From: a virus
Lineage: Duplodnaviria > Caudoviricetes
Direction: 5' to 3' (one strand)
Length of the DNA stretch: 64,000 bases
IMG/VR virus record: IMGVR_UViG_3300028048_000091
Coordinates: 1 to 64,000 of that record
How positions within the stretch are numbered: position 1 is the first letter of the stretch; every line of letters starts with the position of its first letter. Under the pieces are notes generated by a model, which saw nothing but the letters and a program-made list of their open reading frames with translations, was not told the DNA's origin and searched no databases. Position numbers and translations under genes: made by a program. Below are positions 1 to 64,000 of this stretch, piece by piece.

Positions 1-54
1 CAAAGAATTAATGTTCTTTGCACAAGCCCCTCACTTTAGGGAGGGGTTATTGAC
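1..54 (+). mobile_element. Right end (subterminal hairpin) of an IS200/IS605-family tnpB element continuing left of the window
   Basis: caagcccctcactttagggaggggttattgac closely matches the right end of the 57584-58957 element (gaagccccctcctttaggtgggggtagttcac). Confidence 0.55.
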
Positions 55-94
55 ATTTCTAAATATGTATTGTTTTAATTATTTTTTTGCCCTT

Positions 95-484
95 TTAGTT
101 ATTTCTCATTAATTCATACAGTTTTGTAATTTCATCGTCAGTGAACTGTCTTACAGCACCGTCAGCATCTGGTTTACCTGTAGCCTTCTTACTGAAGAGT
201 GAACGATAGGTATCTTTTTCATTATCATCCTTTGGATGCCACAGTTGATAAGCAAAATAAGCATGGTCATACTTATCATTTTTAAGCATGTTCATTACAG
301 CTTTACGTTTAATATTCGAATTACCCTCGCCTTCACTGTCTTCTGCTTCACTGATGGCTTTCTTTTCAAATATTTTCTTTACTTCCTCAGTAACGATACT
401 TTTTACATGATTTCTCAGGCCTTGTCTGTCAAGACTTTCACGTATCATCTTTTTTAATTCGTTTTTTAATGTATTTCTGTCCAT
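95..484 (-). CDS. Hypothetical phage protein, possible head-internal protein
   Basis: 129 aa ORF; N-terminus rich in I/L/V-x-E motifs (IRE, VTE, ISE); preceded by GATATTTATA rather than a host-type promoter. Confidence 0.5.
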   Translation of the reverse strand: MDRNTLKNELKKMIRESLDRQGLRNHVKSIVTEEVKKIFEKKAISEAEDSEGEGNSNIKRKAVMNMLKNDKYDHAYFAYQLWHPKDDNEKDTYRSLFSKKATGKPDADGAVRQFTDDEITKLYELMRNN

Positions 485-530
485 TACGTATGAATTTTCT
501 TATAAATATCAGTTAAATTCTATTAATTCC

Positions 531-563
531 TTGGTTATTTCAAAAAAATGTAGTATATTTGCA
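531..563 (+). promoter_or_regulatory. Bacteroidetes sigma-A type promoter (representative of ~20 copies)
   Basis: ttgg...tagtatatttgca. Same -7 TAnnTTTG box on + at ~3255, 5331, 8789, 13671, 15654, 19057, 21178 and on - at ~24207, 24847, 26877, 28315, 30177, 31338, 37784, 49892, 54645, 56884, 62404, 63270, each just upstream of a gene. Confidence 0.85.
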
Positions 564-595
564 ACTGAAAAATAAATAAAAAAAAATTAATTAAT

Positions 596-1240
596 ATGGA
601 TAAAAACAACAATGGAACAACCACATTTGTTAATATTGCAAGTGGTGATGTAAGTAAGGTACCAACTGATACAACGGTAACACAAATGTATAATGATGTT
701 GATGAAGGGGATTTTGATTTGCCAATTGATGATGAACGTCTATATAGGATGTATTGTTTGGTATTGAGACAATTGTCCCCAATGCAGAAGGGAATACAGT
801 CAGCCCATGCAATTGTAGAATATGCTGATTTGTTCGGTGATACAATTGAATATAAGGAATGGTCAAAACTTGATAAGACAATTATTGTCCTTGATGGCGG
901 TACCTTATTTGACTTGGATGATATCCGTGAGAAACTTGACGAACATGAAATTAAGTACGCAGAGTTCATGGAAGAGGATTTGGGTATGATTACCACAGCA
1001 TTCTGTTTTATTGTTGATGACCACGTATTCGATGATGATACATATCCTGATTTCTATACATGGAGAAACAGAAAATATCCGAATAGGTCAATTCTTACAG
1101 ACCTTACTTATTCACCAAGCAGTCTTAGTGGAGATATAGATTATAGTAAACATTATAAGGAATGGATTGATACTGTAATTGAAGGAGAAAATAATGAATT
1201 CCTTAGAGAACTTATTATGAGTAAACGTTTAGCAAACTAA
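596..1240 (+). CDS. Peptidyl-tRNA hydrolase (PTH2)-like phage protein
   Basis: MYCLVLRQLSPMQKGIQSAHA...KTIIVL...FMEEDLGMITTA pattern. Confidence 0.6.
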   Translation: MDKNNNGTTTFVNIASGDVSKVPTDTTVTQMYNDVDEGDFDLPIDDERLYRMYCLVLRQLSPMQKGIQSAHAIVEYADLFGDTIEYKEWSKLDKTIIVLDGGTLFDLDDIREKLDEHEIKYAEFMEEDLGMITTAFCFIVDDHVFDDDTYPDFYTWRNRKYPNRSILTDLTYSPSSLSGDIDYSKHYKEWIDTVIEGENNEFLRELIMSKRLAN

Positions 1241-1255
1241 TGTAAATTACTGAGA

Positions 1256-2062
1256 ATGAATAGTATAGTAAAGTGGTTCGGTGGAAAAAATTCTATGTTT
1301 AATAATATTTTAGCACAATTTCCTGAGAAGGGTTCATATGATACTTATATCGAGCCTTTTGGTGGTTCTTTCGGTGTTGGTTTCCATACACCGGAAGATT
1401 TAATTGCACCTATTGAGATATACAATGATTTATACAATAATGTATATTGTCTTTTTAAGGTATTAACTGACAAGGAGTTATTTGAGCAGTTCAAGGCGTT
1501 GTGTGATTGTTCTTATTACAATGAATATTTCCGTCAAGAGTTTAAGGAAAAACTTAAAGAAGATAATCTCTCAGAACTTATGAGGGCATATTATTTCTTC
1601 TATGTAAACCGTAGCAGTCATAATGGTATTGGTGGTTTTTCCATGAACAGAGTGGTTAGAAGAAATATGGCCAAATCTGTAAGTGACTTCATGTCTACGA
1701 TTGACCGTCTTCCGGAGATACATCAGAGATTAAGTAAAGTAATGGTGTTACGTAGGGATGGAATGAAACTGATGGATGAATATAGTTCACCAAACGTATT
1801 CATTTATGCAGACCCACCTTATGTACTGTCTACAAGGTCTTCTGCTGAAAGATATGTCGTTGATATGACTGATGAACAACAGCAAGAGTTTATTGAAACT
1901 TGTCTTAGAAGTAAGGCAAAATTGCTTATCAGTGGATATGACAATGAATTGTATAATCAATTAACAGACAATGGGTTTACTAAACTTCAGTTTGAAGTTA
2001 ACACAATTAGTGGTAATAGAAAGCCCAAGACAAAGGTAGAAACGCTTTGGAAAAATTATTAA
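1256..2062 (+). CDS. DNA adenine methyltransferase (Dam/D12 class)
   Basis: KWFGGK, YIEPFGG, IYND, DPPY motifs. Confidence 0.9.
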   Translation: MNSIVKWFGGKNSMFNNILAQFPEKGSYDTYIEPFGGSFGVGFHTPEDLIAPIEIYNDLYNNVYCLFKVLTDKELFEQFKALCDCSYYNEYFRQEFKEKLKEDNLSELMRAYYFFYVNRSSHNGIGGFSMNRVVRRNMAKSVSDFMSTIDRLPEIHQRLSKVMVLRRDGMKLMDEYSSPNVFIYADPPYVLSTRSSAERYVVDMTDEQQQEFIETCLRSKAKLLISGYDNELYNQLTDNGFTKLQFEVNTISGNRKPKTKVETLWKNY

Positions 2063-2071
2063 GATATAATA

Positions 2072-3214
2072 ATGCGAAATATTCTATTTGTACAATTTGC
2101 CAACAGCATGTTTAAAAGGCATGGCTCATGTGATACCTATTGGGATGTTTTCTATAAGAAATGGGAAAATATCGGGTATTACATGGGTAAGAATACCTTT
2201 GAGATACCCAAATGGATTACTGAGATTGCGTATTTTTTGCCGGACGATAATAAAGAGGTATTTTGGTGCAAAAATCACATTTCTGAGGTAATAAATCACA
2301 TAAAAATCACGAAATACGACTTTGTTCTATTCTCATTGATGAATGCCAATCAATATTTCATACAGGATATTGTGAAGGCTTGCCCAAATCAGAAATTCCT
2401 AATTGGTGGATATAATGAGGATTTCATGTGGGAAATGCGTATACAATTCCCTAATATAAGAATATGTAACACTACAAAAGACACAGCAAGGGAACTTGGT
2501 GCAACTTATGAATTCGGAACTGATTATACTTTATTCAATGGTGAAAGGATTATACCAAGATTAACAATGTCCTATGGATGTCTTAACAACTGTAAATTCT
2601 GTATTGTACCTCATGGAAAGATTACATCAGTAAATGATAAGTACATTGAACAACAGATTAAATCATTTGAGCCGCTTGATTACAGATTAATCTATATTGA
2701 CGATAAAACATTTGGTCAAGCAGACAATTACAGAAAATTAAAGGAATTATCTGATTTAACTGGTAAAGATGATTTCAATGGGTTTATTGTTCAGACAACA
2801 TCCGGTATGTTAGTTAAGAAATCAGTGGATTTCAATGATATTGGTGTTAAAGTTGCTGAGATTGGTCTTGAGTCTTATAATGACGAAATACTAAGGAAAT
2901 ATAGGAAACCAAGTAGTGAAAAACTATTTGACAATGCAGTTGAAGCAGCAAGGGAAAGTGGTATAAAACTTATAGCAAATATTATAGTAGGTCTTCCTGA
3001 AGAAACAATTGATACATATCAAAAAACATATGATAGATTGATGTTTTTATTGTCAAAAGGACATCTAATTGGAGTAAACCCTGCTATATATACAAACTAT
3101 GACGATGATGCAAATTTGGGTGAAATAGACTTCAAAGAAGATGAAAAGACTGAATTACACAAGGAATGGTGGGATAAATTCAATAATGCTGCGGCTGAAA
3201 TTTTGTCCAATTAA
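2072..3214 (+). CDS. Radical SAM protein (probably B12-binding class)
   Basis: GCLNNCKFC CxxxCxxC motif, IGLES, IIVGLPEET. Confidence 0.85.
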   Translation: MRNILFVQFANSMFKRHGSCDTYWDVFYKKWENIGYYMGKNTFEIPKWITEIAYFLPDDNKEVFWCKNHISEVINHIKITKYDFVLFSLMNANQYFIQDIVKACPNQKFLIGGYNEDFMWEMRIQFPNIRICNTTKDTARELGATYEFGTDYTLFNGERIIPRLTMSYGCLNNCKFCIVPHGKITSVNDKYIEQQIKSFEPLDYRLIYIDDKTFGQADNYRKLKELSDLTGKDDFNGFIVQTTSGMLVKKSVDFNDIGVKVAEIGLESYNDEILRKYRKPSSEKLFDNAVEAARESGIKLIANIIVGLPEETIDTYQKTYDRLMFLLSKGHLIGVNPAIYTNYDDDANLGEIDFKEDEKTELHKEWWDKFNNAAAEILSN

Positions 3215-3370
3215 CAATTTTTAACAAAAAATATTTGGATATATGCAGAAAAAGTAGTATCTTTGCACGACGAAATGTAAAACATACCAATTCACTTGGT
3301 AAAACTACAATAATTATAATTTAGTAAATAAATAAATTTTTAAAATTTAATTTTTTTTTGTAAAAAGACT

Positions 3371-4438
3371 ATGAAGAAGTTTATTTTTAGTTTGGTGATG
3401 GCTTTCGTAGCCATTATGAGTGCAAACGCACAGATTGCGACTGAGAACAGTAATGCATTGGATAACATTGCAGCAGGTGTAACGGTTGGTGCAAGTACCC
3501 CTCTTGATTTCAACTCTGTATTCCCTCTCAACACCAATGTTGGTGTAAAGGTACAGAAGGATTTTACCCCTGTATTCGGTGCTCAGATTGAGGCATTGGC
3601 TTTCTTGAATGATAACCATTTTGCCGACATTAAGACATTGGTTAAGACAACCAATCTTGGTTTTAACGGAGTGGTTAACCTTTCAAATGCATTTTGTGGC
3701 TACAATGGTACACCACGTACATTTGAGGTAAGTGCTGTAGCCGGCCTTGGATGGCTTCGTGCTTGGGACATTAAGGACAATAGTTTGTCTGCAAAGACAG
3801 GCGTTGATTTGGCTCTTAATCTTGGCAAGAACAAGGCTCATTCGTTTGTATTGACCCCTGCTGTATATTGGAATTTGCATAAGATTGATGCAATTCAGTT
3901 TACAAAGCATGGAGCACAGCTTGCACTTAATCTGACTTACATGTATCACTTTAAGACAAGCAATGGTACACATCATTTCAAGACCTATGATGTAGGTGCA
4001 ATGATTAGTGAGATTGACCGTTTGAATGGCGCACTTGCAGAGTGTGAGAGCCGTGAGCCAAAGGTAGTTGAGAAGATTGTTGTTAAGGAGGTTCCTGTTA
4101 CGGCTGATGGTCAGAAGGTTGTCGTTGATGAGAAGGGCACACCTGTCACAAATGACACAGACCGTGATGCTTGGATTGTTCCATTTAATAACAACAGTGC
4201 ATATCTTAACGTTGAGGCACACTTCATCCTTAATCAGATTAGCCGTAATTCAGTTGTCGATATCGTAGCAACTGCATCTACCACCGGTACTGATGAGTAT
4301 AATCAGAAGCTTTCTGAGTGGCGTGCACAGTCTGTTGCAACATACCTCAAGGGTCGTGGCATCAAGGTTAATAGTGCTGTCGGTAAGGGTAAGAACCCTG
4401 AAAGCGGACGTGTTGCTATTGTAACAATGGCGAAGTAA
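3371..4438 (+). CDS. OmpA-family outer membrane protein
   Basis: Signal peptide ending ANA-Q, beta-barrel-like N-half, C-terminal OmpA-like motif YNQKLSEWRAQSV. Confidence 0.85.
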   Translation: MKKFIFSLVMAFVAIMSANAQIATENSNALDNIAAGVTVGASTPLDFNSVFPLNTNVGVKVQKDFTPVFGAQIEALAFLNDNHFADIKTLVKTTNLGFNGVVNLSNAFCGYNGTPRTFEVSAVAGLGWLRAWDIKDNSLSAKTGVDLALNLGKNKAHSFVLTPAVYWNLHKIDAIQFTKHGAQLALNLTYMYHFKTSNGTHHFKTYDVGAMISEIDRLNGALAECESREPKVVEKIVVKEVPVTADGQKVVVDEKGTPVTNDTDRDAWIVPFNNNSAYLNVEAHFILNQISRNSVVDIVATASTTGTDEYNQKLSEWRAQSVATYLKGRGIKVNSAVGKGKNPESGRVAIVTMAK

Positions 4439-4472
4439 GAAAATACTTAATTTAAATCGTTCATTTGAGTAG

Positions 4473-4515
4473 GGTTTCGGTGATTACAATAATACGTGGT
4501 TGCTGAAACCTTTTT
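4473..4515 (+). terminator. Intrinsic terminator after ompA-like gene
   Basis: ggtttcggtgattac / gtggttgctgaaacc stem (with G-U pairs) followed by a T tract. Confidence 0.65.
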
Positions 4516-4530
4516 AATTTTTTTTTTAAT

Positions 4531-4932
4531 ATGTCCAAGATAATTCCTTATTGTAAGTTAAAAGAGGAACATTACGGTCCGAATGCCTTTGATGTTTCAA
4601 GGCCTAACATATTCGGTAATCCCTATACACATATTAAGAATAGGGAAACAAAGGCACAGATAAAGGTAAAGACTCGTGATGAAGCCATTGACCTATATGA
4701 CCCATATTTTGACAACATGCTGAAAGATGAAACAGAAGTAGGTGAAATGTTCAGACAAGAATGGGATAGAATGTATGAGGCATATAAGACATATGATGAA
4801 ATATACCTTGGATGCTTCTGTGATATAGGTAAAGAACGTTGTCATACAGAAATTATAGCAAAAAAACTAATTCAACGTTCAATGAAAGAAAAAATTGCTA
4901 AAATTAAGGAAAAACGTAAAGAAAAAAATTAA
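4531..4932 (+). CDS. DUF4326-like protein
   Basis: SRPNIFGNPY ... LGCFC ... CHTEII motifs. Confidence 0.7.
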   Translation: MSKIIPYCKLKEEHYGPNAFDVSRPNIFGNPYTHIKNRETKAQIKVKTRDEAIDLYDPYFDNMLKDETEVGEMFRQEWDRMYEAYKTYDEIYLGCFCDIGKERCHTEIIAKKLIQRSMKEKIAKIKEKRKEKN

Positions 4933-5258
4933 TGTAACTTTTTAACGAAGAATGGATTGTCTAAAAGTATATTAATACGTTCTTCCATTAACTCACATGT
5001 ATTACTGAAGTTTGCTACATCCTCATCTGTTAATTCAAACCACTCATTTAATACTCTTTTGTTCTCGAAATGAGTATGTAACATTTTTTCAATACGGTAT
5101 GGATATTTTGTTGTATGGTAATTGGAAAGAAATAATTCTGTGGCATTACCGGTTTGGAGTTTTTTAATTCGGTTTTCTATTTTCCCCTTGGTAACACCTA
5201 TTTTAAATAGATTATTTGCAGCATCGCAAATTAGATATACTATACCATCCATATACAA
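4929..5258 (-). CDS. GIY-YIG-like (T5orf172/MUG113) nuclease-domain protein
   Basis: VYLI..FKIGVT..RIKKLQTGN..EKMLH..EWF. Confidence 0.8.
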   Translation of the reverse strand: MYMDGIVYLICDAANNLFKIGVTKGKIENRIKKLQTGNATELFLSNYHTTKYPYRIEKMLHTHFENKRVLNEWFELTDEDVANFSNTCELMEERINILLDNPFFVKKLH

Positions 5259-5375
5259 TATTTAATTTAGGCGAAAATAAATTAATTTTCAATTTTTTAA
5301 CATAAAATATTTGGATAATTGAGAAATAATTAGTATCTTTGCGAACGATAAAACCAAAAAATATATAAATAGATT

Positions 5376-5522
5376 ATGTCTCAAAACGATTACGAAAGCA
5401 TTTTGGCAAAGTACGAGATGGCACAGAAAATTGCAGAAGAGTTCCGTTACAACACAAACTTGGACGTGGTAATTAACAGTTATGCGGTTAGACTCAAGGA
5501 AATTAGTAAACAAATACGTTAA
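5376..5522 (+). CDS. Small hypothetical protein (48 aa, not in ORF track)
   Basis: MSQNDYESILAKYEMAQK... directly after the promoter at 5331 and abutting the next gene. Confidence 0.55.
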   Translation: MSQNDYESILAKYEMAQKIAEEFRYNTNLDVVINSYAVRLKEISKQIR

Positions 5523-5525
5523 AAA

Positions 5526-6689
5526 ATGAAATTTAGAGATTTATTCAATCAAGACACATGGCTTCCAGATTGGGATAAGATTTTCTCAATAAAGGAATTC
5601 AAGGATATGGAAACCTGTGAGCAGTCAAAGATATGGCACAAAGAAAAATTTTGTTCTACGCACACAAAATTAGTCACTCAGGCGTTACAGTCATTTTTGC
5701 TTAACCGTGAGAACATTGAGCCATCGGATAATGAATATTACATTATGATGATGTCTGCCGCAATATGTCATGACCTTGGAAAGCCTTCAACCACTAAGTT
5801 TGATGAGGAAAAGGGCGATTACACTACAAAGTGTCATGGACTTGTGGGTGCTAAGATTACACGTAGGTTGTTCTTCGATGAAGAATTTACATTACGTGAG
5901 AAGGTTTGCTATATGGTACGTCATCACATGGATTTACACCATATCTTTGATAAGGAGGAAATGTCTACCCGTAAGATGATTCAGTTGTCTCATGGTAGGG
6001 TAAGAGTTAAGGATATGCTTATTCTTAATATCTGTGATTCTCTTGGTTCTAAGAATGATGAAGAGGATGAAGAGTTTATTGCAGAGAAAGAGGAACGTAT
6101 CAAGTCACTTGCCGAAGGCTTGAATTGCTATGAGACTCCTTATGAGTTTAACAATGATTATGAGAAGATTAGGTTCTTCCATTTCAAAGACAGACTGTTC
6201 CCGGAAGGATATGCATTACCAAAGGATTATGGCCAATTCACCATGTATGTAATGATAGGAGTACCTGGTAGTGGTAAATCGTATTATATTGAGAAGTATC
6301 TTAAAGATGCCGTTCAGATTAGCCGTGACCTTATACGTACAGAGATTGGTATCAAGGGTGAGAAACCACAAGGTAATAAGGAACAGGAAAGTCATGTAAC
6401 GGAGATATTCAATGAGAGAATGTTGGAATGCTGCAAGAATAAGCAGGACTTCGTAATTGACAACACTAATGTCCGTAAGATGTATCGTGATGCATATACT
6501 GATATGACATTAAGGTTCATGCCTAGAATTGTATATGTGTATATAGAGGCACCTGACTTGCAGACATATAAAGACAGACGTAAGGGTATGATGCCGTTAG
6601 AGGTAATTGACCGTATGTGGAGTCAGTTTGATTTCCCGGAGCCTACGGAATATAATGAAATGATTTTGGATAAGCAATTTAAGCATTAA
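5526..6689 (+). CDS. HD-domain phosphohydrolase fused to P-loop polynucleotide kinase-like (AAA_33) domain
   Basis: CHDLGK HD motif; GVPGSGKS Walker A; SRDLIR; VIDNTN. Confidence 0.85.
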   Translation: MKFRDLFNQDTWLPDWDKIFSIKEFKDMETCEQSKIWHKEKFCSTHTKLVTQALQSFLLNRENIEPSDNEYYIMMMSAAICHDLGKPSTTKFDEEKGDYTTKCHGLVGAKITRRLFFDEEFTLREKVCYMVRHHMDLHHIFDKEEMSTRKMIQLSHGRVRVKDMLILNICDSLGSKNDEEDEEFIAEKEERIKSLAEGLNCYETPYEFNNDYEKIRFFHFKDRLFPEGYALPKDYGQFTMYVMIGVPGSGKSYYIEKYLKDAVQISRDLIRTEIGIKGEKPQGNKEQESHVTEIFNERMLECCKNKQDFVIDNTNVRKMYRDAYTDMTLRFMPRIVYVYIEAPDLQTYKDRRKGMMPLEVIDRMWSQFDFPEPTEYNEMILDKQFKH

Positions 6690-6701
6690 AGATAAATTAA
6701 T

Positions 6702-8195
6702 ATGAGAGCAGTATATTTAAAGAATTTCAGAAAGGGGTTTGCAACCAACAGTAGTTCAACACATTCAATCATCTATCGTAATAAAGATGAAATGTTTAAG
6801 GATTTGAATATCTTTGAATTGAATTATTATGATAGGTTTGATAACACAATTGCGGCTTCAAGAGAGGCTAAAATTAAATACGTTGCAGCAAATATCTTTT
6901 GGAATAAGACGTTATTCGAGATAATGTGCCAGTATTATCCGGAAATGAAACAATATGAGGAACTTGCCAAAAAAGCAAGGGAAAATGATTTGTATGAGGA
7001 ATTTGGTATGTATACCAGGGGGGCACTTAGTTTCAGAAAAGGTACAGAACTTGAAGCAAGCATTGATTTCCTTAAAAATGTAATCGATGATGAAGACATT
7101 ATTATTGTCGGCGGTTCTGATGAAGCAGATTTTGTATATGCTACAACTGAAGGACATAAGGAGATAGCATTGCCGGATGACATTGGAATTGGTAGTCTTT
7201 CAAAAGGTATAGTAAAGAACGGTAATTATTGGATTGGGTACGGATGGGATGGAAAAATTCGTTTCAAGACCGAAAAAGGTGACTGTGTTCCATCATATCC
7301 TGAACTTGTTGACCTTCGTATTACTAACAAGTGCCAACATGGTTGTCCGTTCTGTTTCATGGATTCTTCAATGAAGGAGAAAGAGGCTGATTTCTTCAAA
7401 CTTAAAGCTATAATTAACCAATTATCGTCAAATGAGTATGACCGATATGACAGACGTGTTGAGTTCTCAGTTGGTGGCGGAAACATACTTCTTTATTCAC
7501 ATCTTGAAGAGTTGTTCAAGTACATGAAAGAACGTGGTCATATTATTAATACAACTATTAATGCAAAAGACTGCAAAGAGATTCTTTCAAATGAGAAATA
7601 TCTTAAATTATTTAAGGATTATGTCACCGCAATTGGCGTATCTGTAACTGATGAGAAAGATATTGATATTCTTGGTGATTTTAAGTTCTCATTCAATCGT
7701 GATGGCTATAAGCAGATTACAATTCATCTGATACCTGAACTTCTTGGCGTTGAGAAGACAATGGAACTTATACAGAAGATTGAAAAGCAATATGAGTATT
7801 TCAATTTCCTTTTCTTGGGTTATAAGACTAATGGACGAGGAAAGACACAAGAGTATAGGACATTCACTAATGATGAATTAACCAAGTTGTTCGGCGAAGA
7901 TTTATTGGTTAGTATTGATACCACGTTTGCCAATACATATAAGGATTGGCTTGAAAAGAATTTTGAAACTGACAAGACGATTACATTGAATGAAGGTGAA
8001 TATAGCATGTATATTGATGCTGTTGAAGGTTTTGCATACAAATCATCATATCAGTTAGACAAACCTTACGACATTAAGTACGGAGGCTGTGAAGAACATG
8101 GTAAAACATGGTTTACACCGATAGAGGCATTTGCCAATATTCGTAGGGATAACGGATTCAAGGTATATGGTGAAGAAGATACTGAAACTAATTAA
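6702..8195 (+). CDS. Radical SAM protein with N-terminal TNSSS-motif domain
   Basis: GFATNSSSTHS at the N-terminus; CQHGCPFC; GGG motif. Confidence 0.8.
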   Translation: MRAVYLKNFRKGFATNSSSTHSIIYRNKDEMFKDLNIFELNYYDRFDNTIAASREAKIKYVAANIFWNKTLFEIMCQYYPEMKQYEELAKKARENDLYEEFGMYTRGALSFRKGTELEASIDFLKNVIDDEDIIIVGGSDEADFVYATTEGHKEIALPDDIGIGSLSKGIVKNGNYWIGYGWDGKIRFKTEKGDCVPSYPELVDLRITNKCQHGCPFCFMDSSMKEKEADFFKLKAIINQLSSNEYDRYDRRVEFSVGGGNILLYSHLEELFKYMKERGHIINTTINAKDCKEILSNEKYLKLFKDYVTAIGVSVTDEKDIDILGDFKFSFNRDGYKQITIHLIPELLGVEKTMELIQKIEKQYEYFNFLFLGYKTNGRGKTQEYRTFTNDELTKLFGEDLLVSIDTTFANTYKDWLEKNFETDKTITLNEGEYSMYIDAVEGFAYKSSYQLDKPYDIKYGGCEEHGKTWFTPIEAFANIRRDNGFKVYGEEDTETN

Positions 8196-8205
8196 CATTT
8201 AATAT

Positions 8206-8568
8206 ATGGAGTTGAAAACAGAAGACGAGTTAAGGACATTCATTGCATATAGTTCTTTTGATGAAATCGAAGACTATTCATCTAATATAAAAAAGGAACT
8301 TAACTCAAATTACGATAATCGTAATACAATAAACAATGCCGTTCAAACGCTTAAAGGGTTTGGTATAAAGTGTGACCAATATTCATATGATAAAAATATG
8401 GCTTATATAAATGAAGATATTAAGCCATTAAAAAAACATTTGGATTTAATCAATAAATACCTTAAAGAAAAACAAGAACATTGCACTCATGATTGGATAT
8501 ATGATGGTCATGATTCTCATTATGATTACTATAAATGTTCTAAATGCGGATTAGAAGATAAAAATTGA
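8206..8568 (+). CDS. Hypothetical protein with C-terminal Zn-ribbon
   Basis: CTHDW...CSKCG. Confidence 0.55.
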   Translation: MELKTEDELRTFIAYSSFDEIEDYSSNIKKELNSNYDNRNTINNAVQTLKGFGIKCDQYSYDKNMAYINEDIKPLKKHLDLINKYLKEKQEHCTHDWIYDGHDSHYDYYKCSKCGLEDKN

Positions 8569-8839
8569 CTCTGTTTAAAATAAAATGTATAGAGGTTAAA
8601 GAGGGGGAGATAAATAATGGCTAATATGAAGTTAAATAATTTCAGACCCTTATTCGATAAAATAACTGACGGTAAAATATTGATTGGTATACATGAGAAT
8701 TATATGATATTTGCATTTTATCGTAGTTTTGAGGATAATAAAGTGTATTATTATCGTAATATATTCTCTTCTTTATTTGAAAAATAAATAGTATATTTGC
8801 TGTCGAAACATAAATAATATATATAAAAAATTAGGTAAA

Positions 8840-9070
8840 ATGAGTAAAGTAATTTTAGAGTTAGAAGGAAACGTAAATGATTTGCTTTCCGTAGATAATG
8901 AAAGAAATCTTAAAATGACAAGGTTTGTACTTGATAGTGATAACGACCCTGAGAATGAGGAAACAGTTGATATTGCTATTACATCAGTTGACCCAAGTCG
9001 GACACATAAAGTATTCAATGAAGGCTTACTTAATAAGAAAGTAAAGATTACAGTAGAAACAATTGATTAA
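8840..9070 (+). CDS. Hypothetical protein
   Basis: ORF downstream of the promoter at 8789. Confidence 0.55.
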   Translation: MSKVILELEGNVNDLLSVDNERNLKMTRFVLDSDNDPENEETVDIAITSVDPSRTHKVFNEGLLNKKVKITVETID

Positions 9071-9109
9071 ATATGGTAGAATTATTATATTTAAGATAAA
9101 TAATATAAT

Positions 9110-10099
9110 ATGAAACCACGTTTAACAAAGGAGGAATTTATTGAAAAAGCTAAAAAGGTACATAAGGATATTGACTATGATTATTCAGAGGTTGTATATG
9201 TGAATAACCACACACCGGTTAAAATAATTGACCCTGAATTTGGTCCGTTTGAGCAAACACCAATGAAACATTTATCTGGTCACGATTCTCCGGCTAGACG
9301 CTATATAAAAATATCAAAACGATTAAGTTTAACCAAGGAACAATTCATAAATAAAGCCATATTAATTCATGGTAATAAATATGATTATTCAGAAGTTGAT
9401 TATCTCAATTATTTTACAAAAGTTAAAATAATTTGTCATAATAAAGATGAACATGGGGTTGAACACGGTGAGTTTTGGCAAATACCTGCAAATCATATCA
9501 ATAAAAATCATCCAAAGGGGTGTCATAAATGTGGGGGAAGTGATAAGTTATCCACTGAAGAGTTTATTGAAAAAGCAAAAGAAGTACATGGCGACAAATA
9601 TGATTATTCTAAGTCTGAATATATTAACCATATGACAAAAGTTTGCATAATTTGCCATCAAAAAGATTGTTATGGTAATGAGCATGGTGAATTTTGGCAA
9701 ATACCAAATAGTCACTTGAAAGGTTGTGGTTGTCCAAAGTGCAATAATTTAAAAAGGGTGCGTTATATAGAACATTTACTAATTAAAAACAACATAAATT
9801 ATACATTAGAAAAAAGTTTTGAATGGCTACGTAATAAAGGCTTATTGAGACTTGATTTTTATTTGGATGACTATAATATAGCAATTGAACATCAAGGTCC
9901 TCAACATTTTAAGCCAACTAGATTTTGGCATAATGATAATGTATTAGCCTTAAAACAATTTAAAGAAAATCAAATAAGAGATAAAGTAAAAAAAGAACTT
10001 TGTGAAAAACATAATATTCAAATATATTATATAAATTACAATGAAAATATTAAAGAAAAAATAAAAAAATTACTAAATGAACTTAATAAAAACGAATAG
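9110..10099 (+). CDS. Putative homing endonuclease (DUF723-like repeats plus Vsr/PD-(D/E)xK domain)
   Basis: Three EEFIEKAK.VHG.KYDYS...HGEFWQ repeats; LDFYL..IAIEHQGPQH. Confidence 0.8.
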   Translation: MKPRLTKEEFIEKAKKVHKDIDYDYSEVVYVNNHTPVKIIDPEFGPFEQTPMKHLSGHDSPARRYIKISKRLSLTKEQFINKAILIHGNKYDYSEVDYLNYFTKVKIICHNKDEHGVEHGEFWQIPANHINKNHPKGCHKCGGSDKLSTEEFIEKAKEVHGDKYDYSKSEYINHMTKVCIICHQKDCYGNEHGEFWQIPNSHLKGCGCPKCNNLKRVRYIEHLLIKNNINYTLEKSFEWLRNKGLLRLDFYLDDYNIAIEHQGPQHFKPTRFWHNDNVLALKQFKENQIRDKVKKELCEKHNIQIYYINYNENIKEKIKKLLNELNKNE

Positions 10100-10895
10100 A
10101 ACCGGGGTCTGTTTTATTGGTGATATGCACGGAGAATTTAATTCTTTACAAGGTTTGATGAAACGTACAGAATTTACTGATACAACTTTTATAATTACAG
10201 GTGATTGCGGTTTCGGGTTTGAGAAAGAAGAACATTATAAGAATATTTTCAATAAACTGTCAAAGACAGCATCACAATTCAATGATGAATTTGTATTCAT
10301 TAGGGGCAATCATGATTGTCCCCAATACTTTGATGGCAAGAAAATAAACAGAAAATATTTCAAAGCCATACCGGATTATACAGTTATTCAGACACAAGTA
10401 CATAATATTCTTTGTGTAGGAGGCGCCACTTCTATTGATAGGTCAGGACGTATTGCTGCAACAAGGCAGAATGCAATACAATATGCATATTACCATCAAT
10501 GTCCATTAGAGGATGCTGAAAAATTATGCAGACAATGTTATTGGTCTGATGAAGCGCCTGTTTATGATGAGGAAACATTAAATGAATTAAATCAATTGGG
10601 AATAAAGATTGATATTGTTGCTACGCATACATGTCCATCATTTGCCAAACCTTTAAACAAAAACGGAATACAAAGTTGGATAGTGGTAGACCCAAAGCTT
10701 GAAACTGATATTGATGCAGAACGTAAGGTAATGGATGATATATACAATAAGTTGATTGAAGATGGCCATCCGCTTTATAAGTGGTTCTATGGGCATTATC
10801 ATTTTCATAATCAAGAGTATATAGACGGTATACAGTTTGTAATGCTCGATATGTGGAGAAACGGTAATTTTGACATTTATGATTTAAAATTTTAA
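10077..10895 (+). CDS. Calcineurin-like metallophosphoesterase
   Basis: GDMHG, GDCG, RGNHD, THT, GHYH. Confidence 0.9.
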   Translation: MNLIKTNRTGVCFIGDMHGEFNSLQGLMKRTEFTDTTFIITGDCGFGFEKEEHYKNIFNKLSKTASQFNDEFVFIRGNHDCPQYFDGKKINRKYFKAIPDYTVIQTQVHNILCVGGATSIDRSGRIAATRQNAIQYAYYHQCPLEDAEKLCRQCYWSDEAPVYDEETLNELNQLGIKIDIVATHTCPSFAKPLNKNGIQSWIVVDPKLETDIDAERKVMDDIYNKLIEDGHPLYKWFYGHYHFHNQEYIDGIQFVMLDMWRNGNFDIYDLKF

Positions 10896-10900
10896 AGAAT

Positions 10901-11509
10901 ATGGGATTTCGAATTAGTTTATATAGGTGTCCAAAAAAAGACGTGGATGCTATTAGAAACATCACGGATGAAGAATATAAAAATACTAATATATTCGAGA
11001 CTCTTGAGAAAGATAGAATAAAGTACGACACTCTTGCTTGGGTTCTTGATAGAGGTGATGCGGAAAAAGAAAATCTTTGTTCAAAATTGTTTAATAACAA
11101 ATTGGAGATTGAAGATGATATGTCCTTCGATACCATATCCAAGGAACAGTTATTGAATATCATAGAGTATATCAGAAAAAACAACATCTATGATTATTTA
11201 ATGTCTCATACGGTTGACTATGATGAACAAGAAATCGGAAAGGACATAACCGGTAAATATTCTTGGGAGAAACCAACATGGGAAGAAGCAGTTAGAAAGG
11301 TTTGCCTTGATGCAAGATTCGATGCTGAATGTTGGGATAGCCATTGGATTGATGATGATGGCACAAAACATTATATGAATATTGACTTGTCTGATAATAA
11401 GTGGTGGATAAGTGATGGCATGTCTTATAGATATGCAATCTTTAACTTCATACATATATTAAAGTGTTTTGATTGGGAAAATGACTATCTTGTAGCAATA
11501 GGAGGATGA
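10901..11509 (+). CDS. Hypothetical protein
   Basis: 202 aa ORF in operon. Confidence 0.6.
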   Translation: MGFRISLYRCPKKDVDAIRNITDEEYKNTNIFETLEKDRIKYDTLAWVLDRGDAEKENLCSKLFNNKLEIEDDMSFDTISKEQLLNIIEYIRKNNIYDYLMSHTVDYDEQEIGKDITGKYSWEKPTWEEAVRKVCLDARFDAECWDSHWIDDDGTKHYMNIDLSDNKWWISDGMSYRYAIFNFIHILKCFDWENDYLVAIGG

Positions 11510-12171
11510 AAATATATAAAACTAAAAGTGGCGGTTTTTGGTTTGCACAAACAAAGGAAAACGGTTGGTTCTGTTTCAGTTCTACGCCACCTGATATAAA
11601 CACACTGAATTTATGCCCAGGCATGTTCGGTAATCAAGAAGAGCAAACTGCTTGGGATGAAGGTGTTGATATACCAAAGGATGTAGAAATTAACGTTTTT
11701 AATAAATTTGCAAAGAAAAAGTACAACTATACTGATGTTTGTGAATTTATTAAAACATATTATCCAGATACCACACAAGATGAACTTAATAAACAATATG
11801 ATTATTATCCAGAATTAATAAAACTTACTGATGAGATAATCAAGAAAAGTAATAGAAGCATTAATGATTTCTTATATGAGGAAATATATCGGGATGTAAA
11901 ATCTCATATGCGAGAATGGGATTGTGATAAAGAACGAGTTACGAAATTTGTTATTGAATATGAGATACCAAAACATATGTGTTCATATCATGCTATGGTA
12001 GATGTTTTTGGTGATTATCACCCTACGAAACGTTTCCTATTGTATGAATTTTATACAAGAAGGGGAGACCGTTTGGATAATATAATTGATAAAGCCATTG
12101 AATTATATCCCGATAATAAGGATTATGATAAAGCATATTATTTTGTAAAAGATAAACTTCATAAAGAATGA
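11506..12171 (+). CDS. Hypothetical protein
   Basis: 221 aa ORF with 4-bp overlaps to both neighbours. Confidence 0.6.
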   Translation: MKIYKTKSGGFWFAQTKENGWFCFSSTPPDINTLNLCPGMFGNQEEQTAWDEGVDIPKDVEINVFNKFAKKKYNYTDVCEFIKTYYPDTTQDELNKQYDYYPELIKLTDEIIKKSNRSINDFLYEEIYRDVKSHMREWDCDKERVTKFVIEYEIPKHMCSYHAMVDVFGDYHPTKRFLLYEFYTRRGDRLDNIIDKAIELYPDNKDYDKAYYFVKDKLHKE

Positions 12172-12848
12172 GACATTACGATACTATAAACCGTATACAA
12201 GATGACGGTACGTTATTAGGTGAAGAGGTTGCTGCCTATAACAAGTTAGACGGACAAAATATCTGCATAAAGTATTCACCAAGGACAAAGAAATTCGACC
12301 AATTCGGTTCAAGAAAACGTGTCTTTGATGAAACTGATGAACAGTTTGGCAATGCTGTTAAATGGTTCAAGAATTCTTGTTATCCACAATTGCTATCTCA
12401 GATTGTAACCGATAACTCAAAGAAGAAAGGACTATTCACAGGTGTTGATGAAGTAACATTCTATTTTGAATGGTATGGAGAAAATTCATTTGCTGGCGTT
12501 CATGTTGAGGGTGATGAATTAAAACTTGCATTAATTGATGTCTTTATTAAGAAAAAAGGCTATATTGAATTAAAGCCGTTACAGGAACTATTCTATTCTC
12601 ATAAGGAGATTATTCAGCCTGAATTAATATATAGAGGTAAACTGACAAAGGATTTCATCAAATCTATACAAGATAATGATTGGACGCAACCTGTCTGTAA
12701 ATATCCAAATGTAAAAGAAGGAGTTGTATGTAGAAGAACGACACTTATGAAAGGTCAGAGGCTACCAAAAGTTAAATTCAAGACGAAGTGGTGGATGGAA
12801 AAACTTCATGAAAAGTATACACCTGAAGAATGTAGACTATTAGAATAA
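12168..12848 (+). CDS. RNA ligase-like nucleotidyltransferase
   Basis: KLDGQN (motif I), FEWYG, EGVV, KFK. Confidence 0.75.
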   Translation: MRHYDTINRIQDDGTLLGEEVAAYNKLDGQNICIKYSPRTKKFDQFGSRKRVFDETDEQFGNAVKWFKNSCYPQLLSQIVTDNSKKKGLFTGVDEVTFYFEWYGENSFAGVHVEGDELKLALIDVFIKKKGYIELKPLQELFYSHKEIIQPELIYRGKLTKDFIKSIQDNDWTQPVCKYPNVKEGVVCRRTTLMKGQRLPKVKFKTKWWMEKLHEKYTPEECRLLE

Positions 12849-12873
12849 TTTGATAAATATAAAAAAATATAAT

Positions 12874-13590
12874 ATGAAATTAAAACAAATTACATTTACT
12901 GGTATTGATAGATGGACTGATTTATCAGAATTGAAGAAAATACAAAAATATGTTCCGAATATCGAATTTGGAGTGTTACTTTCACGGAATTGGAAAGAAA
13001 ATGGTAATCGTTATTTTGACCCATCTGATTTGCATAAACTACGTGGTTTAGGACTTAATCTTTCTTGTCATTTATGCGGTTATTTGGCGAGGGAGGCTGT
13101 GAATAACAATTGGAAACCGGTTATTGATTTATGTGAAGGTAATTTTGATTTGTTTAAACGATGTCAATTGAATGTATCTAATAATAAATCTAATCCGGAA
13201 AGACTTGAACTTGATATTCCAGAAACATTGGATGAAGTTATTATACAACAACATTCTGTCGATAATATCGAATTATGGAAAAGTGCAATGCCTAACAATA
13301 AAATTACCATATTGCTCGATGCTTCCGGCGGACAAGGGATAGATACTCCTATTGTAGCACTTGATTCATCATTTAAAGTTGGTTATGCCGGTGGCATATC
13401 ATTCGATAATATATCAGATAAGGTAAGTTTCCTTGAGAATAGTCCAATTGTAAGAGATTATTGGGTTGATATGGAAAGCTCGGTTAGGACTGATGATAAA
13501 TTTGATATTAAAAAGGTAATGGCTTGTATTTTTAAACTTTGTTTTGATGATGTGGCGTATTTTGGACAATTTGTATCCTCACCTAAATAA
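12874..13590 (+). CDS. Phosphoribosylanthranilate-isomerase-like TIM-barrel phage protein
   Basis: ITFTGID, HLCG, LLDASGGQG, GYAGGI, WVDMESSVR. Confidence 0.65.
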   Translation: MKLKQITFTGIDRWTDLSELKKIQKYVPNIEFGVLLSRNWKENGNRYFDPSDLHKLRGLGLNLSCHLCGYLAREAVNNNWKPVIDLCEGNFDLFKRCQLNVSNNKSNPERLELDIPETLDEVIIQQHSVDNIELWKSAMPNNKITILLDASGGQGIDTPIVALDSSFKVGYAGGISFDNISDKVSFLENSPIVRDYWVDMESSVRTDDKFDIKKVMACIFKLCFDDVAYFGQFVSSPK

Positions 13591-13712
13591 TGAGGAAATA
13601 TATTATCTGATGTTATTCTTTCAGTATTAACATTAATTAACAAAAAATATTTGGTGGAGTGGAAAAAAAGTATTAAATTTGCATCAAAATTAGAAATTAA
13701 AAGATTAAGAAA

Positions 13713-15509
13713 ATGGGAAAAAATGTATTTACTAAAAGTGATTCGTACAAAAGTGAGTATAGTGCGGCTGTGATACGTGTTGGTGAACTTACTCCAATTG
13801 AGGGTTCAGACTTCCTTATGAAAACTAACGTGTTTGGTACACAGATTGTAGTTAGTAAGGACGTAAAAGAGGGTGACATTATGATTTATGCCGCTAATGA
13901 GACGCAACTTAATGAGAAATTCCTTTCCGTTAATAACCTTTATGAGATTAGTTGCCGTGAGAAGAATGCCAATAAGGAAGAGGTTGATGAAATCTACAAA
14001 CCTTATGAGCCAATTAAGGCAAAGGCTGATACTATCCGTAATGAGGCTAAGAATGTAAAGGCTTCAATGGATAATCTCACCAAGAAGGCCGCTAAGATTA
14101 ACAAGCAGATTAAGAAGATGACAAAAGACCTTGAGTCTCTTGATAGTTCATCTGAAGAGTATGGTATTAAGAAGGCTGAAATTGATACTTTGCAGAAGCA
14201 GGCTGACGATTATACAGCACGTGCAATCGCAAAGACCACAACATATACCAACTTGAAGAAAGAAGTAGAGGATATTGTTAAGTCTGGCGCTGACATTATT
14301 GCAGAGGTTAAGAAACATTGTGGATATATGAACAAGTATGGCCGCGTTCGTTGTCTTACTCTTAGAAATACTCCTTCATTTGGTGTTCTGTTTGCAACTG
14401 AGGACTTGATTAAGTATGACCCGACAATTACGATGGAGGATATTGAGGCATATGTTGGTCAAGAGTTTGATACTGTAAATGGTGATTTGTTCGTTAAGGT
14501 ATATATTCCACCTATGCCGGCAGAATCTCAGAAAAAGAACAATAAGAATAGAGCACAAAAAACAATTAAGAGATTTGACCGCATGATTGATGGTGAATTC
14601 TTCTTCCACTACAGCACAAGTCAGTTCGAAAAGGATATTCAGTATTTCAAGCCGGATGATATTGTAGATATTAGTGTTAAACTACACGGAACAAGTTGTA
14701 TAATTGGTAAACTGCATGTAAATCAGCCAATTAAACTGCCTTTCTGCAAGAGAATGTTTAACAAGTTTGTTGATTTCACACATCTGTTTAAATCACTTAG
14801 AATTACTGATAGTGAGGTTGTATATGGCCCTGTATATTCTTCACGTACTGTCATTAAAAACCGTTACATCAATCAAGGCGTAGGTGGTGGCTACTACAAT
14901 GCTGACGTTTGGACTGAGTATGGCGACATTATCTATCCATATCTTGATGAAGGTATGACCGTCTATGGTGAGATTTGTGGTTATCTTACCGGTCAACCGT
15001 CAATGATACAGAAGGCTTATGATTATGGATGTGCTGAAGGTGAGAATAATATTATGTTCTACCGTATTTCAACTACCAATGAAGACGGTACTAAGAAAGA
15101 GTGGGAAGTATCTGAGGTTCTTGATTGGACTAACAAGTTGATTGAGAAAATGAAGGCAGCAGGTGACAAGAATTGGACACGTATTCATCCAATTGACCTT
15201 CTTTATCACGGTACTCTTGAAGACCTTTATCCCGATTTGGACACTGAGAATCATTGGCATGAGGCTTTGTTGGAACGTATGAAAAACGATAAGGAACACT
15301 TCGGAATGGAGGAACCGGAACCACTCTGTAAGAAATTCCCTGATTCACCGAGAGAGGGTCTTGTTGTACGTAGAGTTGGTGATTCTGTACTTCGTGCCGA
15401 GAAATTAAAGACCGTCGGGTTCCGTTTGAAAGAAGCCATCGTTTATGATTCCGGGGCTGTTGATATTGAGGCTTCTGAGGGATATGGTGATACAGCTGAT
15501 GAAGCATAA
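13713..15509 (+). CDS. RNA ligase (DRB0094/Rnl2-like) with coiled-coil insertion
   Basis: N-terminal PIEGSD OB-like segment, KLHGTS motif I, YGEI, EGLVVR, EKLK; ~100 aa helical insert. Confidence 0.75.
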   Translation: MGKNVFTKSDSYKSEYSAAVIRVGELTPIEGSDFLMKTNVFGTQIVVSKDVKEGDIMIYAANETQLNEKFLSVNNLYEISCREKNANKEEVDEIYKPYEPIKAKADTIRNEAKNVKASMDNLTKKAAKINKQIKKMTKDLESLDSSSEEYGIKKAEIDTLQKQADDYTARAIAKTTTYTNLKKEVEDIVKSGADIIAEVKKHCGYMNKYGRVRCLTLRNTPSFGVLFATEDLIKYDPTITMEDIEAYVGQEFDTVNGDLFVKVYIPPMPAESQKKNNKNRAQKTIKRFDRMIDGEFFFHYSTSQFEKDIQYFKPDDIVDISVKLHGTSCIIGKLHVNQPIKLPFCKRMFNKFVDFTHLFKSLRITDSEVVYGPVYSSRTVIKNRYINQGVGGGYYNADVWTEYGDIIYPYLDEGMTVYGEICGYLTGQPSMIQKAYDYGCAEGENNIMFYRISTTNEDGTKKEWEVSEVLDWTNKLIEKMKAAGDKNWTRIHPIDLLYHGTLEDLYPDLDTENHWHEALLERMKNDKEHFGMEEPEPLCKKFPDSPREGLVVRRVGDSVLRAEKLKTVGFRLKEAIVYDSGAVDIEASEGYGDTADEA

Positions 15510-15528
15510 CGTTTAAAGTTACTTATAG

Positions 15529-15561
15529 AAGATGGGAACTTTATAAAAAATTCCCATCTTT
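15529..15561 (+). terminator. Intrinsic terminator
   Basis: aagatgggaa / ttcccatctt inverted repeat after the ligase gene. Confidence 0.6.
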
Positions 15562-15703
15562 CTTCGTATTATACATAGGAAATAGTATATCTGCAAAAAA
15601 AAATAATTATTAAGGTTAAATATTGTTAATTCCTTGGTTATTTCAAATTTTTGTAGTATCTTTGCAAAAAATAGAAATATATGGAACAATTAGTAAAACA
15701 GAA

Positions 15704-16417
15704 ATGGTAGAAATAGATGAAGCACCGATGAATATTAAAATGACTGACTTAATAGATACTGATAAACTTTTTAATGAGTTAATGGAACATGTAATTACAA
15801 TGTTCTATTACGGTTCAAGGGTATATGGTACGATGACTGATAAATCAGATGTTGACATTGTTGCCATTGTCGATGATGAAATTGATTTGTCCGGTTATGT
15901 TAATGGTATTGCAGAATTTAAAAATGATACCAATGACTATCAGTTTATTAATGAGTCAACGTTCATCAATATGGTTACGGAACATCACATCGTAGCACTT
16001 GAGATGTTTTGGCTTCCTTCTGACCTTATAATCAAGGGTGATGTAAAGAGATATGAGCCTTATTTTAAACTTGATAAGTGGAAGTTAAGACAAGTGGTAT
16101 CCAGTATAGCGAGTAATGCATTTGCAAAGGCACATAAGAAAATGGCCGTTGAAAAGGATTACGACCTATATAGGGGACAGAAATCGTTATTCCATTCAAT
16201 ACGTGTAATGGTTTTCGGCATACAGATTGCCAAATTTGGTAAGATAGTTGATTATCAAGAGGCAAATCAATATTGGACTATGATTTATGCAATGCAAGAC
16301 AGTCCTTGGGAAGTGTATAAAGAGACATTCAAACCAATTATAAATCAAATTAGAAGTGAATTGGTTGTATTATGTCCTAAACCAGATGAATATATTAATA
16401 GTAGATTAAATAAATAG
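15704..16417 (+). CDS. Pol-beta family nucleotidyltransferase
   Basis: YGSRVYGT...SDVD; start moved downstream of the promoter at 15654. Confidence 0.8.
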   Translation: MVEIDEAPMNIKMTDLIDTDKLFNELMEHVITMFYYGSRVYGTMTDKSDVDIVAIVDDEIDLSGYVNGIAEFKNDTNDYQFINESTFINMVTEHHIVALEMFWLPSDLIIKGDVKRYEPYFKLDKWKLRQVVSSIASNAFAKAHKKMAVEKDYDLYRGQKSLFHSIRVMVFGIQIAKFGKIVDYQEANQYWTMIYAMQDSPWEVYKETFKPIINQIRSELVVLCPKPDEYINSRLNK

Positions 16418-16426
16418 GAATTACTT

Positions 16427-16642
16427 ATGAGTGATAAAGTTATTGTTAAGTCATCGGGTGGTGGCATTGGTTTTTTAGGTGCATTAACTATATTGTTTAT
16501 TGCGCTGAAATTGCTTAATCAGATTGATTGGAGTTGGTGGTGGGTATTAGCACCTATTTGGGTACCATTTGCAATCGTGATTATTATTTTATTTGTGTTC
16601 TTAGGTTTAGTAATACTTGGCATGAGGAGGTCTTATTGGTAA
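16427..16642 (+). CDS. Small membrane protein
   Basis: LFIALKL..IDWSWWWVLAPIW, two hydrophobic helices. Confidence 0.7.
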   Translation: MSDKVIVKSSGGGIGFLGALTILFIALKLLNQIDWSWWWVLAPIWVPFAIVIIILFVFLGLVILGMRRSYW

Positions 16643-16643
16643 T

Positions 16644-16898
16644 ATGAGGGATAATTTCGGAAGTATTTTATTTGCATTTATGTCCATCATATGTATTGTA
16701 TTATGGGCAACCATTGGTTTAAAGGCATTTCTTTTAACATTTTCACTATTTTGCCTCTTGATGTGGTTTAATATTACATTTACCACATTGGGTAATGCAT
16801 TTATTGGACGAGATATTGATGTCAATTATGATATCTTTTGGAAATTGTTATTCATAATCCTTGCATCAGCCGGATTTGGTATATACTTTAATATTTGA
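16644..16898 (+). CDS. Small membrane protein
   Basis: Hydrophobic 84 aa ORF. Confidence 0.6.
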   Translation: MRDNFGSILFAFMSIICIVLWATIGLKAFLLTFSLFCLLMWFNITFTTLGNAFIGRDIDVNYDIFWKLLFIILASAGFGIYFNI

Positions 16899-17211
16899 GC
16901 ATTATAAGAAAAATAGTAAAAATGAAAAATAAATTTAAACAAGGGGACACTGTTGTATATGATGGAAGAATATGGACGGTCAATGAATTTGATACTGTCC
17001 GTAAATCATATGAATTGTTTTTGCATGATGACATGACAAAAGATGTTACGTATGCAAAAGAAGAGGAAATTATTCTTCTAAGGGATAACTATGAAGACTT
17101 AAAACACTTCATTCACCGGAAATATGAAGATAAAGATAATCCAGTACGTCTATACGAATCAAGATGCAAATCAAGATGCAAACATTTTATAACTAATTAA
17201 AATTAATTAAT

Positions 17212-18069
17212 ATGGCAAAAGTTTATTTCTACAATGAAGACTGTCTTCAGAACATGAAACGCATGGCAGAGAAGAATTTTAAGATTGACCTTGTATTAAC
17301 CTCACCTCCTTATGCAACATCAAGGAGTACTGTTAAGACCGAAAAGGCAATTGAGACCTATAACAGACGATATGATATCTGTCTTGACAACATGAATGAT
17401 GATGAATATTGCAGTTGGACAATTGATATATTCAATCATTTTGACAAGGTACTCTCTAAGAACGGTGTTGTGCTGTATAATATTTCATACGGTTCTGAAA
17501 ACCCAAGTGTAATGTGGCTTGCAATGAGTGATATTATAAGACAGACAAACTTTATGATTGCTGACTGTATTATTTGGAAGAAGAAAGCGGCGCTCCCCAA
17601 TAATGTGGGAAATAAACTAACTCGTATTACAGAGTTTGTGTTTGTTCTTTGCCGTAAAAATGAATATAAGACATTCAATATCAATAAGAAGGTTAAATCT
17701 GTAAGAGAAGACACTGGTCAGAAATATTATGAGAATACATATAATTTCATTGAAGCCGCAAATAATGATGGCTCAAATAGTCTGAATAAGGCCACCTATT
17801 CAAGTGACTTGTGTCTGCAATTGCTTGATTTGTATGCAACAGAGAATAGTGTTGTCTTTGACCCATTCATGGGAACAGGTACTACAGGTGTTGCTTGTGA
17901 GAAATTCTGCCAAGCAGATACCATGATGTGCATTGGTTGTGAATTGTCAGCAGACCAAGTGAAATTCTCCAAGGATAGACTTGCAGAAGTAAGGGAAAAT
18001 ATTGCCAAAGGAAAAGACAAAGATGTTAAACGAAGAAAAAAGGAAAAGGAAGAATTAGAAAATGGGTAG
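17212..18069 (+). CDS. N4-cytosine/N6-adenine DNA methyltransferase (beta class)
   Basis: TSPPY precedes DPFMGTGTT. Confidence 0.9.
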   Translation: MAKVYFYNEDCLQNMKRMAEKNFKIDLVLTSPPYATSRSTVKTEKAIETYNRRYDICLDNMNDDEYCSWTIDIFNHFDKVLSKNGVVLYNISYGSENPSVMWLAMSDIIRQTNFMIADCIIWKKKAALPNNVGNKLTRITEFVFVLCRKNEYKTFNINKKVKSVREDTGQKYYENTYNFIEAANNDGSNSLNKATYSSDLCLQLLDLYATENSVVFDPFMGTGTTGVACEKFCQADTMMCIGCELSADQVKFSKDRLAEVRENIAKGKDKDVKRRKKEKEELENG

Positions 18070-19012
18070 CCTTAATAGCATATTAAATGATATCAATTCT
18101 GTTTTAATTGAAGGTAAAACGCATAATGATGTTTGCAAAATTATAACAGAAGAACTTGGCATTAACGATAAGGTCGCTGAGGTATCACTTGATATAATGA
18201 AAGAAATATCAAAGGATATCAGCATGCAACCTAAACAATATTTTACAAATATTCCGGGTGCATCTTTTAAAGATGGACTAATAACATATCAAGCATTTGG
18301 TAAAAAAATAACTGTAAAATATCGTTATATTAATTACCGTGATAAGTCATATTTTGACAAATATGATGCAAATATACGTCAAATGCCAAATGATTTCAAC
18401 TATGCTACTAAGACACTTAGGCTAACAATTAAATCAATAAGCGGAAACATAGACATTTATACATTTGCTGATACAATACAGCATGAACTTGAACATTATT
18501 TCCAAGAAACTAAAATAAACCATTCATTAGCAGATAGTAATTGGTATAAAATTGCTTTAAAATGTAAAAATAGACCAAGACAGTCCTTGACTTATATGCT
18601 TGGTGATATTATGTATATTACAACGAAATGTGAGGAAGAAGCATTTACAAATGGTTTATATGCTGCATTGGTATATAATTACAAAAATGACAATATCCCC
18701 ACGTATGAAATACTTGACAATAGCCCGGTTTATAATGCTTTACTAACTTTGCGTAAAGAAAAGGAAATAATATTAAATAATAAGGATGATATATCACTAA
18801 ACAAAACTCTTTCAACAATCAAAAAGGCCACAGGTAAGGATTTTAACTATATTATTTCAAAAGTAGAAAAAGGCGAAAAAGAACTTGTCAGACGAATTGG
18901 ACGAGTTATTGTTAAAGCACAAAAAGATTGCAATATCCCAAATGACATGTGGATTAATAATAGACGTAATACGTATACGAAAAAAACTGTAGAAGAACTG
19001 AATAATGCTTAA
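18062..19012 (+). CDS. HExxH zincin-like protein, paralog 1
   Basis: EELGI, QHELEH, CEEEAF, RIGRVIVKAQKDC. Confidence 0.6.
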   Translation: MGSLNSILNDINSVLIEGKTHNDVCKIITEELGINDKVAEVSLDIMKEISKDISMQPKQYFTNIPGASFKDGLITYQAFGKKITVKYRYINYRDKSYFDKYDANIRQMPNDFNYATKTLRLTIKSISGNIDIYTFADTIQHELEHYFQETKINHSLADSNWYKIALKCKNRPRQSLTYMLGDIMYITTKCEEEAFTNGLYAALVYNYKNDNIPTYEILDNSPVYNALLTLRKEKEIILNNKDDISLNKTLSTIKKATGKDFNYIISKVEKGEKELVRRIGRVIVKAQKDCNIPNDMWINNRRNTYTKKTVEELNNA

Positions 19013-19024
19013 TTAACAAAAATT

Positions 19025-19069
19025 AACGAGATTTTTTTGGAAGTCTCGTTTTTTTATAGTATCTTTGCA
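19025..19069 (+). promoter_or_regulatory. Fused terminator-promoter
   Basis: aacgagatt/aagtctcgtt hairpin plus T tract with the -33 TTTGG in its loop, then tagtatctttgca. Confidence 0.65.
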
Positions 19070-19093
19070 GTTGAATAATAATAAGGATATACA

Positions 19094-19501
19094 ATGTTTG
19101 AAGTAAAGAAGTTTTTTAGTGGAGTATCAAGGATTTGCTCTATCATATGGAAATGCCTTATCCTTGAACTATTCAATGAGGTAGTAGAGCTAATAAGGAA
19201 CAATAAACGTGCCTTTATTGAACTTGTCTGTGTCATTATTGGCCTTGTTTTATTTATCTTTTTTCCATCAATTACCATCAAGGCCTTTTGTTCTTTGGTT
19301 ATACTATTCTTCCTATTATGCCTTTGGCTTTTATGTATAACAGAAGAAGAGAAAACCGATAAGACAGGCTATCCGATAACTGTATTCGAAACTATCAAAC
19401 AATCTAAATATCCATTACTGAGTGCAATCGGATATATATTTCTGAATTTATTTTTTATTGCAATTTATATTTGGATTGAAATTTGGATTTGGTCTAACTA
19501 A
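19094..19501 (+). CDS. Membrane protein
   Basis: Three hydrophobic segments. Confidence 0.6.
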   Translation: MFEVKKFFSGVSRICSIIWKCLILELFNEVVELIRNNKRAFIELVCVIIGLVLFIFFPSITIKAFCSLVILFFLLCLWLLCITEEEKTDKTGYPITVFETIKQSKYPLLSAIGYIFLNLFFIAIYIWIEIWIWSN

Positions 19502-19513
19502 AAATTAATTAAT

Positions 19514-20002
19514 ATGGAATTAAATAAGGAATATAAACATATTATAATCGGAAGTAATTATAAGAATGATTATGATATACTTAAAGGTAAGGTCGTAGAT
19601 AAAATTTCTCTTGCTACTGATAGGGATAATTACGACATGAATGAGTTAATCATTACATTTACAGATAAAACATATGTGGCGTTTGAAATCGATGATGTTT
19701 CAGATGACCATGAATCTGAACGTAGACCCATATTGGAAAATTCGTGGGTTATCCCACCTCAGTGCTATAATACTGGTAATTATGATTGCCACATCAGCGT
19801 TGTTGATGGTGAACTTAGATTTGACCCATTAATTGAAAATAGGATTAAGGTTGGTTTGTGGAATTTGACAATGGATGAAGCGCAAAAAGTCATTGAGGAT
19901 GATAAACACAGACGTGAGGAATACGAATATAAAAACTATCTTCGTCTTAAAGAGAAATTCGAAGGAAGAGAAGATGAGTTCAAAGATTTAGTTAAAAATT
20001 AA
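19514..20002 (+). CDS. Hypothetical protein
   Basis: ORF in operon. Confidence 0.6.
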   Translation: MELNKEYKHIIIGSNYKNDYDILKGKVVDKISLATDRDNYDMNELIITFTDKTYVAFEIDDVSDDHESERRPILENSWVIPPQCYNTGNYDCHISVVDGELRFDPLIENRIKVGLWNLTMDEAQKVIEDDKHRREEYEYKNYLRLKEKFEGREDEFKDLVKN

Positions 20003-20015
20003 TTAAAATATAAAA

Positions 20016-20438
20016 ATGAGAAACTATTCTGAAAATGCCTATTCTGAGGCAATTGCCGGCCTTAAAAAGCATACCGGTGACAGTGCGTGTGTAACTGCAA
20101 TTAATGACATGTTTATCGAGATTGATGATGACGAAATCACTGACATCTTCATACGGGAGAACGGTAAAATGATGACTGATTTCTGCCGTTTTTTCAAGGG
20201 TATAGAAGATGTACCAACCAAGTATTGGCATCCGTTATTTGACCATTATCAGATGAATATCGCTCGTAATCCATATTGTCGAACAAAGAACAAGATTGCA
20301 GAGAATATCATTGGTGATTATAAGCATGATACCGTATATCTTAGTCTTATCTCACATCTTGATTGTGCCGCCCATTCAATTGTCAATCAACTGAAGAGAA
20401 ATCTTGGTATGTTTGAACGTTTCAATAAACTCGCTTAA
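20016..20438 (+). CDS. Hypothetical protein
   Basis: ORF in operon. Confidence 0.6.
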   Translation: MRNYSENAYSEAIAGLKKHTGDSACVTAINDMFIEIDDDEITDIFIRENGKMMTDFCRFFKGIEDVPTKYWHPLFDHYQMNIARNPYCRTKNKIAENIIGDYKHDTVYLSLISHLDCAAHSIVNQLKRNLGMFERFNKLA

Positions 20439-20752
20439 AAAATACTTATTAGCAAATGCTAGTATCAGCCAAAAAACGCATAGCACAGAAACCATATGAG
20501 TGTGCTCTTTCACGTAAGCCTATTAATAAGGGTGATGAATACTATTCAGTATTTCAGAAGTTCCCTGAAGGTCCGTTATTTTTAAAAGTATCAAAAGATG
20601 CTTGGGATTTTGTCATGTCAATGTGGGATGCTATGTCCAATACTATGGAAGAAGACGGTATTGACGCTGAAATGTATGATTATCTCTACCATACAGTAAG
20701 AGGAAAAGAATTAATCACATTTGCTAACGGAGATACAATTGTTGTATAATAT

Positions 20753-21130
20753 ATGTCTAAAGAAGAGTTAAAAGAAAAGGTCAATAGACTTCGTAAGGAA
20801 GCCAATGCCATTGAGGACAAATATATTGCAGATGGTAAGACATGGGACGATTTTTGCAAAAACTCAACTGTAATGGAATATTGGAAAACTGTTGCTGAAT
20901 ACAGATTAGTACAGGACTATACTCTTAAACCAATTGGAGATAGAAATAGAGGTTCACATATGACTTTGGATGAGTTTAAAGCATATGCTGGCAGTTTCTT
21001 CTCTGACTATGATGGTAGTGGCTATTATGCAACTGAAACAGAAATCTCAAATATACCCTGTGTACCGTCTGAGATATGTGATGGCTATATTAGGCGAGAT
21101 TTTACACATGTTATGTGGTATAATAAGTAA
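20753..21130 (+). CDS. Hypothetical protein
   Basis: ORF with DYDGSGYYA motif. Confidence 0.6.
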   Translation: MSKEELKEKVNRLRKEANAIEDKYIADGKTWDDFCKNSTVMEYWKTVAEYRLVQDYTLKPIGDRNRGSHMTLDEFKAYAGSFFSDYDGSGYYATETEISNIPCVPSEICDGYIRRDFTHVMWYNK

Positions 21131-21220
21131 TTTTAGTATTTTTTAACTAAAAATATTTTGACATATCAGAAATAATTTGTATCTTTGCACTTGAAAAAAT
21201 AAAACAAAATAAAAACTATT

Positions 21221-22003
21221 ATGGTATTAGATGATTTAATTACTAAACTTACAGAAGTAAGGGACACAGTTGGTGGTACAACACCTATTCATGGTTTTGA
21301 TAATAAGAAATTGCTTCTTATTGATGAAAATGATGATGGCCTTAAACAAAGTGAACGATGCGGAAATTGTGGAAAATGGCTTGAATTTGTTGATGAGGAA
21401 AAATATCAGCGTATTATTGATATTAGAAAAGATAACGAATGCAATTGCGGAGTTTATGCATACTACTCAGACGGAACTATTAAACAGTATGAACAAGCTG
21501 ATAGTAATGCAATTGGTGTAGCTGTTATCACAAAAGAGCATTCTTTTGTTATTGATAAATTTGATGTTTCATTTAAGGATAAAAACGTTTTTTCTTTCGG
21601 GTTTTGCAATAAATGTGCCCCTACTTGCGGAATTACGCTAACAAGTGATAAAGAAAAAGCCGTAAAAGATTATTGCGGAGAGGGAAATACAACGGTTTTA
21701 TTGGATGCAGGTTTAGAAAAAAATGAAGTACCAACAGATGTTGCCGCATTTTATTGCCATTTTTGCTTTAATAGCAAAGGTTATTTGCCAGCACTTGGCG
21801 AATTAAAATTAGCGCAAAAATATAAGGAAAATATTAATAGAATGCTAATAAAGATAGGTGGCAAAGAAATGCGTGGATTGTATTGGTCATCAACCTTATA
21901 TGATATGTCTACCGATTCGTGGCTTCTCGATTGGAGTTATGGTGGTGTCACTAACGACGGTAGGGATAACTACTATTACGTTAGGGCGTTCGCTGCTCTT
22001 TAA
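21221..22003 (+). CDS. C-type-lectin-fold (DUF1566-like) DGR target protein
   Basis: GVYAYYSDG...GYLPALGEL...YWSSTLY...YVRAFAAL, homologous to both C-terminal domains of 32098-34593. Confidence 0.8.
   Translation: MVLDDLITKLTEVRDTVGGTTPIHGFDNKKLLLIDENDDGLKQSERCGNCGKWLEFVDEEKYQRIIDIRKDNECNCGVYAYYSDGTIKQYEQADSNAIGVAVITKEHSFVIDKFDVSFKDKNVFSFGFCNKCAPTCGITLTSDKEKAVKDYCGEGNTTVLLDAGLEKNEVPTDVAAFYCHFCFNSKGYLPALGELKLAQKYKENINRMLIKIGGKEMRGLYWSSTLYDMSTDSWLLDWSYGGVTNDGRDNYYYVRAFAAL
21881..22000 (+). repeat. DGR variable region VR1
   Basis: Aligns to 33661-33783 and 34471-34590 with differences concentrated at codon positions 1-2. Confidence 0.8.
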
Positions 22004-22035
22004 AACTTTTTAATATTTAAAAATCATTTATAACT

Positions 22036-22500
22036 ATGCAAAAAGTAATTGGAACAACTGAGGACAGGTTAAACAGATTTATGTCCATGTGTCTTGAATG
22101 GCAGAGAGATTTACGTAATGGTATTTATCACCCAGCAGCTTATTACTTCACCAATTATCATCTTGGTAAGGTTAAGAAGGAAATGCTTGGTGACTTAAAG
22201 CATGTTGTTGTTGACCGTGATTGGGCAATTGATAAAATGAATGAAATTAGCCTTTTCCGTGCCGAGAATGAGATTGGTAATGGGTTTAATGCCAATAACC
22301 GTACAATCTATAATAAGACTAATCGTAAGGCCTCTGCAACACGTCAGCTTGACCTGTTTGGAAATACTACAACTGTTAAGACAAAGACCAAGCAGAAGAA
22401 AACTACGGCAACAAAGCTAAGTCCTGATACCAAGGCATTTGAACTAATGAATGAACTCCTATCACTTGGATATAAGGTGACATTGGAGAAGAAAGTTTAA
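22036..22500 (+). CDS. Hypothetical protein
   Basis: Last gene of the + block; followed by a hairpin plus T tract at ~22530-22570. Confidence 0.6.
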   Translation: MQKVIGTTEDRLNRFMSMCLEWQRDLRNGIYHPAAYYFTNYHLGKVKKEMLGDLKHVVVDRDWAIDKMNEISLFRAENEIGNGFNANNRTIYNKTNRKASATRQLDLFGNTTTVKTKTKQKKTTATKLSPDTKAFELMNELLSLGYKVTLEKKV

Positions 22501-22816
22501 TCATCTTTTTTTATATTTATAATTTTTTCCGTCCGTTGATGCTGTAATAAGGTGTTGATGGACGTTTTTTCTTGATTTTTGCCATCAGCAGATACTATAT
22601 TTATAGTATAATATATTAAGAAGTAATATTATGCATTTGTTAGAAAAATTAATTAATATTTGTTATGGTTATGCTGGGAATAGTTTAATGTATAACCAAT
22701 TTATAGTGAATATTGCCTTGTTATTAACAGCAATCTAACTTCTCCTAAATATTTGCAAAATTTGGGTGTAAAAAAAAACGGAACTACCTTTTTTGGTAAT
22801 TCCGAATTTATGGTTT

Positions 22817-23314
22817 CTAACACAGTACTGGGTCAGCTTGCTCATACCCCACATGAAGTGGCCGTCCTTCTGCTTTTAAATCTTGTGGATTATCAGGACT
22901 TAATACTCCGATGTTATATTGCGGACCGTCTGTGATTGTCATTTTGTCACGGTATTTCTGTTCCATTTTATTCACACATTCATTTTCCTTTAACTTTTGA
23001 AGGTTACAATATAGTCTGTCCTTGAAGTCATTTACAAGCATTGTAAGGTCTTCAGGTTCATCAACAGCCCATCTGTCCGTCTTTATGACAAGATAGTACC
23101 CTTGCTTATTTAAAGCCTCTTCACGGCTACATATTGCGTCCTCTGCCTCTATTGTGATTGTTTGAACAGGGTCATCTTCTGTACGCATATTGGTATCATT
23201 CTCTTGAATATAGGTGATGGACATCTTTTCTATTCCTATCTCACATACTTTGCCATTACTTTCGGGTAATGCATAAGGCAAAATCTCAATTCTATAATCT
23301 CTATTGTTATCCAT
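22817..23314 (-). CDS. Hypothetical protein
   Basis: 165 aa ORF. Confidence 0.6.
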   Translation of the reverse strand: MDNNRDYRIEILPYALPESNGKVCEIGIEKMSITYIQENDTNMRTEDDPVQTITIEAEDAICSREEALNKQGYYLVIKTDRWAVDEPEDLTMLVNDFKDRLYCNLQKLKENECVNKMEQKYRDKMTITDGPQYNIGVLSPDNPQDLKAEGRPLHVGYEQADPVLC

Positions 23315-23326
23315 ATTTTATATATT

Positions 23327-24193
23327 TTATAATACTGTTATTAACCGTTTAGTTATGTCTGGTAATGAAACCTTCTCATATGTTGCATCATCTTTAAGCC
23401 ATATAAGCCTCCTATCGATTATTTCATATCCAAGTTGTTCAAGACCTAACTGATAGAGGTTTAATTGTAGTGTATAAAGTGATTTAGGTTCATTGATAAA
23501 GTCCGTAAAAGGTTCAAGAAGGGTTTCATTTCTACTCCTTGCAAAATCATTATAAATGTCATTATTAGTTTTATAATCGTGTAGAAGAAGTTTCCACTTA
23601 CCTTGTTGTTTCATTGCTAAAAGTATGTCAAAAGTTCCTGCGTATGGGTTCTTAACATTGAATTTATCATTAACCCCCATATATATTCTTGCTTCCGGCA
23701 TAACAGGGTAAATTTCATCTATCTTGTATAAATCTTCCCAATAATGCATAACAGCGTTTTCCTTTGGTGAATGTGGAAAAAGATACCCTTCTTCATATTG
23801 AGGTTTTGTTATATTTGATATTTGCTCAGGATGCCCTTGCATAAAATGCATGAAATCTTCTCCGTAAAGATGAACTCCTGTACCTAAATTTGTGGCTTGA
23901 TGGTTATGTTCAAACCATTCACGTTTAAGTTGTTCATACGTTACACCAAGTTTTAATGCTTTTGCAGCACAAATCTCATCCCAATCCACTTCAGGCTCAA
24001 ACCTATGTGCTGTAGCACTTACACTTGGCAATTCCGTTTTTGTACCGTCAGATTGTGGTAAGTAATACTTATGTACATCTTCTATGAATTCAAGATTAGA
24101 GAACGTCTTTGTGATATTTTCCCTTATTTCTTTAACCTCATCTGGCTCAGGATTTCTTTCAAGCCTTTTTTTTATATCATTAATATTTAGCAT
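23327..24193 (-). CDS. PD-(D/E)xK exonuclease (Cas4/RecB-like)
   Basis: HKYY, PSVS, GTGVH, AGTFD..DYKTN, YTLQLNLY. Confidence 0.8.
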   Translation of the reverse strand: MLNINDIKKRLERNPEPDEVKEIRENITKTFSNLEFIEDVHKYYLPQSDGTKTELPSVSATAHRFEPEVDWDEICAAKALKLGVTYEQLKREWFEHNHQATNLGTGVHLYGEDFMHFMQGHPEQISNITKPQYEEGYLFPHSPKENAVMHYWEDLYKIDEIYPVMPEARIYMGVNDKFNVKNPYAGTFDILLAMKQQGKWKLLLHDYKTNNDIYNDFARSRNETLLEPFTDFINEPKSLYTLQLNLYQLGLEQLGYEIIDRRLIWLKDDATYEKVSLPDITKRLITVL

Positions 24194-24206
24194 ATATATA
24201 TTTTTT

Positions 24207-24251
24207 TGCAAATATACTACAAAAAAACGAGACTTCCAAAGAAATCTCGTT
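24207..24251 (-). promoter_or_regulatory. Fused terminator-promoter, second copy
   Basis: Minus strand aacgagatttctttggaagtctcgtttttttgtagtatatttgca, near-identical to 19025-19069. Confidence 0.65.
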
Positions 24252-24268
24252 CAATTTTTAGCTTTCTT

Positions 24269-24787
24269 TTAGAATGGCAAATCATCAGCCCCATCATCAG
24301 TTGTAGTCGTTGGAGCAGGTGGTGGTGTAGGTGCTGCCTTAACAGTACCTGTTGTAGGATTACGTGGTGCTGCCTTCTTTGGTGCTGCCGTAGTTGTTGG
24401 GGTTGCCACTGTTGCAGTGGTTGGTGTTGCACCTACAGTATTGTCAGCATCTGATTTATTGCTGAAATTATCATCAAACATAACAGTATCTGCAATAACC
24501 TCAAGACCAGGGTCTAACTCATTATTTGCACTTCTTACATAAGGACTTGCTTTCAGATTACCCATAACCTCTACTGTCTTACCCTTTGTCAAATAAGGTA
24601 CAAGGCGTTCAAGATTTGGATTTGAAGACAGGAAACCTACAACTCGGAACCAATATGTTTCTGTACCGACTGTACCACCTACATACTCATTGTTTGCAAT
24701 ACGGAACTCAACAAGACGTGAGCCAGTGGTTGTCATTTTAATCTCCGCATTGGCCGCTAAACGGCCTGATAACATAATTTTTCTCAT
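24269..24787 (-). CDS. ssb: Single-stranded DNA-binding protein
   Basis: OB-fold SSB motifs (GRL, WFRV, LTKGK.V.V.G.L) and acidic DDLPF tail. Confidence 0.9.
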   Translation of the reverse strand: MRKIMLSGRLAANAEIKMTTTGSRLVEFRIANNEYVGGTVGTETYWFRVVGFLSSNPNLERLVPYLTKGKTVEVMGNLKASPYVRSANNELDPGLEVIADTVMFDDNFSNKSDADNTVGATPTTATVATPTTTAAPKKAAPRNPTTGTVKAAPTPPPAPTTTTDDGADDLPF

Positions 24788-24899
24788 GTTCTTTAAAATT
24801 ATTTGTTAAAATTTAAATTAATATTTACTATCTCTAATTTTCAGTTGCAAATATACTACGTTTTTTCCAAACTTCAAAATGTTTTTCCGTTAATTTTTG

Positions 24900-25976
24900 T
24901 TAAAACCTCACTCCACGCTTCTCTAACTCGTTAATTAGGTCTTGTACCGTATTAAGTACTATTGTTCCATCTTCTGGAATGAACTTAATATTATACTTCT
25001 TTTCCAAAGCGATAGTAAGTTCAACTAAATCCAAACTATCGAATGCTAAATCATTGTAGAAGTTAGTAGACTTAGTAATTGCAATATCATCATCAGCAGT
25101 TAATATTCTTATTTCTTCCTCTAAGTCCTTTGGAATTGCTTCCTTTGTTCTACAATAGTTGATATCCGGTATAATGTGCATATCTATAAACTTCTTTTTA
25201 TTATTTTCAGCCATAATTGGAAATGCATCGAATGCTTTCCATACGCTTCTATCGTAATCGGTATTTAAATCATCATTATGATAATGTTCTACTACCTTAT
25301 ATATAAATCTACCGTATTTCTTTCCATCATCAAATGTATTCCAATCAATACCCTTTTCGTCAAGAAGTAATTTGATTTGTTCATCAGTATCAAGTCTCTC
25401 CAATGTCTTATGTGAAAGCCATGCCTGTGCTGTCTGCTGTTTGGAGTTACGAATACAATCAATCTGTCTCCATAATATATAGGCATAAACATCATTAAGA
25501 TTATCTACGGAAAATGCCTTACAATCAAAGTCAGCCAACTTTGCATCCATAATCATCTGCTTTAAATCTGCATTTGAACATGGCGTATCACAAAGGTCAG
25601 CAAATACCATCTGATTGAATTTAGCAGTTGCCATGGCCGGAATAATGGATAATATTTTTGTTAACCTGTTTCCAAAATATGCACAGGTATTCTCTGTTTC
25701 GAAATCAGTTAATACAAAAGTAATCTCATCACTCTGTGTATATGCAAACTTACAACCCTCTACCTTTTTGCATACATATTTTCCAACCTCATTCATCATA
25801 TTGATGAACTTATCATCAAACGGCTTCTTGTACTTATTCTTAATTAATTTGCTAAATGAATGGCCATCAATGCAAACGATTACATAACTTTTCAATGGAA
25901 GTTTATAATCAGTTGCACTACGTAACTTGGTCATCCTCTCTTTAAGAGAAACTGTTTTTGTATCTTTTTCTATCAT
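24900..25976 (-). CDS. tRNA(His) guanylyltransferase (Thg1-like) fused to a C-terminal acyl carrier protein domain
   Basis: IDGHSFSK, YTQSDEI, FDCK, WRQIDC.RNS; C-terminal DLAFDSLDLVEL...LEKKYNI...TVQDL. Confidence 0.85.
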   Translation of the reverse strand: MIEKDTKTVSLKERMTKLRSATDYKLPLKSYVIVCIDGHSFSKLIKNKYKKPFDDKFINMMNEVGKYVCKKVEGCKFAYTQSDEITFVLTDFETENTCAYFGNRLTKILSIIPAMATAKFNQMVFADLCDTPCSNADLKQMIMDAKLADFDCKAFSVDNLNDVYAYILWRQIDCIRNSKQQTAQAWLSHKTLERLDTDEQIKLLLDEKGIDWNTFDDGKKYGRFIYKVVEHYHNDDLNTDYDRSVWKAFDAFPIMAENNKKKFIDMHIIPDINYCRTKEAIPKDLEEEIRILTADDDIAITKSTNFYNDLAFDSLDLVELTIALEKKYNIKFIPEDGTIVLNTVQDLINELEKRGVRF

Positions 25977-26058
25977 CTTGTTTATTATGTTTAAATTATA
26001 TTACATCGGGTATAATTAAGGTATATTTTTGCTAAATTATATCCTATCAGGTATAGTT

Positions 26059-26418
26059 TTACAATTGATACAAATCTAACCTATTCTTGAGGTCATTATA
26101 ATACTTTTTTGCCGCCTCATAGGTATTGAAGTATATAGTATCAGTTGTTTGGTTCATATACTCTATTTCTACATATGGCTTGACATATACTGTGCCGTCC
26201 TCAATAATGTTATTATCAGCCAATATCTCACTTTCCTTTATACCAAATTGGTAGTGGTAAAACGGTGTGGAATATATGTCTTCTGTGTATGTACTTTTCT
26301 TGAAAAAACCGGTAAGATAAGTATCACCTTTTCTGTGAATGATACTATATTGCCTTTTGTTTACTTCTCTATTATGGACTTTAATTGCTTTTACATGTTG
26401 TTTATTAATTGAAATCAT
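26059..26418 (-). CDS. Hypothetical protein
   Basis: 119 aa ORF. Confidence 0.55.
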   Translation of the reverse strand: MISINKQHVKAIKVHNREVNKRQYSIIHRKGDTYLTGFFKKSTYTEDIYSTPFYHYQFGIKESEILADNNIIEDGTVYVKPYVEIEYMNQTTDTIYFNTYEAAKKYYNDLKNRLDLYQL

Positions 26419-26453
26419 TGTATATGTTTAAATTAATTAATAGTTTTTTGGTA

Positions 26454-26855
26454 TTATCCTAATAATGTTGGATTAAATACTATAATGTAGAATGTTACCA
26501 AAATCTGTATCAAATGTATTATTTGGTCTGTCCAAAGGTTAATCTTATATCTATTAGCCTTCAGGTCATCCACGAATGCATGGATAGCAGTATTAATAAG
26601 GAATAGTTTAATTAGAAGCCAATCACTTGTATCAGTAAGAAACATAACCGGTAATAACACCATTATTGACCATGATATTGCATGCATGATTAGTGCACTG
26701 ATATAGTCGGATTTATATTCCTCGAAACTGATATGATTTTTCTTACATTCCTTTACCCACCATGACTTACATTTCAGATTGGATAGAGAAATAGGTTGCA
26801 AACAAAAATCATCAATAATGTGGCATAAACCCATTAATAATATTATCTTTATCAT
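26454..26855 (-). CDS. DUF3307-like membrane protein
   Basis: HIIDDFCLQ...HAFVD...DQIIH. Confidence 0.75.
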   Translation of the reverse strand: MIKIILLMGLCHIIDDFCLQPISLSNLKCKSWWVKECKKNHISFEEYKSDYISALIMHAISWSIMVLLPVMFLTDTSDWLLIKLFLINTAIHAFVDDLKANRYKINLWTDQIIHLIQILVTFYIIVFNPTLLG

Positions 26856-26947
26856 TCTACTTTTTTCTTAATTTTTTGCAAAAATACTAAAAATTTGTCA
26901 TAAAAACAAATATTTCATTTTAAACTTTGTTAAAATTCGTATATTTG

Positions 26948-27682
26948 TCAAATCATTATTACATTTCCTTCTTGATGATAGACAAAACCGTCATCTAACA
27001 TTTTCATCCATTCTTCTTTAGTTGCCTTGAAACTTGCAAAAGTACTTGCATTATCGGCACACCATTCACACAGTTCTTCAAATGTAGAGAATACAGGACT
27101 TATGGGACTACCTTCAGATGTCGTTTCCCAAAGTTGGTATCCATCACCGGTTGGCGGTTCTATCCATTCGTATTCCTCATGAAGTTTCTTAATTTCCGGT
27201 GTCTGCCATACAACACCTTCACCTTCACAATGAGGGCAAAACAATTGATAGCCATTACGCCTACAGTATTCCTCTGTTAATTGCCATTCTAATCTGCTAT
27301 CTGTTATGCGTTGGTTTTTTAGAACGTAATTTTTAATTTCCTCATAAGGTACAGGTTCATCATTTTCAAACAGTTCTTTTTTGAGTTCATCTTTAGAAAG
27401 AATAAAATCGTATTCCCAACGTTCCAAACTATATGGCTTCTCATTTGGATTATATTGACAGCCTGTTCTATAAGGATGCTGTATATACTTCCCGCCACAT
27501 TTAAAACCATACCAACGGTTTTGATATTCCGTTGCTTCTTTTGTCAGTCCATTACTGCATCTTTCATCTTTATTATAGCAATACGGACAATCTACACCTT
27601 TATATGGATTAATATATCCTTTCCATACTCTATGCCAAGGCCAATCAAAATTCATTGGCACTCTTTTTAATGTTCTTCCCAT
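26948..27682 (-). CDS. Conserved hypothetical phage protein
   Basis: MGRTLKRVP.NFDWP, CxxC pairs, GYQLWETTSEGSPISPVF. Confidence 0.65.
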   Translation of the reverse strand: MGRTLKRVPMNFDWPWHRVWKGYINPYKGVDCPYCYNKDERCSNGLTKEATEYQNRWYGFKCGGKYIQHPYRTGCQYNPNEKPYSLERWEYDFILSKDELKKELFENDEPVPYEEIKNYVLKNQRITDSRLEWQLTEEYCRRNGYQLFCPHCEGEGVVWQTPEIKKLHEEYEWIEPPTGDGYQLWETTSEGSPISPVFSTFEELCEWCADNASTFASFKATKEEWMKMLDDGFVYHQEGNVIMI

Positions 27683-27685
27683 AAA

Positions 27686-28147
27686 TTATTCTACTGTTTT
27701 CAGTATTTCCTCAAACATCGGTTTGATTTCTTTTGTAATTTCAAGCATTTTTTGATATATTGCATTATATCTTTTCAAATCATTCTCATCAACATTATCT
27801 TCACGAATTTTAAGTGCTTTCGTCAATCCAATTAATTCTTCCATTGGGTGACATAGTTTGCGTAATTTCAATGCCGGATGGTCTAATTTCTCTACAATAA
27901 TATCATATTGTTTTGCCCACTCAGGCTGCCAATCTATTATTTCATTTCGTGTTTGAAACGCAAAATACTCTGTTGTGTAATTAGTTGCTTGTTTTTCATA
28001 TTTTGTCGTTTCTACTGTTTGTGTATGTACTTTTTCACCATTAATGAATTTCCAATGCGGAACCATACGTGTAAAATATACTGATTGTCCGTCATTAATG
28101 TTAGTTAAACGAATAATGTAGTTGTACCTTGATTTAACCGTTTCCAT
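27686..28147 (-). CDS. Hypothetical protein
   Basis: 153 aa ORF. Confidence 0.55.
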   Translation of the reverse strand: METVKSRYNYIIRLTNINDGQSVYFTRMVPHWKFINGEKVHTQTVETTKYEKQATNYTTEYFAFQTRNEIIDWQPEWAKQYDIIVEKLDHPALKLRKLCHPMEELIGLTKALKIREDNVDENDLKRYNAIYQKMLEITKEIKPMFEEILKTVE

Positions 28148-28173
28148 AATTTATATTTTTTTACATTTTTTTG

Positions 28174-28298
28174 TGACAGAAGCAGGACTCGAACCTACGT
28201 AAAAGAAGTTAAGGACGGCTATTCTTCTCTCTATGCTTTCCCCATTACCGTCATATAGTTGGGCACCCAGCGTTCTAAACCATCTGAACTATTCTGCC
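28174..28298 (-). tRNA. tRNA-like RNA with non-canonical, expanded anticodon/variable region (isotype not assignable)
   Basis: Acceptor GGCAGAA/TTCTGTC, D-arm GTTC-AGATGGTTTA-GAAC, T-arm GTAGG-TTCGAGT-CCTGC; ~72 nt between D and T arms; own promoter at 28315. Confidence 0.6.
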
Positions 28299-28445
28299 TT
28301 TTTCTTAATTTTTTTGCAAAGATACTACAAATTTTTTAAACAAACAAATATTTTCTGTTAATTTTTACTAAAAAATTTACTATATTAATATTAATAAGGT
28401 AGAAAATAATTATTTTTAACTATAATATAATAGAAAATTACATAT

Positions 28446-29231
28446 ATGACAGATTTTTCTAAACAATACTTAACATTAGAGGCATTAGAGGATGGTATAA
28501 TCAAACTCATCAGAAACATATCAGAAGGTAACGAAAATAAATATCCTCTGAAAGATATACAATACAGCAAGAATGATGGTGAATGGATTGACTATACATA
28601 TAACGATGAAATAACAGTTGTTACAGGTGATAAAATAAGGTGGAAAGCCTTGTGGAATGATGGTGTATCATTCTTTATGTATAACAACAATTTCAAAGTC
28701 AATTGTCTATATAAGGCCTATGGCAATCCTATATCACTGTTAAAAGGTGATGAGTTTGCAGATGTCACAAACCTAACGACACACAATGGTGCATTTGCAG
28801 GCCTTTTCCTTGGCGAAGAGAAATTAACTGATGTATCTGATATATCATTACCGGCCACTACATTAACAAGTGATTGTTATGTTGCCATGTTCCAAGGCTG
28901 TAAGTTAATAACATCTGCTCCTGAATTACCTGCAACAATTGTTGCCTATGACTGCTATATGCAGATGTTTGCTGATTGTACCTCATTGACAGATGCACCG
29001 GTGTTACCTGCAACTAAATTGGCAATAAGCAGTTACTATTGCATGTTCTTGGGCTGTACGTCTCTTAAACATGTTAAATGCTATGCAACAAATATAACAG
29101 CATTGAACTGCACAGGGCATTGGTTGAATAATGTGGCAACAAGAGGTATATTCGAAACAGCAGGTGCTTCATGGAAGACAGGAGAATCCGGTATCCCTGA
29201 AGGTTGGACGGAAAAGGAAATTAATGAGTAA
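28446..29231 (+). CDS. BspA-like leucine-rich-repeat protein, probably virion/surface associated
   Basis: Repeated LPATTL..CY..MF.GC..L units. Confidence 0.7.
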   Translation: MTDFSKQYLTLEALEDGIIKLIRNISEGNENKYPLKDIQYSKNDGEWIDYTYNDEITVVTGDKIRWKALWNDGVSFFMYNNNFKVNCLYKAYGNPISLLKGDEFADVTNLTTHNGAFAGLFLGEEKLTDVSDISLPATTLTSDCYVAMFQGCKLITSAPELPATIVAYDCYMQMFADCTSLTDAPVLPATKLAISSYYCMFLGCTSLKHVKCYATNITALNCTGHWLNNVATRGIFETAGASWKTGESGIPEGWTEKEINE

Positions 29232-30170
29232 CTATTTCCAAGATGTAGGCTCTAAATCATTGTATTGGTTACAATCTTTCTGTGCCTTAACAATGGCCTT
29301 ACCTATTCGTTTAACGATTTCCCTATCGGAATATTCAGCATATTTGATTAATTCATTAACCGTTAGATTCAGACCCATACCACGATTTGGGTCTTTATTA
29401 TTTATAACGTTTAGTAAAGCTGTAACTCTTGGACTATCTTTATGCTGCATTAGCCATTCTTTGTCTCTTCTTAATTGTAACAAACCTTGGTATACGGGAC
29501 TTTCTTCTATAACAACGCTTGTTGGTTTGCCAATTTCCTTGTAATTATTCACTAACAACGCATATAAGCCATTGACATATGCCTCATTTTCACATTTCCT
29601 TGTGAAATACATAATATTTCCAATTCTTTTGGCTGTTTCATCGTTTTTGCCAAAATATTCTTTTACAAACCTTGCTGCCTTATAGAAATTGTTATCCTCG
29701 AATGTTTTTCCTGATTTTGTGTCTTGGAAATAATGTTCTACCTCATGTTGTACGGTATCTGAAAAAGTAGTATCAACTATTTGACCACTGATGGCATGAA
29801 TATCAATAGATAATGTTAATGTGGATAGTTTAAAACTATTAGGAAAATGAGGTAATTTGTCTTTACCCTCATTATAGAAATTCCTATCTCTGAAATTGCA
29901 ATATCTGAAATATACTGTAATTGTCTTTCTAAATGCCTTAAAAGGAAAACTACCAATACGATAGGAAGCACCATCAATATTGGCAAAATATTGTTTAGGA
30001 TAACTGTTCAGTTTCTCCTTGATTTTATCCATGATTTTAAACGAGGCTTTGGTAGCACCATAGTGTATTCCAAGTTCCTCATTTACAACACAACGTATAT
30101 CTGAAAATAGTTGGCAATGTTGTTCTACCTCGTTAATATCTTGCACTAAATAATCAAAATTTCCACTCAT
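29232..30170 (-). CDS. HExxH zincin-like protein, paralog 2
   Basis: EELGI, QHEVEH, CENEAY, RIGKAIVKAQKDC; start set after the promoter at 30177. Confidence 0.6.
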   Translation of the reverse strand: MSGNFDYLVQDINEVEQHCQLFSDIRCVVNEELGIHYGATKASFKIMDKIKEKLNSYPKQYFANIDGASYRIGSFPFKAFRKTITVYFRYCNFRDRNFYNEGKDKLPHFPNSFKLSTLTLSIDIHAISGQIVDTTFSDTVQHEVEHYFQDTKSGKTFEDNNFYKAARFVKEYFGKNDETAKRIGNIMYFTRKCENEAYVNGLYALLVNNYKEIGKPTSVVIEESPVYQGLLQLRRDKEWLMQHKDSPRVTALLNVINNKDPNRGMGLNLTVNELIKYAEYSDREIVKRIGKAIVKAQKDCNQYNDLEPTSWK

Positions 30171-30218
30171 ATCATTTGCAAATATACTATTTTCCTTTGA
30201 AAGTACCAAATATTTTCC

Positions 30219-30677
30219 TTAGAGATATTGATTAGAGTAGTCTATAAGGTTTGGTGAGTACAGGAAATCAAGTATTTTCTCTGCTAACTTCTCATATTTG
30301 CTTTCCTTTGGAATAAGGTACAGATAATTGGATGGGGCTGTTTCATAGTTATTACAGTTTTCCTCCATTTCAACATAAAGCATCCAAGATGGTTTTTCAA
30401 TTTCACCGGTCATTACCTTATTAATAGTATAATGTACAAATTCAATCCTATCCTCTTGTGAATGACAAGTATTTGTGAATACCTCAGGTATCTCCATAGT
30501 CACAGGGGCTTCATCCCAATATTTGTAGTTTGCATAGGTATTCTCCTTGCAGAAAACACCATAGTAGAATAACTTATCAGGAGTTAATGGAATGTTGAAA
30601 ACAATGAAAAATTCCTGAAGCATATCCTTTAATGCCTCAACAGAATTACTTGAATATATAAATGTACCAATCTTCAT
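30219..30677 (-). CDS. Hypothetical protein
   Basis: 152 aa ORF. Confidence 0.6.
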   Translation of the reverse strand: MKIGTFIYSSNSVEALKDMLQEFFIVFNIPLTPDKLFYYGVFCKENTYANYKYWDEAPVTMEIPEVFTNTCHSQEDRIEFVHYTINKVMTGEIEKPSWMLYVEMEENCNNYETAPSNYLYLIPKESKYEKLAEKILDFLYSPNLIDYSNQYL

Positions 30678-30745
30678 TTTTTGATTTGTAATAAATTTTC
30701 ACTAATAAATAGATTTTTTTGAAGAAAATTTTGTCGTTTTTGGCC

Positions 30746-30772
30746 GTGATTTACTATTTAATAGTAAATCAC
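30746..30772 (-). promoter_or_regulatory. Palindromic TAT-TAA-ATA element
   Basis: gtgatttactat-taa-atagtaaatcac, perfect 12-bp arms. Confidence 0.55.
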
Positions 30773-30848
30773 TAAATTAATTAAAAAGAAAGGAACATTT
30801 AGATTAATTAATCTTTGTGTTCCTTTTGAATTATATGCTAATTTAACC

Positions 30849-31307
30849 TCATTGCTCATATATGGTTATTGGTTCTTTAAGAAAATACTCTTCACTTATA
30901 ATATAGCATTCATTATCATTGCCATTTCTTTTCAAAAAATAATAATCATAGCCGTCATTGTGCTTTTCTGTCTCTATTGCATCGTATCTGATAACGGTAA
31001 ACTCTGTGATTTCGTGATTAAGCAATACCTTAACAATATCGTCTTTTTTAAAAAAAGGTATATGGGGGTGTGCAATTTTCCTTACACATTTAAGTATCAT
31101 GGGTTCTTTACCTTCGTTTTTCAAATATTGGCCAAGAGAAGGTTCTTTTTTAGTTCTGTATTCACAGTAATAGACTATTTCCTTATCTCGATATGTACGC
31201 AGGAAATTTGCATCATATATTGATAATTCAGAACTGTAATCTTCAAATTCAACTCCATCGACAGTAATAGTTCTGTCTTCGTTCATAGATGTAATTAATC
31301 CACTCAT
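30849..31307 (-). CDS. Hypothetical protein
   Basis: Downstream of the promoter at 31338. Confidence 0.55.
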   Translation of the reverse strand: MSGLITSMNEDRTITVDGVEFEDYSSELSIYDANFLRTYRDKEIVYYCEYRTKKEPSLGQYLKNEGKEPMILKCVRKIAHPHIPFFKKDDIVKVLLNHEITEFTVIRYDAIETEKHNDGYDYYFLKRNGNDNECYIISEEYFLKEPITIYEQ

Positions 31308-31662
31308 TTGTTTTAATGTTATTTTTTTATTTTCAATTGCAAATATACTATTAATATATCATATAACAAAATATTTTTCAAGTTTTTTAACTTAATATTT
31401 ATTTCTCCCCTAAAACTTGAATTTTTTACTCAATTGCTAATATTTATATTTGAAGTCAAGGTAGAAAACGCTGGCATTCTTGCTAAATTGTAATGGAATC
31501 TATATTCCGAGAGTATACTTAAAGTAACCTTCAAAATAGACATACACGCAAAGCAGAACCGATATTGTGCCAACATCTTTTTTTATTGTTTGCAAAAAAG
31601 GCTTTTCAGAGGATATATAATATAAAGGAAGAATAATAAAAAATTAACATACATAAGATAAA

Positions 31663-31941
31663 ATGGCTAGAAAACATTTAGTACACGTTAAATCTAATCA
31701 GACCGTTACAGTTGGAGATGTAACTTCAGCAAAATTGCCAACCATTGCAGGTACTGCTGATGACATTGTATATGGCGAGCTTGCTGTTAACTATAAGAAG
31801 GGCTATGAAACAATCTCAACAAGAAACGATAATAATGAAATCGTTGAATTTGCTTCAAAAGGCTATGTTGATAACAAGACAGGCAATGTAGAACCGACAA
31901 GTTCTGCACAGAATGCATTCAGCGACCTCGACCTGAGATAA
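31663..31941 (+). CDS. Short tail-fibre N-terminal-like protein
   Basis: HVKSNQ...LPT...YGELAVNY motif resembling phage fibre attachment modules. Confidence 0.5.
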   Translation: MARKHLVHVKSNQTVTVGDVTSAKLPTIAGTADDIVYGELAVNYKKGYETISTRNDNNEIVEFASKGYVDNKTGNVEPTSSAQNAFSDLDLR

Positions 31942-32097
31942 AAGGTTAAGAAAAAAAGGAAAAGACAATATATATTTCTTTATTCCATTTCTTCTTTTCT
32001 TTCTAACAAACATCAACAAGGAAAGTAGAAAGATATATATGGTCAGGGTGGAAAAACAAAATAAATCTAATTTCATAAAAAATATAGATAAATAACA

Positions 32098-34593
32098 ATG
32101 CCAAATTCAAATAGAATAACAAAAGACTGGCTCGATATAGCAGATGCTAACCTTTCCAAGAAATTACAACCACTTGCAAATGCAAAGGTAGTAAGAGTAC
32201 TTGATACAGCACCAAGTACAACACAGGAATGGGAGGCACTTACAAGCTATACCATTGACGGAGTTACACATGCATTCAAACCGGGTGATGAGGTCAGAGT
32301 ACCGGATAACGGTAGCGAAACAGGCTATACCTATTATAAACTCGATGCAATTGTCTCAGGGGCTGCTAAATGGGCTTTATCTGAAAGCGATGTGACTTCA
32401 AGAGTTAAGATAACCGTAAACCTCGATGCATACGTAAGCACCGACGGTAATACATATACAAAGACATCTGGTACAGAACTTGAAGGGGTGGTAGTTACCC
32501 TTACAGAAAACAGTGAAGGTACTTCTGTCAGCAAGACCGTGGCTTCAGGGGAAACAAGCGTGATATTCAAAGGTGTTGCACCATTGCTTACCTATACATT
32601 AAGCGTAAGTGCCATCGACGGATATTCACAACCGGCCAACCAAACAATCACTAACCCACAAATGGGTGATGAACTGACAAATACATTCGAATACTATGCA
32701 GATGAATATACATTCACCGCTACAAGTAACCAAGATACACAAAGTACACCGGATGAAACTATCGCTGCTGTAAAGGCAACCATTACATACGGTGGGGAAA
32801 GCTATCAGAAAATCGGTACAATGAAGTTACCAAAGGATACCGTACCGACAAGCGTTACATGGCCGGATGTTACAGGGTATAGTAAAACAAGTAGCAATAC
32901 AGGGTTTGCGTATAGCGCAGAATATAGCACTGAGGTATGTGTGGTGAACGTAAGTGCTCTTAACTCACAGGAAGAAACTGTGGCGGCTGACGGTGCCACT
33001 GTAAGTATCAACGGTATTGATTATGTATTGCAAGATGGTACACAGGGGGCTACTAAATCAGGAAATATATGGACCGTTACTACTAAAATACCATATAATA
33101 CTACATACTCCATTGCTGCTACAGGACTTACAGGATATGATGACCCAACTACTATAAGCAATATTACAAGCAACCAAATTACTAGAACAGTCAATTTGGA
33201 GTTTACTGAGAGAATTGAAAATGGTGTCTATGCATACTATTCAGATGGTAGTTTGAAACCATATGCCTCTGCTACAAGTGATGCTATTGGCGTGGCTGTG
33301 ATAGACGATGATGCATACTTCGTAATCGATAAAACAAATGTAACAGGTGATTATAAGAAGTTTGGCGGCTACGATAGGGATTTATCAAGTACAAATATAG
33401 TACTTACAACTGATAGTGCTACTGCTAAGACTGATTTTGATGGATATAGGAATACAACTAAACTAATCTCAGCTTGTGCTGGATATACAGATAGTACATA
33501 TCGTATTACTGGTGCACCAGCTGCTGAGGCATGTAGGTCACAATTCAGTGGAAAAGGCTATTTAGCGGCTGCTGGTGAATGGGACGTTGCCTATAAATAC
33601 AAAACAGATATCACTTCCATGATGTCTAAAATTGGTGGTACAGCATTGACAGAAAGCGACTATTGGACATCAACCTTATATAATACGTCTACCACTTCGT
33701 GGGGACTCAATTGGCGTAATGGTGGTTTCCCTGGCGACCATAGGAGTAGCAGCGGCCTTTACGTTAGGGCGTTCGCTGCTCTTAATACTTCATTAACTTT
33801 AACACTTGTATCCTTAGATACAAGTGGAGTAAGTGGTCTCTCCGTTATAGTTACTGATAGAACCGGTACCTCTCAGACCTTTACCTCAGATAGTAATGGA
33901 CAAGTAACTGTTAGTAGTCTTGCTTGCGGACAGGTTAATGTATCTGTTGCCGGTAAAGCAACCTTGAATGGTACTGGTACATTTAATGTTAATAGAAGTG
34001 TAACTACGCATACAACTACAATAAAAACGCCATCTACAGGTGTGTATGCATACTATGCAGACGGAAGTATGAGTACTACAGGTACATCAACGGCTATTGG
34101 CGTTGCAGTTATAACAAGCAATTCAGCATTTGTTATTGATAAAACTAATATACCAGCTGCTGGCGGTTTAACAACTGTTCGTTATGGTGGCTATAATAAG
34201 GATTTAACCGGCGCTGCAATGATAGCCACTGATACTACAACTGCCAAGACTGATTTCAGAGGTCAGCAGAATAGTATAAATATTGCTGCTGCTTGTAGTG
34301 GGTATGCAGATGGATACAGAACCGGTTCCGCTGCTGAGGATTGCCAAAGTAGATTTAATGGAAAAGGTTATCTTGGAGCATTTGGTGAATGGTATGATGC
34401 TTATCAGAATAAAACAGCTGTGAATAGTATGATGACAGCTATTGGTGGTACTGCAATAACAAGTGGTAACTATTGGACTTCAACTTTATATGATGCGTCT
34501 ACCCGTTCGTGGCTACTCTATTGGTATGATGGTGGTGTCAATAGCTACTATAGGTATAGCGGCAATTATGTCAGGGCGTTCGCTGCTCTTTAA
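32098..34593 (+). CDS. Ig-like-domain adhesin/fibre with two tandem C-type-lectin DGR target domains
   Basis: Thr/Ser-rich beta-sandwich repeats; two GVYAYY.DG...YWTSTLY...YVRAFAAL domains. Confidence 0.85.
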   Translation: MPNSNRITKDWLDIADANLSKKLQPLANAKVVRVLDTAPSTTQEWEALTSYTIDGVTHAFKPGDEVRVPDNGSETGYTYYKLDAIVSGAAKWALSESDVTSRVKITVNLDAYVSTDGNTYTKTSGTELEGVVVTLTENSEGTSVSKTVASGETSVIFKGVAPLLTYTLSVSAIDGYSQPANQTITNPQMGDELTNTFEYYADEYTFTATSNQDTQSTPDETIAAVKATITYGGESYQKIGTMKLPKDTVPTSVTWPDVTGYSKTSSNTGFAYSAEYSTEVCVVNVSALNSQEETVAADGATVSINGIDYVLQDGTQGATKSGNIWTVTTKIPYNTTYSIAATGLTGYDDPTTISNITSNQITRTVNLEFTERIENGVYAYYSDGSLKPYASATSDAIGVAVIDDDAYFVIDKTNVTGDYKKFGGYDRDLSSTNIVLTTDSATAKTDFDGYRNTTKLISACAGYTDSTYRITGAPAAEACRSQFSGKGYLAAAGEWDVAYKYKTDITSMMSKIGGTALTESDYWTSTLYNTSTTSWGLNWRNGGFPGDHRSSSGLYVRAFAALNTSLTLTLVSLDTSGVSGLSVIVTDRTGTSQTFTSDSNGQVTVSSLACGQVNVSVAGKATLNGTGTFNVNRSVTTHTTTIKTPSTGVYAYYADGSMSTTGTSTAIGVAVITSNSAFVIDKTNIPAAGGLTTVRYGGYNKDLTGAAMIATDTTTAKTDFRGQQNSINIAAACSGYADGYRTGSAAEDCQSRFNGKGYLGAFGEWYDAYQNKTAVNSMMTAIGGTAITSGNYWTSTLYDASTRSWLLYWYDGGVNSYYRYSGNYVRAFAAL
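33661..33783 (+). repeat. DGR variable region VR2 (internal to the ORF)
   Basis: Aligns to VR1/VR3; carries one extra NNC codon. Confidence 0.8.
34471..34590 (+). repeat. DGR variable region VR3
   Basis: Aligns to VR1/VR2; ends in the invariant agggcgttcgctgctctt. Confidence 0.8.
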
Positions 34594-34600
34594 ACCTTTA

Positions 34601-34640
34601 AATATTCTCCCCTTATTTTTTGGGGAGAATATTCTTTTTT
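34601..34640 (+). terminator. Hairpin after VR3 (terminator and/or DGR target hairpin)
   Basis: aatattctcccc / ggggagaatatt 12-bp stem plus T tract. Confidence 0.7.
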
Positions 34641-34774
34641 AGCCTTTTTTACACAATAAAAAAGGCTCTTTTTGTATTTATTAAAATAAAGTATACAGAG
34701 CTATCAATAAAAAACATAGACTATTCTCACGAACGGTCTATGTCAAAATGTCTAATTTAAAATTCTTATGATAA

Positions 34775-35338
34775 TTAACTTTTATCTCTTTCAATAAACT
34801 TCTGCATATTTTCTTCAACGAACTGTGCCTTTGCTTTAAGGATAACAGTTACGAAATCCTCCTTAAACTCACCTGTAAATGGTGTTGCAAGCACTGACAG
34901 TGGCTTGGTAAGTGCACGTCTATAAGCAATCTCTGCACCTATATTCTTATCATTTTCATCCTGTGGATGACAGATAGAATAGCCAACGGTTAGAATTTTA
35001 TTCTTCTGCGATTTAATCCCCGGAGCAGCAACATGATAGATATCCACAACACCTGTCATAACCACTGTACGTCCATCAGCACATTTATGTTCATAGTTAT
35101 AGAGACGTGGATATGTTGATACATTTGCAGTATCTACCTCCGTAGGCGTTGATACCTTTTCAATCTCCTTACGTGTATAAGGCTTATAATTCTCAAAGCC
35201 ATCACCTGTCTTTACGACATACTCCACAGTAACTTTCTTACTGCCATCAGATGATTTCTTCAACTCACGGCCAACAACCGTACCAATCACATTAGTTTCC
35301 TTGACAACCACGTTGTCACCAATTCGAATTTTACTCAT
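34775..35338 (-). CDS. Hypothetical protein
   Basis: GYSICHPQD..D..IG..IA..RA motif. Confidence 0.6.
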   Translation of the reverse strand: MSKIRIGDNVVVKETNVIGTVVGRELKKSSDGSKKVTVEYVVKTGDGFENYKPYTRKEIEKVSTPTEVDTANVSTYPRLYNYEHKCADGRTVVMTGVVDIYHVAAPGIKSQKNKILTVGYSICHPQDENDKNIGAEIAYRRALTKPLSVLATPFTGEFKEDFVTVILKAKAQFVEENMQKFIERDKS

Positions 35339-35595
35339 AATTCTTAATTTTTAATTTTAATTAAACGTTTAATATAATGTTAATTTACTTTTGTTCTTTT
35401 AGTTTTTCCAAATCGTCTTCCTCATTAAGGGTGTTATATATCTTTATAAGTTGATTTGTTGCATCTCTGTTTAACGAACAATAATCTCGGTTTAGTATTC
35501 TATCGTAGTTATTTAACTCGTCCAGAATATCAGCTAAAATTGCTCTCTGAATTTCTATTGTCATTTTTCTTCTAATTTTAAATGTTAATTTACTT

Positions 35596-35964
35596 CTATG
35601 TCATTGATAATCTTGTGAAATGATGATACCTTTTTAGGGTATTCATGACATCCTCTTTAATTTTTTCAGCAAGTTCAGATGTCATACTATATGTGCCATT
35701 TACTGAAGGTTCTAACAAATAACTATGTACAGTACCAAGTGAAAGTGGGCATTTTCTTGACCTATTTTCCAAGAATGTATTTAGGTTTTCATATATGTTG
35801 TCCAAACTTGCATTATATTTTGCCTCATTATATCTCGGATTATCAGTTATAGCAACCCACTTAAAAGTGCTGTCATTATATATCCTATTAGTAGATACAT
35901 GTTCACTTATAATGTATTTAATTTCACCAATTGATAAATGTCTCATTTTAATTAATTTATACAA
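35596..35964 (-). CDS. Hypothetical protein
   Basis: 122 aa ORF. Confidence 0.5.
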   Translation of the reverse strand: MYKLIKMRHLSIGEIKYIISEHVSTNRIYNDSTFKWVAITDNPRYNEAKYNASLDNIYENLNTFLENRSRKCPLSLGTVHSYLLEPSVNGTYSMTSELAEKIKEDVMNTLKRYHHFTRLSMT

Positions 35965-36607
35965 TCATTTCTCTTTCTGCCTTTTTCCTCATTGCATAAT
36001 GTATGAATTTCTCACCATTTGTTTTTTCCTTAAAATAGGAATATAGTTTTTCCAATGAAACAAAGCCAAAATCAGCAAGTTTGCCATCAATTCCGACATC
36101 AACCCTTAAATCAGTAGACTCTTCATTATATTCATCAAGATGTGAGTGAGTATGCCCGTGTGCTTCCACACATCCATAATGTTTGCTTGGCCATGTTACA
36201 AATGGGTAATGGCACATACAGACTTGGAAATCCTCATCAAGGAAATCATAGTTGGATTTCTTAAAGGTAACACATTTAATATGTATTATTTGTTTGAAGT
36301 ATCCTTCAAGATGTTCTGATGATTTATCATGGTTGCCGATAATAAGGAATTTCTGTCCATTTAGTTTTCCAAGTAACCTTTTGACATTATCGGGTGAACC
36401 AAAAGCAAAATCACCCAATATATAGACAATATCCTTTTTGCCAATGGTTTTATTCCATTTCTCCAAAAGCCATTTATCATGACTTTCAACATCATCAACT
36501 TCAAACCCACCGTTTTCAGCACGCCTTGGGCAATGCTTTAATACATTTTTATGATGAAAATGCAGTTACAGGTCAGCCGTAAACCATACTTGCGGAAGAT
36601 GGTTCAT
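35957..36607 (-). pseudogene. Metallophosphoesterase interrupted by an in-frame 6-nt insertion containing TAA
   Basis: WFTADL*LHFHHKN...GDFA...GNHD...HYP...HGHTH; stop at 36566-36568. Confidence 0.75.
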
Positions 36608-36660
36608 CGGCTGAGTCTTTTTATCTGTTTCGTTTTTCATATTATTTAAAATTTACTTTG

Positions 36661-36861
36661 TTATTCCGCGTGTTTCTTAATACGATAACCAAGAACGGTA
36701 CGGTATATACACATCGCATGATACTGTGTAATCAACAGTTCCTGCTCATCTCGGTCTACTTTTTCAAATTTTTCTTTGTTAGCAATGAAATCTGAAAGTT
36801 TGTTAGCACGTTCATCCAATTCTATACATTCATCACACATTCTTTTTACGAAGTCTTCCAT
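36661..36861 (-). CDS. crAss001_48-like small protein
   Basis: RM..E..EL.ER..KL..F...LL..Q..AM..Y..VL..RI pattern. Confidence 0.6.
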   Translation of the reverse strand: MEDFVKRMCDECIELDERANKLSDFIANKEKFEKVDRDEQELLITQYHAMCIYRTVLGYRIKKHAE

Positions 36862-36884
36862 ATGTTCTATATATAAATTTTTAT

Positions 36885-37271
36885 TTATTTTTCTGATAAT
36901 TCATCTGCTAATTCCCTAAGTATAGTTACCATTTCAGAATTACTAATTGAATTTTTGTTGGCCATTATTTCCTGCCTTAAAGAATCCTTTACACCATCAA
37001 GAGTAACAACTGTTCCAAAGTTTATATGATACGTTTGCGGATTTTCTTTATCAAGTTTAATATATTCTTCATATCTATTAGTTAATCGTGAGGCACTATA
37101 TTCATATAGTAGTTTAATAAAACTATCACTATATATTGCACTTTTAACCAATACCATTTCTGGATTATCAAATATCACCTTTGCCAATACCTCATGGTTT
37201 TCATCCTCAAAAGTATAATGTCCTACCTTTACATATACTAATCTGATTTTATTCTCTGTAAGTGAATCCAT
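36885..37271 (-). CDS. Hypothetical protein
   Basis: 128 aa ORF. Confidence 0.55.
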   Translation of the reverse strand: MDSLTENKIRLVYVKVGHYTFEDENHEVLAKVIFDNPEMVLVKSAIYSDSFIKLLYEYSASRLTNRYEEYIKLDKENPQTYHINFGTVVTLDGVKDSLRQEIMANKNSISNSEMVTILRELADELSEK

Positions 37272-37274
37272 GCT

Positions 37275-37748
37275 CTAATCTATATTAATCAATACTTTTT
37301 CAAAGTTAGTCCAAGACTGTGTTGCCTCATATACAAGATTTGCAATGAATTTCAATTGCTCAAGTGTTTCTTTTTGTTCTTCAAGATACCTCTCACTTGA
37401 TTGTATTTCACTCCATAAATCCTCATGGTATCCGCCTTCCTTTAACATCTTATATGTTATTTCAAGACGTTTCTCCGTGGATTTAACTTCGCTTTCATAC
37501 TCTGAAACAACACGTTTTGCATCCTCATGGGTTAATTCTGTATACTTTTCTTCCATGCCACAATATGCAGGATTCAAAGTATCATTGTATGCTTGATAAA
37601 TAGCATTACTCCTTGAATAACACATAAGAAGCAACGGAACACCCTTTGAAATCTCGATTTCCTCTTCTTTCTCTCCGCCTTCAGGTGAGAAACTGTATTT
37701 CTTTTTAGTTTTCTTCGGAACTAAATAAAAACTTAAATATGAACTCAT
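37275..37748 (-). CDS. Hypothetical protein
   Basis: Downstream of the promoter at 37784. Confidence 0.6.
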   Translation of the reverse strand: MSSYLSFYLVPKKTKKKYSFSPEGGEKEEEIEISKGVPLLLMCYSRSNAIYQAYNDTLNPAYCGMEEKYTELTHEDAKRVVSEYESEVKSTEKRLEITYKMLKEGGYHEDLWSEIQSSERYLEEQKETLEQLKFIANLVYEATQSWTNFEKVLINID

Positions 37749-37954
37749 TTTAATTTAAATCCTATTGTTTTATTCTTTCTGTCTGCAAAGGTACTATCTT
37801 TTTCTGAAATATCCAAATAAAAAATGTTAAAATTACTGAAAAATATCATTTTTCACATAAAATGCACGTTTAACCTTTGCTAAAACATCAGGATTAGGGG
37901 TATCACACGGATTATGTTCCTCTATTTTATAGATATCACCATAGCAACAGTATA

Positions 37955-39214
37955 TTAAAACTTGAACAAACTTGTCTGTTCATTATTAACTTCTTGTTTC
38001 AACCTACCACTGCTTTTTAGTACCTCATTGCTGAGTCTGTCATCCACAGTTGGGTAGTCCACAAGCGTGAATTCGGATGTACTGCACCCTATTATTCTTA
38101 ATCCCTCATCAAGTATATTTAATGCTGCATTGTAGTCCCTTTCAATCACCTCACCACATTGAGGGCAAGCCCATTGTCTATCATTTAATGTGAGGCTTTT
38201 ATTGATGTAACCGCAATTATGGCAAGTCTTACTTGACGGATAAAACCTATCAACAAATACTATCTTTCGGTTATACCAATTTGCCTTATATTCAAGCATC
38301 CTACGAAACTCACCGAAGTTCATTTCACAAATACTCTCTGCAAGATTATGATTCTTAACCATTCCTTTCACGTTCAAGTCTTCCATACATATGACTTGGT
38401 TTTCGTCAATGAGTGAATTACTTACTGTGTGAAGATAGTATTGCTTCTTGTCGTTTATCTTTTTATATAACTTAGCAAGTTTAATCCTTGCCTTGTTTCT
38501 GTTATTGCTTCCTTTCTGTTTTTTCGACAACTGACGTTGTAACCTCTTAATCTTCTTTGTTTCAGACTTCTTGAAATGAAGATTGTTGAATACTTCTCCG
38601 TCACTTGTTATTACAAAGTCCTTTATTCCAAGGTCAATACCTACAACAGCATTGGTTTCTTTTACCTTGTGGGTCAAATCACCATCAACCAATATGGACA
38701 AGTAGTATTCTCCACACGGCAATCTTGTTAATGTTGCTTGTCTGATATTATCGTGATGCTTCTGTAGATACTGCGCATATTTCTCATTGCATCTGAATCT
38801 GACATTTCTTATGTTTGCAAGTGACAAATAATATGTTGTATAGTTGTTACGTTTAGAAATCGCTCCTAATTCAAACCTACAACTTTGTTTGTTGTCGTGC
38901 TTTGATTTGAATTTAGGAAATCCACTATGTTGCTCAAAGAAATTCTTATAAGCGGAAAGCATATCTTTCACGGCTTGTTTGAGAACCTTTGTGTTCTGTT
39001 CTCTGAGCCAAATGAAATTATCATCCTTCAATAGTTCGTGATGAACAAATTGCCCAAGCGTAGAAAGGTTTTCTGATTTACCGTCATTCTTATATGATTC
39101 TATTTTTCTGTTAAGGCATTGATTATAGACAACACGGTAGCATCCAAGCAACTTATTGAACATTGTTGCTTGTTCCTTGTTCGGATATAACCTTATCTTA
39201 ACTGCTCTTAACAT
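37955..39214 (-). CDS. tnpB: TnpB RNA-guided endonuclease
   Basis: KIRLYP HTH, GIDLG (RuvC I), MEDL (RuvC II), CHNCG/CPQCG Zn finger, RDYNAA (RuvC III). Confidence 0.95.
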   Translation of the reverse strand: MLRAVKIRLYPNKEQATMFNKLLGCYRVVYNQCLNRKIESYKNDGKSENLSTLGQFVHHELLKDDNFIWLREQNTKVLKQAVKDMLSAYKNFFEQHSGFPKFKSKHDNKQSCRFELGAISKRNNYTTYYLSLANIRNVRFRCNEKYAQYLQKHHDNIRQATLTRLPCGEYYLSILVDGDLTHKVKETNAVVGIDLGIKDFVITSDGEVFNNLHFKKSETKKIKRLQRQLSKKQKGSNNRNKARIKLAKLYKKINDKKQYYLHTVSNSLIDENQVICMEDLNVKGMVKNHNLAESICEMNFGEFRRMLEYKANWYNRKIVFVDRFYPSSKTCHNCGYINKSLTLNDRQWACPQCGEVIERDYNAALNILDEGLRIIGCSTSEFTLVDYPTVDDRLSNEVLKSSGRLKQEVNNEQTSLFKF

Positions 39215-39247
39215 CTTATTTGAATTTAGTAATTATCTATTATTTGA

Positions 39248-39394
39248 TTATGTCTGTTTATTAAAATATTCATCAATATTATCTACCCAAATGTCACCTA
39301 AACCATTACAATATGGGCAACGTTTTGGAAATATCCACCATTTAAATGTTTTTCCAATACCGTGACAGTGTTTACAAGTTACATAACCTCTCAT
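39248..39394 (-). CDS. DnaJ-type zinc-finger mini-protein (48 aa, not in ORF track)
   Basis: CKHCHGIG...CPYCNGLG; TAATG overlap with the upstream ORF. Confidence 0.65.
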   Translation of the reverse strand: MRGYVTCKHCHGIGKTFKWWIFPKRCPYCNGLGDIWVDNIDEYFNKQT

Positions 39395-39609
39395 TATAGT
39401 TCTTTTATTTTATAAGAAATTACTGAATAATCTTGTAATGCTCTATCGTATTTATATTTTCTAATTTGATATTTCTTTGTCTTATCTATTGTATTCCACC
39501 AATATGATTTTCCCTCTTCGTCTGTGATAGAACTTACACCATCAGTGTTTAATATGTCTTTAACTAATGCTTCACCATCTAATGTTCCACTAAATAATAA
39601 CTCTTCCAT
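39394..39609 (-). CDS. Hypothetical protein between tnpA and tnpB
   Basis: 71 aa ORF starting 2 nt after the tnpA stop. Confidence 0.55.
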   Translation of the reverse strand: MEELLFSGTLDGEALVKDILNTDGVSSITDEEGKSYWWNTIDKTKKYQIRKYKYDRALQDYSVISYKIKEL

Positions 39610-39611
39610 AA

Positions 39612-40229
39612 TTACGCTATGTTTTTATTCTTCTTACGTCTTTCTAAACTTCTTCTACCGTAATACTTGCCACTGAAACTAGCAAGTAAAGCCATTAAGT
39701 CTCTTGTTAATTCCTCTGCATCAGATACATCTTCCTTGTCATCTAAAACTATTATCTCACATCCAAATACAGCATACATCTTCTTGATAAAGTTGAACTG
39801 AAATCGTGTCAGTTTATCTTTATGTTCAACAATGACCTTATTTACTTTTCCATTAACAACCAAATCGGTCAACTGGGCAAACCCTTGTCTCTTATCATTC
39901 AAACCACTTCCACAATCCTTTATAATATGTTCAACATACAGATTATGTTTTGCGCAATATTCAGATAATCTTTGTGATTGCCTATCCAAGTCACCACTTA
40001 CTTTTTGTTTCTGCGAACTGACTCTTGCATATGTTGCACATACTTCTTGTTTAATCTCATCATTTTGTTCAACTCCTATTATTTTATTAATGTCAGATTC
40101 ACGGTATCGTCTGTGGCCACCAGATGTTAGAATTGGTTTAAGCTTATTTTCCTTATCCCATACTCTTAACGTCTTTGGCGTGACATCTAATATTTCTGCT
40201 GTCTTTGATATATTATATAGTTTATCCAT
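39612..40229 (-). CDS. tnpA: IS607-family transposase (MerR HTH plus serine recombinase)
   Basis: TLRVWD..GGHRRY; YARVSS; DLDRQ; GSGLNDKR; FSGKYYGRRS. Confidence 0.92.
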   Translation of the reverse strand: MDKLYNISKTAEILDVTPKTLRVWDKENKLKPILTSGGHRRYRESDINKIIGVEQNDEIKQEVCATYARVSSQKQKVSGDLDRQSQRLSEYCAKHNLYVEHIIKDCGSGLNDKRQGFAQLTDLVVNGKVNKVIVEHKDKLTRFQFNFIKKMYAVFGCEIIVLDDKEDVSDAEELTRDLMALLASFSGKYYGRRSLERRKKNKNIA

Positions 40230-40466
40230 TAATTAAGTTAATACTTCTTTTATTACATTCTCGCTCTTATCAACCAACTCTTGAAATTCTTCAAGCGTTA
40301 TTGACTCATCAACATCGAACATTAACGGGTATGTTTCTCCATTATCTGTTTCGAATGTTTTATTTTTAAAATCTATATTTGTTACTTTCATCATATATAA
40401 ATATATCGTTATTTTAAAAAGTTATCAATTTTTGTTAAAAAAAGTATAAAAAAGTTTAATTTTTTT

Positions 40467-40754
40467 TTATTTAATAGTTAAGTACACATTCTTAAAAGTG
40501 AAATCCTCAGTAATATCATCGAAATTAAGATTAAGGACGTTATCAGCATCAGCAAGGTAATGGTGAGCCTCGGTAACATCATAGAAATACTCCAATGCAC
40601 ATTCCTCTGACGCTGATATACTAATATATGCAACATCAGAACAATCCTTTGTCAAATCGGCAATAATAGGAAATGCACGCCTATTAACTACAATAATACT
40701 TTTCTTTTCAGCCTTATTCCTATTGGCTACCCAATCTTTAAACCATTCGTACAT
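40467..40754 (-). pseudogene. Truncated protein-tyrosine-phosphatase-like gene (N-terminal part)
   Basis: YISIS...VLNLNFDDI then an abrupt stop at the IS end; no HCxxGxSR motif. Confidence 0.45.
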
Positions 40755-41383
40755 TGTATTTTATATTTTATTATATGGAATAGGTACTTCTCTCAGATAA
40801 TGCTGTTTCTTCATTTCTGCTTGAATTAATTCCTTGAATTCATTATAGAAACTTGGCTCAAGCATACCACCATTATAATATATAGCACCGTTTAATACTG
40901 TTAATTCATTACCAGGTTCTATAATACCATCAAATGCCTTGTAAGGCTTAATAAATCTAAATCTCTTATACATATTAATAATAAATGATTATCTTATATT
41001 ATTAAGATAGGTATTGTCAGAAGCGTTTTCAACTTCTTCAACCTTTTTCTGCAACTTTAATTGTTCATTAATAATAATGCCATTACCACGATTCCAATAC
41101 TCCGGTAACTCATCATCCGGAGCAGAAAATTCCAAACATTCACCACATTTGATGTTTGGGAACATATAAGATGGTATGTCTGCGGAAACTCTACCGCCCT
41201 CCCACGCATAGTGACACCAACTTGACTCTACAAAAATCGGCTTATCATAAAATAAATGTAATTTGCCAAATTCCGTTTCACTCTCAGGATGTCTTTCTAA
41301 AAAGTGTTCCAAATCGAAATCCTTGTCATCAGAATAGGCATTGTCTCTTGCAATCCAAATTTTCATTTTAATTAATATTTAAA

Positions 41384-42406
41384 TTATATATAATATTCCG
41401 GGTGTGGTCTATCTATATTCTGTCTATATGACAAATCTGCATATCTTCTATCTTTGAATATATCAGGATAATCATTCTTTGCCTTAACAATACATCTGCC
41501 ATACCTTAGTGATAAATCCTTTATAGCATCTTCCGCCATTTGAATAAACTTCTCAAAACTAAATTCCGTATTCTCCAACATTTCATTAGCTGCTGAGACA
41601 TATTCCTTGTCATTATTCTCCAATTTGGATAATGTGAAACGCATGGTGGCTATCATCTTCATAATCTTATTATCATTATCAAGATAATGTACCAACTTAT
41701 CAGGATTTTCTTCTCCGGCCTGTATCTTTGTGATTAATTGCTTAATTCCATCAAAGTATTCCTCAACAAAACTGTGCCTTTCGTAATCAAATGACAAATA
41801 TCCAAGCAATCCAACATTTTTCTTGGCAGTACCTTCAGCTGACTTGTTATACATATCAGCAGCAGCCATATATAACGTATTATCCTTGAAGTTTGAGAAT
41901 GATATACCACCATTCTTCTGTTGTTCGTAGATATGTCTTAATTCATGCCTTACAGAATACCTTAATCTCTCTATATCCACTTGTCCACTAACTCTTAACA
42001 GTGAAACAACAAGTGATTTCAGGTTAATTGGATGTTGTGATAGAGGTAATTTAGTCTTACCATATGCTGAACGTGCATTCTCGAAAAACTCGTTCGGATA
42101 TTTCTTTTTATATGCCTCTCTTGTATATGCATCACTGAAACTATAGCACTCAACTGAAACATTAACCGGTTTCTCGTTAAACATAAACTCAAATGTTAAA
42201 GTTGTATGCTTAATACCTTTATCTTCGGTTTTTTCCCAAACAGCAGACTTCAGTTCTTTTAATATTTCAGAACATAATGCATCAGTACCATAATCAACAA
42301 CATCGGAAATTCCTAATTCCTCTTGGATAACGTTGTTAATATACTGTTTTACCTCGTATAAGGCATTAATACCAAGTTCCTCAACAGCTTTATTGAAGGC
42401 ATTCAT
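41384..42406 (-). CDS. HExxH zincin-like protein, paralog 3
   Basis: EELGI, RHELRH, YERHSF, RYGRCIVKAKND. Confidence 0.6.
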   Translation of the reverse strand: MNAFNKAVEELGINALYEVKQYINNVIQEELGISDVVDYGTDALCSEILKELKSAVWEKTEDKGIKHTTLTFEFMFNEKPVNVSVECYSFSDAYTREAYKKKYPNEFFENARSAYGKTKLPLSQHPINLKSLVVSLLRVSGQVDIERLRYSVRHELRHIYEQQKNGGISFSNFKDNTLYMAAADMYNKSAEGTAKKNVGLLGYLSFDYERHSFVEEYFDGIKQLITKIQAGEENPDKLVHYLDNDNKIMKMIATMRFTLSKLENNDKEYVSAANEMLENTEFSFEKFIQMAEDAIKDLSLRYGRCIVKAKNDYPDIFKDRRYADLSYRQNIDRPHPEYYI

Positions 42407-44008
42407 TTTTTTTTTAATTAAATTTGATTTATAACCTCACATGTTGCACTTGGGTATTCCTCCATTGCTTTCTCAAAAGACCACCACCCAGGACGCTCAA
42501 ACCAATCATGATAGATTTCCAATTTAGAATTATTTAACCTTACTTTAGTAAAAGTGCCGTAACCGTCAGTAATAGTAATAATAGTAATCGGTTTATAATC
42601 TATTACGACTTCTTGATTGCCGTATTTTTTAGCTATTTTCTCAATTGCATTATTCAGTTTTTCTTCGGCAATATTCTTTTTAACATCTAAATAGATACGG
42701 TATAGTGCATTTTCGTTCATTAACTCTAAATGATACCTGTTCCACTCCCACTCTTCACCACGAGGGCCGGAAAAGTCACCATAGCCCTTGTCTTTTAACT
42801 CATATCTATAGTTACTCCAAGACGGAATAATGCCACAGATTAAATTAACTAAATCATTTGTTGAAAGTTCTAATAACATAGTATTCTCTTTATTTTATAA
42901 ATTTTAATTTAAAATATTCACCGCAGTAATAATATCGGATTTATATGCTTTATTACATTTTGCTAATGTTTTCCCCTTATAAGCAAAATCGATTGTATAT
43001 TTAGTTAAAAAATGTTAATCACAATATGAGCGATTTCTATTATAGTAAATCATTTCTTTAAATCTTTAAATCGTTTCAATACTTCTTGATAAAACTCTTT
43101 TTGTTCTTCTTTGTCATCAGGGAATTTCATGAGATAAACATCACGTAAAACTTCGTAGCACAAATCAAACACTTTTTCCATATCTTCCCAAGTCAGTTCC
43201 AAGTCTTTCTCTGCTTGGTGGTAGCCGTCTGCATAAGCATGTCCCATAGAATAGGGGTCTAATTTGTTTTTTGAAGCCCATTCCCATGCCTTTTCTTCTG
43301 CTTTACTCATATTAATTAATCTTTAAAGCGTTTCAATACTTCTTGATACGGATTACTATAATCAACACATTGATTTAGCAGTTTATCAATAGTTTTTATA
43401 TCCTCAATAGTTAGCTCCAAGTCTTTCTCTGCTTGGTGGTAGCCTTTAATAAATCCTTTACGCTCTCTAAGGTTTTCATCATACCCTTCACGTTCAGCAA
43501 TCTTTATAGGATATGCCTTTAACGCACGTTCTTCTGCCTTACTCATAACTCATCTTTCTTAATAACTAACAATTTATCACCTTCTTTACAGCCTTTAACA
43601 CAAAGTTTGTCATATAAACTTGATGGCAATGAAACATTGAAAGTTGTTTCAACAGCCTTTTCCATCATTTCATCTATTGTCTTTGTTCTACCTGCGAAAT
43701 AAGCATGGTCTTCAGCAAGTTCGATGGTGGATTGGTCTTGTTGTTTCTGCCACTTAGCAAAGTGTCTGGCAACATCAGTATAAGCCCATTTGTCACCATT
43801 TTCTTTAAAGTATCTTCCAATTTCTTCTTCCAAGTCATCGCTTACAGATTCTTCTTGAAATGAATTAATATATCTAAGAATGTCATCTCTTAGTCCTCCA
43901 ATAGTGGCAGTATTGTCAAGTATGTTAAATCTATTGAATTTACTTATAACGCCAGCCTTAAGTTTTCTTTTTTCTTTATCTGTCATACCTCTTCTCCTTT
44001 CTGTGCTT

Positions 44009-44671
44009 TTAATGTTTACCATCGTCTCTTACAGGAGTTGTCAATGCTTTCTCTACTGACCACCCAAGAACATTAAGCCTTTCCCAAAGAGCACCATAAT
44101 TTATATTCATAATTTCACTCCACTCTGGCATTGTATGCAACTCACCGTTATACTCATATTTACGAACATTTGACTTATTATTGGCTTGTGTCCTTATGCT
44201 TGCCCATCTACAGTTAGATGGTTCGTAATTTCCTCTATAATCTATTCTGTCTATTGTCAATTCATCAGAATAGCCATTTGCAAGTGCCCAATTATAAAAA
44301 GCCATAAAGTCATTTTTCCACTCATCGCACATTCTTATACCTTTTGCCCCATATTTGAAATAAGCACCACTTGAGACAGTATAACATCGGCATTTCATAG
44401 AGTTCCATATCTTATACAATTTTGAATCAGTTGCCTCTTTTGGATAAACACTTGTTCCATTATTATTTCTATGAGTAAAAAACATTTCGTTTCTTAGACA
44501 TCCGCAAGACTGTGTTCTTCCGTGAATAACCCTATCCATAGAATATTCTTTTATATTTCCACAATCACATTTACACAAAATACGTCTTTTACTACCAATA
44601 GGAGACACCTCTTTAATGATAGTAAGTTTCCCGTATTTTTGTCCTTCGGTTACTTCAATTTTATTCTTCAT
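44009..44671 (-). CDS. HNH homing endonuclease
   Basis: YGKLT..CKCDCGN..SCGC; IWNSMKCRC; TIDRID..GNYEPSNCRWA. Confidence 0.85.
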   Translation of the reverse strand: MKNKIEVTEGQKYGKLTIIKEVSPIGSKRRILCKCDCGNIKEYSMDRVIHGRTQSCGCLRNEMFFTHRNNNGTSVYPKEATDSKLYKIWNSMKCRCYTVSSGAYFKYGAKGIRMCDEWKNDFMAFYNWALANGYSDELTIDRIDYRGNYEPSNCRWASIRTQANNKSNVRKYEYNGELHTMPEWSEIMNINYGALWERLNVLGWSVEKALTTPVRDDGKH

Positions 44672-46863
44672 TGTTATTGTAGTTTTTTGACTGTTGCATA
44701 CCAAGTTCAAAGAAATGCTTGGCACATAATGCTATATCTTGGCCATTAGGCTCTTCCTTTGTTCTATTAGCAAAGAAGCCCATTGTTTGAGAGCCAAAGA
44801 AATTACTGCTTATGTAATTGTCAATTTCCTTTTCTAAATCCACCTCTTTCATCTCAATGGTGTCAAGAAATACTTTAAGAGAAGCTATACAAAACGCCTT
44901 ACCAGCAAGCCAGTCCAGCTTGTTTTCTTCAGTTGGCTGAAGACTATCAGAAGGTCTTACTCTGCGAAGTCTATCAATCTCCGCCACTAAAGCGGATTTA
45001 TCAATCAGTTTCATGATATTTTCCTTTCTGTGCTTTAAGTTAATTCTATCCATTTTACAATATCATCAACATTGTCATAATCATCATTAACTCCATATAT
45101 ATGTACGTTAATATGGCCCTCACAATCTTCATCAAGATTACCAGTAAACTTTTGGATTGTTCCATCTTTCATTATACATGCAAATGTTTGAAGGCTCCAA
45201 TCTTTAACTGCATCATATATATCTTCTTTTTCTTGTAAATGCCAAGTTTCCACCTCTTTTACTTCAAGAGTGTTGATGATAGAAAGAACATTTTTCATTA
45301 CCTCTATATCGTGTTCCCTTTGGAGTCTATAACGCCAATCCTCAATACTATCGAGGTTGATTTCGTTTATTTTTTTCTCTATCTCCGCTACTAAAGCGTC
45401 TTTCTCAATCAGTGCCATAATCATCATAATTTAAGTCATCATTTGTTATATCCACATCATATTTAAAAACTAACTCGTAGTCTTGGTATCTCCAAACAAA
45501 TTCCTCCCAGGCCGCCTTTGCTTCATCTTTCCATGATTGAGGTGCAGCGAGTTCACATAACGCCATTTCTGCTTCATAATGCCTTTCGCAAGCGTTAAGT
45601 AACTTTTCTTGAACTTTTTGTTTTATTGCGTCTTTGTTAATATATTGCACCATAATCTAGCCGTTAAATTTACCGTCCCATTTATCTAAATTATAATAAT
45701 CTGCATAGAAATCACTCCTATTCATTGTATTCAAAATCTGTTTATGAGCAAGTTGCAAGTCTTCCCATAACTGCTCGATAACCATAGAGAGGTCTATGTC
45801 GTCATTTTCTATGTTAGCGAGAATTTTTTCAACTTGTTTTTCCCTTTGATGAAGATACCTACTAATAAGATGATGACATTTTGTTATGCTATCTTCACTA
45901 TTTATCTGTTTAAGCAAATTCTCAGTCCAAAATTGCTCATACTTTCCATCAATTTTTGCCATAACTATTCATATTTTATGATAATCAGGTGAAAACTTAC
46001 CACGTTCATTATATTCTTTTTCAATTTCAGAAAGTGTGCGTTCGTAAGTTTCTTTTGCGAGTTCTTTACGTCGCTCATAGGTATCTTTTTTCATAGGAGC
46101 ATATTTGTCTTTATATTCTTTCCATTCAAGAATATCAAGATGCTCATCTCTGTCAGAGCATTGGTCTATTTTACTTGCAATAAAATTTCTTGCCTCAAAC
46201 TGAGCACAAAAAGGACTGTTCTTAGCAATATTATTGTAAACAGTTTTTGCTTCATTTAATAATTCTTCGTAATTCATATATTATTTTCCTTTTAATGAAT
46301 TTAATAAATTTTCTGCTCTCTTCTTATTTCCAAATCCCTTAATATCGACCCATTTGTCAGTAAAGAAGCCTTCTTTTAGAACTTGTACAAAGTATCCGTC
46401 ATAAGGAATACAGCCGCCATTAGCATAACATGGGTATCTGTGGTCAATTCTATACCTTACCATATCTTACTCTCTTTTCAGATAGTTTTTAAAATCCTTG
46501 ATAAACTTTGCAGTATCAGCACAATCCTCACTTGGGTATTTGAGATGATTGTCTCTTATCCACTCACAAGCCTCCTCAATAAAAGAATCAGTTCTAGTGT
46601 ACTCAATTTTAATCAGTCATCGGAAAATCCTTTGCCTTCATCATTCTATCCCTAAGTTTTGCATCGTATTCCTTTTGTTTCCTTTCAATGCGTTTATCTA
46701 TCTCTGCGATTTCTTCCCTGCTATGAACAGAGAAAAAATCAACTGCTTCGTTTGCTTTCATAATTCAATAGTTTTTTCAATTCCACAAAGTCTTAATGCT
46801 TGCTGTAGTTGATGAACATACTTAAAGTACATTTCATCCATACATCCATTTTTTCCATTTGTT

Positions 46864-48072
46864 TTATAAGATTATAGTGTATCTTTCTTTGAGGGATTTG
46901 AGCCAATTTGCACATTTTTTAGCATTGCCATCTTGAACCATGCAATTTTCGCAAAATACAATAAGTTGATTTATACAACACTCATCCTCTTCACTCCAAG
47001 CAGCAGTATTTTGTCTAACAGGCTCATAAAGTTCCCATTCGTCCTGTTCTGTAATATCACAGATAATTCTATCGTTATACCAATATTTTCCACCTGTAAT
47101 ATCGGTAATTACAAATGAACCAAAATCATTTATGTCGGAATTATGCCTTTTAGCAATGGTGTCGCCAATATTGAAAATAGGAATAATAATCTCCTTCAAC
47201 TCTTTCTTTTCAGCATCCCATTCATATCCTGCTTCTTTCATCTTTTGAAATAAAAGGTCACGCTGTTTTTTGATGGCAGGTTTTATGTCTTGCATCCAAG
47301 TCCATTCACCAAATTTCCCGTCTGACTCAATTTTAAAACCATCATCGACACTTATACCACAATAAGCATAACTATTTTTATTGGTATCTATCTTCTTGAA
47401 AATAAATGGTAAATTACCATCAGCAAGCACATCACCATCCTTTGCATCTTGAATGGTCCAGAGATGATACATATCGCACCAAGAACCACTGAAGTACACA
47501 CCATCATCAAGAGTATACCCGTCACCATCTTTATCTACAGATACTACTTGATTTACCTTGCCATAGCTTGTAACAACCCAATCACCTTCATGAAACTTTG
47601 GCTCAACCTTATCAGCAAACTTCTGCTCACCTTGCTTTTCAAGCCAAGCAATACGTTCATCTTTAATTTCAATAAAATGCTGTTCTGGATTTTTAATAAC
47701 AAAGTTGTCAAGAACTCCATCTTTATTACATTTATAAATTAAACCTTTCTTAAATGTTTCATTGTCAGCCCTTTCCCACCGTGATTTATAACAAAAATAA
47801 CTATTTCCTGCTTTCAATTCAAGTTTAATACATTCAATTTCTTGTCTTTTAAGCCACGATATAAATTCTCTCATTTTATCAGAATGTTCTTGAATACTGC
47901 ATTGAGGTATTTCTTCTTGGAAATAGAATATCATCTCTTTCCTTATCCTCTCATCCTCGCTCTCTTGGAGTTCGGGAATAAGAGTTTCAAGTGCCTCACG
48001 CAACCTTGTAAAACTACTATCAGGCCAATTCTTTTTAACGACCTCTATTGCTTCTTTTCTTTCCATAATCAC
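46864..48072 (-). CDS. Modular hypothetical protein
   Basis: PELQESEDERIRK, WLEKQGEQK, PKFHEGDW, WTIQDAKDGDVL, WSEEDE modules; shares modules with 52766-53332. Confidence 0.65.
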   Translation of the reverse strand: MIMERKEAIEVVKKNWPDSSFTRLREALETLIPELQESEDERIRKEMIFYFQEEIPQCSIQEHSDKMREFISWLKRQEIECIKLELKAGNSYFCYKSRWERADNETFKKGLIYKCNKDGVLDNFVIKNPEQHFIEIKDERIAWLEKQGEQKFADKVEPKFHEGDWVVTSYGKVNQVVSVDKDGDGYTLDDGVYFSGSWCDMYHLWTIQDAKDGDVLADGNLPFIFKKIDTNKNSYAYCGISVDDGFKIESDGKFGEWTWMQDIKPAIKKQRDLLFQKMKEAGYEWDAEKKELKEIIIPIFNIGDTIAKRHNSDINDFGSFVITDITGGKYWYNDRIICDITEQDEWELYEPVRQNTAAWSEEDECCINQLIVFCENCMVQDGNAKKCANWLKSLKERYTIIL

Positions 48073-49967
48073 AACAAATTTAATTCGTTCAACTTTTCAA
48101 TCATAGCTACACAAGCATCAACCCAATTATCTCTACCAATACAATACAAAGTATTATCATCATTAACAGAAGGTGTAAAACTGTAACTAACACAATGATA
48201 ATAAGAACGAAAGAGATTGAGATGGAATGTCTTTTGGCAACTTTCGCCTTCTATATATTTGGTTATAGATTGTGGCAAAACACCAAGCAAAGCTGCAAGA
48301 CTCCAAGCACGAACATGTCCTTCTTCTTCATTAAAATCACCATCATCCATTGCTTCTATATAGTACCTTTTGCCCGAAGACCACAAATACATATCCGCAC
48401 TTTCAAGCGGTAAAATTTCTGCCAACTTCTTTGACTGAGACAAGTCTGTGTGTGATTTAATTGTTGCCATAGTTATTTATTTCTATATTTTTCTAATTTA
48501 GCATTTGCCCAGTTTTTAACATCTTCTTTAGATACTTGTTCTTTAGAATATGCAATAACGTCAGAGTCATCAGTTGATAATACCATCCATTTACCGTTTT
48601 TCCACTCGTTTAAAGTGGTATAGATACCTCCAAGACCGCATTTAATGGTTATATAATATCCATCCTCTTTAGGTGGGTATTTTGCCAATTTATAATCGCA
48701 ACCACCCTTGAAATTAAAGATATGTTCTGTGTCTAAATTAATTGTTGCCATAGTTATTTAAATTAAGTTTTCAAGACAATACTTAATCGCTGCTTCAACA
48801 GTTTCTTCATAAGTTGGACAATCTTTCGATATAATATTTTCGTAATAATTATCTCCTTGCCACAATGATGCTACATAACTTGAATTTTTCTCATTAATAT
48901 AATCATACATATGAGGCTCAATTACTATAAAAATATTATGCACTTCTCTCAACCACTTCATCGTCATTTGCTGAGTCGGGGCAGATAAATAAACACCATG
49001 ATTATTAAAATCTCGTCTATTAGATATTAGTGCAATTTCGTTATCTGAGATAAAATAAGAATTACACCATTCATTAAATCTTTTCTCTTTCAAAAGTTTT
49101 GCTGTTTCAAAACTAACGTAATCTTCTGTAATCATATTGTATCTTCTTTAATAATTTGTTCCTTTTCTTCTTGTGTATAATCGAACTTGTCAATGTTTGC
49201 AACAAGATTCTCCCATAGTTTACCAGTCACATCAAGTGTTGCAGAATTCCAATAAGAACCAATTCCAAACCAATCACCTTGTTTTGTCCTAACAAATACT
49301 CCAAGTTCATCATTCTCTCCTTTATATGTAATGACAAATTTATCTGTTCGTCTAGAATATAACCAATAATGGTCTTTAGCTGTTTTACAATATTTTTTAA
49401 ATTCATTCGGATATTTCCTCTTGAATTCCATGTGGCTAAGAACTTCATCAATCTTGATAATATAGTGCCGAGAAAATGTTATCTTTCCATCGTCAAAACA
49501 ATGATATTTCTTACCAACTTCCGGAATTGGTTTCATATACTTCTTGCGACTATATAATACCGTTCTGTCAGGTAAAGGATAACCATTTGGCTTTTTGTGT
49601 TTATTTTGCATATTTAATCTGATTTAAAATTTCTTTCTTTAACTTCTCTCTTGCAATAGAGTCTCTTCTGATGCAATTCTTACAATTACCTTTGTGCTCT
49701 ATTCCTGTAGAATAATCTGTAATGTAATACTCAATGTATTCACAACTATCAAGAATAACCACCTTATTGGAAATATCTTGATTGTTCCTAAACGTACAAC
49801 TTGATAGTAATGAAATAGTGAAAAACAATAAAAATAACTTCTTTAACATATACATTTTTATTTTGCTAAATGTAACGATTTCTTTTTCCGATGCAAAGAT
49901 ACTATAAAAAGTTGAGAAAACAAAGAAATTTTAGTTAAAAATATTAAAAATATTGGGTGTTTTTTGT

Positions 49968-49996
49968 AGTGATATACTATTAAATAGTATATCACT
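49968..49996 (+). promoter_or_regulatory. Palindromic TAT-TAA-ATA element
   Basis: agtgatatactat-taa-atagtatatcact, perfect 13-bp arms, 16 nt before ATG 50013. Confidence 0.55.
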
Positions 49997-50012
49997 GATT
50001 TGAAACTAAAAA

Positions 50013-50615
50013 ATGAGAATAAGAGAATTATTAAGCACGTCAAGTGGTGGCATTGACCCAACGACTGGACGCGGAATGATAGGAAAATATGAGGTAGTTG
50101 ACCTTGGTTTACCAAGTGGGTTGTTGTGGGCAACGTGTAACGTTGGAGCGACGAGGGAAGCAATATATGGAGACTTTTATATGTATGGTAAAGGCGCACA
50201 AACGTATTATTATGAAGACAGTGAGTATGAAGGTATGGAAAACCCACTAGCATCAAGTGTTGATACTGCAACACAAGTAATGGGTAGCGGATGGAGGATG
50301 CCAACACAAACTGAACTAAATGAGTTGATTAATAATACTGCATTCAGTCTTTATACCATTGATGGCAGATATGGCGGAAAGTTTACAAGTAAGACAAATC
50401 CAAATGCATATGTGTTTTTCCCTTTCGCTGGCAACTACATCGATGGTAATTACCAAAGTTACAATAGGCACTGCAACGTTTGGAGTTCTACGCCTAAAGA
50501 TAATAGCAACTCCTACGCTTTCTACTGTGGTGATGGCTACCCATCATCTCCGTATAAGGGCGTTAGTGACAGCCCTCGTAACTACGGGTTCTCGGTGCGT
50601 GGCGTACATACGTAA
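50013..50615 (+). CDS. Fib_succ_major/DUF1566-like CLec-fold protein, likely DGR target
   Basis: VDLGLPSGLLWATCNVGA, WRMPT..EL.EL, FFPFAG, WSST, GFSVRGV. Confidence 0.75.
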   Translation: MRIRELLSTSSGGIDPTTGRGMIGKYEVVDLGLPSGLLWATCNVGATREAIYGDFYMYGKGAQTYYYEDSEYEGMENPLASSVDTATQVMGSGWRMPTQTELNELINNTAFSLYTIDGRYGGKFTSKTNPNAYVFFPFAGNYIDGNYQSYNRHCNVWSSTPKDNSNSYAFYCGDGYPSSPYKGVSDSPRNYGFSVRGVHT

Positions 50616-50802
50616 GTTTGATAATTTACTAGATTCTTCAATTTTATAAACAATATGTATATCCGACAGCACAGTTATGCCAGAGCGTTCATGAAACTAT
50701 AATATATAAAGAAAATATTATCAATAGTTTTTTCATTTTAAAGTTTAGTATATATAGTCAAAGAGGCAGATGTCAATGGTTTAGCATCTACCTCTTTTTA
50801 TT

Positions 50803-51606
50803 TTAATTAATTTCTTGCCAATTGGCATTATATATCTTTCCTGTTTGGTTATCCTTAATATATGTAATTGGCACAGGTTTTAGCGAATTAACAACGATTG
50901 CAGACCCTCCTTTCCAATATTGTGCAACAAATGGATAATGTTTAAATGCATTTACCAATGTGCCATATCTCTCAATATCATTCTCAAAATCGTATACTTG
51001 ATTAGGATTTACAAGACAATAATATGTATATTGGCTACCGTTTGATTGGTCATTACCGGGTTCTTTACTTCCCCAAAAGTAGATACCTATATCTGAATTA
51101 TTGGAATATGTATTAGGTTGTCCTTTTTTAACAACCCCATCTGTTATCTTATATGAACTGTCATGCTTCAATACGACTTTATCCCCCGACATTTCAAGTT
51201 GACTCAAAAACATTTGATGTTTCTGTTCTTGCTCTTCTGTCTTTTTCTTTCCAAGGAATACTTCTCCGTAATAGGTATCTCTATATTGGTCATATATCTG
51301 TAGGTATTGTTTCTGATATGCAGGTATATTCAGTTCATTACCTGTACCATCAGGTTTTGTATTATATCCACTTGCTCTGTATCTGAATGTACTGAAATCA
51401 TCTGTTTGTGGAAAATTAGGATTAACCATAAGATAGGCATCACCGCCAGTTCCAATATAAGAACCGTTTTTGATAATACCTATATTAATCCAATTTGTCA
51501 TATCTGTTTCAGATAGACTTTCGTTAAGAAACCTAACATCAGGGTTAAGTTTCTCCATCCATTCGTTAACGTTATCTAACCAATCCTTATTGTTATTTAC
51601 TCCCAT
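50803..51606 (-). CDS. Hypothetical protein with shared N-terminal leader; possible ADP-ribosyltransferase-like C-terminus
   Basis: NNNKDWLDNVNEWMEKLNP leader; LKHDSS...GIYF spacing only weakly ART-like. Confidence 0.5.
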   Translation of the reverse strand: MGVNNNKDWLDNVNEWMEKLNPDVRFLNESLSETDMTNWINIGIIKNGSYIGTGGDAYLMVNPNFPQTDDFSTFRYRASGYNTKPDGTGNELNIPAYQKQYLQIYDQYRDTYYGEVFLGKKKTEEQEQKHQMFLSQLEMSGDKVVLKHDSSYKITDGVVKKGQPNTYSNNSDIGIYFWGSKEPGNDQSNGSQYTYYCLVNPNQVYDFENDIERYGTLVNAFKHYPFVAQYWKGGSAIVVNSLKPVPITYIKDNQTGKIYNANWQEIN

Positions 51607-52511
51607 ATCATAACTTCTCCTTTTCGTCTCATTCTTTCCGATAACTGACAAGGCATCGGATTAACATAGCATTCACCGAATGAAATATCATATGTATATC
51701 GTTTTCCAATACTATCGATGTCATTAAGATGTTCTTGATAATACTTTTCAAAGCCATCGTTTGTTACAGGAATATTGTTTTGATGGCAATATGTTTTATA
51801 TTTGCCAAGTAGTTTATTGCGAATTTCCTTATTTACTTCATCCTTTGATTTAAATGAGGTGAAATATTCTTGTTTGGGGTCATTCTTCCAATATTTATTA
51901 CTTTCTCGGCTATTAACCTTATTACCATTTTTATCAACCCATATTGGTGCTTCATTAGGTGCTTTAATAAGAACGCTGTCTTGGTCATACTTAGCACAAA
52001 GTGATAAACCAAACTGTTTTAATTCATCAAAATCTTTTGTTTGGCCATCTGTTGTATAATTAAATACGATAAATGACGGTTCATAATCGTCCTCGACACC
52101 GTTTGTACCTCTATAACCACCGTATGTAGGTAAGAATGAATATCCACTTTTCTGCAAGTCACTGATAAGTGCCTTTGTTTGTGCATCATTCCTTTCTTGT
52201 GGCATATCACTCCTATTAGCACTAATGTTAATCATACCATTTGTGCCATGTTTCTGAAGTACTCTATCAAGAGTGACTTCATCAATCCTAACAGGCTTAT
52301 TATGATTGCTTATAATACCATAGAAACGGTTCATTACATCTTCATTTACAGTCTTCGCTTTTTCATGAAGTTGTCTGAATGCTTCCTTTCGGTTTCTTTG
52401 TTCTTCTTCGATACTGAGTTTTACTTCATTAATGAAATGGACTTCTGGATTAAGTTTCTCCATCCATTCGTTAACGTTACCTAACCAATCCTTATTGTTA
52501 TTCTGTTGCAT
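51597..52511 (-). CDS. SAM lyase (T3 SAMase/DUF3293)-like protein with N-terminal leader
   Basis: ISANRS..ERN..L...GGYR..EPSFIV..LCAKYDQDSVL resembles my recollection of T3 gp0.3 (VSAFRS..N..GCYRE..EE..LACNEWEQDCVL). Confidence 0.55.
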   Translation of the reverse strand: MQQNNNKDWLGNVNEWMEKLNPEVHFINEVKLSIEEEQRNRKEAFRQLHEKAKTVNEDVMNRFYGIISNHNKPVRIDEVTLDRVLQKHGTNGMINISANRSDMPQERNDAQTKALISDLQKSGYSFLPTYGGYRGTNGVEDDYEPSFIVFNYTTDGQTKDFDELKQFGLSLCAKYDQDSVLIKAPNEAPIWVDKNGNKVNSRESNKYWKNDPKQEYFTSFKSKDEVNKEIRNKLLGKYKTYCHQNNIPVTNDGFEKYYQEHLNDIDSIGKRYTYDISFGECYVNPMPCQLSERMRRKGEVMIWE

Positions 52512-52536
52512 GATTTAAGAATAATATATCTTAAGG

Positions 52537-52713
52537 CAACTATACAGGGTTTGACCCCATACGTTTCTTGCTTCGCAGGGTTCGTAGCCTCTTCCCTCCA
52601 CAAGCTCTACACCCACTTGCCAATGGGCTATCCATAAATGGATTTTACTTAAATTGCGGTATTAAGACCCATCAAGGGGTCACGCTACATATAAATATCA
52701 CTTGGGGTCAAAA
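52537..52713 (-). ncRNA. Structured RNA resembling a TnpB omega-RNA scaffold / non-autonomous IS derivative
   Basis: GC-rich, multi-hairpin; gcttgtgga...gaagcaagaa motif also present at the 3' end of tnpB 37955-39214. Confidence 0.5.
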
Positions 52714-52765
52714 AGTATATAATTACCTATCTTAATATAAATATTGGTGGCCAACAAGTATAATG

Positions 52766-53332
52766 TTATTGGCCATTGATTATCCAAGTGTATCTTTTTT
52801 TGAGTGATTTGAGCCAATCAATATCACACTGATATTCTCTCAAATTAGGATATTGTTCTTTACAATACTCTACAGACCATAAAATAGAAGATATTCTTTT
52901 CTCATCATCTTCACTCCAATCAGAAGGCTTATTTTCTAATTTGAATGTAGAAATAGCATCGGTAAGGCCTTGTCTGTATGCATCTACCATACAATTAACA
53001 GGTTTCCCAAAGCTCTCATTATCTTTTATTGGGTTGTTACGATACTTAGAAACCATTTCTTCTATTACATCGTCATCAGCTTTCTGTTCACCTTGTTTTT
53101 CAAGCCAAGGCAACCACCTTTCCCTAAAATCAGAAAATTGTTTTGGGGTCATTTGGTTGCTATTTATTTCCAAATAATTGATTATTTCTTTTCTTACATT
53201 CTCATTATTACTCTCTTGTAGTTCCGGGGCAACCTCATCAAGTACAGACTTGAATGTATAGCCGCCCTTTATTTCTTTGGCATTCTTCAATTTCTGAACA
53301 AGGCCTTTGTATTTCTGTTCGTAATTTACCAT
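52766..53332 (-). CDS. Modular hypothetical protein
   Basis: PELQES, WLEKQGEQK, WSEDDE, WLKSLK modules. Confidence 0.6.
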   Translation of the reverse strand: MVNYEQKYKGLVQKLKNAKEIKGGYTFKSVLDEVAPELQESNNENVRKEIINYLEINSNQMTPKQFSDFRERWLPWLEKQGEQKADDDVIEEMVSKYRNNPIKDNESFGKPVNCMVDAYRQGLTDAISTFKLENKPSDWSEDDEKRISSILWSVEYCKEQYPNLREYQCDIDWLKSLKKRYTWIINGQ

Positions 53333-53341
53333 AGTTTTATT

Positions 53342-54532
53342 TTAACTAATGTTGAACTCATTTTTAAGACTGTCTACAAGGTCAAGTTTTTCCCAAGGAT
53401 AATTGATTTGATTTTCTACCAATTCCATTTCCTCACGTGTCTTACCATAATGGCCATTTAATGCCGCATTTTTATATCTTTCAACGCCATTACCAAATCT
53501 CTTTATGATATTATGTGGTTCCAATTTGACATTTTCCTTAACCCATCTAACAAGTGCTGATTCAAGTTCCTTATTTTTATCAAGTTCAATACTGATTGAG
53601 GTTGGTTCTGCAACGCCAATTGAATATGATACATCAACAGTTGCAACATTTGCGATACCGGCGGCAACAATATTTTTAGCAATATATCTACACATCATAT
53701 TTGCTGAATAGTCAACTTTTGATGCATCCTTACCATGAAGTCCGCCGGCTGAAATTCTAAATGATGAACCAAATTGGTCACAAGCAAGTTTTCTATTACA
53801 CATTCCACAATCAGAGACACTACCACCCGTATTCCATACACCGGCCGGATTGACATCAATTACAAAATTCTTGTCTGCAATGAATTTATTATATATATCA
53901 TCACTTAGACCGATTTTGTTATATTGTATAGCATTCGTAATATAACCTCGAAGTATTGAAATATCACATTGGTGCATTGAAGATACTAAAATTGAATTTA
54001 TCTTAACAGGGGTATTACCTTCATATTCAATAACGACTTGCGTTTTAGCATCCGGACCAATCTCTAATGTGCTTTTCATAATAAAGTCACAAATATGTTT
54101 GGTTATATAACACCCCAGTGGCATAAACGTTTCAGTTTCATTTGTTGCACCGGCGGTCATCCAGCCTTGGTCACCTGCTGTGGTTATTTCATCTGATACA
54201 TCAACTGCTTTATGAATCTCTGGGGATTGTTTACCAATCAAGTTAATTATTTTAATGTTTTCGGGATATAATCCGTGATTTTTAGGGTATACTATCTCCT
54301 TAAATACGTTTCTTACAATGCTGTCATAATCTACGACACTTTTAGAATAAATCTCGCCGCCAAGAACTACGATGTTATCTTTCATCATAGTTTCAATACC
54401 ACAACGAGAATTAGAATCTCCGCTAACAAAAGCATCAACCAATGCTCCTGCAATTACATCGCACACTTTGTCGGGATGACCCGGTGTTACGGCTTCTACT
54501 GCCAATACACGTTTGTTTTTGTTTTCTACCAT
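53342..54532 (-). CDS. metK: S-adenosylmethionine synthetase
   Basis: EAVTPGHPDKVCD, QSPEI, AGDQG, PDAKTQV, GGLHGKDASKVD. Confidence 0.95.
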   Translation of the reverse strand: MVENKNKRVLAVEAVTPGHPDKVCDVIAGALVDAFVSGDSNSRCGIETMMKDNIVVLGGEIYSKSVVDYDSIVRNVFKEIVYPKNHGLYPENIKIINLIGKQSPEIHKAVDVSDEITTAGDQGWMTAGATNETETFMPLGCYITKHICDFIMKSTLEIGPDAKTQVVIEYEGNTPVKINSILVSSMHQCDISILRGYITNAIQYNKIGLSDDIYNKFIADKNFVIDVNPAGVWNTGGSVSDCGMCNRKLACDQFGSSFRISAGGLHGKDASKVDYSANMMCRYIAKNIVAAGIANVATVDVSYSIGVAEPTSISIELDKNKELESALVRWVKENVKLEPHNIIKRFGNGVERYKNAALNGHYGKTREEMELVENQINYPWEKLDLVDSLKNEFNIS

Positions 54533-54591
54533 TTAATTTAAAGTTTTAAAAAATTATTGTTTAAAATTAAATGTAGTGAACCTATTAATTA

Positions 54592-54640
54592 GATTTTAGC
54601 CGTTTTTAAAGAGGTGGCAAGCACTACAAATCCCCTCTAT
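54592..54640 (-). promoter_or_regulatory. SAM-II (SAM_alpha-like) riboswitch in the metK leader
   Basis: AGAGG-GGAUUUG-UAGU-GCUUGC-CA-CCUCU-UUAAAAAC-GGCUAAAA: P1 AGAGG/CCUCU plus conserved GAUUUG, GCUUGC, UAAA, GCUAAA; begins just after the promoter at 54645. Confidence 0.75.
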
Positions 54641-54698
54641 CGTTTGCAAATATACTATATTTCTACAATATAATAAAGTAACTTTATATTAAAAATTG

Positions 54699-55256
54699 TT
54701 AATATTCAATCGCCTTTATCTTAGTAATTTCGTCAATCTGATACAACGAACAATCTTTAAGACTGTCATAACGTTTAAGTTCATTATATGCCTCATCTTT
54801 AGTTCGATACCGACAAGTATTGCCATCTATATATGTGGCAAAACTAAAGCCCCCAAGACTATCACACTGATACTCAACATCACCATTTTCAAGTTCACGT
54901 CCAACTAAATAATTGGCCTGCGTAGTTGTTCTACATCCGAAATTATTAAACTCTTTTTCAACAGTATCATTATTTATTGATAGAACAACAGGATGCAATG
55001 CATCAATCTTAACCCAATTTAGGCAACTTGGTGATAAATTGAGCCTTAATGTGTTATTATCAAACGTGATTCCATCATTTGTCTTGTAATTCTTATTAGC
55101 CTCAGTTCTTAGGAACGTGCCATTTCCATCCCCAAATTCAATCCAAATGGGGACGTTATGCATTATGTGATTCTTATTAATGAAATCAACCAAATCACCA
55201 ACGCTGACATATTCCTTGTCAAGAGGTTTAAAGTTTGGTTTATCTATAAACATCAC
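54699..55256 (-). CDS. Hypothetical protein
   Basis: 185 aa ORF. Confidence 0.55.
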   Translation of the reverse strand: MMFIDKPNFKPLDKEYVSVGDLVDFINKNHIMHNVPIWIEFGDGNGTFLRTEANKNYKTNDGITFDNNTLRLNLSPSCLNWVKIDALHPVVLSINNDTVEKEFNNFGCRTTTQANYLVGRELENGDVEYQCDSLGGFSFATYIDGNTCRYRTKDEAYNELKRYDSLKDCSLYQIDEITKIKAIEY

Positions 55257-56293
55257 AAATTCTCAATTTTTTCTTTTAAGAAATCCTTTTCTACAATCTC
55301 CTTACCAAGTATCTGAATAACCTTATCCAATGTAAGGTCATCTTCAGGAGTCACCCAAGAATCTATGTAGTATAGCTTCTTACTGCCACATATCATTCCA
55401 AACAAGATTGGGTCTCTTCTACGTGCAGCCTCAATCTTCTTTTCCTTGTTGGTCATATGATATACTTCACCATCCGGAGAATAAGACAAAATACAATAAT
55501 TGTCAAATACTTCCAACTTGTCTATTTCTAATTTCTTCTTAATGATATCAAGTGGAATTGTTCTTGTGTAGTTCTTAATGTAATCCAAGCCTAATGCTTT
55601 TGGACTATTGAATGCAAGTTTAACTAACGTTTCCTCACTGATAGCCTTATACAACCCTTTACCATACAGTATTGACTCGTATTTATTAATGATAAGTTGT
55701 TCGAATAGCTTTTCCTTTAAGGCTACCTGACCGCTTGCTTCTGTATATGCAATGCAATCAACGTAATCCTTTATTCTATCACGATACTTCTCAGCCTCTT
55801 CCTTACTAAGAGCCTTGACATCAGAAAAGAATTTGATTACATCAAAATTGATTTCCTTTTCCTTCTTATTATTAGACTTCTTGGATTTGAATATATTACG
55901 GAGTTTAGAAAATAATGATTTCTTTTTATTATACGGAATATTATCATCAATATTGTTTGGACCAACAGAATTTGAGGCAAATACCGAAGGCGTACCAACC
56001 CAAGTGTCATTAAGGTTCTGACGCATGCTTTCAGATACCTTGACATTGAACTCAGTAATAGACAAATCCTTATCAGAAAGGAAATAATCCTTTAACTCAT
56101 TATAAGATAGTACAGGGGTTGTAGAATTGTCACCTTCTACAAAACTATTGTTTAAATTTCCAACCGTTTCTAACTTACTGTTATTATCTAATTTTTTTGC
56201 TGCCTTATATTTAGGCAAACTTGTATCAACCTCGACTCTTCCTAAGATTGATACACGTTTTTTATCAGATGTTAATAAAGGTAATCTTGCCAT
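55253..56293 (-). CDS. Conserved hypothetical phage protein
   Basis: IKNYTRTIP..FDNYCIL..DPILFG..LYYIDSW. Confidence 0.65.
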   Translation of the reverse strand: MARLPLLTSDKKRVSILGRVEVDTSLPKYKAAKKLDNNSKLETVGNLNNSFVEGDNSTTPVLSYNELKDYFLSDKDLSITEFNVKVSESMRQNLNDTWVGTPSVFASNSVGPNNIDDNIPYNKKKSLFSKLRNIFKSKKSNNKKEKEINFDVIKFFSDVKALSKEEAEKYRDRIKDYVDCIAYTEASGQVALKEKLFEQLIINKYESILYGKGLYKAISEETLVKLAFNSPKALGLDYIKNYTRTIPLDIIKKKLEIDKLEVFDNYCILSYSPDGEVYHMTNKEKKIEAARRRDPILFGMICGSKKLYYIDSWVTPEDDLTLDKVIQILGKEIVEKDFLKEKIENL

Positions 56294-56385
56294 ATATTAA
56301 TGATTTTAAAACTTATTAAATTCTTTCTTTTCCTCGAAGCATTGGCAAACCTTATACTTCTTATCATAGATATAGCCACCGTGAA

Positions 56386-56850
56386 TTATCTTGATATTAC
56401 ATAGGCCATAGAAACCATTCCACTCATATTTCTAAATAATGTAACACTCATAAATGGGAATTCACCGGCTGAAAACCACTTCCTAATTTCTTCCGCCGAT
56501 TTTGGCATCATTTCTTCAGGCCCGTTATAATATTTCTTGAAATATTCGAATACATAATTGGTAATATATTTAGTATCTGATATGTTTACAACTTGACGCT
56601 TAACATCCATTGTGATTGACATTAATATGTCTTCATGATACCTTCTCTCGAAAATGCCATACATAAATAACGCATTTGGCATTGCATACATATGCTCATT
56701 ATGAATCGCCATTAGCTTTCTTGAAAAGTCATTCAGCATTATTGTCTTAATCTTCTCAAGGTCAGGATTATCAAAATCAATGTCAATACCACAAGTTATG
56801 CCATAGCCCTTTACTCGTTTAACACGACCATCATCATAATATTCTATCAT
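56386..56850 (-). CDS. Hypothetical protein
   Basis: Downstream of the promoter at 56884. Confidence 0.55.
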   Translation of the reverse strand: MIEYYDDGRVKRVKGYGITCGIDIDFDNPDLEKIKTIMLNDFSRKLMAIHNEHMYAMPNALFMYGIFERRYHEDILMSITMDVKRQVVNISDTKYITNYVFEYFKKYYNGPEEMMPKSAEEIRKWFSAGEFPFMSVTLFRNMSGMVSMAYVISR

Positions 56851-57583
56851 ATTAATTAATTTTTACTAATGTTTATATTCGTTTGCAAATGTACTATATA
56901 TTTTTGAAAAAACAAAATAATTTTTGTTAAATAATGTTATTTTTCCAAAATATCTTATTTCCACACAGGTTAAGACTGACTGCTTCACCAAGGTTCCAAA
57001 CCTCATGTTGTACCTCCTCTAACAAGTCTGCTAATATATCATCATGTACATGACGGCAATTGCATAGGGTTTCTATCAGTTCCAAACAATCAGTATCAAA
57101 CTTAACATCATCCTCACTGATACTATTGTGTATTTCTTCTACAATATCTCTTGCAAGGAAATAACTGTTTTGACTGATAAAGTCATTGATGTCAGCATAC
57201 ATGTATTTTTCGAACAACATACATTATTTAGTTTTTAGTTTTCTTAGTTGTTTTCTTCTTCTTCTTCTTAGGTTCTACAGGGATGTCATCTTCCTTTTCC
57301 TCAGGAGATAACTCACTTTCCTCCTTATATTCATTAAGGAGTTTATTGTTGGTTTGCCATTTATCCATCATGTCAGAAGACCATGGAAACCATTTAGTCC
57401 ATACTTTACCTTCCCTTGAAAAATACTGATAACGTTTATATAACATTTTATTCTTCCTCCTTTTCAACTACGATATATGCTTTATAGTTATAGTTGATAT
57501 CATAATCTTTTTTTAGACCGGAAGACAAACTTGTTTCAATAGCATTTTTTAACATCTTTTGCTTTTGCCATTGAGCACCGGCC

Positions 57584-58957
57584 GTGAACTACCCCCACCT
57601 AAAGGAGGGGGCTTCCCCATTCAACGAAGCGGCTTGCATTAAGGTTTCCCTTAATGTAGAGGTCACTTCTCCAGGGGCGTAAATTCCCGCAGTTCCTGCG
57701 GTATTATATTCATTTTCTAATACAACACTATAAAAATAGTCTCTAAGGTTTAAGGCAGCATTGTAATCACGGTCAATTACGCAACCACAAGTGGGGCATA
57801 CCCATTCCCGGTCAGATAATTGCAGTAAATCGTTCTTACTACCACATTCATGACAGGTCTTACTACTCGGAAACCATTTATCCACGTACATAACACAACT
57901 ATCACGCTCTATGCACTTGTATTCAAGAAAACTACGAAACTCACCAAAACCTAAATCCATAACGGATTTACCAAGGTGCAAAGTACGAGACATATCTTGC
58001 AGGTTTATATCCTCAAGAACAATTACATCATACTTATCCACGTAGTAACGAGATAGTTTATGGCAGTAGTCTAAACGGCAATTAGCAACATGACGGCTTA
58101 ACTTGGATAAACGCTTCCTCGACTTGTAACGATTGGAAGAACCCTTAACCTTACGTGATACCATACGTTGCAGCCTTTTAAGACGTTTCTCGTTCCTCCG
58201 GTAATTCCTAATGTACTTGGCTTTCGTATCATCGGGATTACTATCGGAATCAACGGAGAAATCCGTCAAAGACATGTCAATGCCTACGATTTTCAATTCA
58301 TTGTATTTTTTATGTTTATGCGTATAGCCAACATTTTCATCAGGGATTTCTACGGCAATGGATGCGTAGTATTGCCCATCCCTTGTCTGTTCAATCGTGC
58401 AAGAAGTGATGTTACCCACTAACTCACGATGTAAGACTATATCCACAAACCCCAACTTAGGAAGTTTAAGTTTCCCATTTTCCAACCGGATAGTACCATT
58501 TTGGTTATTCGTTGTATAGGAAAGTTTGCATTTGCTTTTTTTATGCTTTTTGGGGAAGCGTACTTTTTTTCCTTTGCGTTTTCCTTTTTTGCTATCGAAA
58601 TAGTTTTTAAATGCAGTTTTCAGATGTTGCTTTGCGTTGGCGAGTGCAAGTGAGTCTACTTCGTTAAGGAATGTGTATGTATTTTTAAAGTGCGTTACTT
58701 CTTTTAGTTTTGGTTTTAGTCCGTTGTCAAGTTGTGTTTTATAGTCGTTAAGTAGTGAATTGTATATGAGACGTGCACATCCCACCGTCTTATTTATTAA
58801 GATGGCTTGCTGTGTTGTTGGCAGTAGTTTATACTTGTACGCTCGTCTCATTAGTATTGATTATTTATTATAAGTATAGTATACTTATTGTTATAAGTAA
58901 ATAGTAGTTTTGCAATTCATCCCCCACCTGAAGGAAGGGGACTTCTTGCCAAAAAAT
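57584..58957 (-). mobile_element. IS200/IS605-family (IS1341-like, tnpB-only) element
   Basis: Subterminal hairpins at both ends; right end TCAC; inserted 3' of TTAAT; removal restores an ORF. Confidence 0.85.
57589..58851 (-). CDS. tnpB: TnpB RNA-guided endonuclease
   Basis: AYKYKL.P, GIDMS, LEDI, CHECG/CPTCG, DRDYNAA. Confidence 0.95.
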   Translation of the reverse strand: MRRAYKYKLLPTTQQAILINKTVGCARLIYNSLLNDYKTQLDNGLKPKLKEVTHFKNTYTFLNEVDSLALANAKQHLKTAFKNYFDSKKGKRKGKKVRFPKKHKKSKCKLSYTTNNQNGTIRLENGKLKLPKLGFVDIVLHRELVGNITSCTIEQTRDGQYYASIAVEIPDENVGYTHKHKKYNELKIVGIDMSLTDFSVDSDSNPDDTKAKYIRNYRRNEKRLKRLQRMVSRKVKGSSNRYKSRKRLSKLSRHVANCRLDYCHKLSRYYVDKYDVIVLEDINLQDMSRTLHLGKSVMDLGFGEFRSFLEYKCIERDSCVMYVDKWFPSSKTCHECGSKNDLLQLSDREWVCPTCGCVIDRDYNAALNLRDYFYSVVLENEYNTAGTAGIYAPGEVTSTLRETLMQAASLNGEAPSFRWG

Positions 58958-59020
58958 ATTAAATCATCACTTACAGTCTCTTCTATGTACTTTTTAAATT
59001 TCTCTTTGTCTGTCATATGA

Positions 59021-59476
59021 TTATAGTGCTATTATATCCTCTAAATATGCCCACTTTGCTATATCAGTAATGGGAATACGGCCTCTTTTATTCTTATATA
59101 CTTCTGCAACAACTCCTCCGTCAAGTGACTTTTGTTCAACCTTATATCCGGTTGGGTGAGGGTATTGTTCCGTTATAAATACCTTTTCTTCTTTATTATA
59201 AAATGCCAGTTCAAAGTCTAAGTAACCAACATTACCTATTGCACCATAATATATAAGACAGTGACCTCTATGATTATCATCGTCATTAGTGCATGGTTCT
59301 TCACTTGCATCATGCCATACTGAGGTAGTGGGTTCTTCTTTCAGCAACTTTCTGATATACTTCACCTTATCTATAACCGGATAAGTAAGTTCCTTATTAT
59401 AGTCTTGAGTCTGAAGGTTCCAAAAAGAATAGTCAATTGCTTCTAAAAGCATGTTAAGTTTTTCTCTATCAGTCAT
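59021..59476 (-). CDS. Hypothetical protein
   Basis: VWHDASEEP...KWAYLED modules. Confidence 0.6.
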   Translation of the reverse strand: MTDREKLNMLLEAIDYSFWNLQTQDYNKELTYPVIDKVKYIRKLLKEEPTTSVWHDASEEPCTNDDDNHRGHCLIYYGAIGNVGYLDFELAFYNKEEKVFITEQYPHPTGYKVEQKSLDGGVVAEVYKNKRGRIPITDIAKWAYLEDIIAL

Positions 59477-60252
59477 TTATTTTTTTTGTAAACAAATAGT
59501 TTTTCTGTCTTAATATTCTGCTTATCACCCTTTTTGGTTGTTCCCATACCATCCTTTTTCTTCTTCTCCCAAATGCATGTGAAATCATCAGGCGCTGTAT
59601 ATTCTGATACAAATACTTGATGCCCTTCATTGGTCATCTTTCTTACCCATTCCCAAAACTTATCATGTGGGAAATCATCCATATATGCCTTTGTCTCAAA
59701 ATATGGGGGGTCTGCATATATAACACTATGCTCCGGGAAAGTAAATTCATCAAATGAACCACATAAAAACTCTGTTGTATCCATATGTTCGAAATTGGCC
59801 AATTGTTTCATCAAGCCATTATATGCCTCATGGCAATGATTTTCCGGTTCTCCATTCTTATTACGTTTATTGTAATTTGGTTTTGCAAAACCATTAAACC
59901 ATGATGAGCCATAACTAAGTGCATTACCAACATATCCTATAATATAGTCAGGCCAACGTCCATCGCCATTAAGATATGACTGCTTAATTGAATTGTATTG
60001 CTCTTCTGTAATTTCATACGGAATGTTGTCAGATGGATAACCAAAAATTACATTCTGTTTCAATTTATACCATAAATCAATTACATACTTGTTACTATCA
60101 ATTGCCCATTTCTTTGCATGTGGTACTTCTGATACAATAGAACACCCACCACAGCACATATCAACAAACAATGTGTTTTCATCCTTTATTGCACCCATAA
60201 GAATAGGTACAATATCATTTGCAAACTTCTTTTTACTTCCGCAATATCTCAT
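59473..60252 (-). CDS. DNA adenine methyltransferase
   Basis: MRYCGSK, FVDMCCGG, YADPPY, FVSEY, EKLF. Confidence 0.88.
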   Translation of the reverse strand: MRYCGSKKKFANDIVPILMGAIKDENTLFVDMCCGGCSIVSEVPHAKKWAIDSNKYVIDLWYKLKQNVIFGYPSDNIPYEITEEQYNSIKQSYLNGDGRWPDYIIGYVGNALSYGSSWFNGFAKPNYNKRNKNGEPENHCHEAYNGLMKQLANFEHMDTTEFLCGSFDEFTFPEHSVIYADPPYFETKAYMDDFPHDKFWEWVRKMTNEGHQVFVSEYTAPDDFTCIWEKKKKDGMGTTKKGDKQNIKTEKLFVYKKNK

Positions 60253-60619
60253 AATTATTTCTTGTTTTTCTTTTTAACAACATTGTAAGGGTGTGACGTT
60301 ATACCTTCAAGAACAGGCACCCAATAAGATTGTATGTTTGGCTCACCAACTTTTAATAATTTAGCATTATCTGGACCATATCCGTAAGGTCGAGGACCGT
60401 ATTTTGCGTTATGCATACGTATATATTCCTCTTCATTGTTAATCGGGACGTTTATTTCCATTTCTTTCCACATCCAAATATAACAGCCAGAAACTGTTCC
60501 ATCTTCTTCTTTAAACAGCATGTCCTTACGTAAAGTGTTCCACGCAGACTTATCTGTCTTAAACTCCTTTATTCGACTGCTTCTGAGGGCATTTGACAAC
60601 TTATACCTTGGCATACTTA

Positions 60620-61096
60620 TTACTCTTCCAAATCCAAAACATGACCACTTACATAGAAATAAGGCATACCGTCATATGATGCGTCATCATACTCCTTGGA
60701 AACTTCCAATGCTACTTTTTCCTTATCTGTTACATTACAGATTTCCAAGTACTTGTTAAACAATTCCTTATTCTCATAGAATACAAGCTGCTCATCATAG
60801 TAGATATCCCAATTGAAAATATTTTTGGTATTTTCCGGTTTAATTGCATCCTTATAAGCCTCAAACATTTCCTTATTGGTATCTTCCAAATAACGGTCAA
60901 ACAACTCTTCCATCTTTCCTTGAACGTCAAAGTCAATTGCCCTGTACTGCTCTTCAAGGTTGTGATAGTAATCATTCTTTGTCTCGGCAAATGCTTCTGC
61001 TTTATCCTTATTGGTAAATGCAGCATAAGGGCTTTCAAAACTATCTTCATACTGTCCGGTGGACTTCATTACAATGTAAATCTTACTTTTTTCCAT
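60620..61096 (-). CDS. Hypothetical protein
   Basis: IYIV..STGQYED motif. Confidence 0.55.
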   Translation of the reverse strand: MEKSKIYIVMKSTGQYEDSFESPYAAFTNKDKAEAFAETKNDYYHNLEEQYRAIDFDVQGKMEELFDRYLEDTNKEMFEAYKDAIKPENTKNIFNWDIYYDEQLVFYENKELFNKYLEICNVTDKEKVALEVSKEYDDASYDGMPYFYVSGHVLDLEE

Positions 61097-61325
61097 TGCT
61101 ATTCAAAATTACTATGATTGTGTCATTCTGAGTTTTATTCAAAATCTCCCTTTGTTCCCAAAACGGCTCATTAAAACCATCAAAACCAGTACATTCCTCA
61201 ATTACAATGTAATCTTTGGTATAAGTGACTCTTTTATCACCTTGTGACAACTTTACTGTTGCTATCTCATCACCACAAGATAACAGTAAAAGTGAACTGA
61301 AAATAAATAAAATTAACTTCTTCAT
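61083..61325 (-). CDS. Putative lipoprotein
   Basis: MKK-hydrophobic-LLSC lipobox. Confidence 0.6.
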   Translation of the reverse strand: MKKLILFIFSSLLLLSCGDEIATVKLSQGDKRVTYTKDYIVIEECTGFDGFNEPFWEQREILNKTQNDTIIVILNSNGKK

Positions 61326-61900
61326 GCGGCCTCCTTATTTTCTTCCCTATTATTATTAATAATGTATGCTATAGCATCTTTCAAGGAATTAACCCTCTTA
61401 TACTTCTTTGAAACATTCCTATTATACGGGGTATCAACAACAATCTTCTTGGATTTATCACGTTTATCCATAATAAATTCAGGATTATCATCTATAAGGT
61501 AATCACCCTTAATCATCCACTTATCTTTGGTGAAGCATATATCATCGTATCTTATACCATGCACATCAAGAAACCTAAGTGTGTGCATTATGTTTTCCAA
61601 ATTGAACTGCCATGTAACGATGACAACTTTGTGGCCATTACTACGTAAAGTATCAATTGCTTCCTTAATTCCTTCAAATGGCTGACTTACATAAAGAAAT
61701 ATATCATCAGCATGCTCTCTGAAAAAATAATCAGTTGGTTTCATGCCGGTTTTCTCCGCAATTGCATGGAAATTGGTATTTATATCATAATCAACTATGT
61801 CATCAGAACATAGATTACCCCCAAATTTCTTATTATAAATCTGGCACATTGCTGTGATAATATCCCGTATCACGCCATCAACATCAATCTTAACTACCAT
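61322..61900 (-). CDS. 5'(3')-deoxyribonucleotidase (HAD/NT5C family)
   Basis: IDVDGVI, IVT, LIDDNP, PYN. Confidence 0.85.
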   Translation of the reverse strand: MVVKIDVDGVIRDIITAMCQIYNKKFGGNLCSDDIVDYDINTNFHAIAEKTGMKPTDYFFREHADDIFLYVSQPFEGIKEAIDTLRSNGHKVVIVTWQFNLENIMHTLRFLDVHGIRYDDICFTKDKWMIKGDYLIDDNPEFIMDKRDKSKKIVVDTPYNRNVSKKYKRVNSLKDAIAYIINNNREENKEAA

Positions 61901-62456
61901 AGTTTAAACCATTTAATTCTAAATACTGTTTATACATAGAAAGTACAAATTCTTCGTCATTAAACCCTTCTACTAGTCTATTATGTAAACCAAGTAAAAA
62001 TTCCGCTGTTTTTGGGTCTGCTACTGCATACCTCTTCGCAAACTCTAAACGTTCTGCCTTAATAGCAGCATCCTTATATTCAGATAATGTATAAATCATA
62101 TTTTTCAAGGTTTTGAATATAGTTTAGACGGATTGATTTTTGGCATCTCAGTACCATAATCAAGTATTTTGAAAACAATGTTCTTATCGCCCATTTCATC
62201 TTTAGCGGATTTAAGATACTCTTTACATTCTGCCTTATCATCAAAAATCAACACAGCATCTTCACCAACAAGTGTATAAGCATTAGATGATAACTTCTTA
62301 CTAAGTTCAGTCTCATCTGCTTCCTTTACTCGTACCTTCTTACGAATACCAATACAATAATAGTTCTTTTCTTTCTCCATTACTTTTTTGTTTAGATTTC
62401 TGCTGCAAAAGTACAAATAATTTTTATGCTGACAAAATTATTTTAGTTAAATAATG

Positions 62457-63233
62457 TTAAACGGGTAATTTTTCATATATTTCAGGTAATGAAACCCTTG
62501 TAAATGTTCCCCTAATGTCATTGGGGTCATAATTGAATAATTCATTTATCCTAAACCTATATCCATTACCGTTCTTAACCCATGTTATCTCACCTGTGGC
62601 CTTATCCTTTACATAAATGGCATAATATGTCTTGAAACCTAAATTCTTATAGGCATCCTCATATTTCTTACAGAGATTTATCCTGTCTGACTGTACATCA
62701 CTCCTATTGGATTTAAAGAATGAAATTGGCTTAATCTGAATGGCAGATATTCTACCGTCACCCCTTGTTACCTTGATGTCAACACCATATTCTGCATCAA
62801 TCTTTCCATCAAACTTGGAACATTTATATCCCAAATTGGTTAAAAACTTAATGAAATCCCTCTCATTCTGCTGACCATCCCACGTTTCTACAATGATATG
62901 ACATAAGGCATCATAGAAATATACCGACACATCATAGTTTACTTTAATCTTTTCCTCTACAATCTTCTTGTAACGTTCAGCCAATGAAAACAGTTCATCA
63001 TAACTTAATCCTTTCTTTGAAATAGGTAACTCCGAGTGTAATCTACCGTATTCTATATACTTGTTATAGAAATCCTCACAACTTTCTGGTTTCAATACCC
63101 TATATAAATTAGTACAGTTACCAATCCTATTACTTGGTGCGAAATAATTACGCCAAATGGTACTTATTATACTGTTCTTTCCTAATAATGCCTTAGAATT
63201 AAGGCACTCTTCCTTATTAAATAATAATTGCAT
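62457..63233 (-). CDS. MjaI-like restriction endonuclease-fold protein
   Basis: ETWDG..E, D.EYGVDI, IQIKPISF. Confidence 0.6.
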   Translation of the reverse strand: MQLLFNKEECLNSKALLGKNSIISTIWRNYFAPSNRIGNCTNLYRVLKPESCEDFYNKYIEYGRLHSELPISKKGLSYDELFSLAERYKKIVEEKIKVNYDVSVYFYDALCHIIVETWDGQQNERDFIKFLTNLGYKCSKFDGKIDAEYGVDIKVTRGDGRISAIQIKPISFFKSNRSDVQSDRINLCKKYEDAYKNLGFKTYYAIYVKDKATGEITWVKNGNGYRFRINELFNYDPNDIRGTFTRVSLPEIYEKLPV

Positions 63234-63345
63234 TTATGATAAATTTACTTTTATATTTTTATGTCACGTTGCAAAGATACTATTTTTAAACGGAATAGTG
63301 AAAATTTTTTTGAAGTTTTTAATAAAAATATAGTGTTTTTAGAGA

Positions 63346-63370
63346 TAAACTAATATTAAATATTAGTTTA
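63346..63370 (+). promoter_or_regulatory. Palindromic TAT-TAA-ATA element
   Basis: taaactaatat-taa-atattagttta, perfect 11-bp arms, 12 nt before ATG 63383. Confidence 0.5.
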
Positions 63371-63382
63371 ACTGGGAAAATT

Positions 63383-64000
63383 ATGTTAAGAAATAGAATA
63401 TTAATATCAGGTACAAAACAATTACAATTGACTCTGGGAAGTTACTCATATAGTGCAACACCGGCATCAGGCAGTACAACAGTTTATGCATACTATGGAG
63501 GTGTACCAATCACCGATTTAACATCATCAATGGTTTCAAAATCAGGAAATATGTCAAGTGTCTCGGTTAATTCATCAGGAAAAATAACAATGAGTTATGC
63601 TAAAAATACAAGCACAACATCCACGAAAACAGGTACAATGACGCTTACATACCAAGGGCAAACTGTAACATTTACTATAACGCAAGCCAAAGATTACGTA
63701 GCAAGTACAACGTCAAGTACATCTACCGAGGAAGTAAATAGTATTTTTAATACGGGCAGTGTTTCTAGTTGGGCAGTTACAATGACCCAAACATCAAACG
63801 GATATGAAAATAATGCTTTATCCGGTGCTAAATTATATGATGTAAAAGAAACAACTACATATTATAATGTATATGCAAGTGGTAATAAAGTTAAAACAAG
63901 TTCCTCTTCAAAAACAAAAGAGACTGTTACTGCTAATATTCCGGCAGGTTTTTTTACTACTGCCTCAGCACCATCAGGTAGCTACGTTACATTAGTAAGC
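63383..64000 (+). CDS. Ser/Thr-rich Ig/BACON-like putative virion protein (3' partial)
   Basis: Open from ATG 63383 to the window end; NTSTTSTKTGTMTLT...FTITQ BACON-like pattern. Confidence 0.6.
   Translation, partial: MLRNRILISGTKQLQLTLGSYSYSATPASGSTTVYAYYGGVPITDLTSSMVSKSGNMSSVSVNSSGKITMSYAKNTSTTSTKTGTMTLTYQGQTVTFTITQAKDYVASTTSSTSTEEVNSIFNTGSVSSWAVTMTQTSNGYENNALSGAKLYDVKETTTYYNVYASGNKVKTSSSSKTKETVTANIPAGFFTTASAPSGSYVTLVS

Follow-up and report, generated by a model that had tools for sequence, protein, structure and literature searches.

The BPP-1 DGR, with its target Mtd and its avd-TR-brt cassette, is distinguished by adenine-specific substitutions between template (TR) and variable repeat (VR), an AAY-rich template and the accessory gene Avd. 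Its VR closes a C-type-lectin fold at the C-terminus, and the GC-rich 3′ boundary is not the same in VR and TR. Targets of the CLec2, or ‘category d’, type carry DUF1566, DUF823 or Fib_succ_major domains, e.g. Legionella LdtA (PMC5758913), and among Bacteroides DGR variable proteins the 4EPS-like folds are a named class, ‘domain group 1’, the Type V pilin-like variable proteins (bioRxiv 10.1101/2024.11.15.621889). Thiohalocapsa PB-PSB1 has multi-VR targets, incomplete loci, VRs of unequal activity and a mixture of intact and disrupted RT loci, with the VRs of remote targets agreeing with a far-off TR at every non-A site (PMC10907252). In the nd4/nd12 ‘tentaclin’ phages one template serves VRs in two phage genes (PMC10743442).

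The case considered here is from a large phage of the cattle rumen, and the window, the whole stretch of DNA analysed, is 64,000 nucleotides of a contig that is 106,704 bp in full (G000). Very probably, three tracts in it are genuine DGR variable repeats with a template of the kind carried by a separate 1,161-bp metagenome contig (L019), and with the cassette away from the targets. Taken by itself, the DGR origin of the repeats is scarcely in doubt because codon-position variability is reversed, synonymous sites being identical in the VRs and the domain bodies diverged; because mismatches to the L019 template concentrate at adenines, and the ORF 5′ of that template matches bAvd; because the orthologous target in a distant relative, IMGVR_UViG_3300028048_000064 (G001), adjoins a canonical avd-TR-RT cassette; because a GCTCTT/GAACTT distinction at the VR/TR boundary is common to both systems; because the domain fold matches known DGR targets; and because the differences in an ortholog, P0085, concentrate in the VR at A-containing template codons. 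That retrohoming wrote these particular copies is what we infer. CheckV estimates the contig to be 27% complete, with ~73% of the genome outside it, and the ‘jumbo’ label derives from nothing but that estimate. The phage is present in many bovine-gut runs. No tRNA genes were found in the 64-kb window, and the genes around the targets are non-structural or have no known role (exonuclease, Thg1-like enzyme, phosphoesterase).

Target gene 1 (21221..22003, + strand, 260 aa, from the ORF list) consists of an unrelated N-terminus of ~60 aa and a single lectin-like domain (21404-22000), 45% and 43% identical to the two domains of the 831-aa product of target gene 2. It is an accessory gene, missing in rumen strains X2 and X4, whose contigs join 21197 to 22020/22017, and directly 5′ of it is a promoter-like motif of the TTTG ... 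TAnnTTTGC type (21133..21206, + strand; repeat family D5/D9). Target gene 2 (32098..34593, + strand), delimited by the ORF list and alignment to the G001 target, encodes an N-terminal stalk and then tandem lectin-like domains (33178-33783 and 34033-34590), with a VR closing each. Its alignment to the 844-aa double-VR DGR target of G001 is end to end (41% identity, E 1.8e-133), and an atlas search with its N-terminal 360 residues gave beta-sandwich leads, all sub-threshold. PHROGs has no family for either gene, and a single-protein search for related loci returned no relative. Pfam matches at the VR to Lcl_C (PF07603, DUF1566) and Fib_succ_major, of 15.7 and 11.5 bits, are under the gathering cut-off of 34.9, so that it is the fold, and not Pfam, that suggests kinship to these families; a precomputed PF07603 annotation is present on some family members, and a further Lcl_C/Fib_succ gene is at 50013-50615. 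An AlphaFold2 model of the domain (pLDDT 87.2, pTM 0.86) matched 4eps (E 2.9e-6, TMq 0.66) and 8q4e, the Lcl C-terminal domain (E 4.4e-3, rmsd 1.5 over 76 columns), in Foldseek, with much weaker further matches to C-type lectin, FGE-like and Mtd folds (Mtd 1yu4, E 2.3). In the model the variable residues sit at the end of a fold of the C-type-lectin type.

A sequence-only reading had placed three segments at 21881, 33661 and 34471, and all are present there, aligned in frame, with the variable codon sets it listed (GAT/ACT/CGT, AGT/CGT/TAT, AAC/GGC/AGC, GGT/CAT/TAT, TAC/AGC/GGC and ATG/ACG/GCG), the fixed codons in between and the identical 18-nt tail as described. It took them for three dispersed 3′ ends, which holds for VR1 and VR3 but not for the segment at 33661, internal to ORF 32098-34593; similarly, 12 kb is the distance of VR1 from gene 2, whereas the segments at 33661 and 34471 are in one ORF, 810 nt apart. 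In VR1 (21902..21995, + strand) the tract matching the L019 template has 16 A-site mismatches and 1 non-A mismatch over 92 nt, the latter being at the 5′ edge with zero in the 3′ 50 nt, and the VR-specific tail CTCTT runs on to 22000. VR2 (33682..33778, + strand), inside the gene 2 ORF, has an extra codon in an AGC AGC GGC run relative to the other two and, once 3 nt are removed, differs from the template at 18 A sites and 1 non-A site (GTC to TTC). VR3 (34492..34585, + strand), at the C-terminus of gene 2, differs at 17 and 2, both of its non-A changes being in the third position of codons close to the tail (TAT GTC vs TAC GTT in VR1 and VR2). Overall the tracts, each of ~95 nt, do align codon for codon as claimed, qualified by the VR2 codon and the two VR3 third-position changes.

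The codon pattern of the VRs is far beyond chance. Upstream, the domain bodies are 43-45% identical, position 3 varies in 107 of 139 aligned codons, and just 14 of 46 invariant residues have the same codon. Within the 40 codons of the VRs, 20 of 23 invariant residues share their codon and positions 1, 2 and 3 vary in 16, 11 and 6 codons, respectively (Fisher P 9e-6 for codon sharing and 1e-12 for position 3). The contrast already perceived from the letters, i.e. diverged bodies and VRs that keep their synonymous sites, is thus borne out (107/139 vs 6/40 for position-3 variation), as is the identification of DGR variable repeats in lectin-fold domains, by the codon pattern, the fold and the L019 template.

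On L019 a bAvd-like gene is followed by the A-rich template. The ORF matches bAvd (PF22296) with E 7e-7 and 30.1 bits, under the curated Pfam cut-off of 40, and the RT gene has an internal deletion that leaves a 24-codon remnant. Preceding the Avd gene is a member of the same promoter-like motif family as occurs 5′ of gene 1, and the promoter region is 95% identical over 39 nt to window positions 5304-5342. The template that had been predicted from the VRs came close to this Avd-linked sequence: over the stretch TCT to CTT, 88 of 93 nt are identical, and of the five that differ, 3 are inside the homing tract and the other 2 form the 3′-boundary AA peculiar to templates. Template adenines, which number 18, 15 and 1 by codon position 1, 2 and 3, account for 51 of the 55 mismatches between L019 and the three VRs, so that the predicted restriction to template A holds for all but four. 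Over 92 nt with 34 A, the A/non-A counts are 16/1 for VR1, 17/2 for VR3 and 18/1 for VR2 (P 2e-7 to 3e-6 each), and non-A mismatches per VR are 0-2 of about 58 sites. The notion of a single template for all three did not survive, VR2 being one codon out of register with 1 non-A mismatch and VR3 having 2. Also, where the L019 template has AAT all three VRs have GGT, which by a rough estimate is not improbable by chance; selection for glycine could explain it, or the true template may be slightly different from that of L019. Past the GC-rich block the three VRs of the window and the two of G001 read GCTCTT, and the L019 and G001 templates read GAACTT, a boundary to which, by analogy to BPP-1, an IMH/IMH*-like role may be ascribed.

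In G001 the target with its two VRs is followed by bAvd (E 4.9e-16), TR and RT (RVT_1, E 5.9e-20). Its VRs have 16 or 20 A-site and 0 non-A mismatches to their own TR, and that template is 80% identical to the one on L019, the flank of which is 96% identical to G001. Strain variation is also informative. The P0085 protein, with a G001-like N-terminus and window-like domains, is 87% identical to the gene 2 product in the linker and domain-2 body and 62% identical in VRb. At the protein level, 12 of 12 VRb differences are at A-containing template codons (12/8 vs 0/12, P 6e-4), as are 14 of 15 in VRa, and changes at A alone suffice to derive all P0085 VR residues from the L019 template. An 8,488-bp contig appears to carry P0085 together with the exact L019 Avd, and the cassette is probably directly downstream of the target there too; otherwise a single relative of that Avd, 39% identical and at a contig end (L021), was found. 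P0081 is also on the 8,488-bp contig, P0084, which has three domains, is on one of 26.6 kb, and P0087 on one of 83.8 kb. A complete phage, G002, retains a family member and has neither RT nor TR. In contigs of X1, the probable source run, there is a single sequence per VR among the matches listed, contigs being blind to rare variants. X2-X4, other strains or runs compared as contigs, have low cover of 33142-34542, and X3 has a contig end at 21869 (depth 3.9) and a joint of 34468 to 33659; these hint at divergent VR regions and are not counted as evidence.

Hairpins close to the VRs also merit mention. One with a 9-10 bp stem and 4-nt loop (33803..33826, + strand; DNA fold z = -4.3, equalled in stability by 0 of 200 shuffles) is within coding sequence ~25 nt 3′ of VR2, and after VR3 there is a terminator-like 12-bp hairpin and then a T-run (34601..34633, + strand; z = -3.3), beyond which are convergent genes. 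The G001 C-terminal VR has the latter arrangement on its 3′ side (z = -3.1), but neither its internal VR nor VR1 has a downstream hairpin. Given this mixed presence and absence, no conclusion was drawn on a cruciform homing signal.

The proposal is that A-rich template RNA would be copied by an error-prone reverse transcriptase misreading adenines, and that the cDNA would take the place of a lectin-fold domain's 3′ end as far as the GC-rich boundary (AGGGCGTTCGCTG). The template would be of the L019 type, located behind a bAvd-like gene, with the cassette, unlike that of the relatives, not beside the targets in the window's phage. The lack of RT, avd and template noted for the window extends to all 106,704 bp of its contig, where there is no RVT_1 match at E<=10, no match to the G001 RT, no Avd and no template, including 21.9 kb 5′ of VR1 and 72 kb 3′ of VR3. 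Exact-pattern scans yielded nothing for VR scaffold plus tail in viral contigs, the TR-specific tail in viral and genome contigs or the VR scaffold in genome contigs; an initial scaffold pattern found nothing in metagenome contigs, having demanded a GGTGG that is missing from the real template. A TR core scan of viral contigs gave G001 as sole match. With just 12 ORF matches between G000 and G001, the expected cassette position is not inferable from synteny. Counted against the proposal are the absences from the 106.7-kb contig, the shortness of L019, its separateness, lost RT and sub-threshold bAvd score, the 3-nt difference of VR2 and two non-A changes of VR3 (the G001 VRs have none), the monomorphism of X1 contigs at each VR, and the shared GGT for AAT.

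Where the mutator is now is less clear than the origin of the repeats. That the VR modules were written in an ancestor or donor phage, the cassette being left behind or lost and the VRs now frozen and drifting, is a reading to which we give nearly even credence. It accords with the cassette being immediately 3′ of the orthologous gene in G001, and probably so on the 8,488-bp contig, where the window instead has a terminator and convergent genes; with the strong mosaicism of the target gene between strains (P0085, P0084) and the presence or absence of the VR1 gene; with the existence of an RT-deleted cassette and of G002; and with the drift in VR2 and VR3, which argues for rare or ceased rewriting. 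However, non-A drift is so slight that orphaning would be recent, and 73% of the genome is outside the contig. That a functional cassette is present in another part of this genome is a fair prospect, though one we lean against, and somewhat more doubtful is the specific version with an intact avd-TR-RT cassette in the unassembled part now rewriting all three VRs in trans. The contig covers only some 27% of the genome, the VR1 core is without non-A mismatch to the L019 template, the L019 promoter motif is of the family used throughout the window, and trans action of avd-TR-RT is experimentally proven and non-adjacent targets are known (PMC5758913; PMC10907252). But no one template fits all three, the sole recovered cassette is without RT, the L019 flank is 96% G001-like when G000 and G001 share no DNA >60 nt above 90% identity, and in the PMC5758913 survey it is very rare for a phage DGR target to be more than 50 kb from the RT.

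Other possibilities are less attractive. In an unlikely split arrangement, an RT-less Avd-TR unit would supply template RNA and an RT encoded elsewhere, in another DGR locus of this genome or in a co-infecting relative, would rewrite three lectin domains in two target genes tens to hundreds of kb away; such a second locus might also serve the gene at 50013-50615. Still less probable is that the cassette of a co-circulating G001-like phage rewrites the VRs only during co-infection. The G001-like L019 flank, next to a template that nevertheless fits the window's VRs, is suggestive in this regard, and both phage types are from rumen-type samples with the window's phage widespread in bovine-gut runs, but frequent co-infection would be needed. 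We know of no precedent for a DGR cassette serving the VRs of another phage in co-infection. Gene conversion among paralogous domains together with diversifying selection on surface residues, and no DGR at all, is very improbable: exchange of 3′ ends is conceivable among three paralogous domains that share a contig, but it would leave unexplained both the A-rich copy outside that contig, located behind an Avd gene and with its adenines at 51 of 55 mismatches, and the fixed third positions of variable codons.

The locus thus appears, from its sequence, to be a well-supported example of a known DGR system, the mechanism of which is unchanged whether or not the cassette is in the genome. It illustrates that VR paralogs by themselves suffice to recognise DGR targets and to predict a template with nearly base-level accuracy. 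It also adds a lineage of large rumen phages with two independently diversified lectin heads on a single protein (three in a close strain) and a third VR on an extra accessory gene. A cassette far off in a genome of ~400 kb would exceed the limit of roughly 50 kb that phage DGR targets have shown to date; were there none, the locus would neatly illustrate how diversified receptor-binding modules pass between phages without the mutator.

With BPP-1, the window and L019 share A-specific changes, an AAY-rich template, a lectin fold, an Avd gene (bAvd-like on L019) and a GC-rich boundary, but BPP-1 has one target beside its cassette and the window three VRs in two genes, an Lcl_C/4EPS-like subclass and no linked RT. 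Thiohalocapsa PB-PSB1 involves a bacterial chromosome, nine loci and read-level proof, in contrast to a phage fragment, contig sequences and no RT; in the ‘tentaclin’ phages, unlike the window, both targets belong to a complete, compact cassette and the genomes are 33-47 kb in size. G001 is similar in its two-domain, two-VR target, GC-rich boundary, GCTCTT/GAACTT distinction and promoter family, and dissimilar in its adjacent complete cassette and VRs in perfect non-A register, the window having slight drift and one more VR, 12 kb off in an accessory gene of its own. The CLec2/‘category d’ and ‘domain group 1’ targets are alike in the weak Lcl_C Pfam matches at the VR and the 4eps/8q4e fold matches, and what sets the window apart from them is a domain in tandem in one phage protein, behind a beta-sandwich-like stalk.

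A domain of ~190 aa is present in three copies, one in a 260-aa ORF (21221-22003) and two in tandem in an 831-aa ORF (32098-34593), with each copy ending in one of the three DGR variable repeats, VR1 (21902-21995), VR2 (33682-33778) and VR3 (34492-34585), all on the plus strand. The three in-frame segments that a sequence-only reading placed here are real, though two of what it described as dispersed 3′ segments share a single gene, the 831-aa ORF, where VR2 is internal. Its codon-for-codon alignment likewise holds in frame except for one extra codon in VR2, and the fixed codons are mostly identical, VR3 having TAT GTC where VR1 and VR2 have TAC GTT. Protein identity between the domain copies is only 43-45%. 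In their bodies, 46 residues are invariant across the three copies, with the same codon being used for just 14 of these, and 107 of the 139 codons vary at the third position. Over the final 40 codons, by comparison, a codon is shared at 20 of the 23 invariant residues, and positions 1, 2 and 3 are variable in 16, 11 and 6 codons respectively (Fisher P for VR ends versus bodies 9e-6 for codon sharing and 1e-12 for third position). Silent sites have therefore become homogenised in the VR ends while first and second positions were diversified, and this is not a product of ordinary divergence.

When metagenomes were scanned with the invariant VR tail as anchor, one contig was obtained, L019 (Ga0247609_10603279; 1,161 bp). 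Along its minus strand, a promoter motif belonging to the window's family comes first, then a bAvd-like ORF of 130 aa (E 7e-7, a match under the Pfam curated cut-off) and then an A-rich repeat. The sequence of the repeat is TCT ACC AAT TCG TGG AAA CTC AAT TGG AAT AAT GGT AAT GTC AAT AAC AAC AAT AGG AAT AAC AAC AAT TAC GTT AGG GCG TTC GCT G, with AACTT after it, the template-specific string being GTTAGGGCGTTCGCTGAACTT; the template earlier inferred from the VRs is identical to it at 88 of 93 nt. In a comparison spanning 92 nt, of which 34 are adenines in the template, VR1 has 16 mismatches at A sites and one other, at the 5′ edge, VR3 has 17 and two, and VR2, after removal of 3 nt, has 18 and one (A-site enrichment P from 2e-7 to 3e-6 for each VR). 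Third positions are fixed in the VRs because the template adenines are nearly all at codon positions 1 and 2 (18, 15 and 1 at positions 1, 2 and 3). The sequence-only reading was largely correct, though no single template fits all three VRs. The extra codon of VR2 is in an AGC AGC run, and may be due to slippage duplication after the last homing or to a longer template allele, as in the relative G001.

That relative (IMGVR_UViG_3300028048_000064), found with a profile built from target-family members, is a piece (150 kb) of another large phage, with an estimated completeness of 41%. It has an 844-aa ORF that can be aligned over its full length with the 831-aa ORF of the window (41% identity, E 1.8e-133) and, like it, has two domains with one VR each. 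Behind this ORF come bAvd (E 4.9e-16), then a template, then an RT (E 5.9e-20), and its VRs have mismatches to their own template at 16 and 20 of 40 adenines and at 0 of 55 other positions. GCTCTT in the VRs, versus GAACTT in both the L019 and G001 templates, marks a 3′ boundary that the G001 system has in common with that of L019 and the window.

L019 itself is without an RT. Its template is followed by an ORF of 24 codons, the end of which (KIRNLIKNGAEF) resembles the C-terminus of the G001 RT (KIRSLIKNSVEF), and the 245 nt after that ORF are 96% identical to DNA just past the G001 RT. From these likenesses, L019, a single short contig, looks like an RT-deleted DGR cassette with an internal deletion of ~1.25 kb. 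(The 24-codon, in-frame RT remnant is on the minus strand, about 800-900 from the 5′ end.) Because the flank is so G001-like, whereas the contig from which the window derives has nothing comparable in its DNA to this match with G001 (best 89% over 56 nt), L019 may come from a third phage rather than from an unseen part of the same genome. The exact L019 Avd (P0081) is also encoded on an ENA contig of 8,488 bp, and since P0085, an ortholog of the 831-aa target, is encoded on an ENA contig likewise of 8,488 bp, the cassette probably adjoins the target ortholog there.

P0085 combines an N-terminus like that of G001 (35% identity to the window) with lectin domains like those of the window, identity being 77% in the body of domain 1, 87% in the linker and domain 2, and 53% and 62% in the VRs. 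Its differences from the window are at A-containing template codons in 12 of 12 cases for VRb (P 6e-4) and 14 of 15 for VRa (P 1e-3), every one of its VR residues is reachable from the L019 template via adenine changes alone, and its internal VR is of template length. Another ortholog, P0084 (26,557-bp ENA contig), from a close strain, is 97% identical to the window target in its N-terminal 360 residues and has three lectin domains, each ending in a VR or VR-like tract. The 831-aa target gene is a recombination hot spot. Several of the ‘fixed’ tail residues are altered in P0084 (VRPFCTI, TRAFRTL, VRAFSPL).

The VR1-bearing gene is accessory. It (21198-22019) is absent from strains in two other bovine-gut runs, X2 and X4, in contigs of which 21197 is joined straight to 22020 or 22017 across 8 and 6 intervening letters. 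Copies of a direct repeat, TAAAAC, delimit the indel (21200-21205 and 22001-22006); the second copy begins with the stop codon immediately past VR1, and the right edge of the indel lies right at the VR1 end. In a further run, X3, one contig matches only 21983-22017 (35 nt, comprising the GC-rich tail of the VR and the first post-stop bases) with unrelated flanks, and the GC-rich tail may be in another context in that strain.

The whole contig, of which the window is bases 1-64000, is an IMG/VR viral contig of 106,704 bp without terminal repeats. CheckV estimates its completeness at 27%, and on that estimate the genome would be close to 400 kb. No match to RVT_1 (E<=10), to the G001 RT protein or to the bAvd profile was found in its 106.7 kb, a scan of both strands with mismatches allowed only at a candidate's A detected no template on it, and VR1-VR3 were the sole matches there to the L019 template. 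The lack of RT, avd and template first remarked on for the window accordingly holds for the entire contig, and a cassette would be 21.9 kb or more from the targets on one side and 72 kb or more on the other.

The perfect non-A register of the VR1 core with the L019 template, and the confinement of differences between lineages to the VRs, argue for activity. A working cassette remote in the same genome, with hypothetical action in trans across a jumbo genome, is a serious though doubtful possibility; service by a cassette of another genome is improbable. Against activity, no RT is found in the 106.7 kb, the sole recovered cassette is RT-deleted, and one template does not fit all three VRs. In relatives, the cassette is right behind the orthologous target, whereas in the window a terminator and convergent genes are there instead. 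Also pertinent is G002 (IMGVR_UViG_3300045988_156584), a phage of 62.8 kb, complete and with terminal repeats, that retains one member of the domain family (L008 5888-6463) with neither RT nor template in its genome, and in whose C-terminal codons the fixed-third-position pattern is absent. That the targets in this phage are orphaned is a reading falling just short of probable.

The contig is present in bovine-gut and rumen-type metagenome runs of many studies; one run (X1, contig depth about 67x) contains all of it and is probably the source. A TTTG...TAnnTTTGC promoter-like motif is repeated on both strands of the window, and its family is also on L019 and G001. The repeats (~50-75 nt, TTTG ... 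TAGTATCTTTGCA core; e.g. 3211-3284, 5287-5360, 21133-21206, 24846-24901, 28315-28370 and 56884-56939) precede many genes. Because the motif has the Bacteroidota promoter form, a Bacteroidota host is likely.

Elsewhere, 50013-50615 (plus strand) encodes a 200-aa protein with matches to Lcl_C (E 1.8e-7) and to Fib_succ_major (E 1.2e-4). The C-terminus of this protein is unalignable to VR1-3, with no A-tolerant template match on the 106.7-kb contig, and the protein may be served by a second template that is not seen here, or be no DGR target at all. Three paralogous minus-strand ORFs of ~420 aa (window 37955-39214 and 57589-58851; contig 72323-73585) all match G001 gene 97786-98871 at 35-36% identity, and constitute a multi-copy family. 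A minus-strand gene at 24900-25976 is tRNA-His guanylyltransferase-like (phrog_4717, E 1.3e-53), with its C-terminal part being acyl-carrier-protein-like (phrog_5934, E 4.6e-7), and 9122-9705 has a coding repeat of ~205-220 nt in three tandem copies, 67-79% identical (families D7, D12 and D19).

The closest folds to the confident model of the VR-bearing domain (pLDDT 87, pTM 0.86) are those of 4eps, a fimbrial protein of Bacteroides ovatus (E 2.9e-6), and of the C-terminal domain of Legionella Lcl (E 4.4e-3), with C-type-lectin, FGE-like and Mtd folds matching at weak scores; the domain's Pfam Lcl_C scores are under the curated threshold. Bacteroides DGR variable proteins include a named class with 4EPS-like Type V pilin folds, of which 70% are encoded in prophages (bioRxiv 10.1101/2024.11.15.621889), and DUF1566/Fib_succ_major targets are ‘category d’ (PMC5758913). 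In bacteria, non-adjacent targets, multiple VRs per gene and incomplete loci served in trans are documented, as is the co-existence of intact and disrupted RT variants (PMC10907252). Two-target phage cassettes are on record (PMC10743442), and phage DGR targets in one survey were nearly always <50 kb from the RT (PMC5758913). The DGR type is already known, and the window adds another member to it.

Follow-up and report, generated by a model that had tools for sequence, protein, structure and literature searches.

A phage metK gene behind a SAM-II-class riboswitch is paired with a SAM-lyase-family gene in a clade of related phages

[quoted passage not shown] The pairing is kept in several related phages and points to a deliberate control of the host SAM pool. 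The chances are about even that these genes form a two-arm SAM-control set, in which a packaged T3-type lyase would be combined with a riboswitch-gated MetK in a T4-like jumbo phage. The kinds of parts are already known and their conserved combination appears to be undescribed. The viral contig of the record measures 106.7 kb at an estimated completeness of 27%, from which a genome of about 400 kb follows, and the source is probably a T4-like jumbo phage of that size from Bacteroidetes with a Prevotella-type host.

The metK gene (53342..54532, minus strand) encodes a product of 396 amino acids that matched all three MetK Pfam domains (E 6e-35, 5e-26 and 6e-18) and E. coli MetK structures (216 bits), and that scored 296 bits against the NCBIfam family TIGR01034, slightly under the equivalog cut-off of 309. 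Equivalents of the E. coli residues H14, D16, E42, D118, K165, D238, R244, K245, K265, K269 and D271 are retained and these catalytic residues were invariant in an alignment of 16 sequences. As judged from its sequence, the window MetK is intact, with three domains and every catalytic residue kept. A previous inspection of the letters only (the sequence-only reading) had described this MetK as divergent, with the strings GWMTAG and DCGMCNRK in place of the usual ones, and had assigned these strings a part in its proposal. Both strings were confirmed, and the MetK clade of the window has the unusual GWMTAG and MCNRKLAC, but the need for them was not borne out, as two close relatives (G001/G002) carry instead a Prevotella-like MetK body that has ordinary motifs and is 68% identical to Prevotella MetK. 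This replacement left the riboswitch and the 3' end of the gene in place.

The SAM-II leader and the host-type promoter that had been proposed for metK were both recovered. The promoter box TATATTTG, which is of the Bacteroidetes -7 type, was located by motif search at 54647..54654 (minus strand), just upstream of the riboswitch, and a TAnnTTTG box is present 12-22 nt ahead of P1 in eight of nine homologous leaders. Counted over the whole record, 36 copies of the motif lie 10-70 nt upstream of genes, an enrichment over the 7.7 expected; a single copy is not significant, the window containing 114 against 98.5 ± 10.9 in shuffled sequences. The SAM-II (long-loop) aptamer (54572..54643, minus strand) comprises P1 (AGAGG/CCUCU), the core blocks GAUUUG, UUGC and GCUAAA, and the pseudoknot helix UGUAGUG/CACUACA. 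RF01726 was the best Rfam match of the metK leader (54586-54643, minus strand; E 2.9e-4 in a 2.9-kb search) with 35.1 bits, which is below the gathering score of 44 bits, so that no Rfam match is listed at this threshold for the window leader. The same family was the best match at the same position in all nine homologous leaders, each of them directly upstream of metK. In the eight further phage loci, scores ranged from 26 to 47 bits, with two relatives exceeding the cut-off (L009, 47.3 bits; L020, 46.4 bits) and the others reaching 26-40 bits. Over nine phage loci P1 covaries (AGAGG/CCUCU, AAGG/CCUU, AGGG/CCCU) and the pseudoknot helix is formed by six different complementary sequences in one register, with its 3' strand at a variable distance of 2-25 nt; p values from shuffling of each leader sequence ranged from 0.0014 to 0.12. 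The matches and the covariation support the view that the metK leader, preceded by a promoter box of Bacteroidetes type, is a genuine riboswitch of the SAM-II class. In its core blocks, P1, H-type pseudoknot and location directly upstream of metK it resembles the SAM-II long-loop members of RF01726 from Bacteroidetes and marine metagenomes, from which it differs in being located in a phage genome and in scoring under the family cut-off that two of its relatives pass. No clear terminator or start-site sequestration was found in the 39 nt between the end of the aptamer, pseudoknot included, and the ATG. The Prevotella-like MetK that replaced the original body has its two nearest cellular relatives in Prevotella, RF01726 was not found upstream of either of their genes, and the designation as a host-type leader is therefore true at the phylum level only (PMC2864571).

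The second gene of the pair (51597..52511, minus strand) encodes a protein of 304 amino acids for which a core like that of T3 SAM lyase, with SAxRS, GxYR, E-x-S and QDSVL, had been suggested. These motifs are present as S97-A-N-R-S101, G132-Y133-R134, E144-P-S146 and Q177-D-S-V-L, and residues 96-196 matched PF23780 (S-AdoMet_lyase) with 35.1 bits, above the cut-off of 28; when the record was searched independently in six frames, the score was 36.3 bits. The predicted catalytic core (residues 90-200 approximately; 51912..52244, minus strand) contains G131-G-Y133, E144-P-S146 and Q177-D-S179 and adopts a PII-like fold in the AF2 model (pLDDT 81), with a beta-alpha-beta-beta-alpha-beta arrangement in residues 93-192. 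The catalytic residues G131, Y133, E144 and Q177 were placed by motif and spacing and not by residue-level superposition. The Tyr-to-Glu spacing of 11 residues is the same as in T3 SAM lyase, where the counterparts are G55-C-Y57, E68 and Q94-D, and in Svi3-3, where the catalytic layout is G56-x-Y58, E69-x-S71 and Q104-E105-S106 (PMC7877911). Most of 107 lyase homologues retain YGGY, [YF]EPSF and Q[DNE]S.

Comparison of folds with T3 SAMase and Svi3-3, which the sequence-only reading had put forward as a check, came out in favour of the assignment. T3 SAM lyase was the top match both of the family profile (7ock_L, E 0.005) and of the model in Foldseek (E 7e-4), and in VIA-align it gave Z values of 9.7 and 9.5, with unrelated rows at or below 5.5; the superposition at Z 9.7 aligned 124 residues with an rmsd of 4.0. 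With T3 SAM lyase (gp0.3; PDB 7OCK, 8BB1) the window protein shares the PII-like fold, S-A-x-R-S, G-x-Y-R, a catalytic Glu that follows the Tyr by 11 residues, and Q-D-x-V-L. Whereas the T3 enzyme has 152 amino acids, is encoded by a small coliphage and is the first early gene product, the window protein is extended at its N-terminus by 90 residues that include a propeptide-like leader, has about 75 additional helical residues inserted ahead of the last strand, is encoded in a jumbo Bacteroidetes phage beside a phage metK, and is suspected to be packaged. Svi3-3 (PDB 6ZM9, 6ZNB) has the corresponding catalytic motifs but matches less well (Z 6.0-6.2; identity 8-16%) and lacks extensions. T3 SAM lyase is a phage anti-defence protein and the same role is proposed for the window protein, which, going by its sequence and model, would very probably destroy SAM.

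A substrate other than free SAM has to be considered, since a lyase whose substrate is a derivative of SAM, for instance SAM-AMP, would be an anti-CRISPR protein and its conflict with MetK would be removed. SAM-AMP is the signal of a type III-B CRISPR/CorA system described in Bacteroides fragilis, and such signalling is used by the likely host phylum. The SAM-AMP lyases, among them the CorA-associated enzyme of C. botulinum and the phage candidate AcrIIIB4, belong to the same superfamily and have the same fold and the conserved catalytic Glu and Gln, their structures are among the Foldseek and VIA-align matches, and AcrIIIB4 has an added N-terminal domain, as does the window lyase. A phage SAM-AMP lyase that has an extra N-terminal domain and is inactive on SAM has been characterised (PMC12255297). 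However, the model is far closer to T3 SAM lyase and to Svi3-3 than to SAM-AMP lyase (Z 4.3-4.6), and it retains the tyrosine of G-x-Y, whose counterpart in Svi3-3 is stacked against the sulfonium of SAM (PMC7877911). Although sequence alone does not decide the substrate, we regard SAM-AMP cleavage as distinctly improbable.

T3 SAM lyase also inhibits E. coli MetK by assembling with it into heteropolymers (PMC8406200; entries 7ock, 8bb1), and the window protein might, like this closest structural relative, mainly bind and inhibit the host MetK, in which case the phage MetK would be an insensitive replacement and its divergent surface motifs, GWMTAG and MCNRKLAC, would be explained. In G001/G002, however, a lyase 86% identical to that of the window is paired with the Prevotella-like MetK of ordinary motifs, so a specially resistant MetK is not required, and the clear conservation of the catalytic motifs argues for catalysis. 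Inhibition as the main function is therefore very hard to credit, and cleavage of SAM is the reading followed below.

Seven diverged relatives likewise have a PF23780 gene after metK at a distance of no more than 3 kb. Loci with the pair at this distance are those of the window, L003/L005, the P0109 and P0111 contigs, L009/L010, L021 and L024; among them MetK identity is 68-99% and the genes in between differ. In G001/G002 the lyase gene lies 6.3 kb from metK, and its slot and the riboswitch slot were kept despite the exchange of the metK body. Co-occurrence in related phages, which had been named in advance as a check of the linkage, thus holds among these relatives but fades with distance, as metK is absent within 5-8 kb of three more distant lyase loci (L056, L057, L058) and a lyase is absent nearby in four metK loci (L011, L012, L022, L023). 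All loci that have the pair come from a single clade of phages, so that shared ancestry could explain much of the gene order.

The window also encodes, as had been counted before, three DNA methyltransferases (PF02086 at 1274-1972 and 59653-60246; PF01555 at 17284-17970) and two radical-SAM enzymes (2567-3040 and 7317-7652), and SAM-consuming genes flank the metK/lyase pair in relatives as well. The two members of the pair could be independent neighbours, MetK with its riboswitch being a self-regulated auxiliary metabolic gene that supplies methyltransferases and radical-SAM enzymes and the lyase a separate anti-defence gene, with adjacency resulting from common ancestry and a loose cluster of SAM-related genes. 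Restriction of the pair to one clade and the loci in which either gene lacks a nearby partner speak for independence, as do the hairpin and T-run directly 3' of metK in relatives, which suggest separate transcripts, and the interval between metK and lyase gene, which across loci is a hotspot for unrelated insertions of 0.08 to 6.3 kb. On the other hand, the gene order has outlasted the divergence of MetK, which goes down to about 68% identity, as well as the replacement of intervening genes and the swap of the metK body, and a SAM-destroying phage with at least five SAM-dependent enzymes must reconcile both activities. We consider independence possible but rather doubtful, and return to the pair as a coupled set.

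A leader of 29 residues ending in I-N-E is present at the N-terminus of the lyase (52425..52511, minus strand), where residues 5-29 are nearly identical to the N-terminus of the product of the next gene (50803..51606, minus strand; ATG at 51606), a protein of 267 amino acids with a leader ending in L-N-E and a putative C-terminal ADP-ribosyltransferase (ART)-like fold. Both proteins thus have in common a 26-aa leader ending in (L/I)NE. The tripeptide [LI]xE occurs in the first 35 amino acids of 101 of 107 lyase family members, compared to 54.7 ± 4.6 for shuffled N-termini and 6 for interior control windows. The 267-aa gene is directly downstream of the lyase gene in relatives too, and in 21 homologues the Glu closing its leader is invariant, as are H148-x-S150, Y195 and Y205, with D206 nearly so. 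Its AF2 model (pLDDT 85) has a disordered linker at residues 24-31, at the putative cleavage site. The best 50 rows in VIA-align were all ART-fold or ART-like, but with Z values not above 6.0; Foldseek E values were at least 0.4 and no Pfam match was obtained. The C-terminal domain also terminates proteins of 460-1280 amino acids.

In phage T4 the ADP-ribosyltransferase Alt and the anti-restriction protein IPI* are packaged via N-terminal targeting peptides that are cut at (L/I)xE. The window proteins are similar in that effectors with no other relationship to each other carry a short leader ending in (L/I)xE, and one of them has a putative ART-like fold, Alt being an ADP-ribosyltransferase; in sequence their leader does not resemble the T4 targeting peptide, and its cleavage and role in packaging are proposed. 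Relatives of the window phage have a capsid protein and a protease of T4 type: a T4-type Gp23 is encoded at the very end of the contig of the close relative G002, and a Peptidase_S77 lies 1.8 kb from a 46%-identical lyase homologue in L056. A prohead protease was not found in the record or in its three closest relatives, all of them incomplete, and the record itself, at 27% completeness, yielded no Gp23-type capsid protein either. Packaging of the lyase in the capsid is indirectly supported by the shared leader and by the T4-type capsid protein and prohead protease of relatives.

In the proposed mechanism, the phage MetK would be transcribed from the host-type promoter, and the SAM-II-class leader would raise synthetase output at low SAM and lower it at high SAM. 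The T3-type lyase would cleave SAM to methylthioadenosine and homoserine lactone, and the loss of SAM would starve SAM-dependent host defences, for example type I/III restriction and BREX. Most likely, the lyase and its ART-fold neighbour would be made with their common propeptide ending in (L/I)xE, trimmed by a T4-type prohead protease, carried as mature proteins in the capsid and act once the DNA enters, after which riboswitch-gated MetK would provide SAM for the three DNA methyltransferases and two radical-SAM enzymes of the phage. This order of draining followed by refilling, and with it the coupling of both arms, is one that we infer. The stricter version, a two-stage circuit in which the injected lyase and ART-fold effector collapse host SAM before SAM-dependent defences act and this very drop opens the riboswitch, so that MetK restores SAM for modification of phage DNA, seems unlikely to us. 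If it were true, the phage would carry sensor, source and sink for one metabolite. Lyase and MetK active together would constitute an ATP-wasting futile cycle, which counts against the model.

The interval between metK and the lyase gene contains an ORF for 188 amino acids (52766..53332, minus strand; overlap with the metK stop given as 11 nt), which is probably co-transcribed with metK. Searches of Pfam, PHROGs, NCBIfam and PADLOC gave no match to its product, and its slot is variable among relatives, being occupied by 0 to 4 unrelated genes. Between this ORF and the lyase gene lies a structured non-coding spacer of 254 nt (52512..52765, minus strand), the sense strand of which folds with -74.4 kcal/mol (z -3.2; equalled by none of 200 shuffled sequences); for the antisense strand z was -1.1. 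The spacer had no Rfam match, and no copy of it was found among the loci retrieved or in the collection of phage sequences. The spacer and the 3' ends of two of the three tnpB genes of the record have in common GCTTGTGGAG and GAAGCAAGAA, in this order, and by this resemblance the spacer is possibly an orphan remnant similar to a TnpB omega-RNA.

The genes considered here lie on the minus strand, where metK (53342-54532, 396 aa) is followed by a 188-aa open reading frame (52766-53332) overlapping the metK stop, a non-coding spacer of 254 nt (52512-52765), a gene for a SAM-lyase-like protein of 304 aa (51597-52511) and a gene for a 267-aa protein (50803-51606) overlapping the lyase stop. Together with a SAM-II-type leader RNA directly upstream of metK (54572-54643), the best-supported reading of this arrangement is that, in a single phage, the lyase is a putative sink for SAM, MetK a source and the riboswitch a sensor. 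PADLOC and NCBIfam were uninformative on the lyase and on the genes around it; the Pfam family PF23780 (S-AdoMet_lyase) matched lyase residues 96-196 with 35.1 bits (cut-off 28). Searching solved structures with the single lyase sequence gave no relevant match, and T3 SAM lyase was reached only by a family profile of 28 sequences, for which it was the sole meaningful relative (E 0.005). The sequence-only reading had seen a resemblance to T3 SAM lyase, and a Foldseek comparison bears this out, with T3 SAM lyase as top match (E 7e-4) followed by Svi3-3. In the AF2 model of the lyase (pLDDT 81), the core has the order beta-alpha-beta-beta-alpha-beta, and VIA-align gave Z scores of 9.7 and 9.5 for T3 SAM lyase, 6.0-6.2 for Svi3-3, at most 5.5 for unrelated folds and 4.3-4.6 for SAM-AMP lyases.

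The residues forming the active site of Svi3-3 (G56, Y58, E69, S71, Q104, E105 and S106; PMC7877911) correspond to G131-G-Y133, E144-P-S146 and Q177-D-S179 of the window lyase, and the Tyr-to-Glu spacing of 11 residues is shared with both Svi3-3 and T3 (Y57 to E68 in the latter). Most of the 107 homologues retain these motifs, the Glu being absent from a minority of short homologues that are probably decayed copies. At about twice the size of known SAM lyases, the window protein differs by a helical N-terminal part of 90 residues and about 75 inserted residues, also helical, ahead of the conserved C-terminal strand, which still aligns with the T3 C-terminus. Prediction of a homotrimer from three copies gave a score of 0.00, which weighs neither way. 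In more distant phages, two PF23780 lyase paralogues occur in tandem (locus L057, 8001-9580; locus L058, 7058-8948), with metK absent from the surrounding 8 kb, and mixed trimers or a division of tasks are conceivable. The lyase core also matched DUF3293 weakly (E 0.011), a family that is possibly related, at a distance, to the SAM-lyase fold; in phage locus L021, a DUF3293 protein (2734-3438) adjoins a methyltransferase upstream of metK.

The window MetK contains all three MetK Pfam domains and scored 216 bits against E. coli MetK structures and 296 bits against TIGR01034, slightly missing the equivalog cut-off of 309. Equivalents of E. coli H14, D16, E42, D118, K165, D238, R244, K245, K265, K269 and D271 are all kept, and these 11 residues do not vary among 16 aligned sequences from phage and cellular relatives. 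Judged from its sequence, there is no reason to suppose that the enzyme would be inactive. The unusual strings that had led to its description as divergent are indeed present: MCNRKLAC characterises the phage clade at large, including members only about 62% identical, and GWMT(A/G)G occurs only in the window and its three nearest relatives.

Scanning the whole window with Rfam at the gathering threshold gave no match. A permissive scan placed RF01726, the SAM-II long-loop riboswitch, at 54586-54643(-) with 35.1 bits (E 2.9e-4; cut-off 44), and eight more phage loci had this family as their top match at the corresponding site immediately before metK, scoring 47.3 (L009), 46.4 (L020), 39.7 (L019), 35.9 (L006), 31.9 (L021), 30.3 (L023), 26.9 (L024) and 26.3 bits (L007) against that cut-off. 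The leaders share the blocks GAUUUG, UUGC and GCUAAA, and their P1 helix varies in a complementary manner (AGAGG/CCUCU, AAGG/CCUU, AGGG/CCCU). A second helix starts in constant register from the UG of GAUUUG and finds its partner 2-25 nt past GCUAAA; six distinct complementary pairings are seen, UGUAGUG/CACUACA in the window and elsewhere UGGGAC/GUCCCA, UGUAGA/UCUACA, UGUGCGGC/GCCGCAUA, UGUAGCGC/GUGCUACG and UGUGGUG/UGCCACG. When the downstream sequence was shuffled with the loop strand anchored, the observed helix was matched in 0.14% to 12% of trials, depending on the sequence. The proposed SAM-II leader on metK is thus upheld by the best match in all nine loci and by helices preserved in complementary variants. 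From the end of the aptamer, pseudoknot included, to the metK ATG there are 39 nt, in which neither a terminator nor pairing with the start site is evident. A TAnnTTTG box precedes P1 in 8/9 leaders. The description of RF01726 was based on Bacteroidetes and marine metagenomes (PMC2864571). The two genomes with the nearest cellular MetK, those of Prevotella dentasini and P. corporis, gave no RF01726 match before metK, so that calling the leader host-type is true at the level of the phylum only. Spermidine-sensing SAM riboswitch variants turned out to be SAM-I and not SAM-II and are therefore inapplicable to this leader.

Linkage of the two genes, which had been proposed as a module, was found in part of the relatives: metK followed by a PF23780 gene recurs, whereas some metK and some lyase loci have no partner nearby. 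The two genes lie within 3 kb of each other in the window (0.83 kb apart) and in six further loci or contigs, being adjacent in L009/L010 and on the P0111 contig, separated by one gene in L021 and in L024 (where the lyase domain lies within a 515-aa protein), by three genes on the P0109 contig and by four genes over 2.9 kb on the L003/L005 contig. No lyase was found near metK in L011, L012, L022 and L023, and no metK within 5-8 kb of the lyase in L056, L057 and L058. In L011 and L023, the products of the gene next after metK (277 aa and 255 aa, respectively) were considered as lyases and rejected, having no homology to the lyase profile (probability <1%). DNA methyltransferase and radical-SAM genes stand beside the metK-lyase pair in relatives, and the three DNA methyltransferase and two radical-SAM genes attributed to the window were all recovered.

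The close relatives G001 and G002 have a lyase with 86% identity to that of the window and, encoded 6.3 kb upstream, a MetK with only 39%. Comparison of window DNA with G001 shows 85% identity over 119 nt in the promoter and 5' riboswitch region and 84% over 94 nt in the last 55 nt of metK and the following DNA, whereas the metK body between these shared ends is unrelated (window 53305-54710 versus 1501-2900 of L007, the metK locus of G001). The metK coding sequence has thus been exchanged inside a conserved riboswitch slot, and survival of the slot through such a swap points to selection for the predicted SAM-responsive control in these phages. The main difficulty of reading the locus as sink, source and sensor is that a lyase and a MetK acting together form a futile cycle. 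Of the earlier proposal, the observation stands confirmed and the interpretation is supported in part. Timing could resolve the cycle if the lyase were injected or made late and the SAM-gated MetK made early; a hairpin and T-run after metK in relatives suggest separate transcripts. The cycle could also vanish if the lyase had a substrate other than SAM, for example SAM-AMP (PMC12255297). By analogy with T3 SAMase, which acts on host MetK (PMC8406200), the lyase could instead act on the host enzyme; that G001 and G002 changed to a host-like MetK speaks against a specially resistant synthetase being required.

Sigma-70-type promoters and intrinsic terminators were at chance level in 50500-55400. 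A candidate phage promoter motif upstream of the lyase, TATTTAT / ATATTTAT, was discarded, as it is not enriched before genes of this record (4 seen versus 2.8 expected). The spacer at 52512-52765(-) is richer in G+C and, in the sense orientation alone, folds far more stably than shuffled sequences (z -3.2). It contains no tRNA and no Rfam family, and no similar DNA was found among 50,697 phage records. Two 10-mers within it, GCTTGTGGAG ... GAAGCAAGAA, occur in the same order in the 3' ends of two of the record's tnpB genes, with weak local alignments to these ends. Possible identities of the spacer are a leader RNA or an orphaned remnant resembling an omega-RNA.

The lyase and the 267-aa protein are nearly identical over their first 26-29 residues, ending in INE and LNE, respectively, and no other open reading frame of the record has this leader. 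A search with residues 1-40 for further leader-bearing proteins gave a single match, P0107, its yield being limited by the word filter. Homologues of the 267-aa protein (21 compared) have diverse leaders, with the terminal Glu invariant and L, I or V two residues before it, and [LI]xE occurs in the first 35 residues of 101/107 lyase-family members (54.7 +/- 4.6 in shuffled sequences). Phage T4 packages Alt, an ADP-ribosyltransferase, and the anti-restriction protein IPI* by means of N-terminal targeting peptides, which the gp21 protease cuts off at (L/I)xE. Modelling of the 267-aa protein places its (L/I)xE site in a disordered linker that follows a single helix. Its C-terminal half matched only ADP-ribosyltransferase-type domains, modestly (Z at most 6.0), among them the diphtheria toxin C domain, MbcT, exotoxin A and PARPs; H-x-S and Tyr positions are invariant in the 21 homologues, and the same domain terminates proteins of 460-1280 aa. 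In close relatives this gene is always the next after the lyase; the possibility that its product is itself a lyase homologue was dismissed by lyase profile comparison (probability <1%). A gp21-family protease (PF03420) is encoded 1.8 kb from the lyase homologue in L056. No PF03420 match was found in the window's whole record or in its closest relatives G001-G003 (records 9-60% complete), nor in control genomes, and the G002 contig starts inside the capsid gene, so that an adjoining protease gene would be cut off. By analogy with T4, capsid packaging of the leader-bearing proteins is plausible.

Phages are known to use SAM lyases against restriction and BREX, and to carry metK as an auxiliary gene. 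The component parts are of known kinds; what appears to be new is that they are combined in a conserved way, that the lyase is enlarged and bears a leader, and that the riboswitch slot exists. Our literature search, of incomplete coverage and therefore no proof of novelty, returned SAM lyases, SAM-AMP lyases and viral auxiliary metK genes and found no report of a conserved metK-lyase pairing or of a SAM riboswitch on a phage metK. Should the two arms be coupled, the phage would monitor a metabolite central to its host, deplete it and build it up again, and it might also exemplify a metabolic enzyme that is injected to counter host defence.

The window makes up the initial 64 kb of a viral record of 106.7 kb with a completeness of 27% (CheckV) and a G+C content of about 33%. 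Homologues of its proteins were found on contigs of 335-400 kb, pointing to a jumbo phage of about 400 kb as the source. In G002, a close relative, the major capsid protein is of the T4 type (PF07068, 199 bits). Three lines of evidence indicate that the host is a member of the Bacteroidetes, probably Prevotella-like. TAnnTTTG, the Bacteroidetes -7 box, occurs 10-70 nt upstream of genes of the record 36 times versus 7.7 expected, about a fivefold excess that involves 34 of 157 predicted genes, and the phage thus seems to use host-type promoters widely; homologues carry the source labels Porphyromonadaceae, Paludibacteraceae and Bacteroidales; and the MetK proteins of G001 and G002 are 68% identical to Prevotella MetK. 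The 107 kb of phage DNA contain three TnpB (Cas12f1-like_TNB) genes, all on the minus strand, at 37955-39232 and 57589-58851 of the window and at 72323-73585 of the whole record, and TnpB genes also lie close to metK or the lyase in L011 and L056. A lone plus-strand gene amid minus-strand genes, at 50013-50615 of the window, showed sub-threshold matches to Lcl_C and Fib_succ_major.
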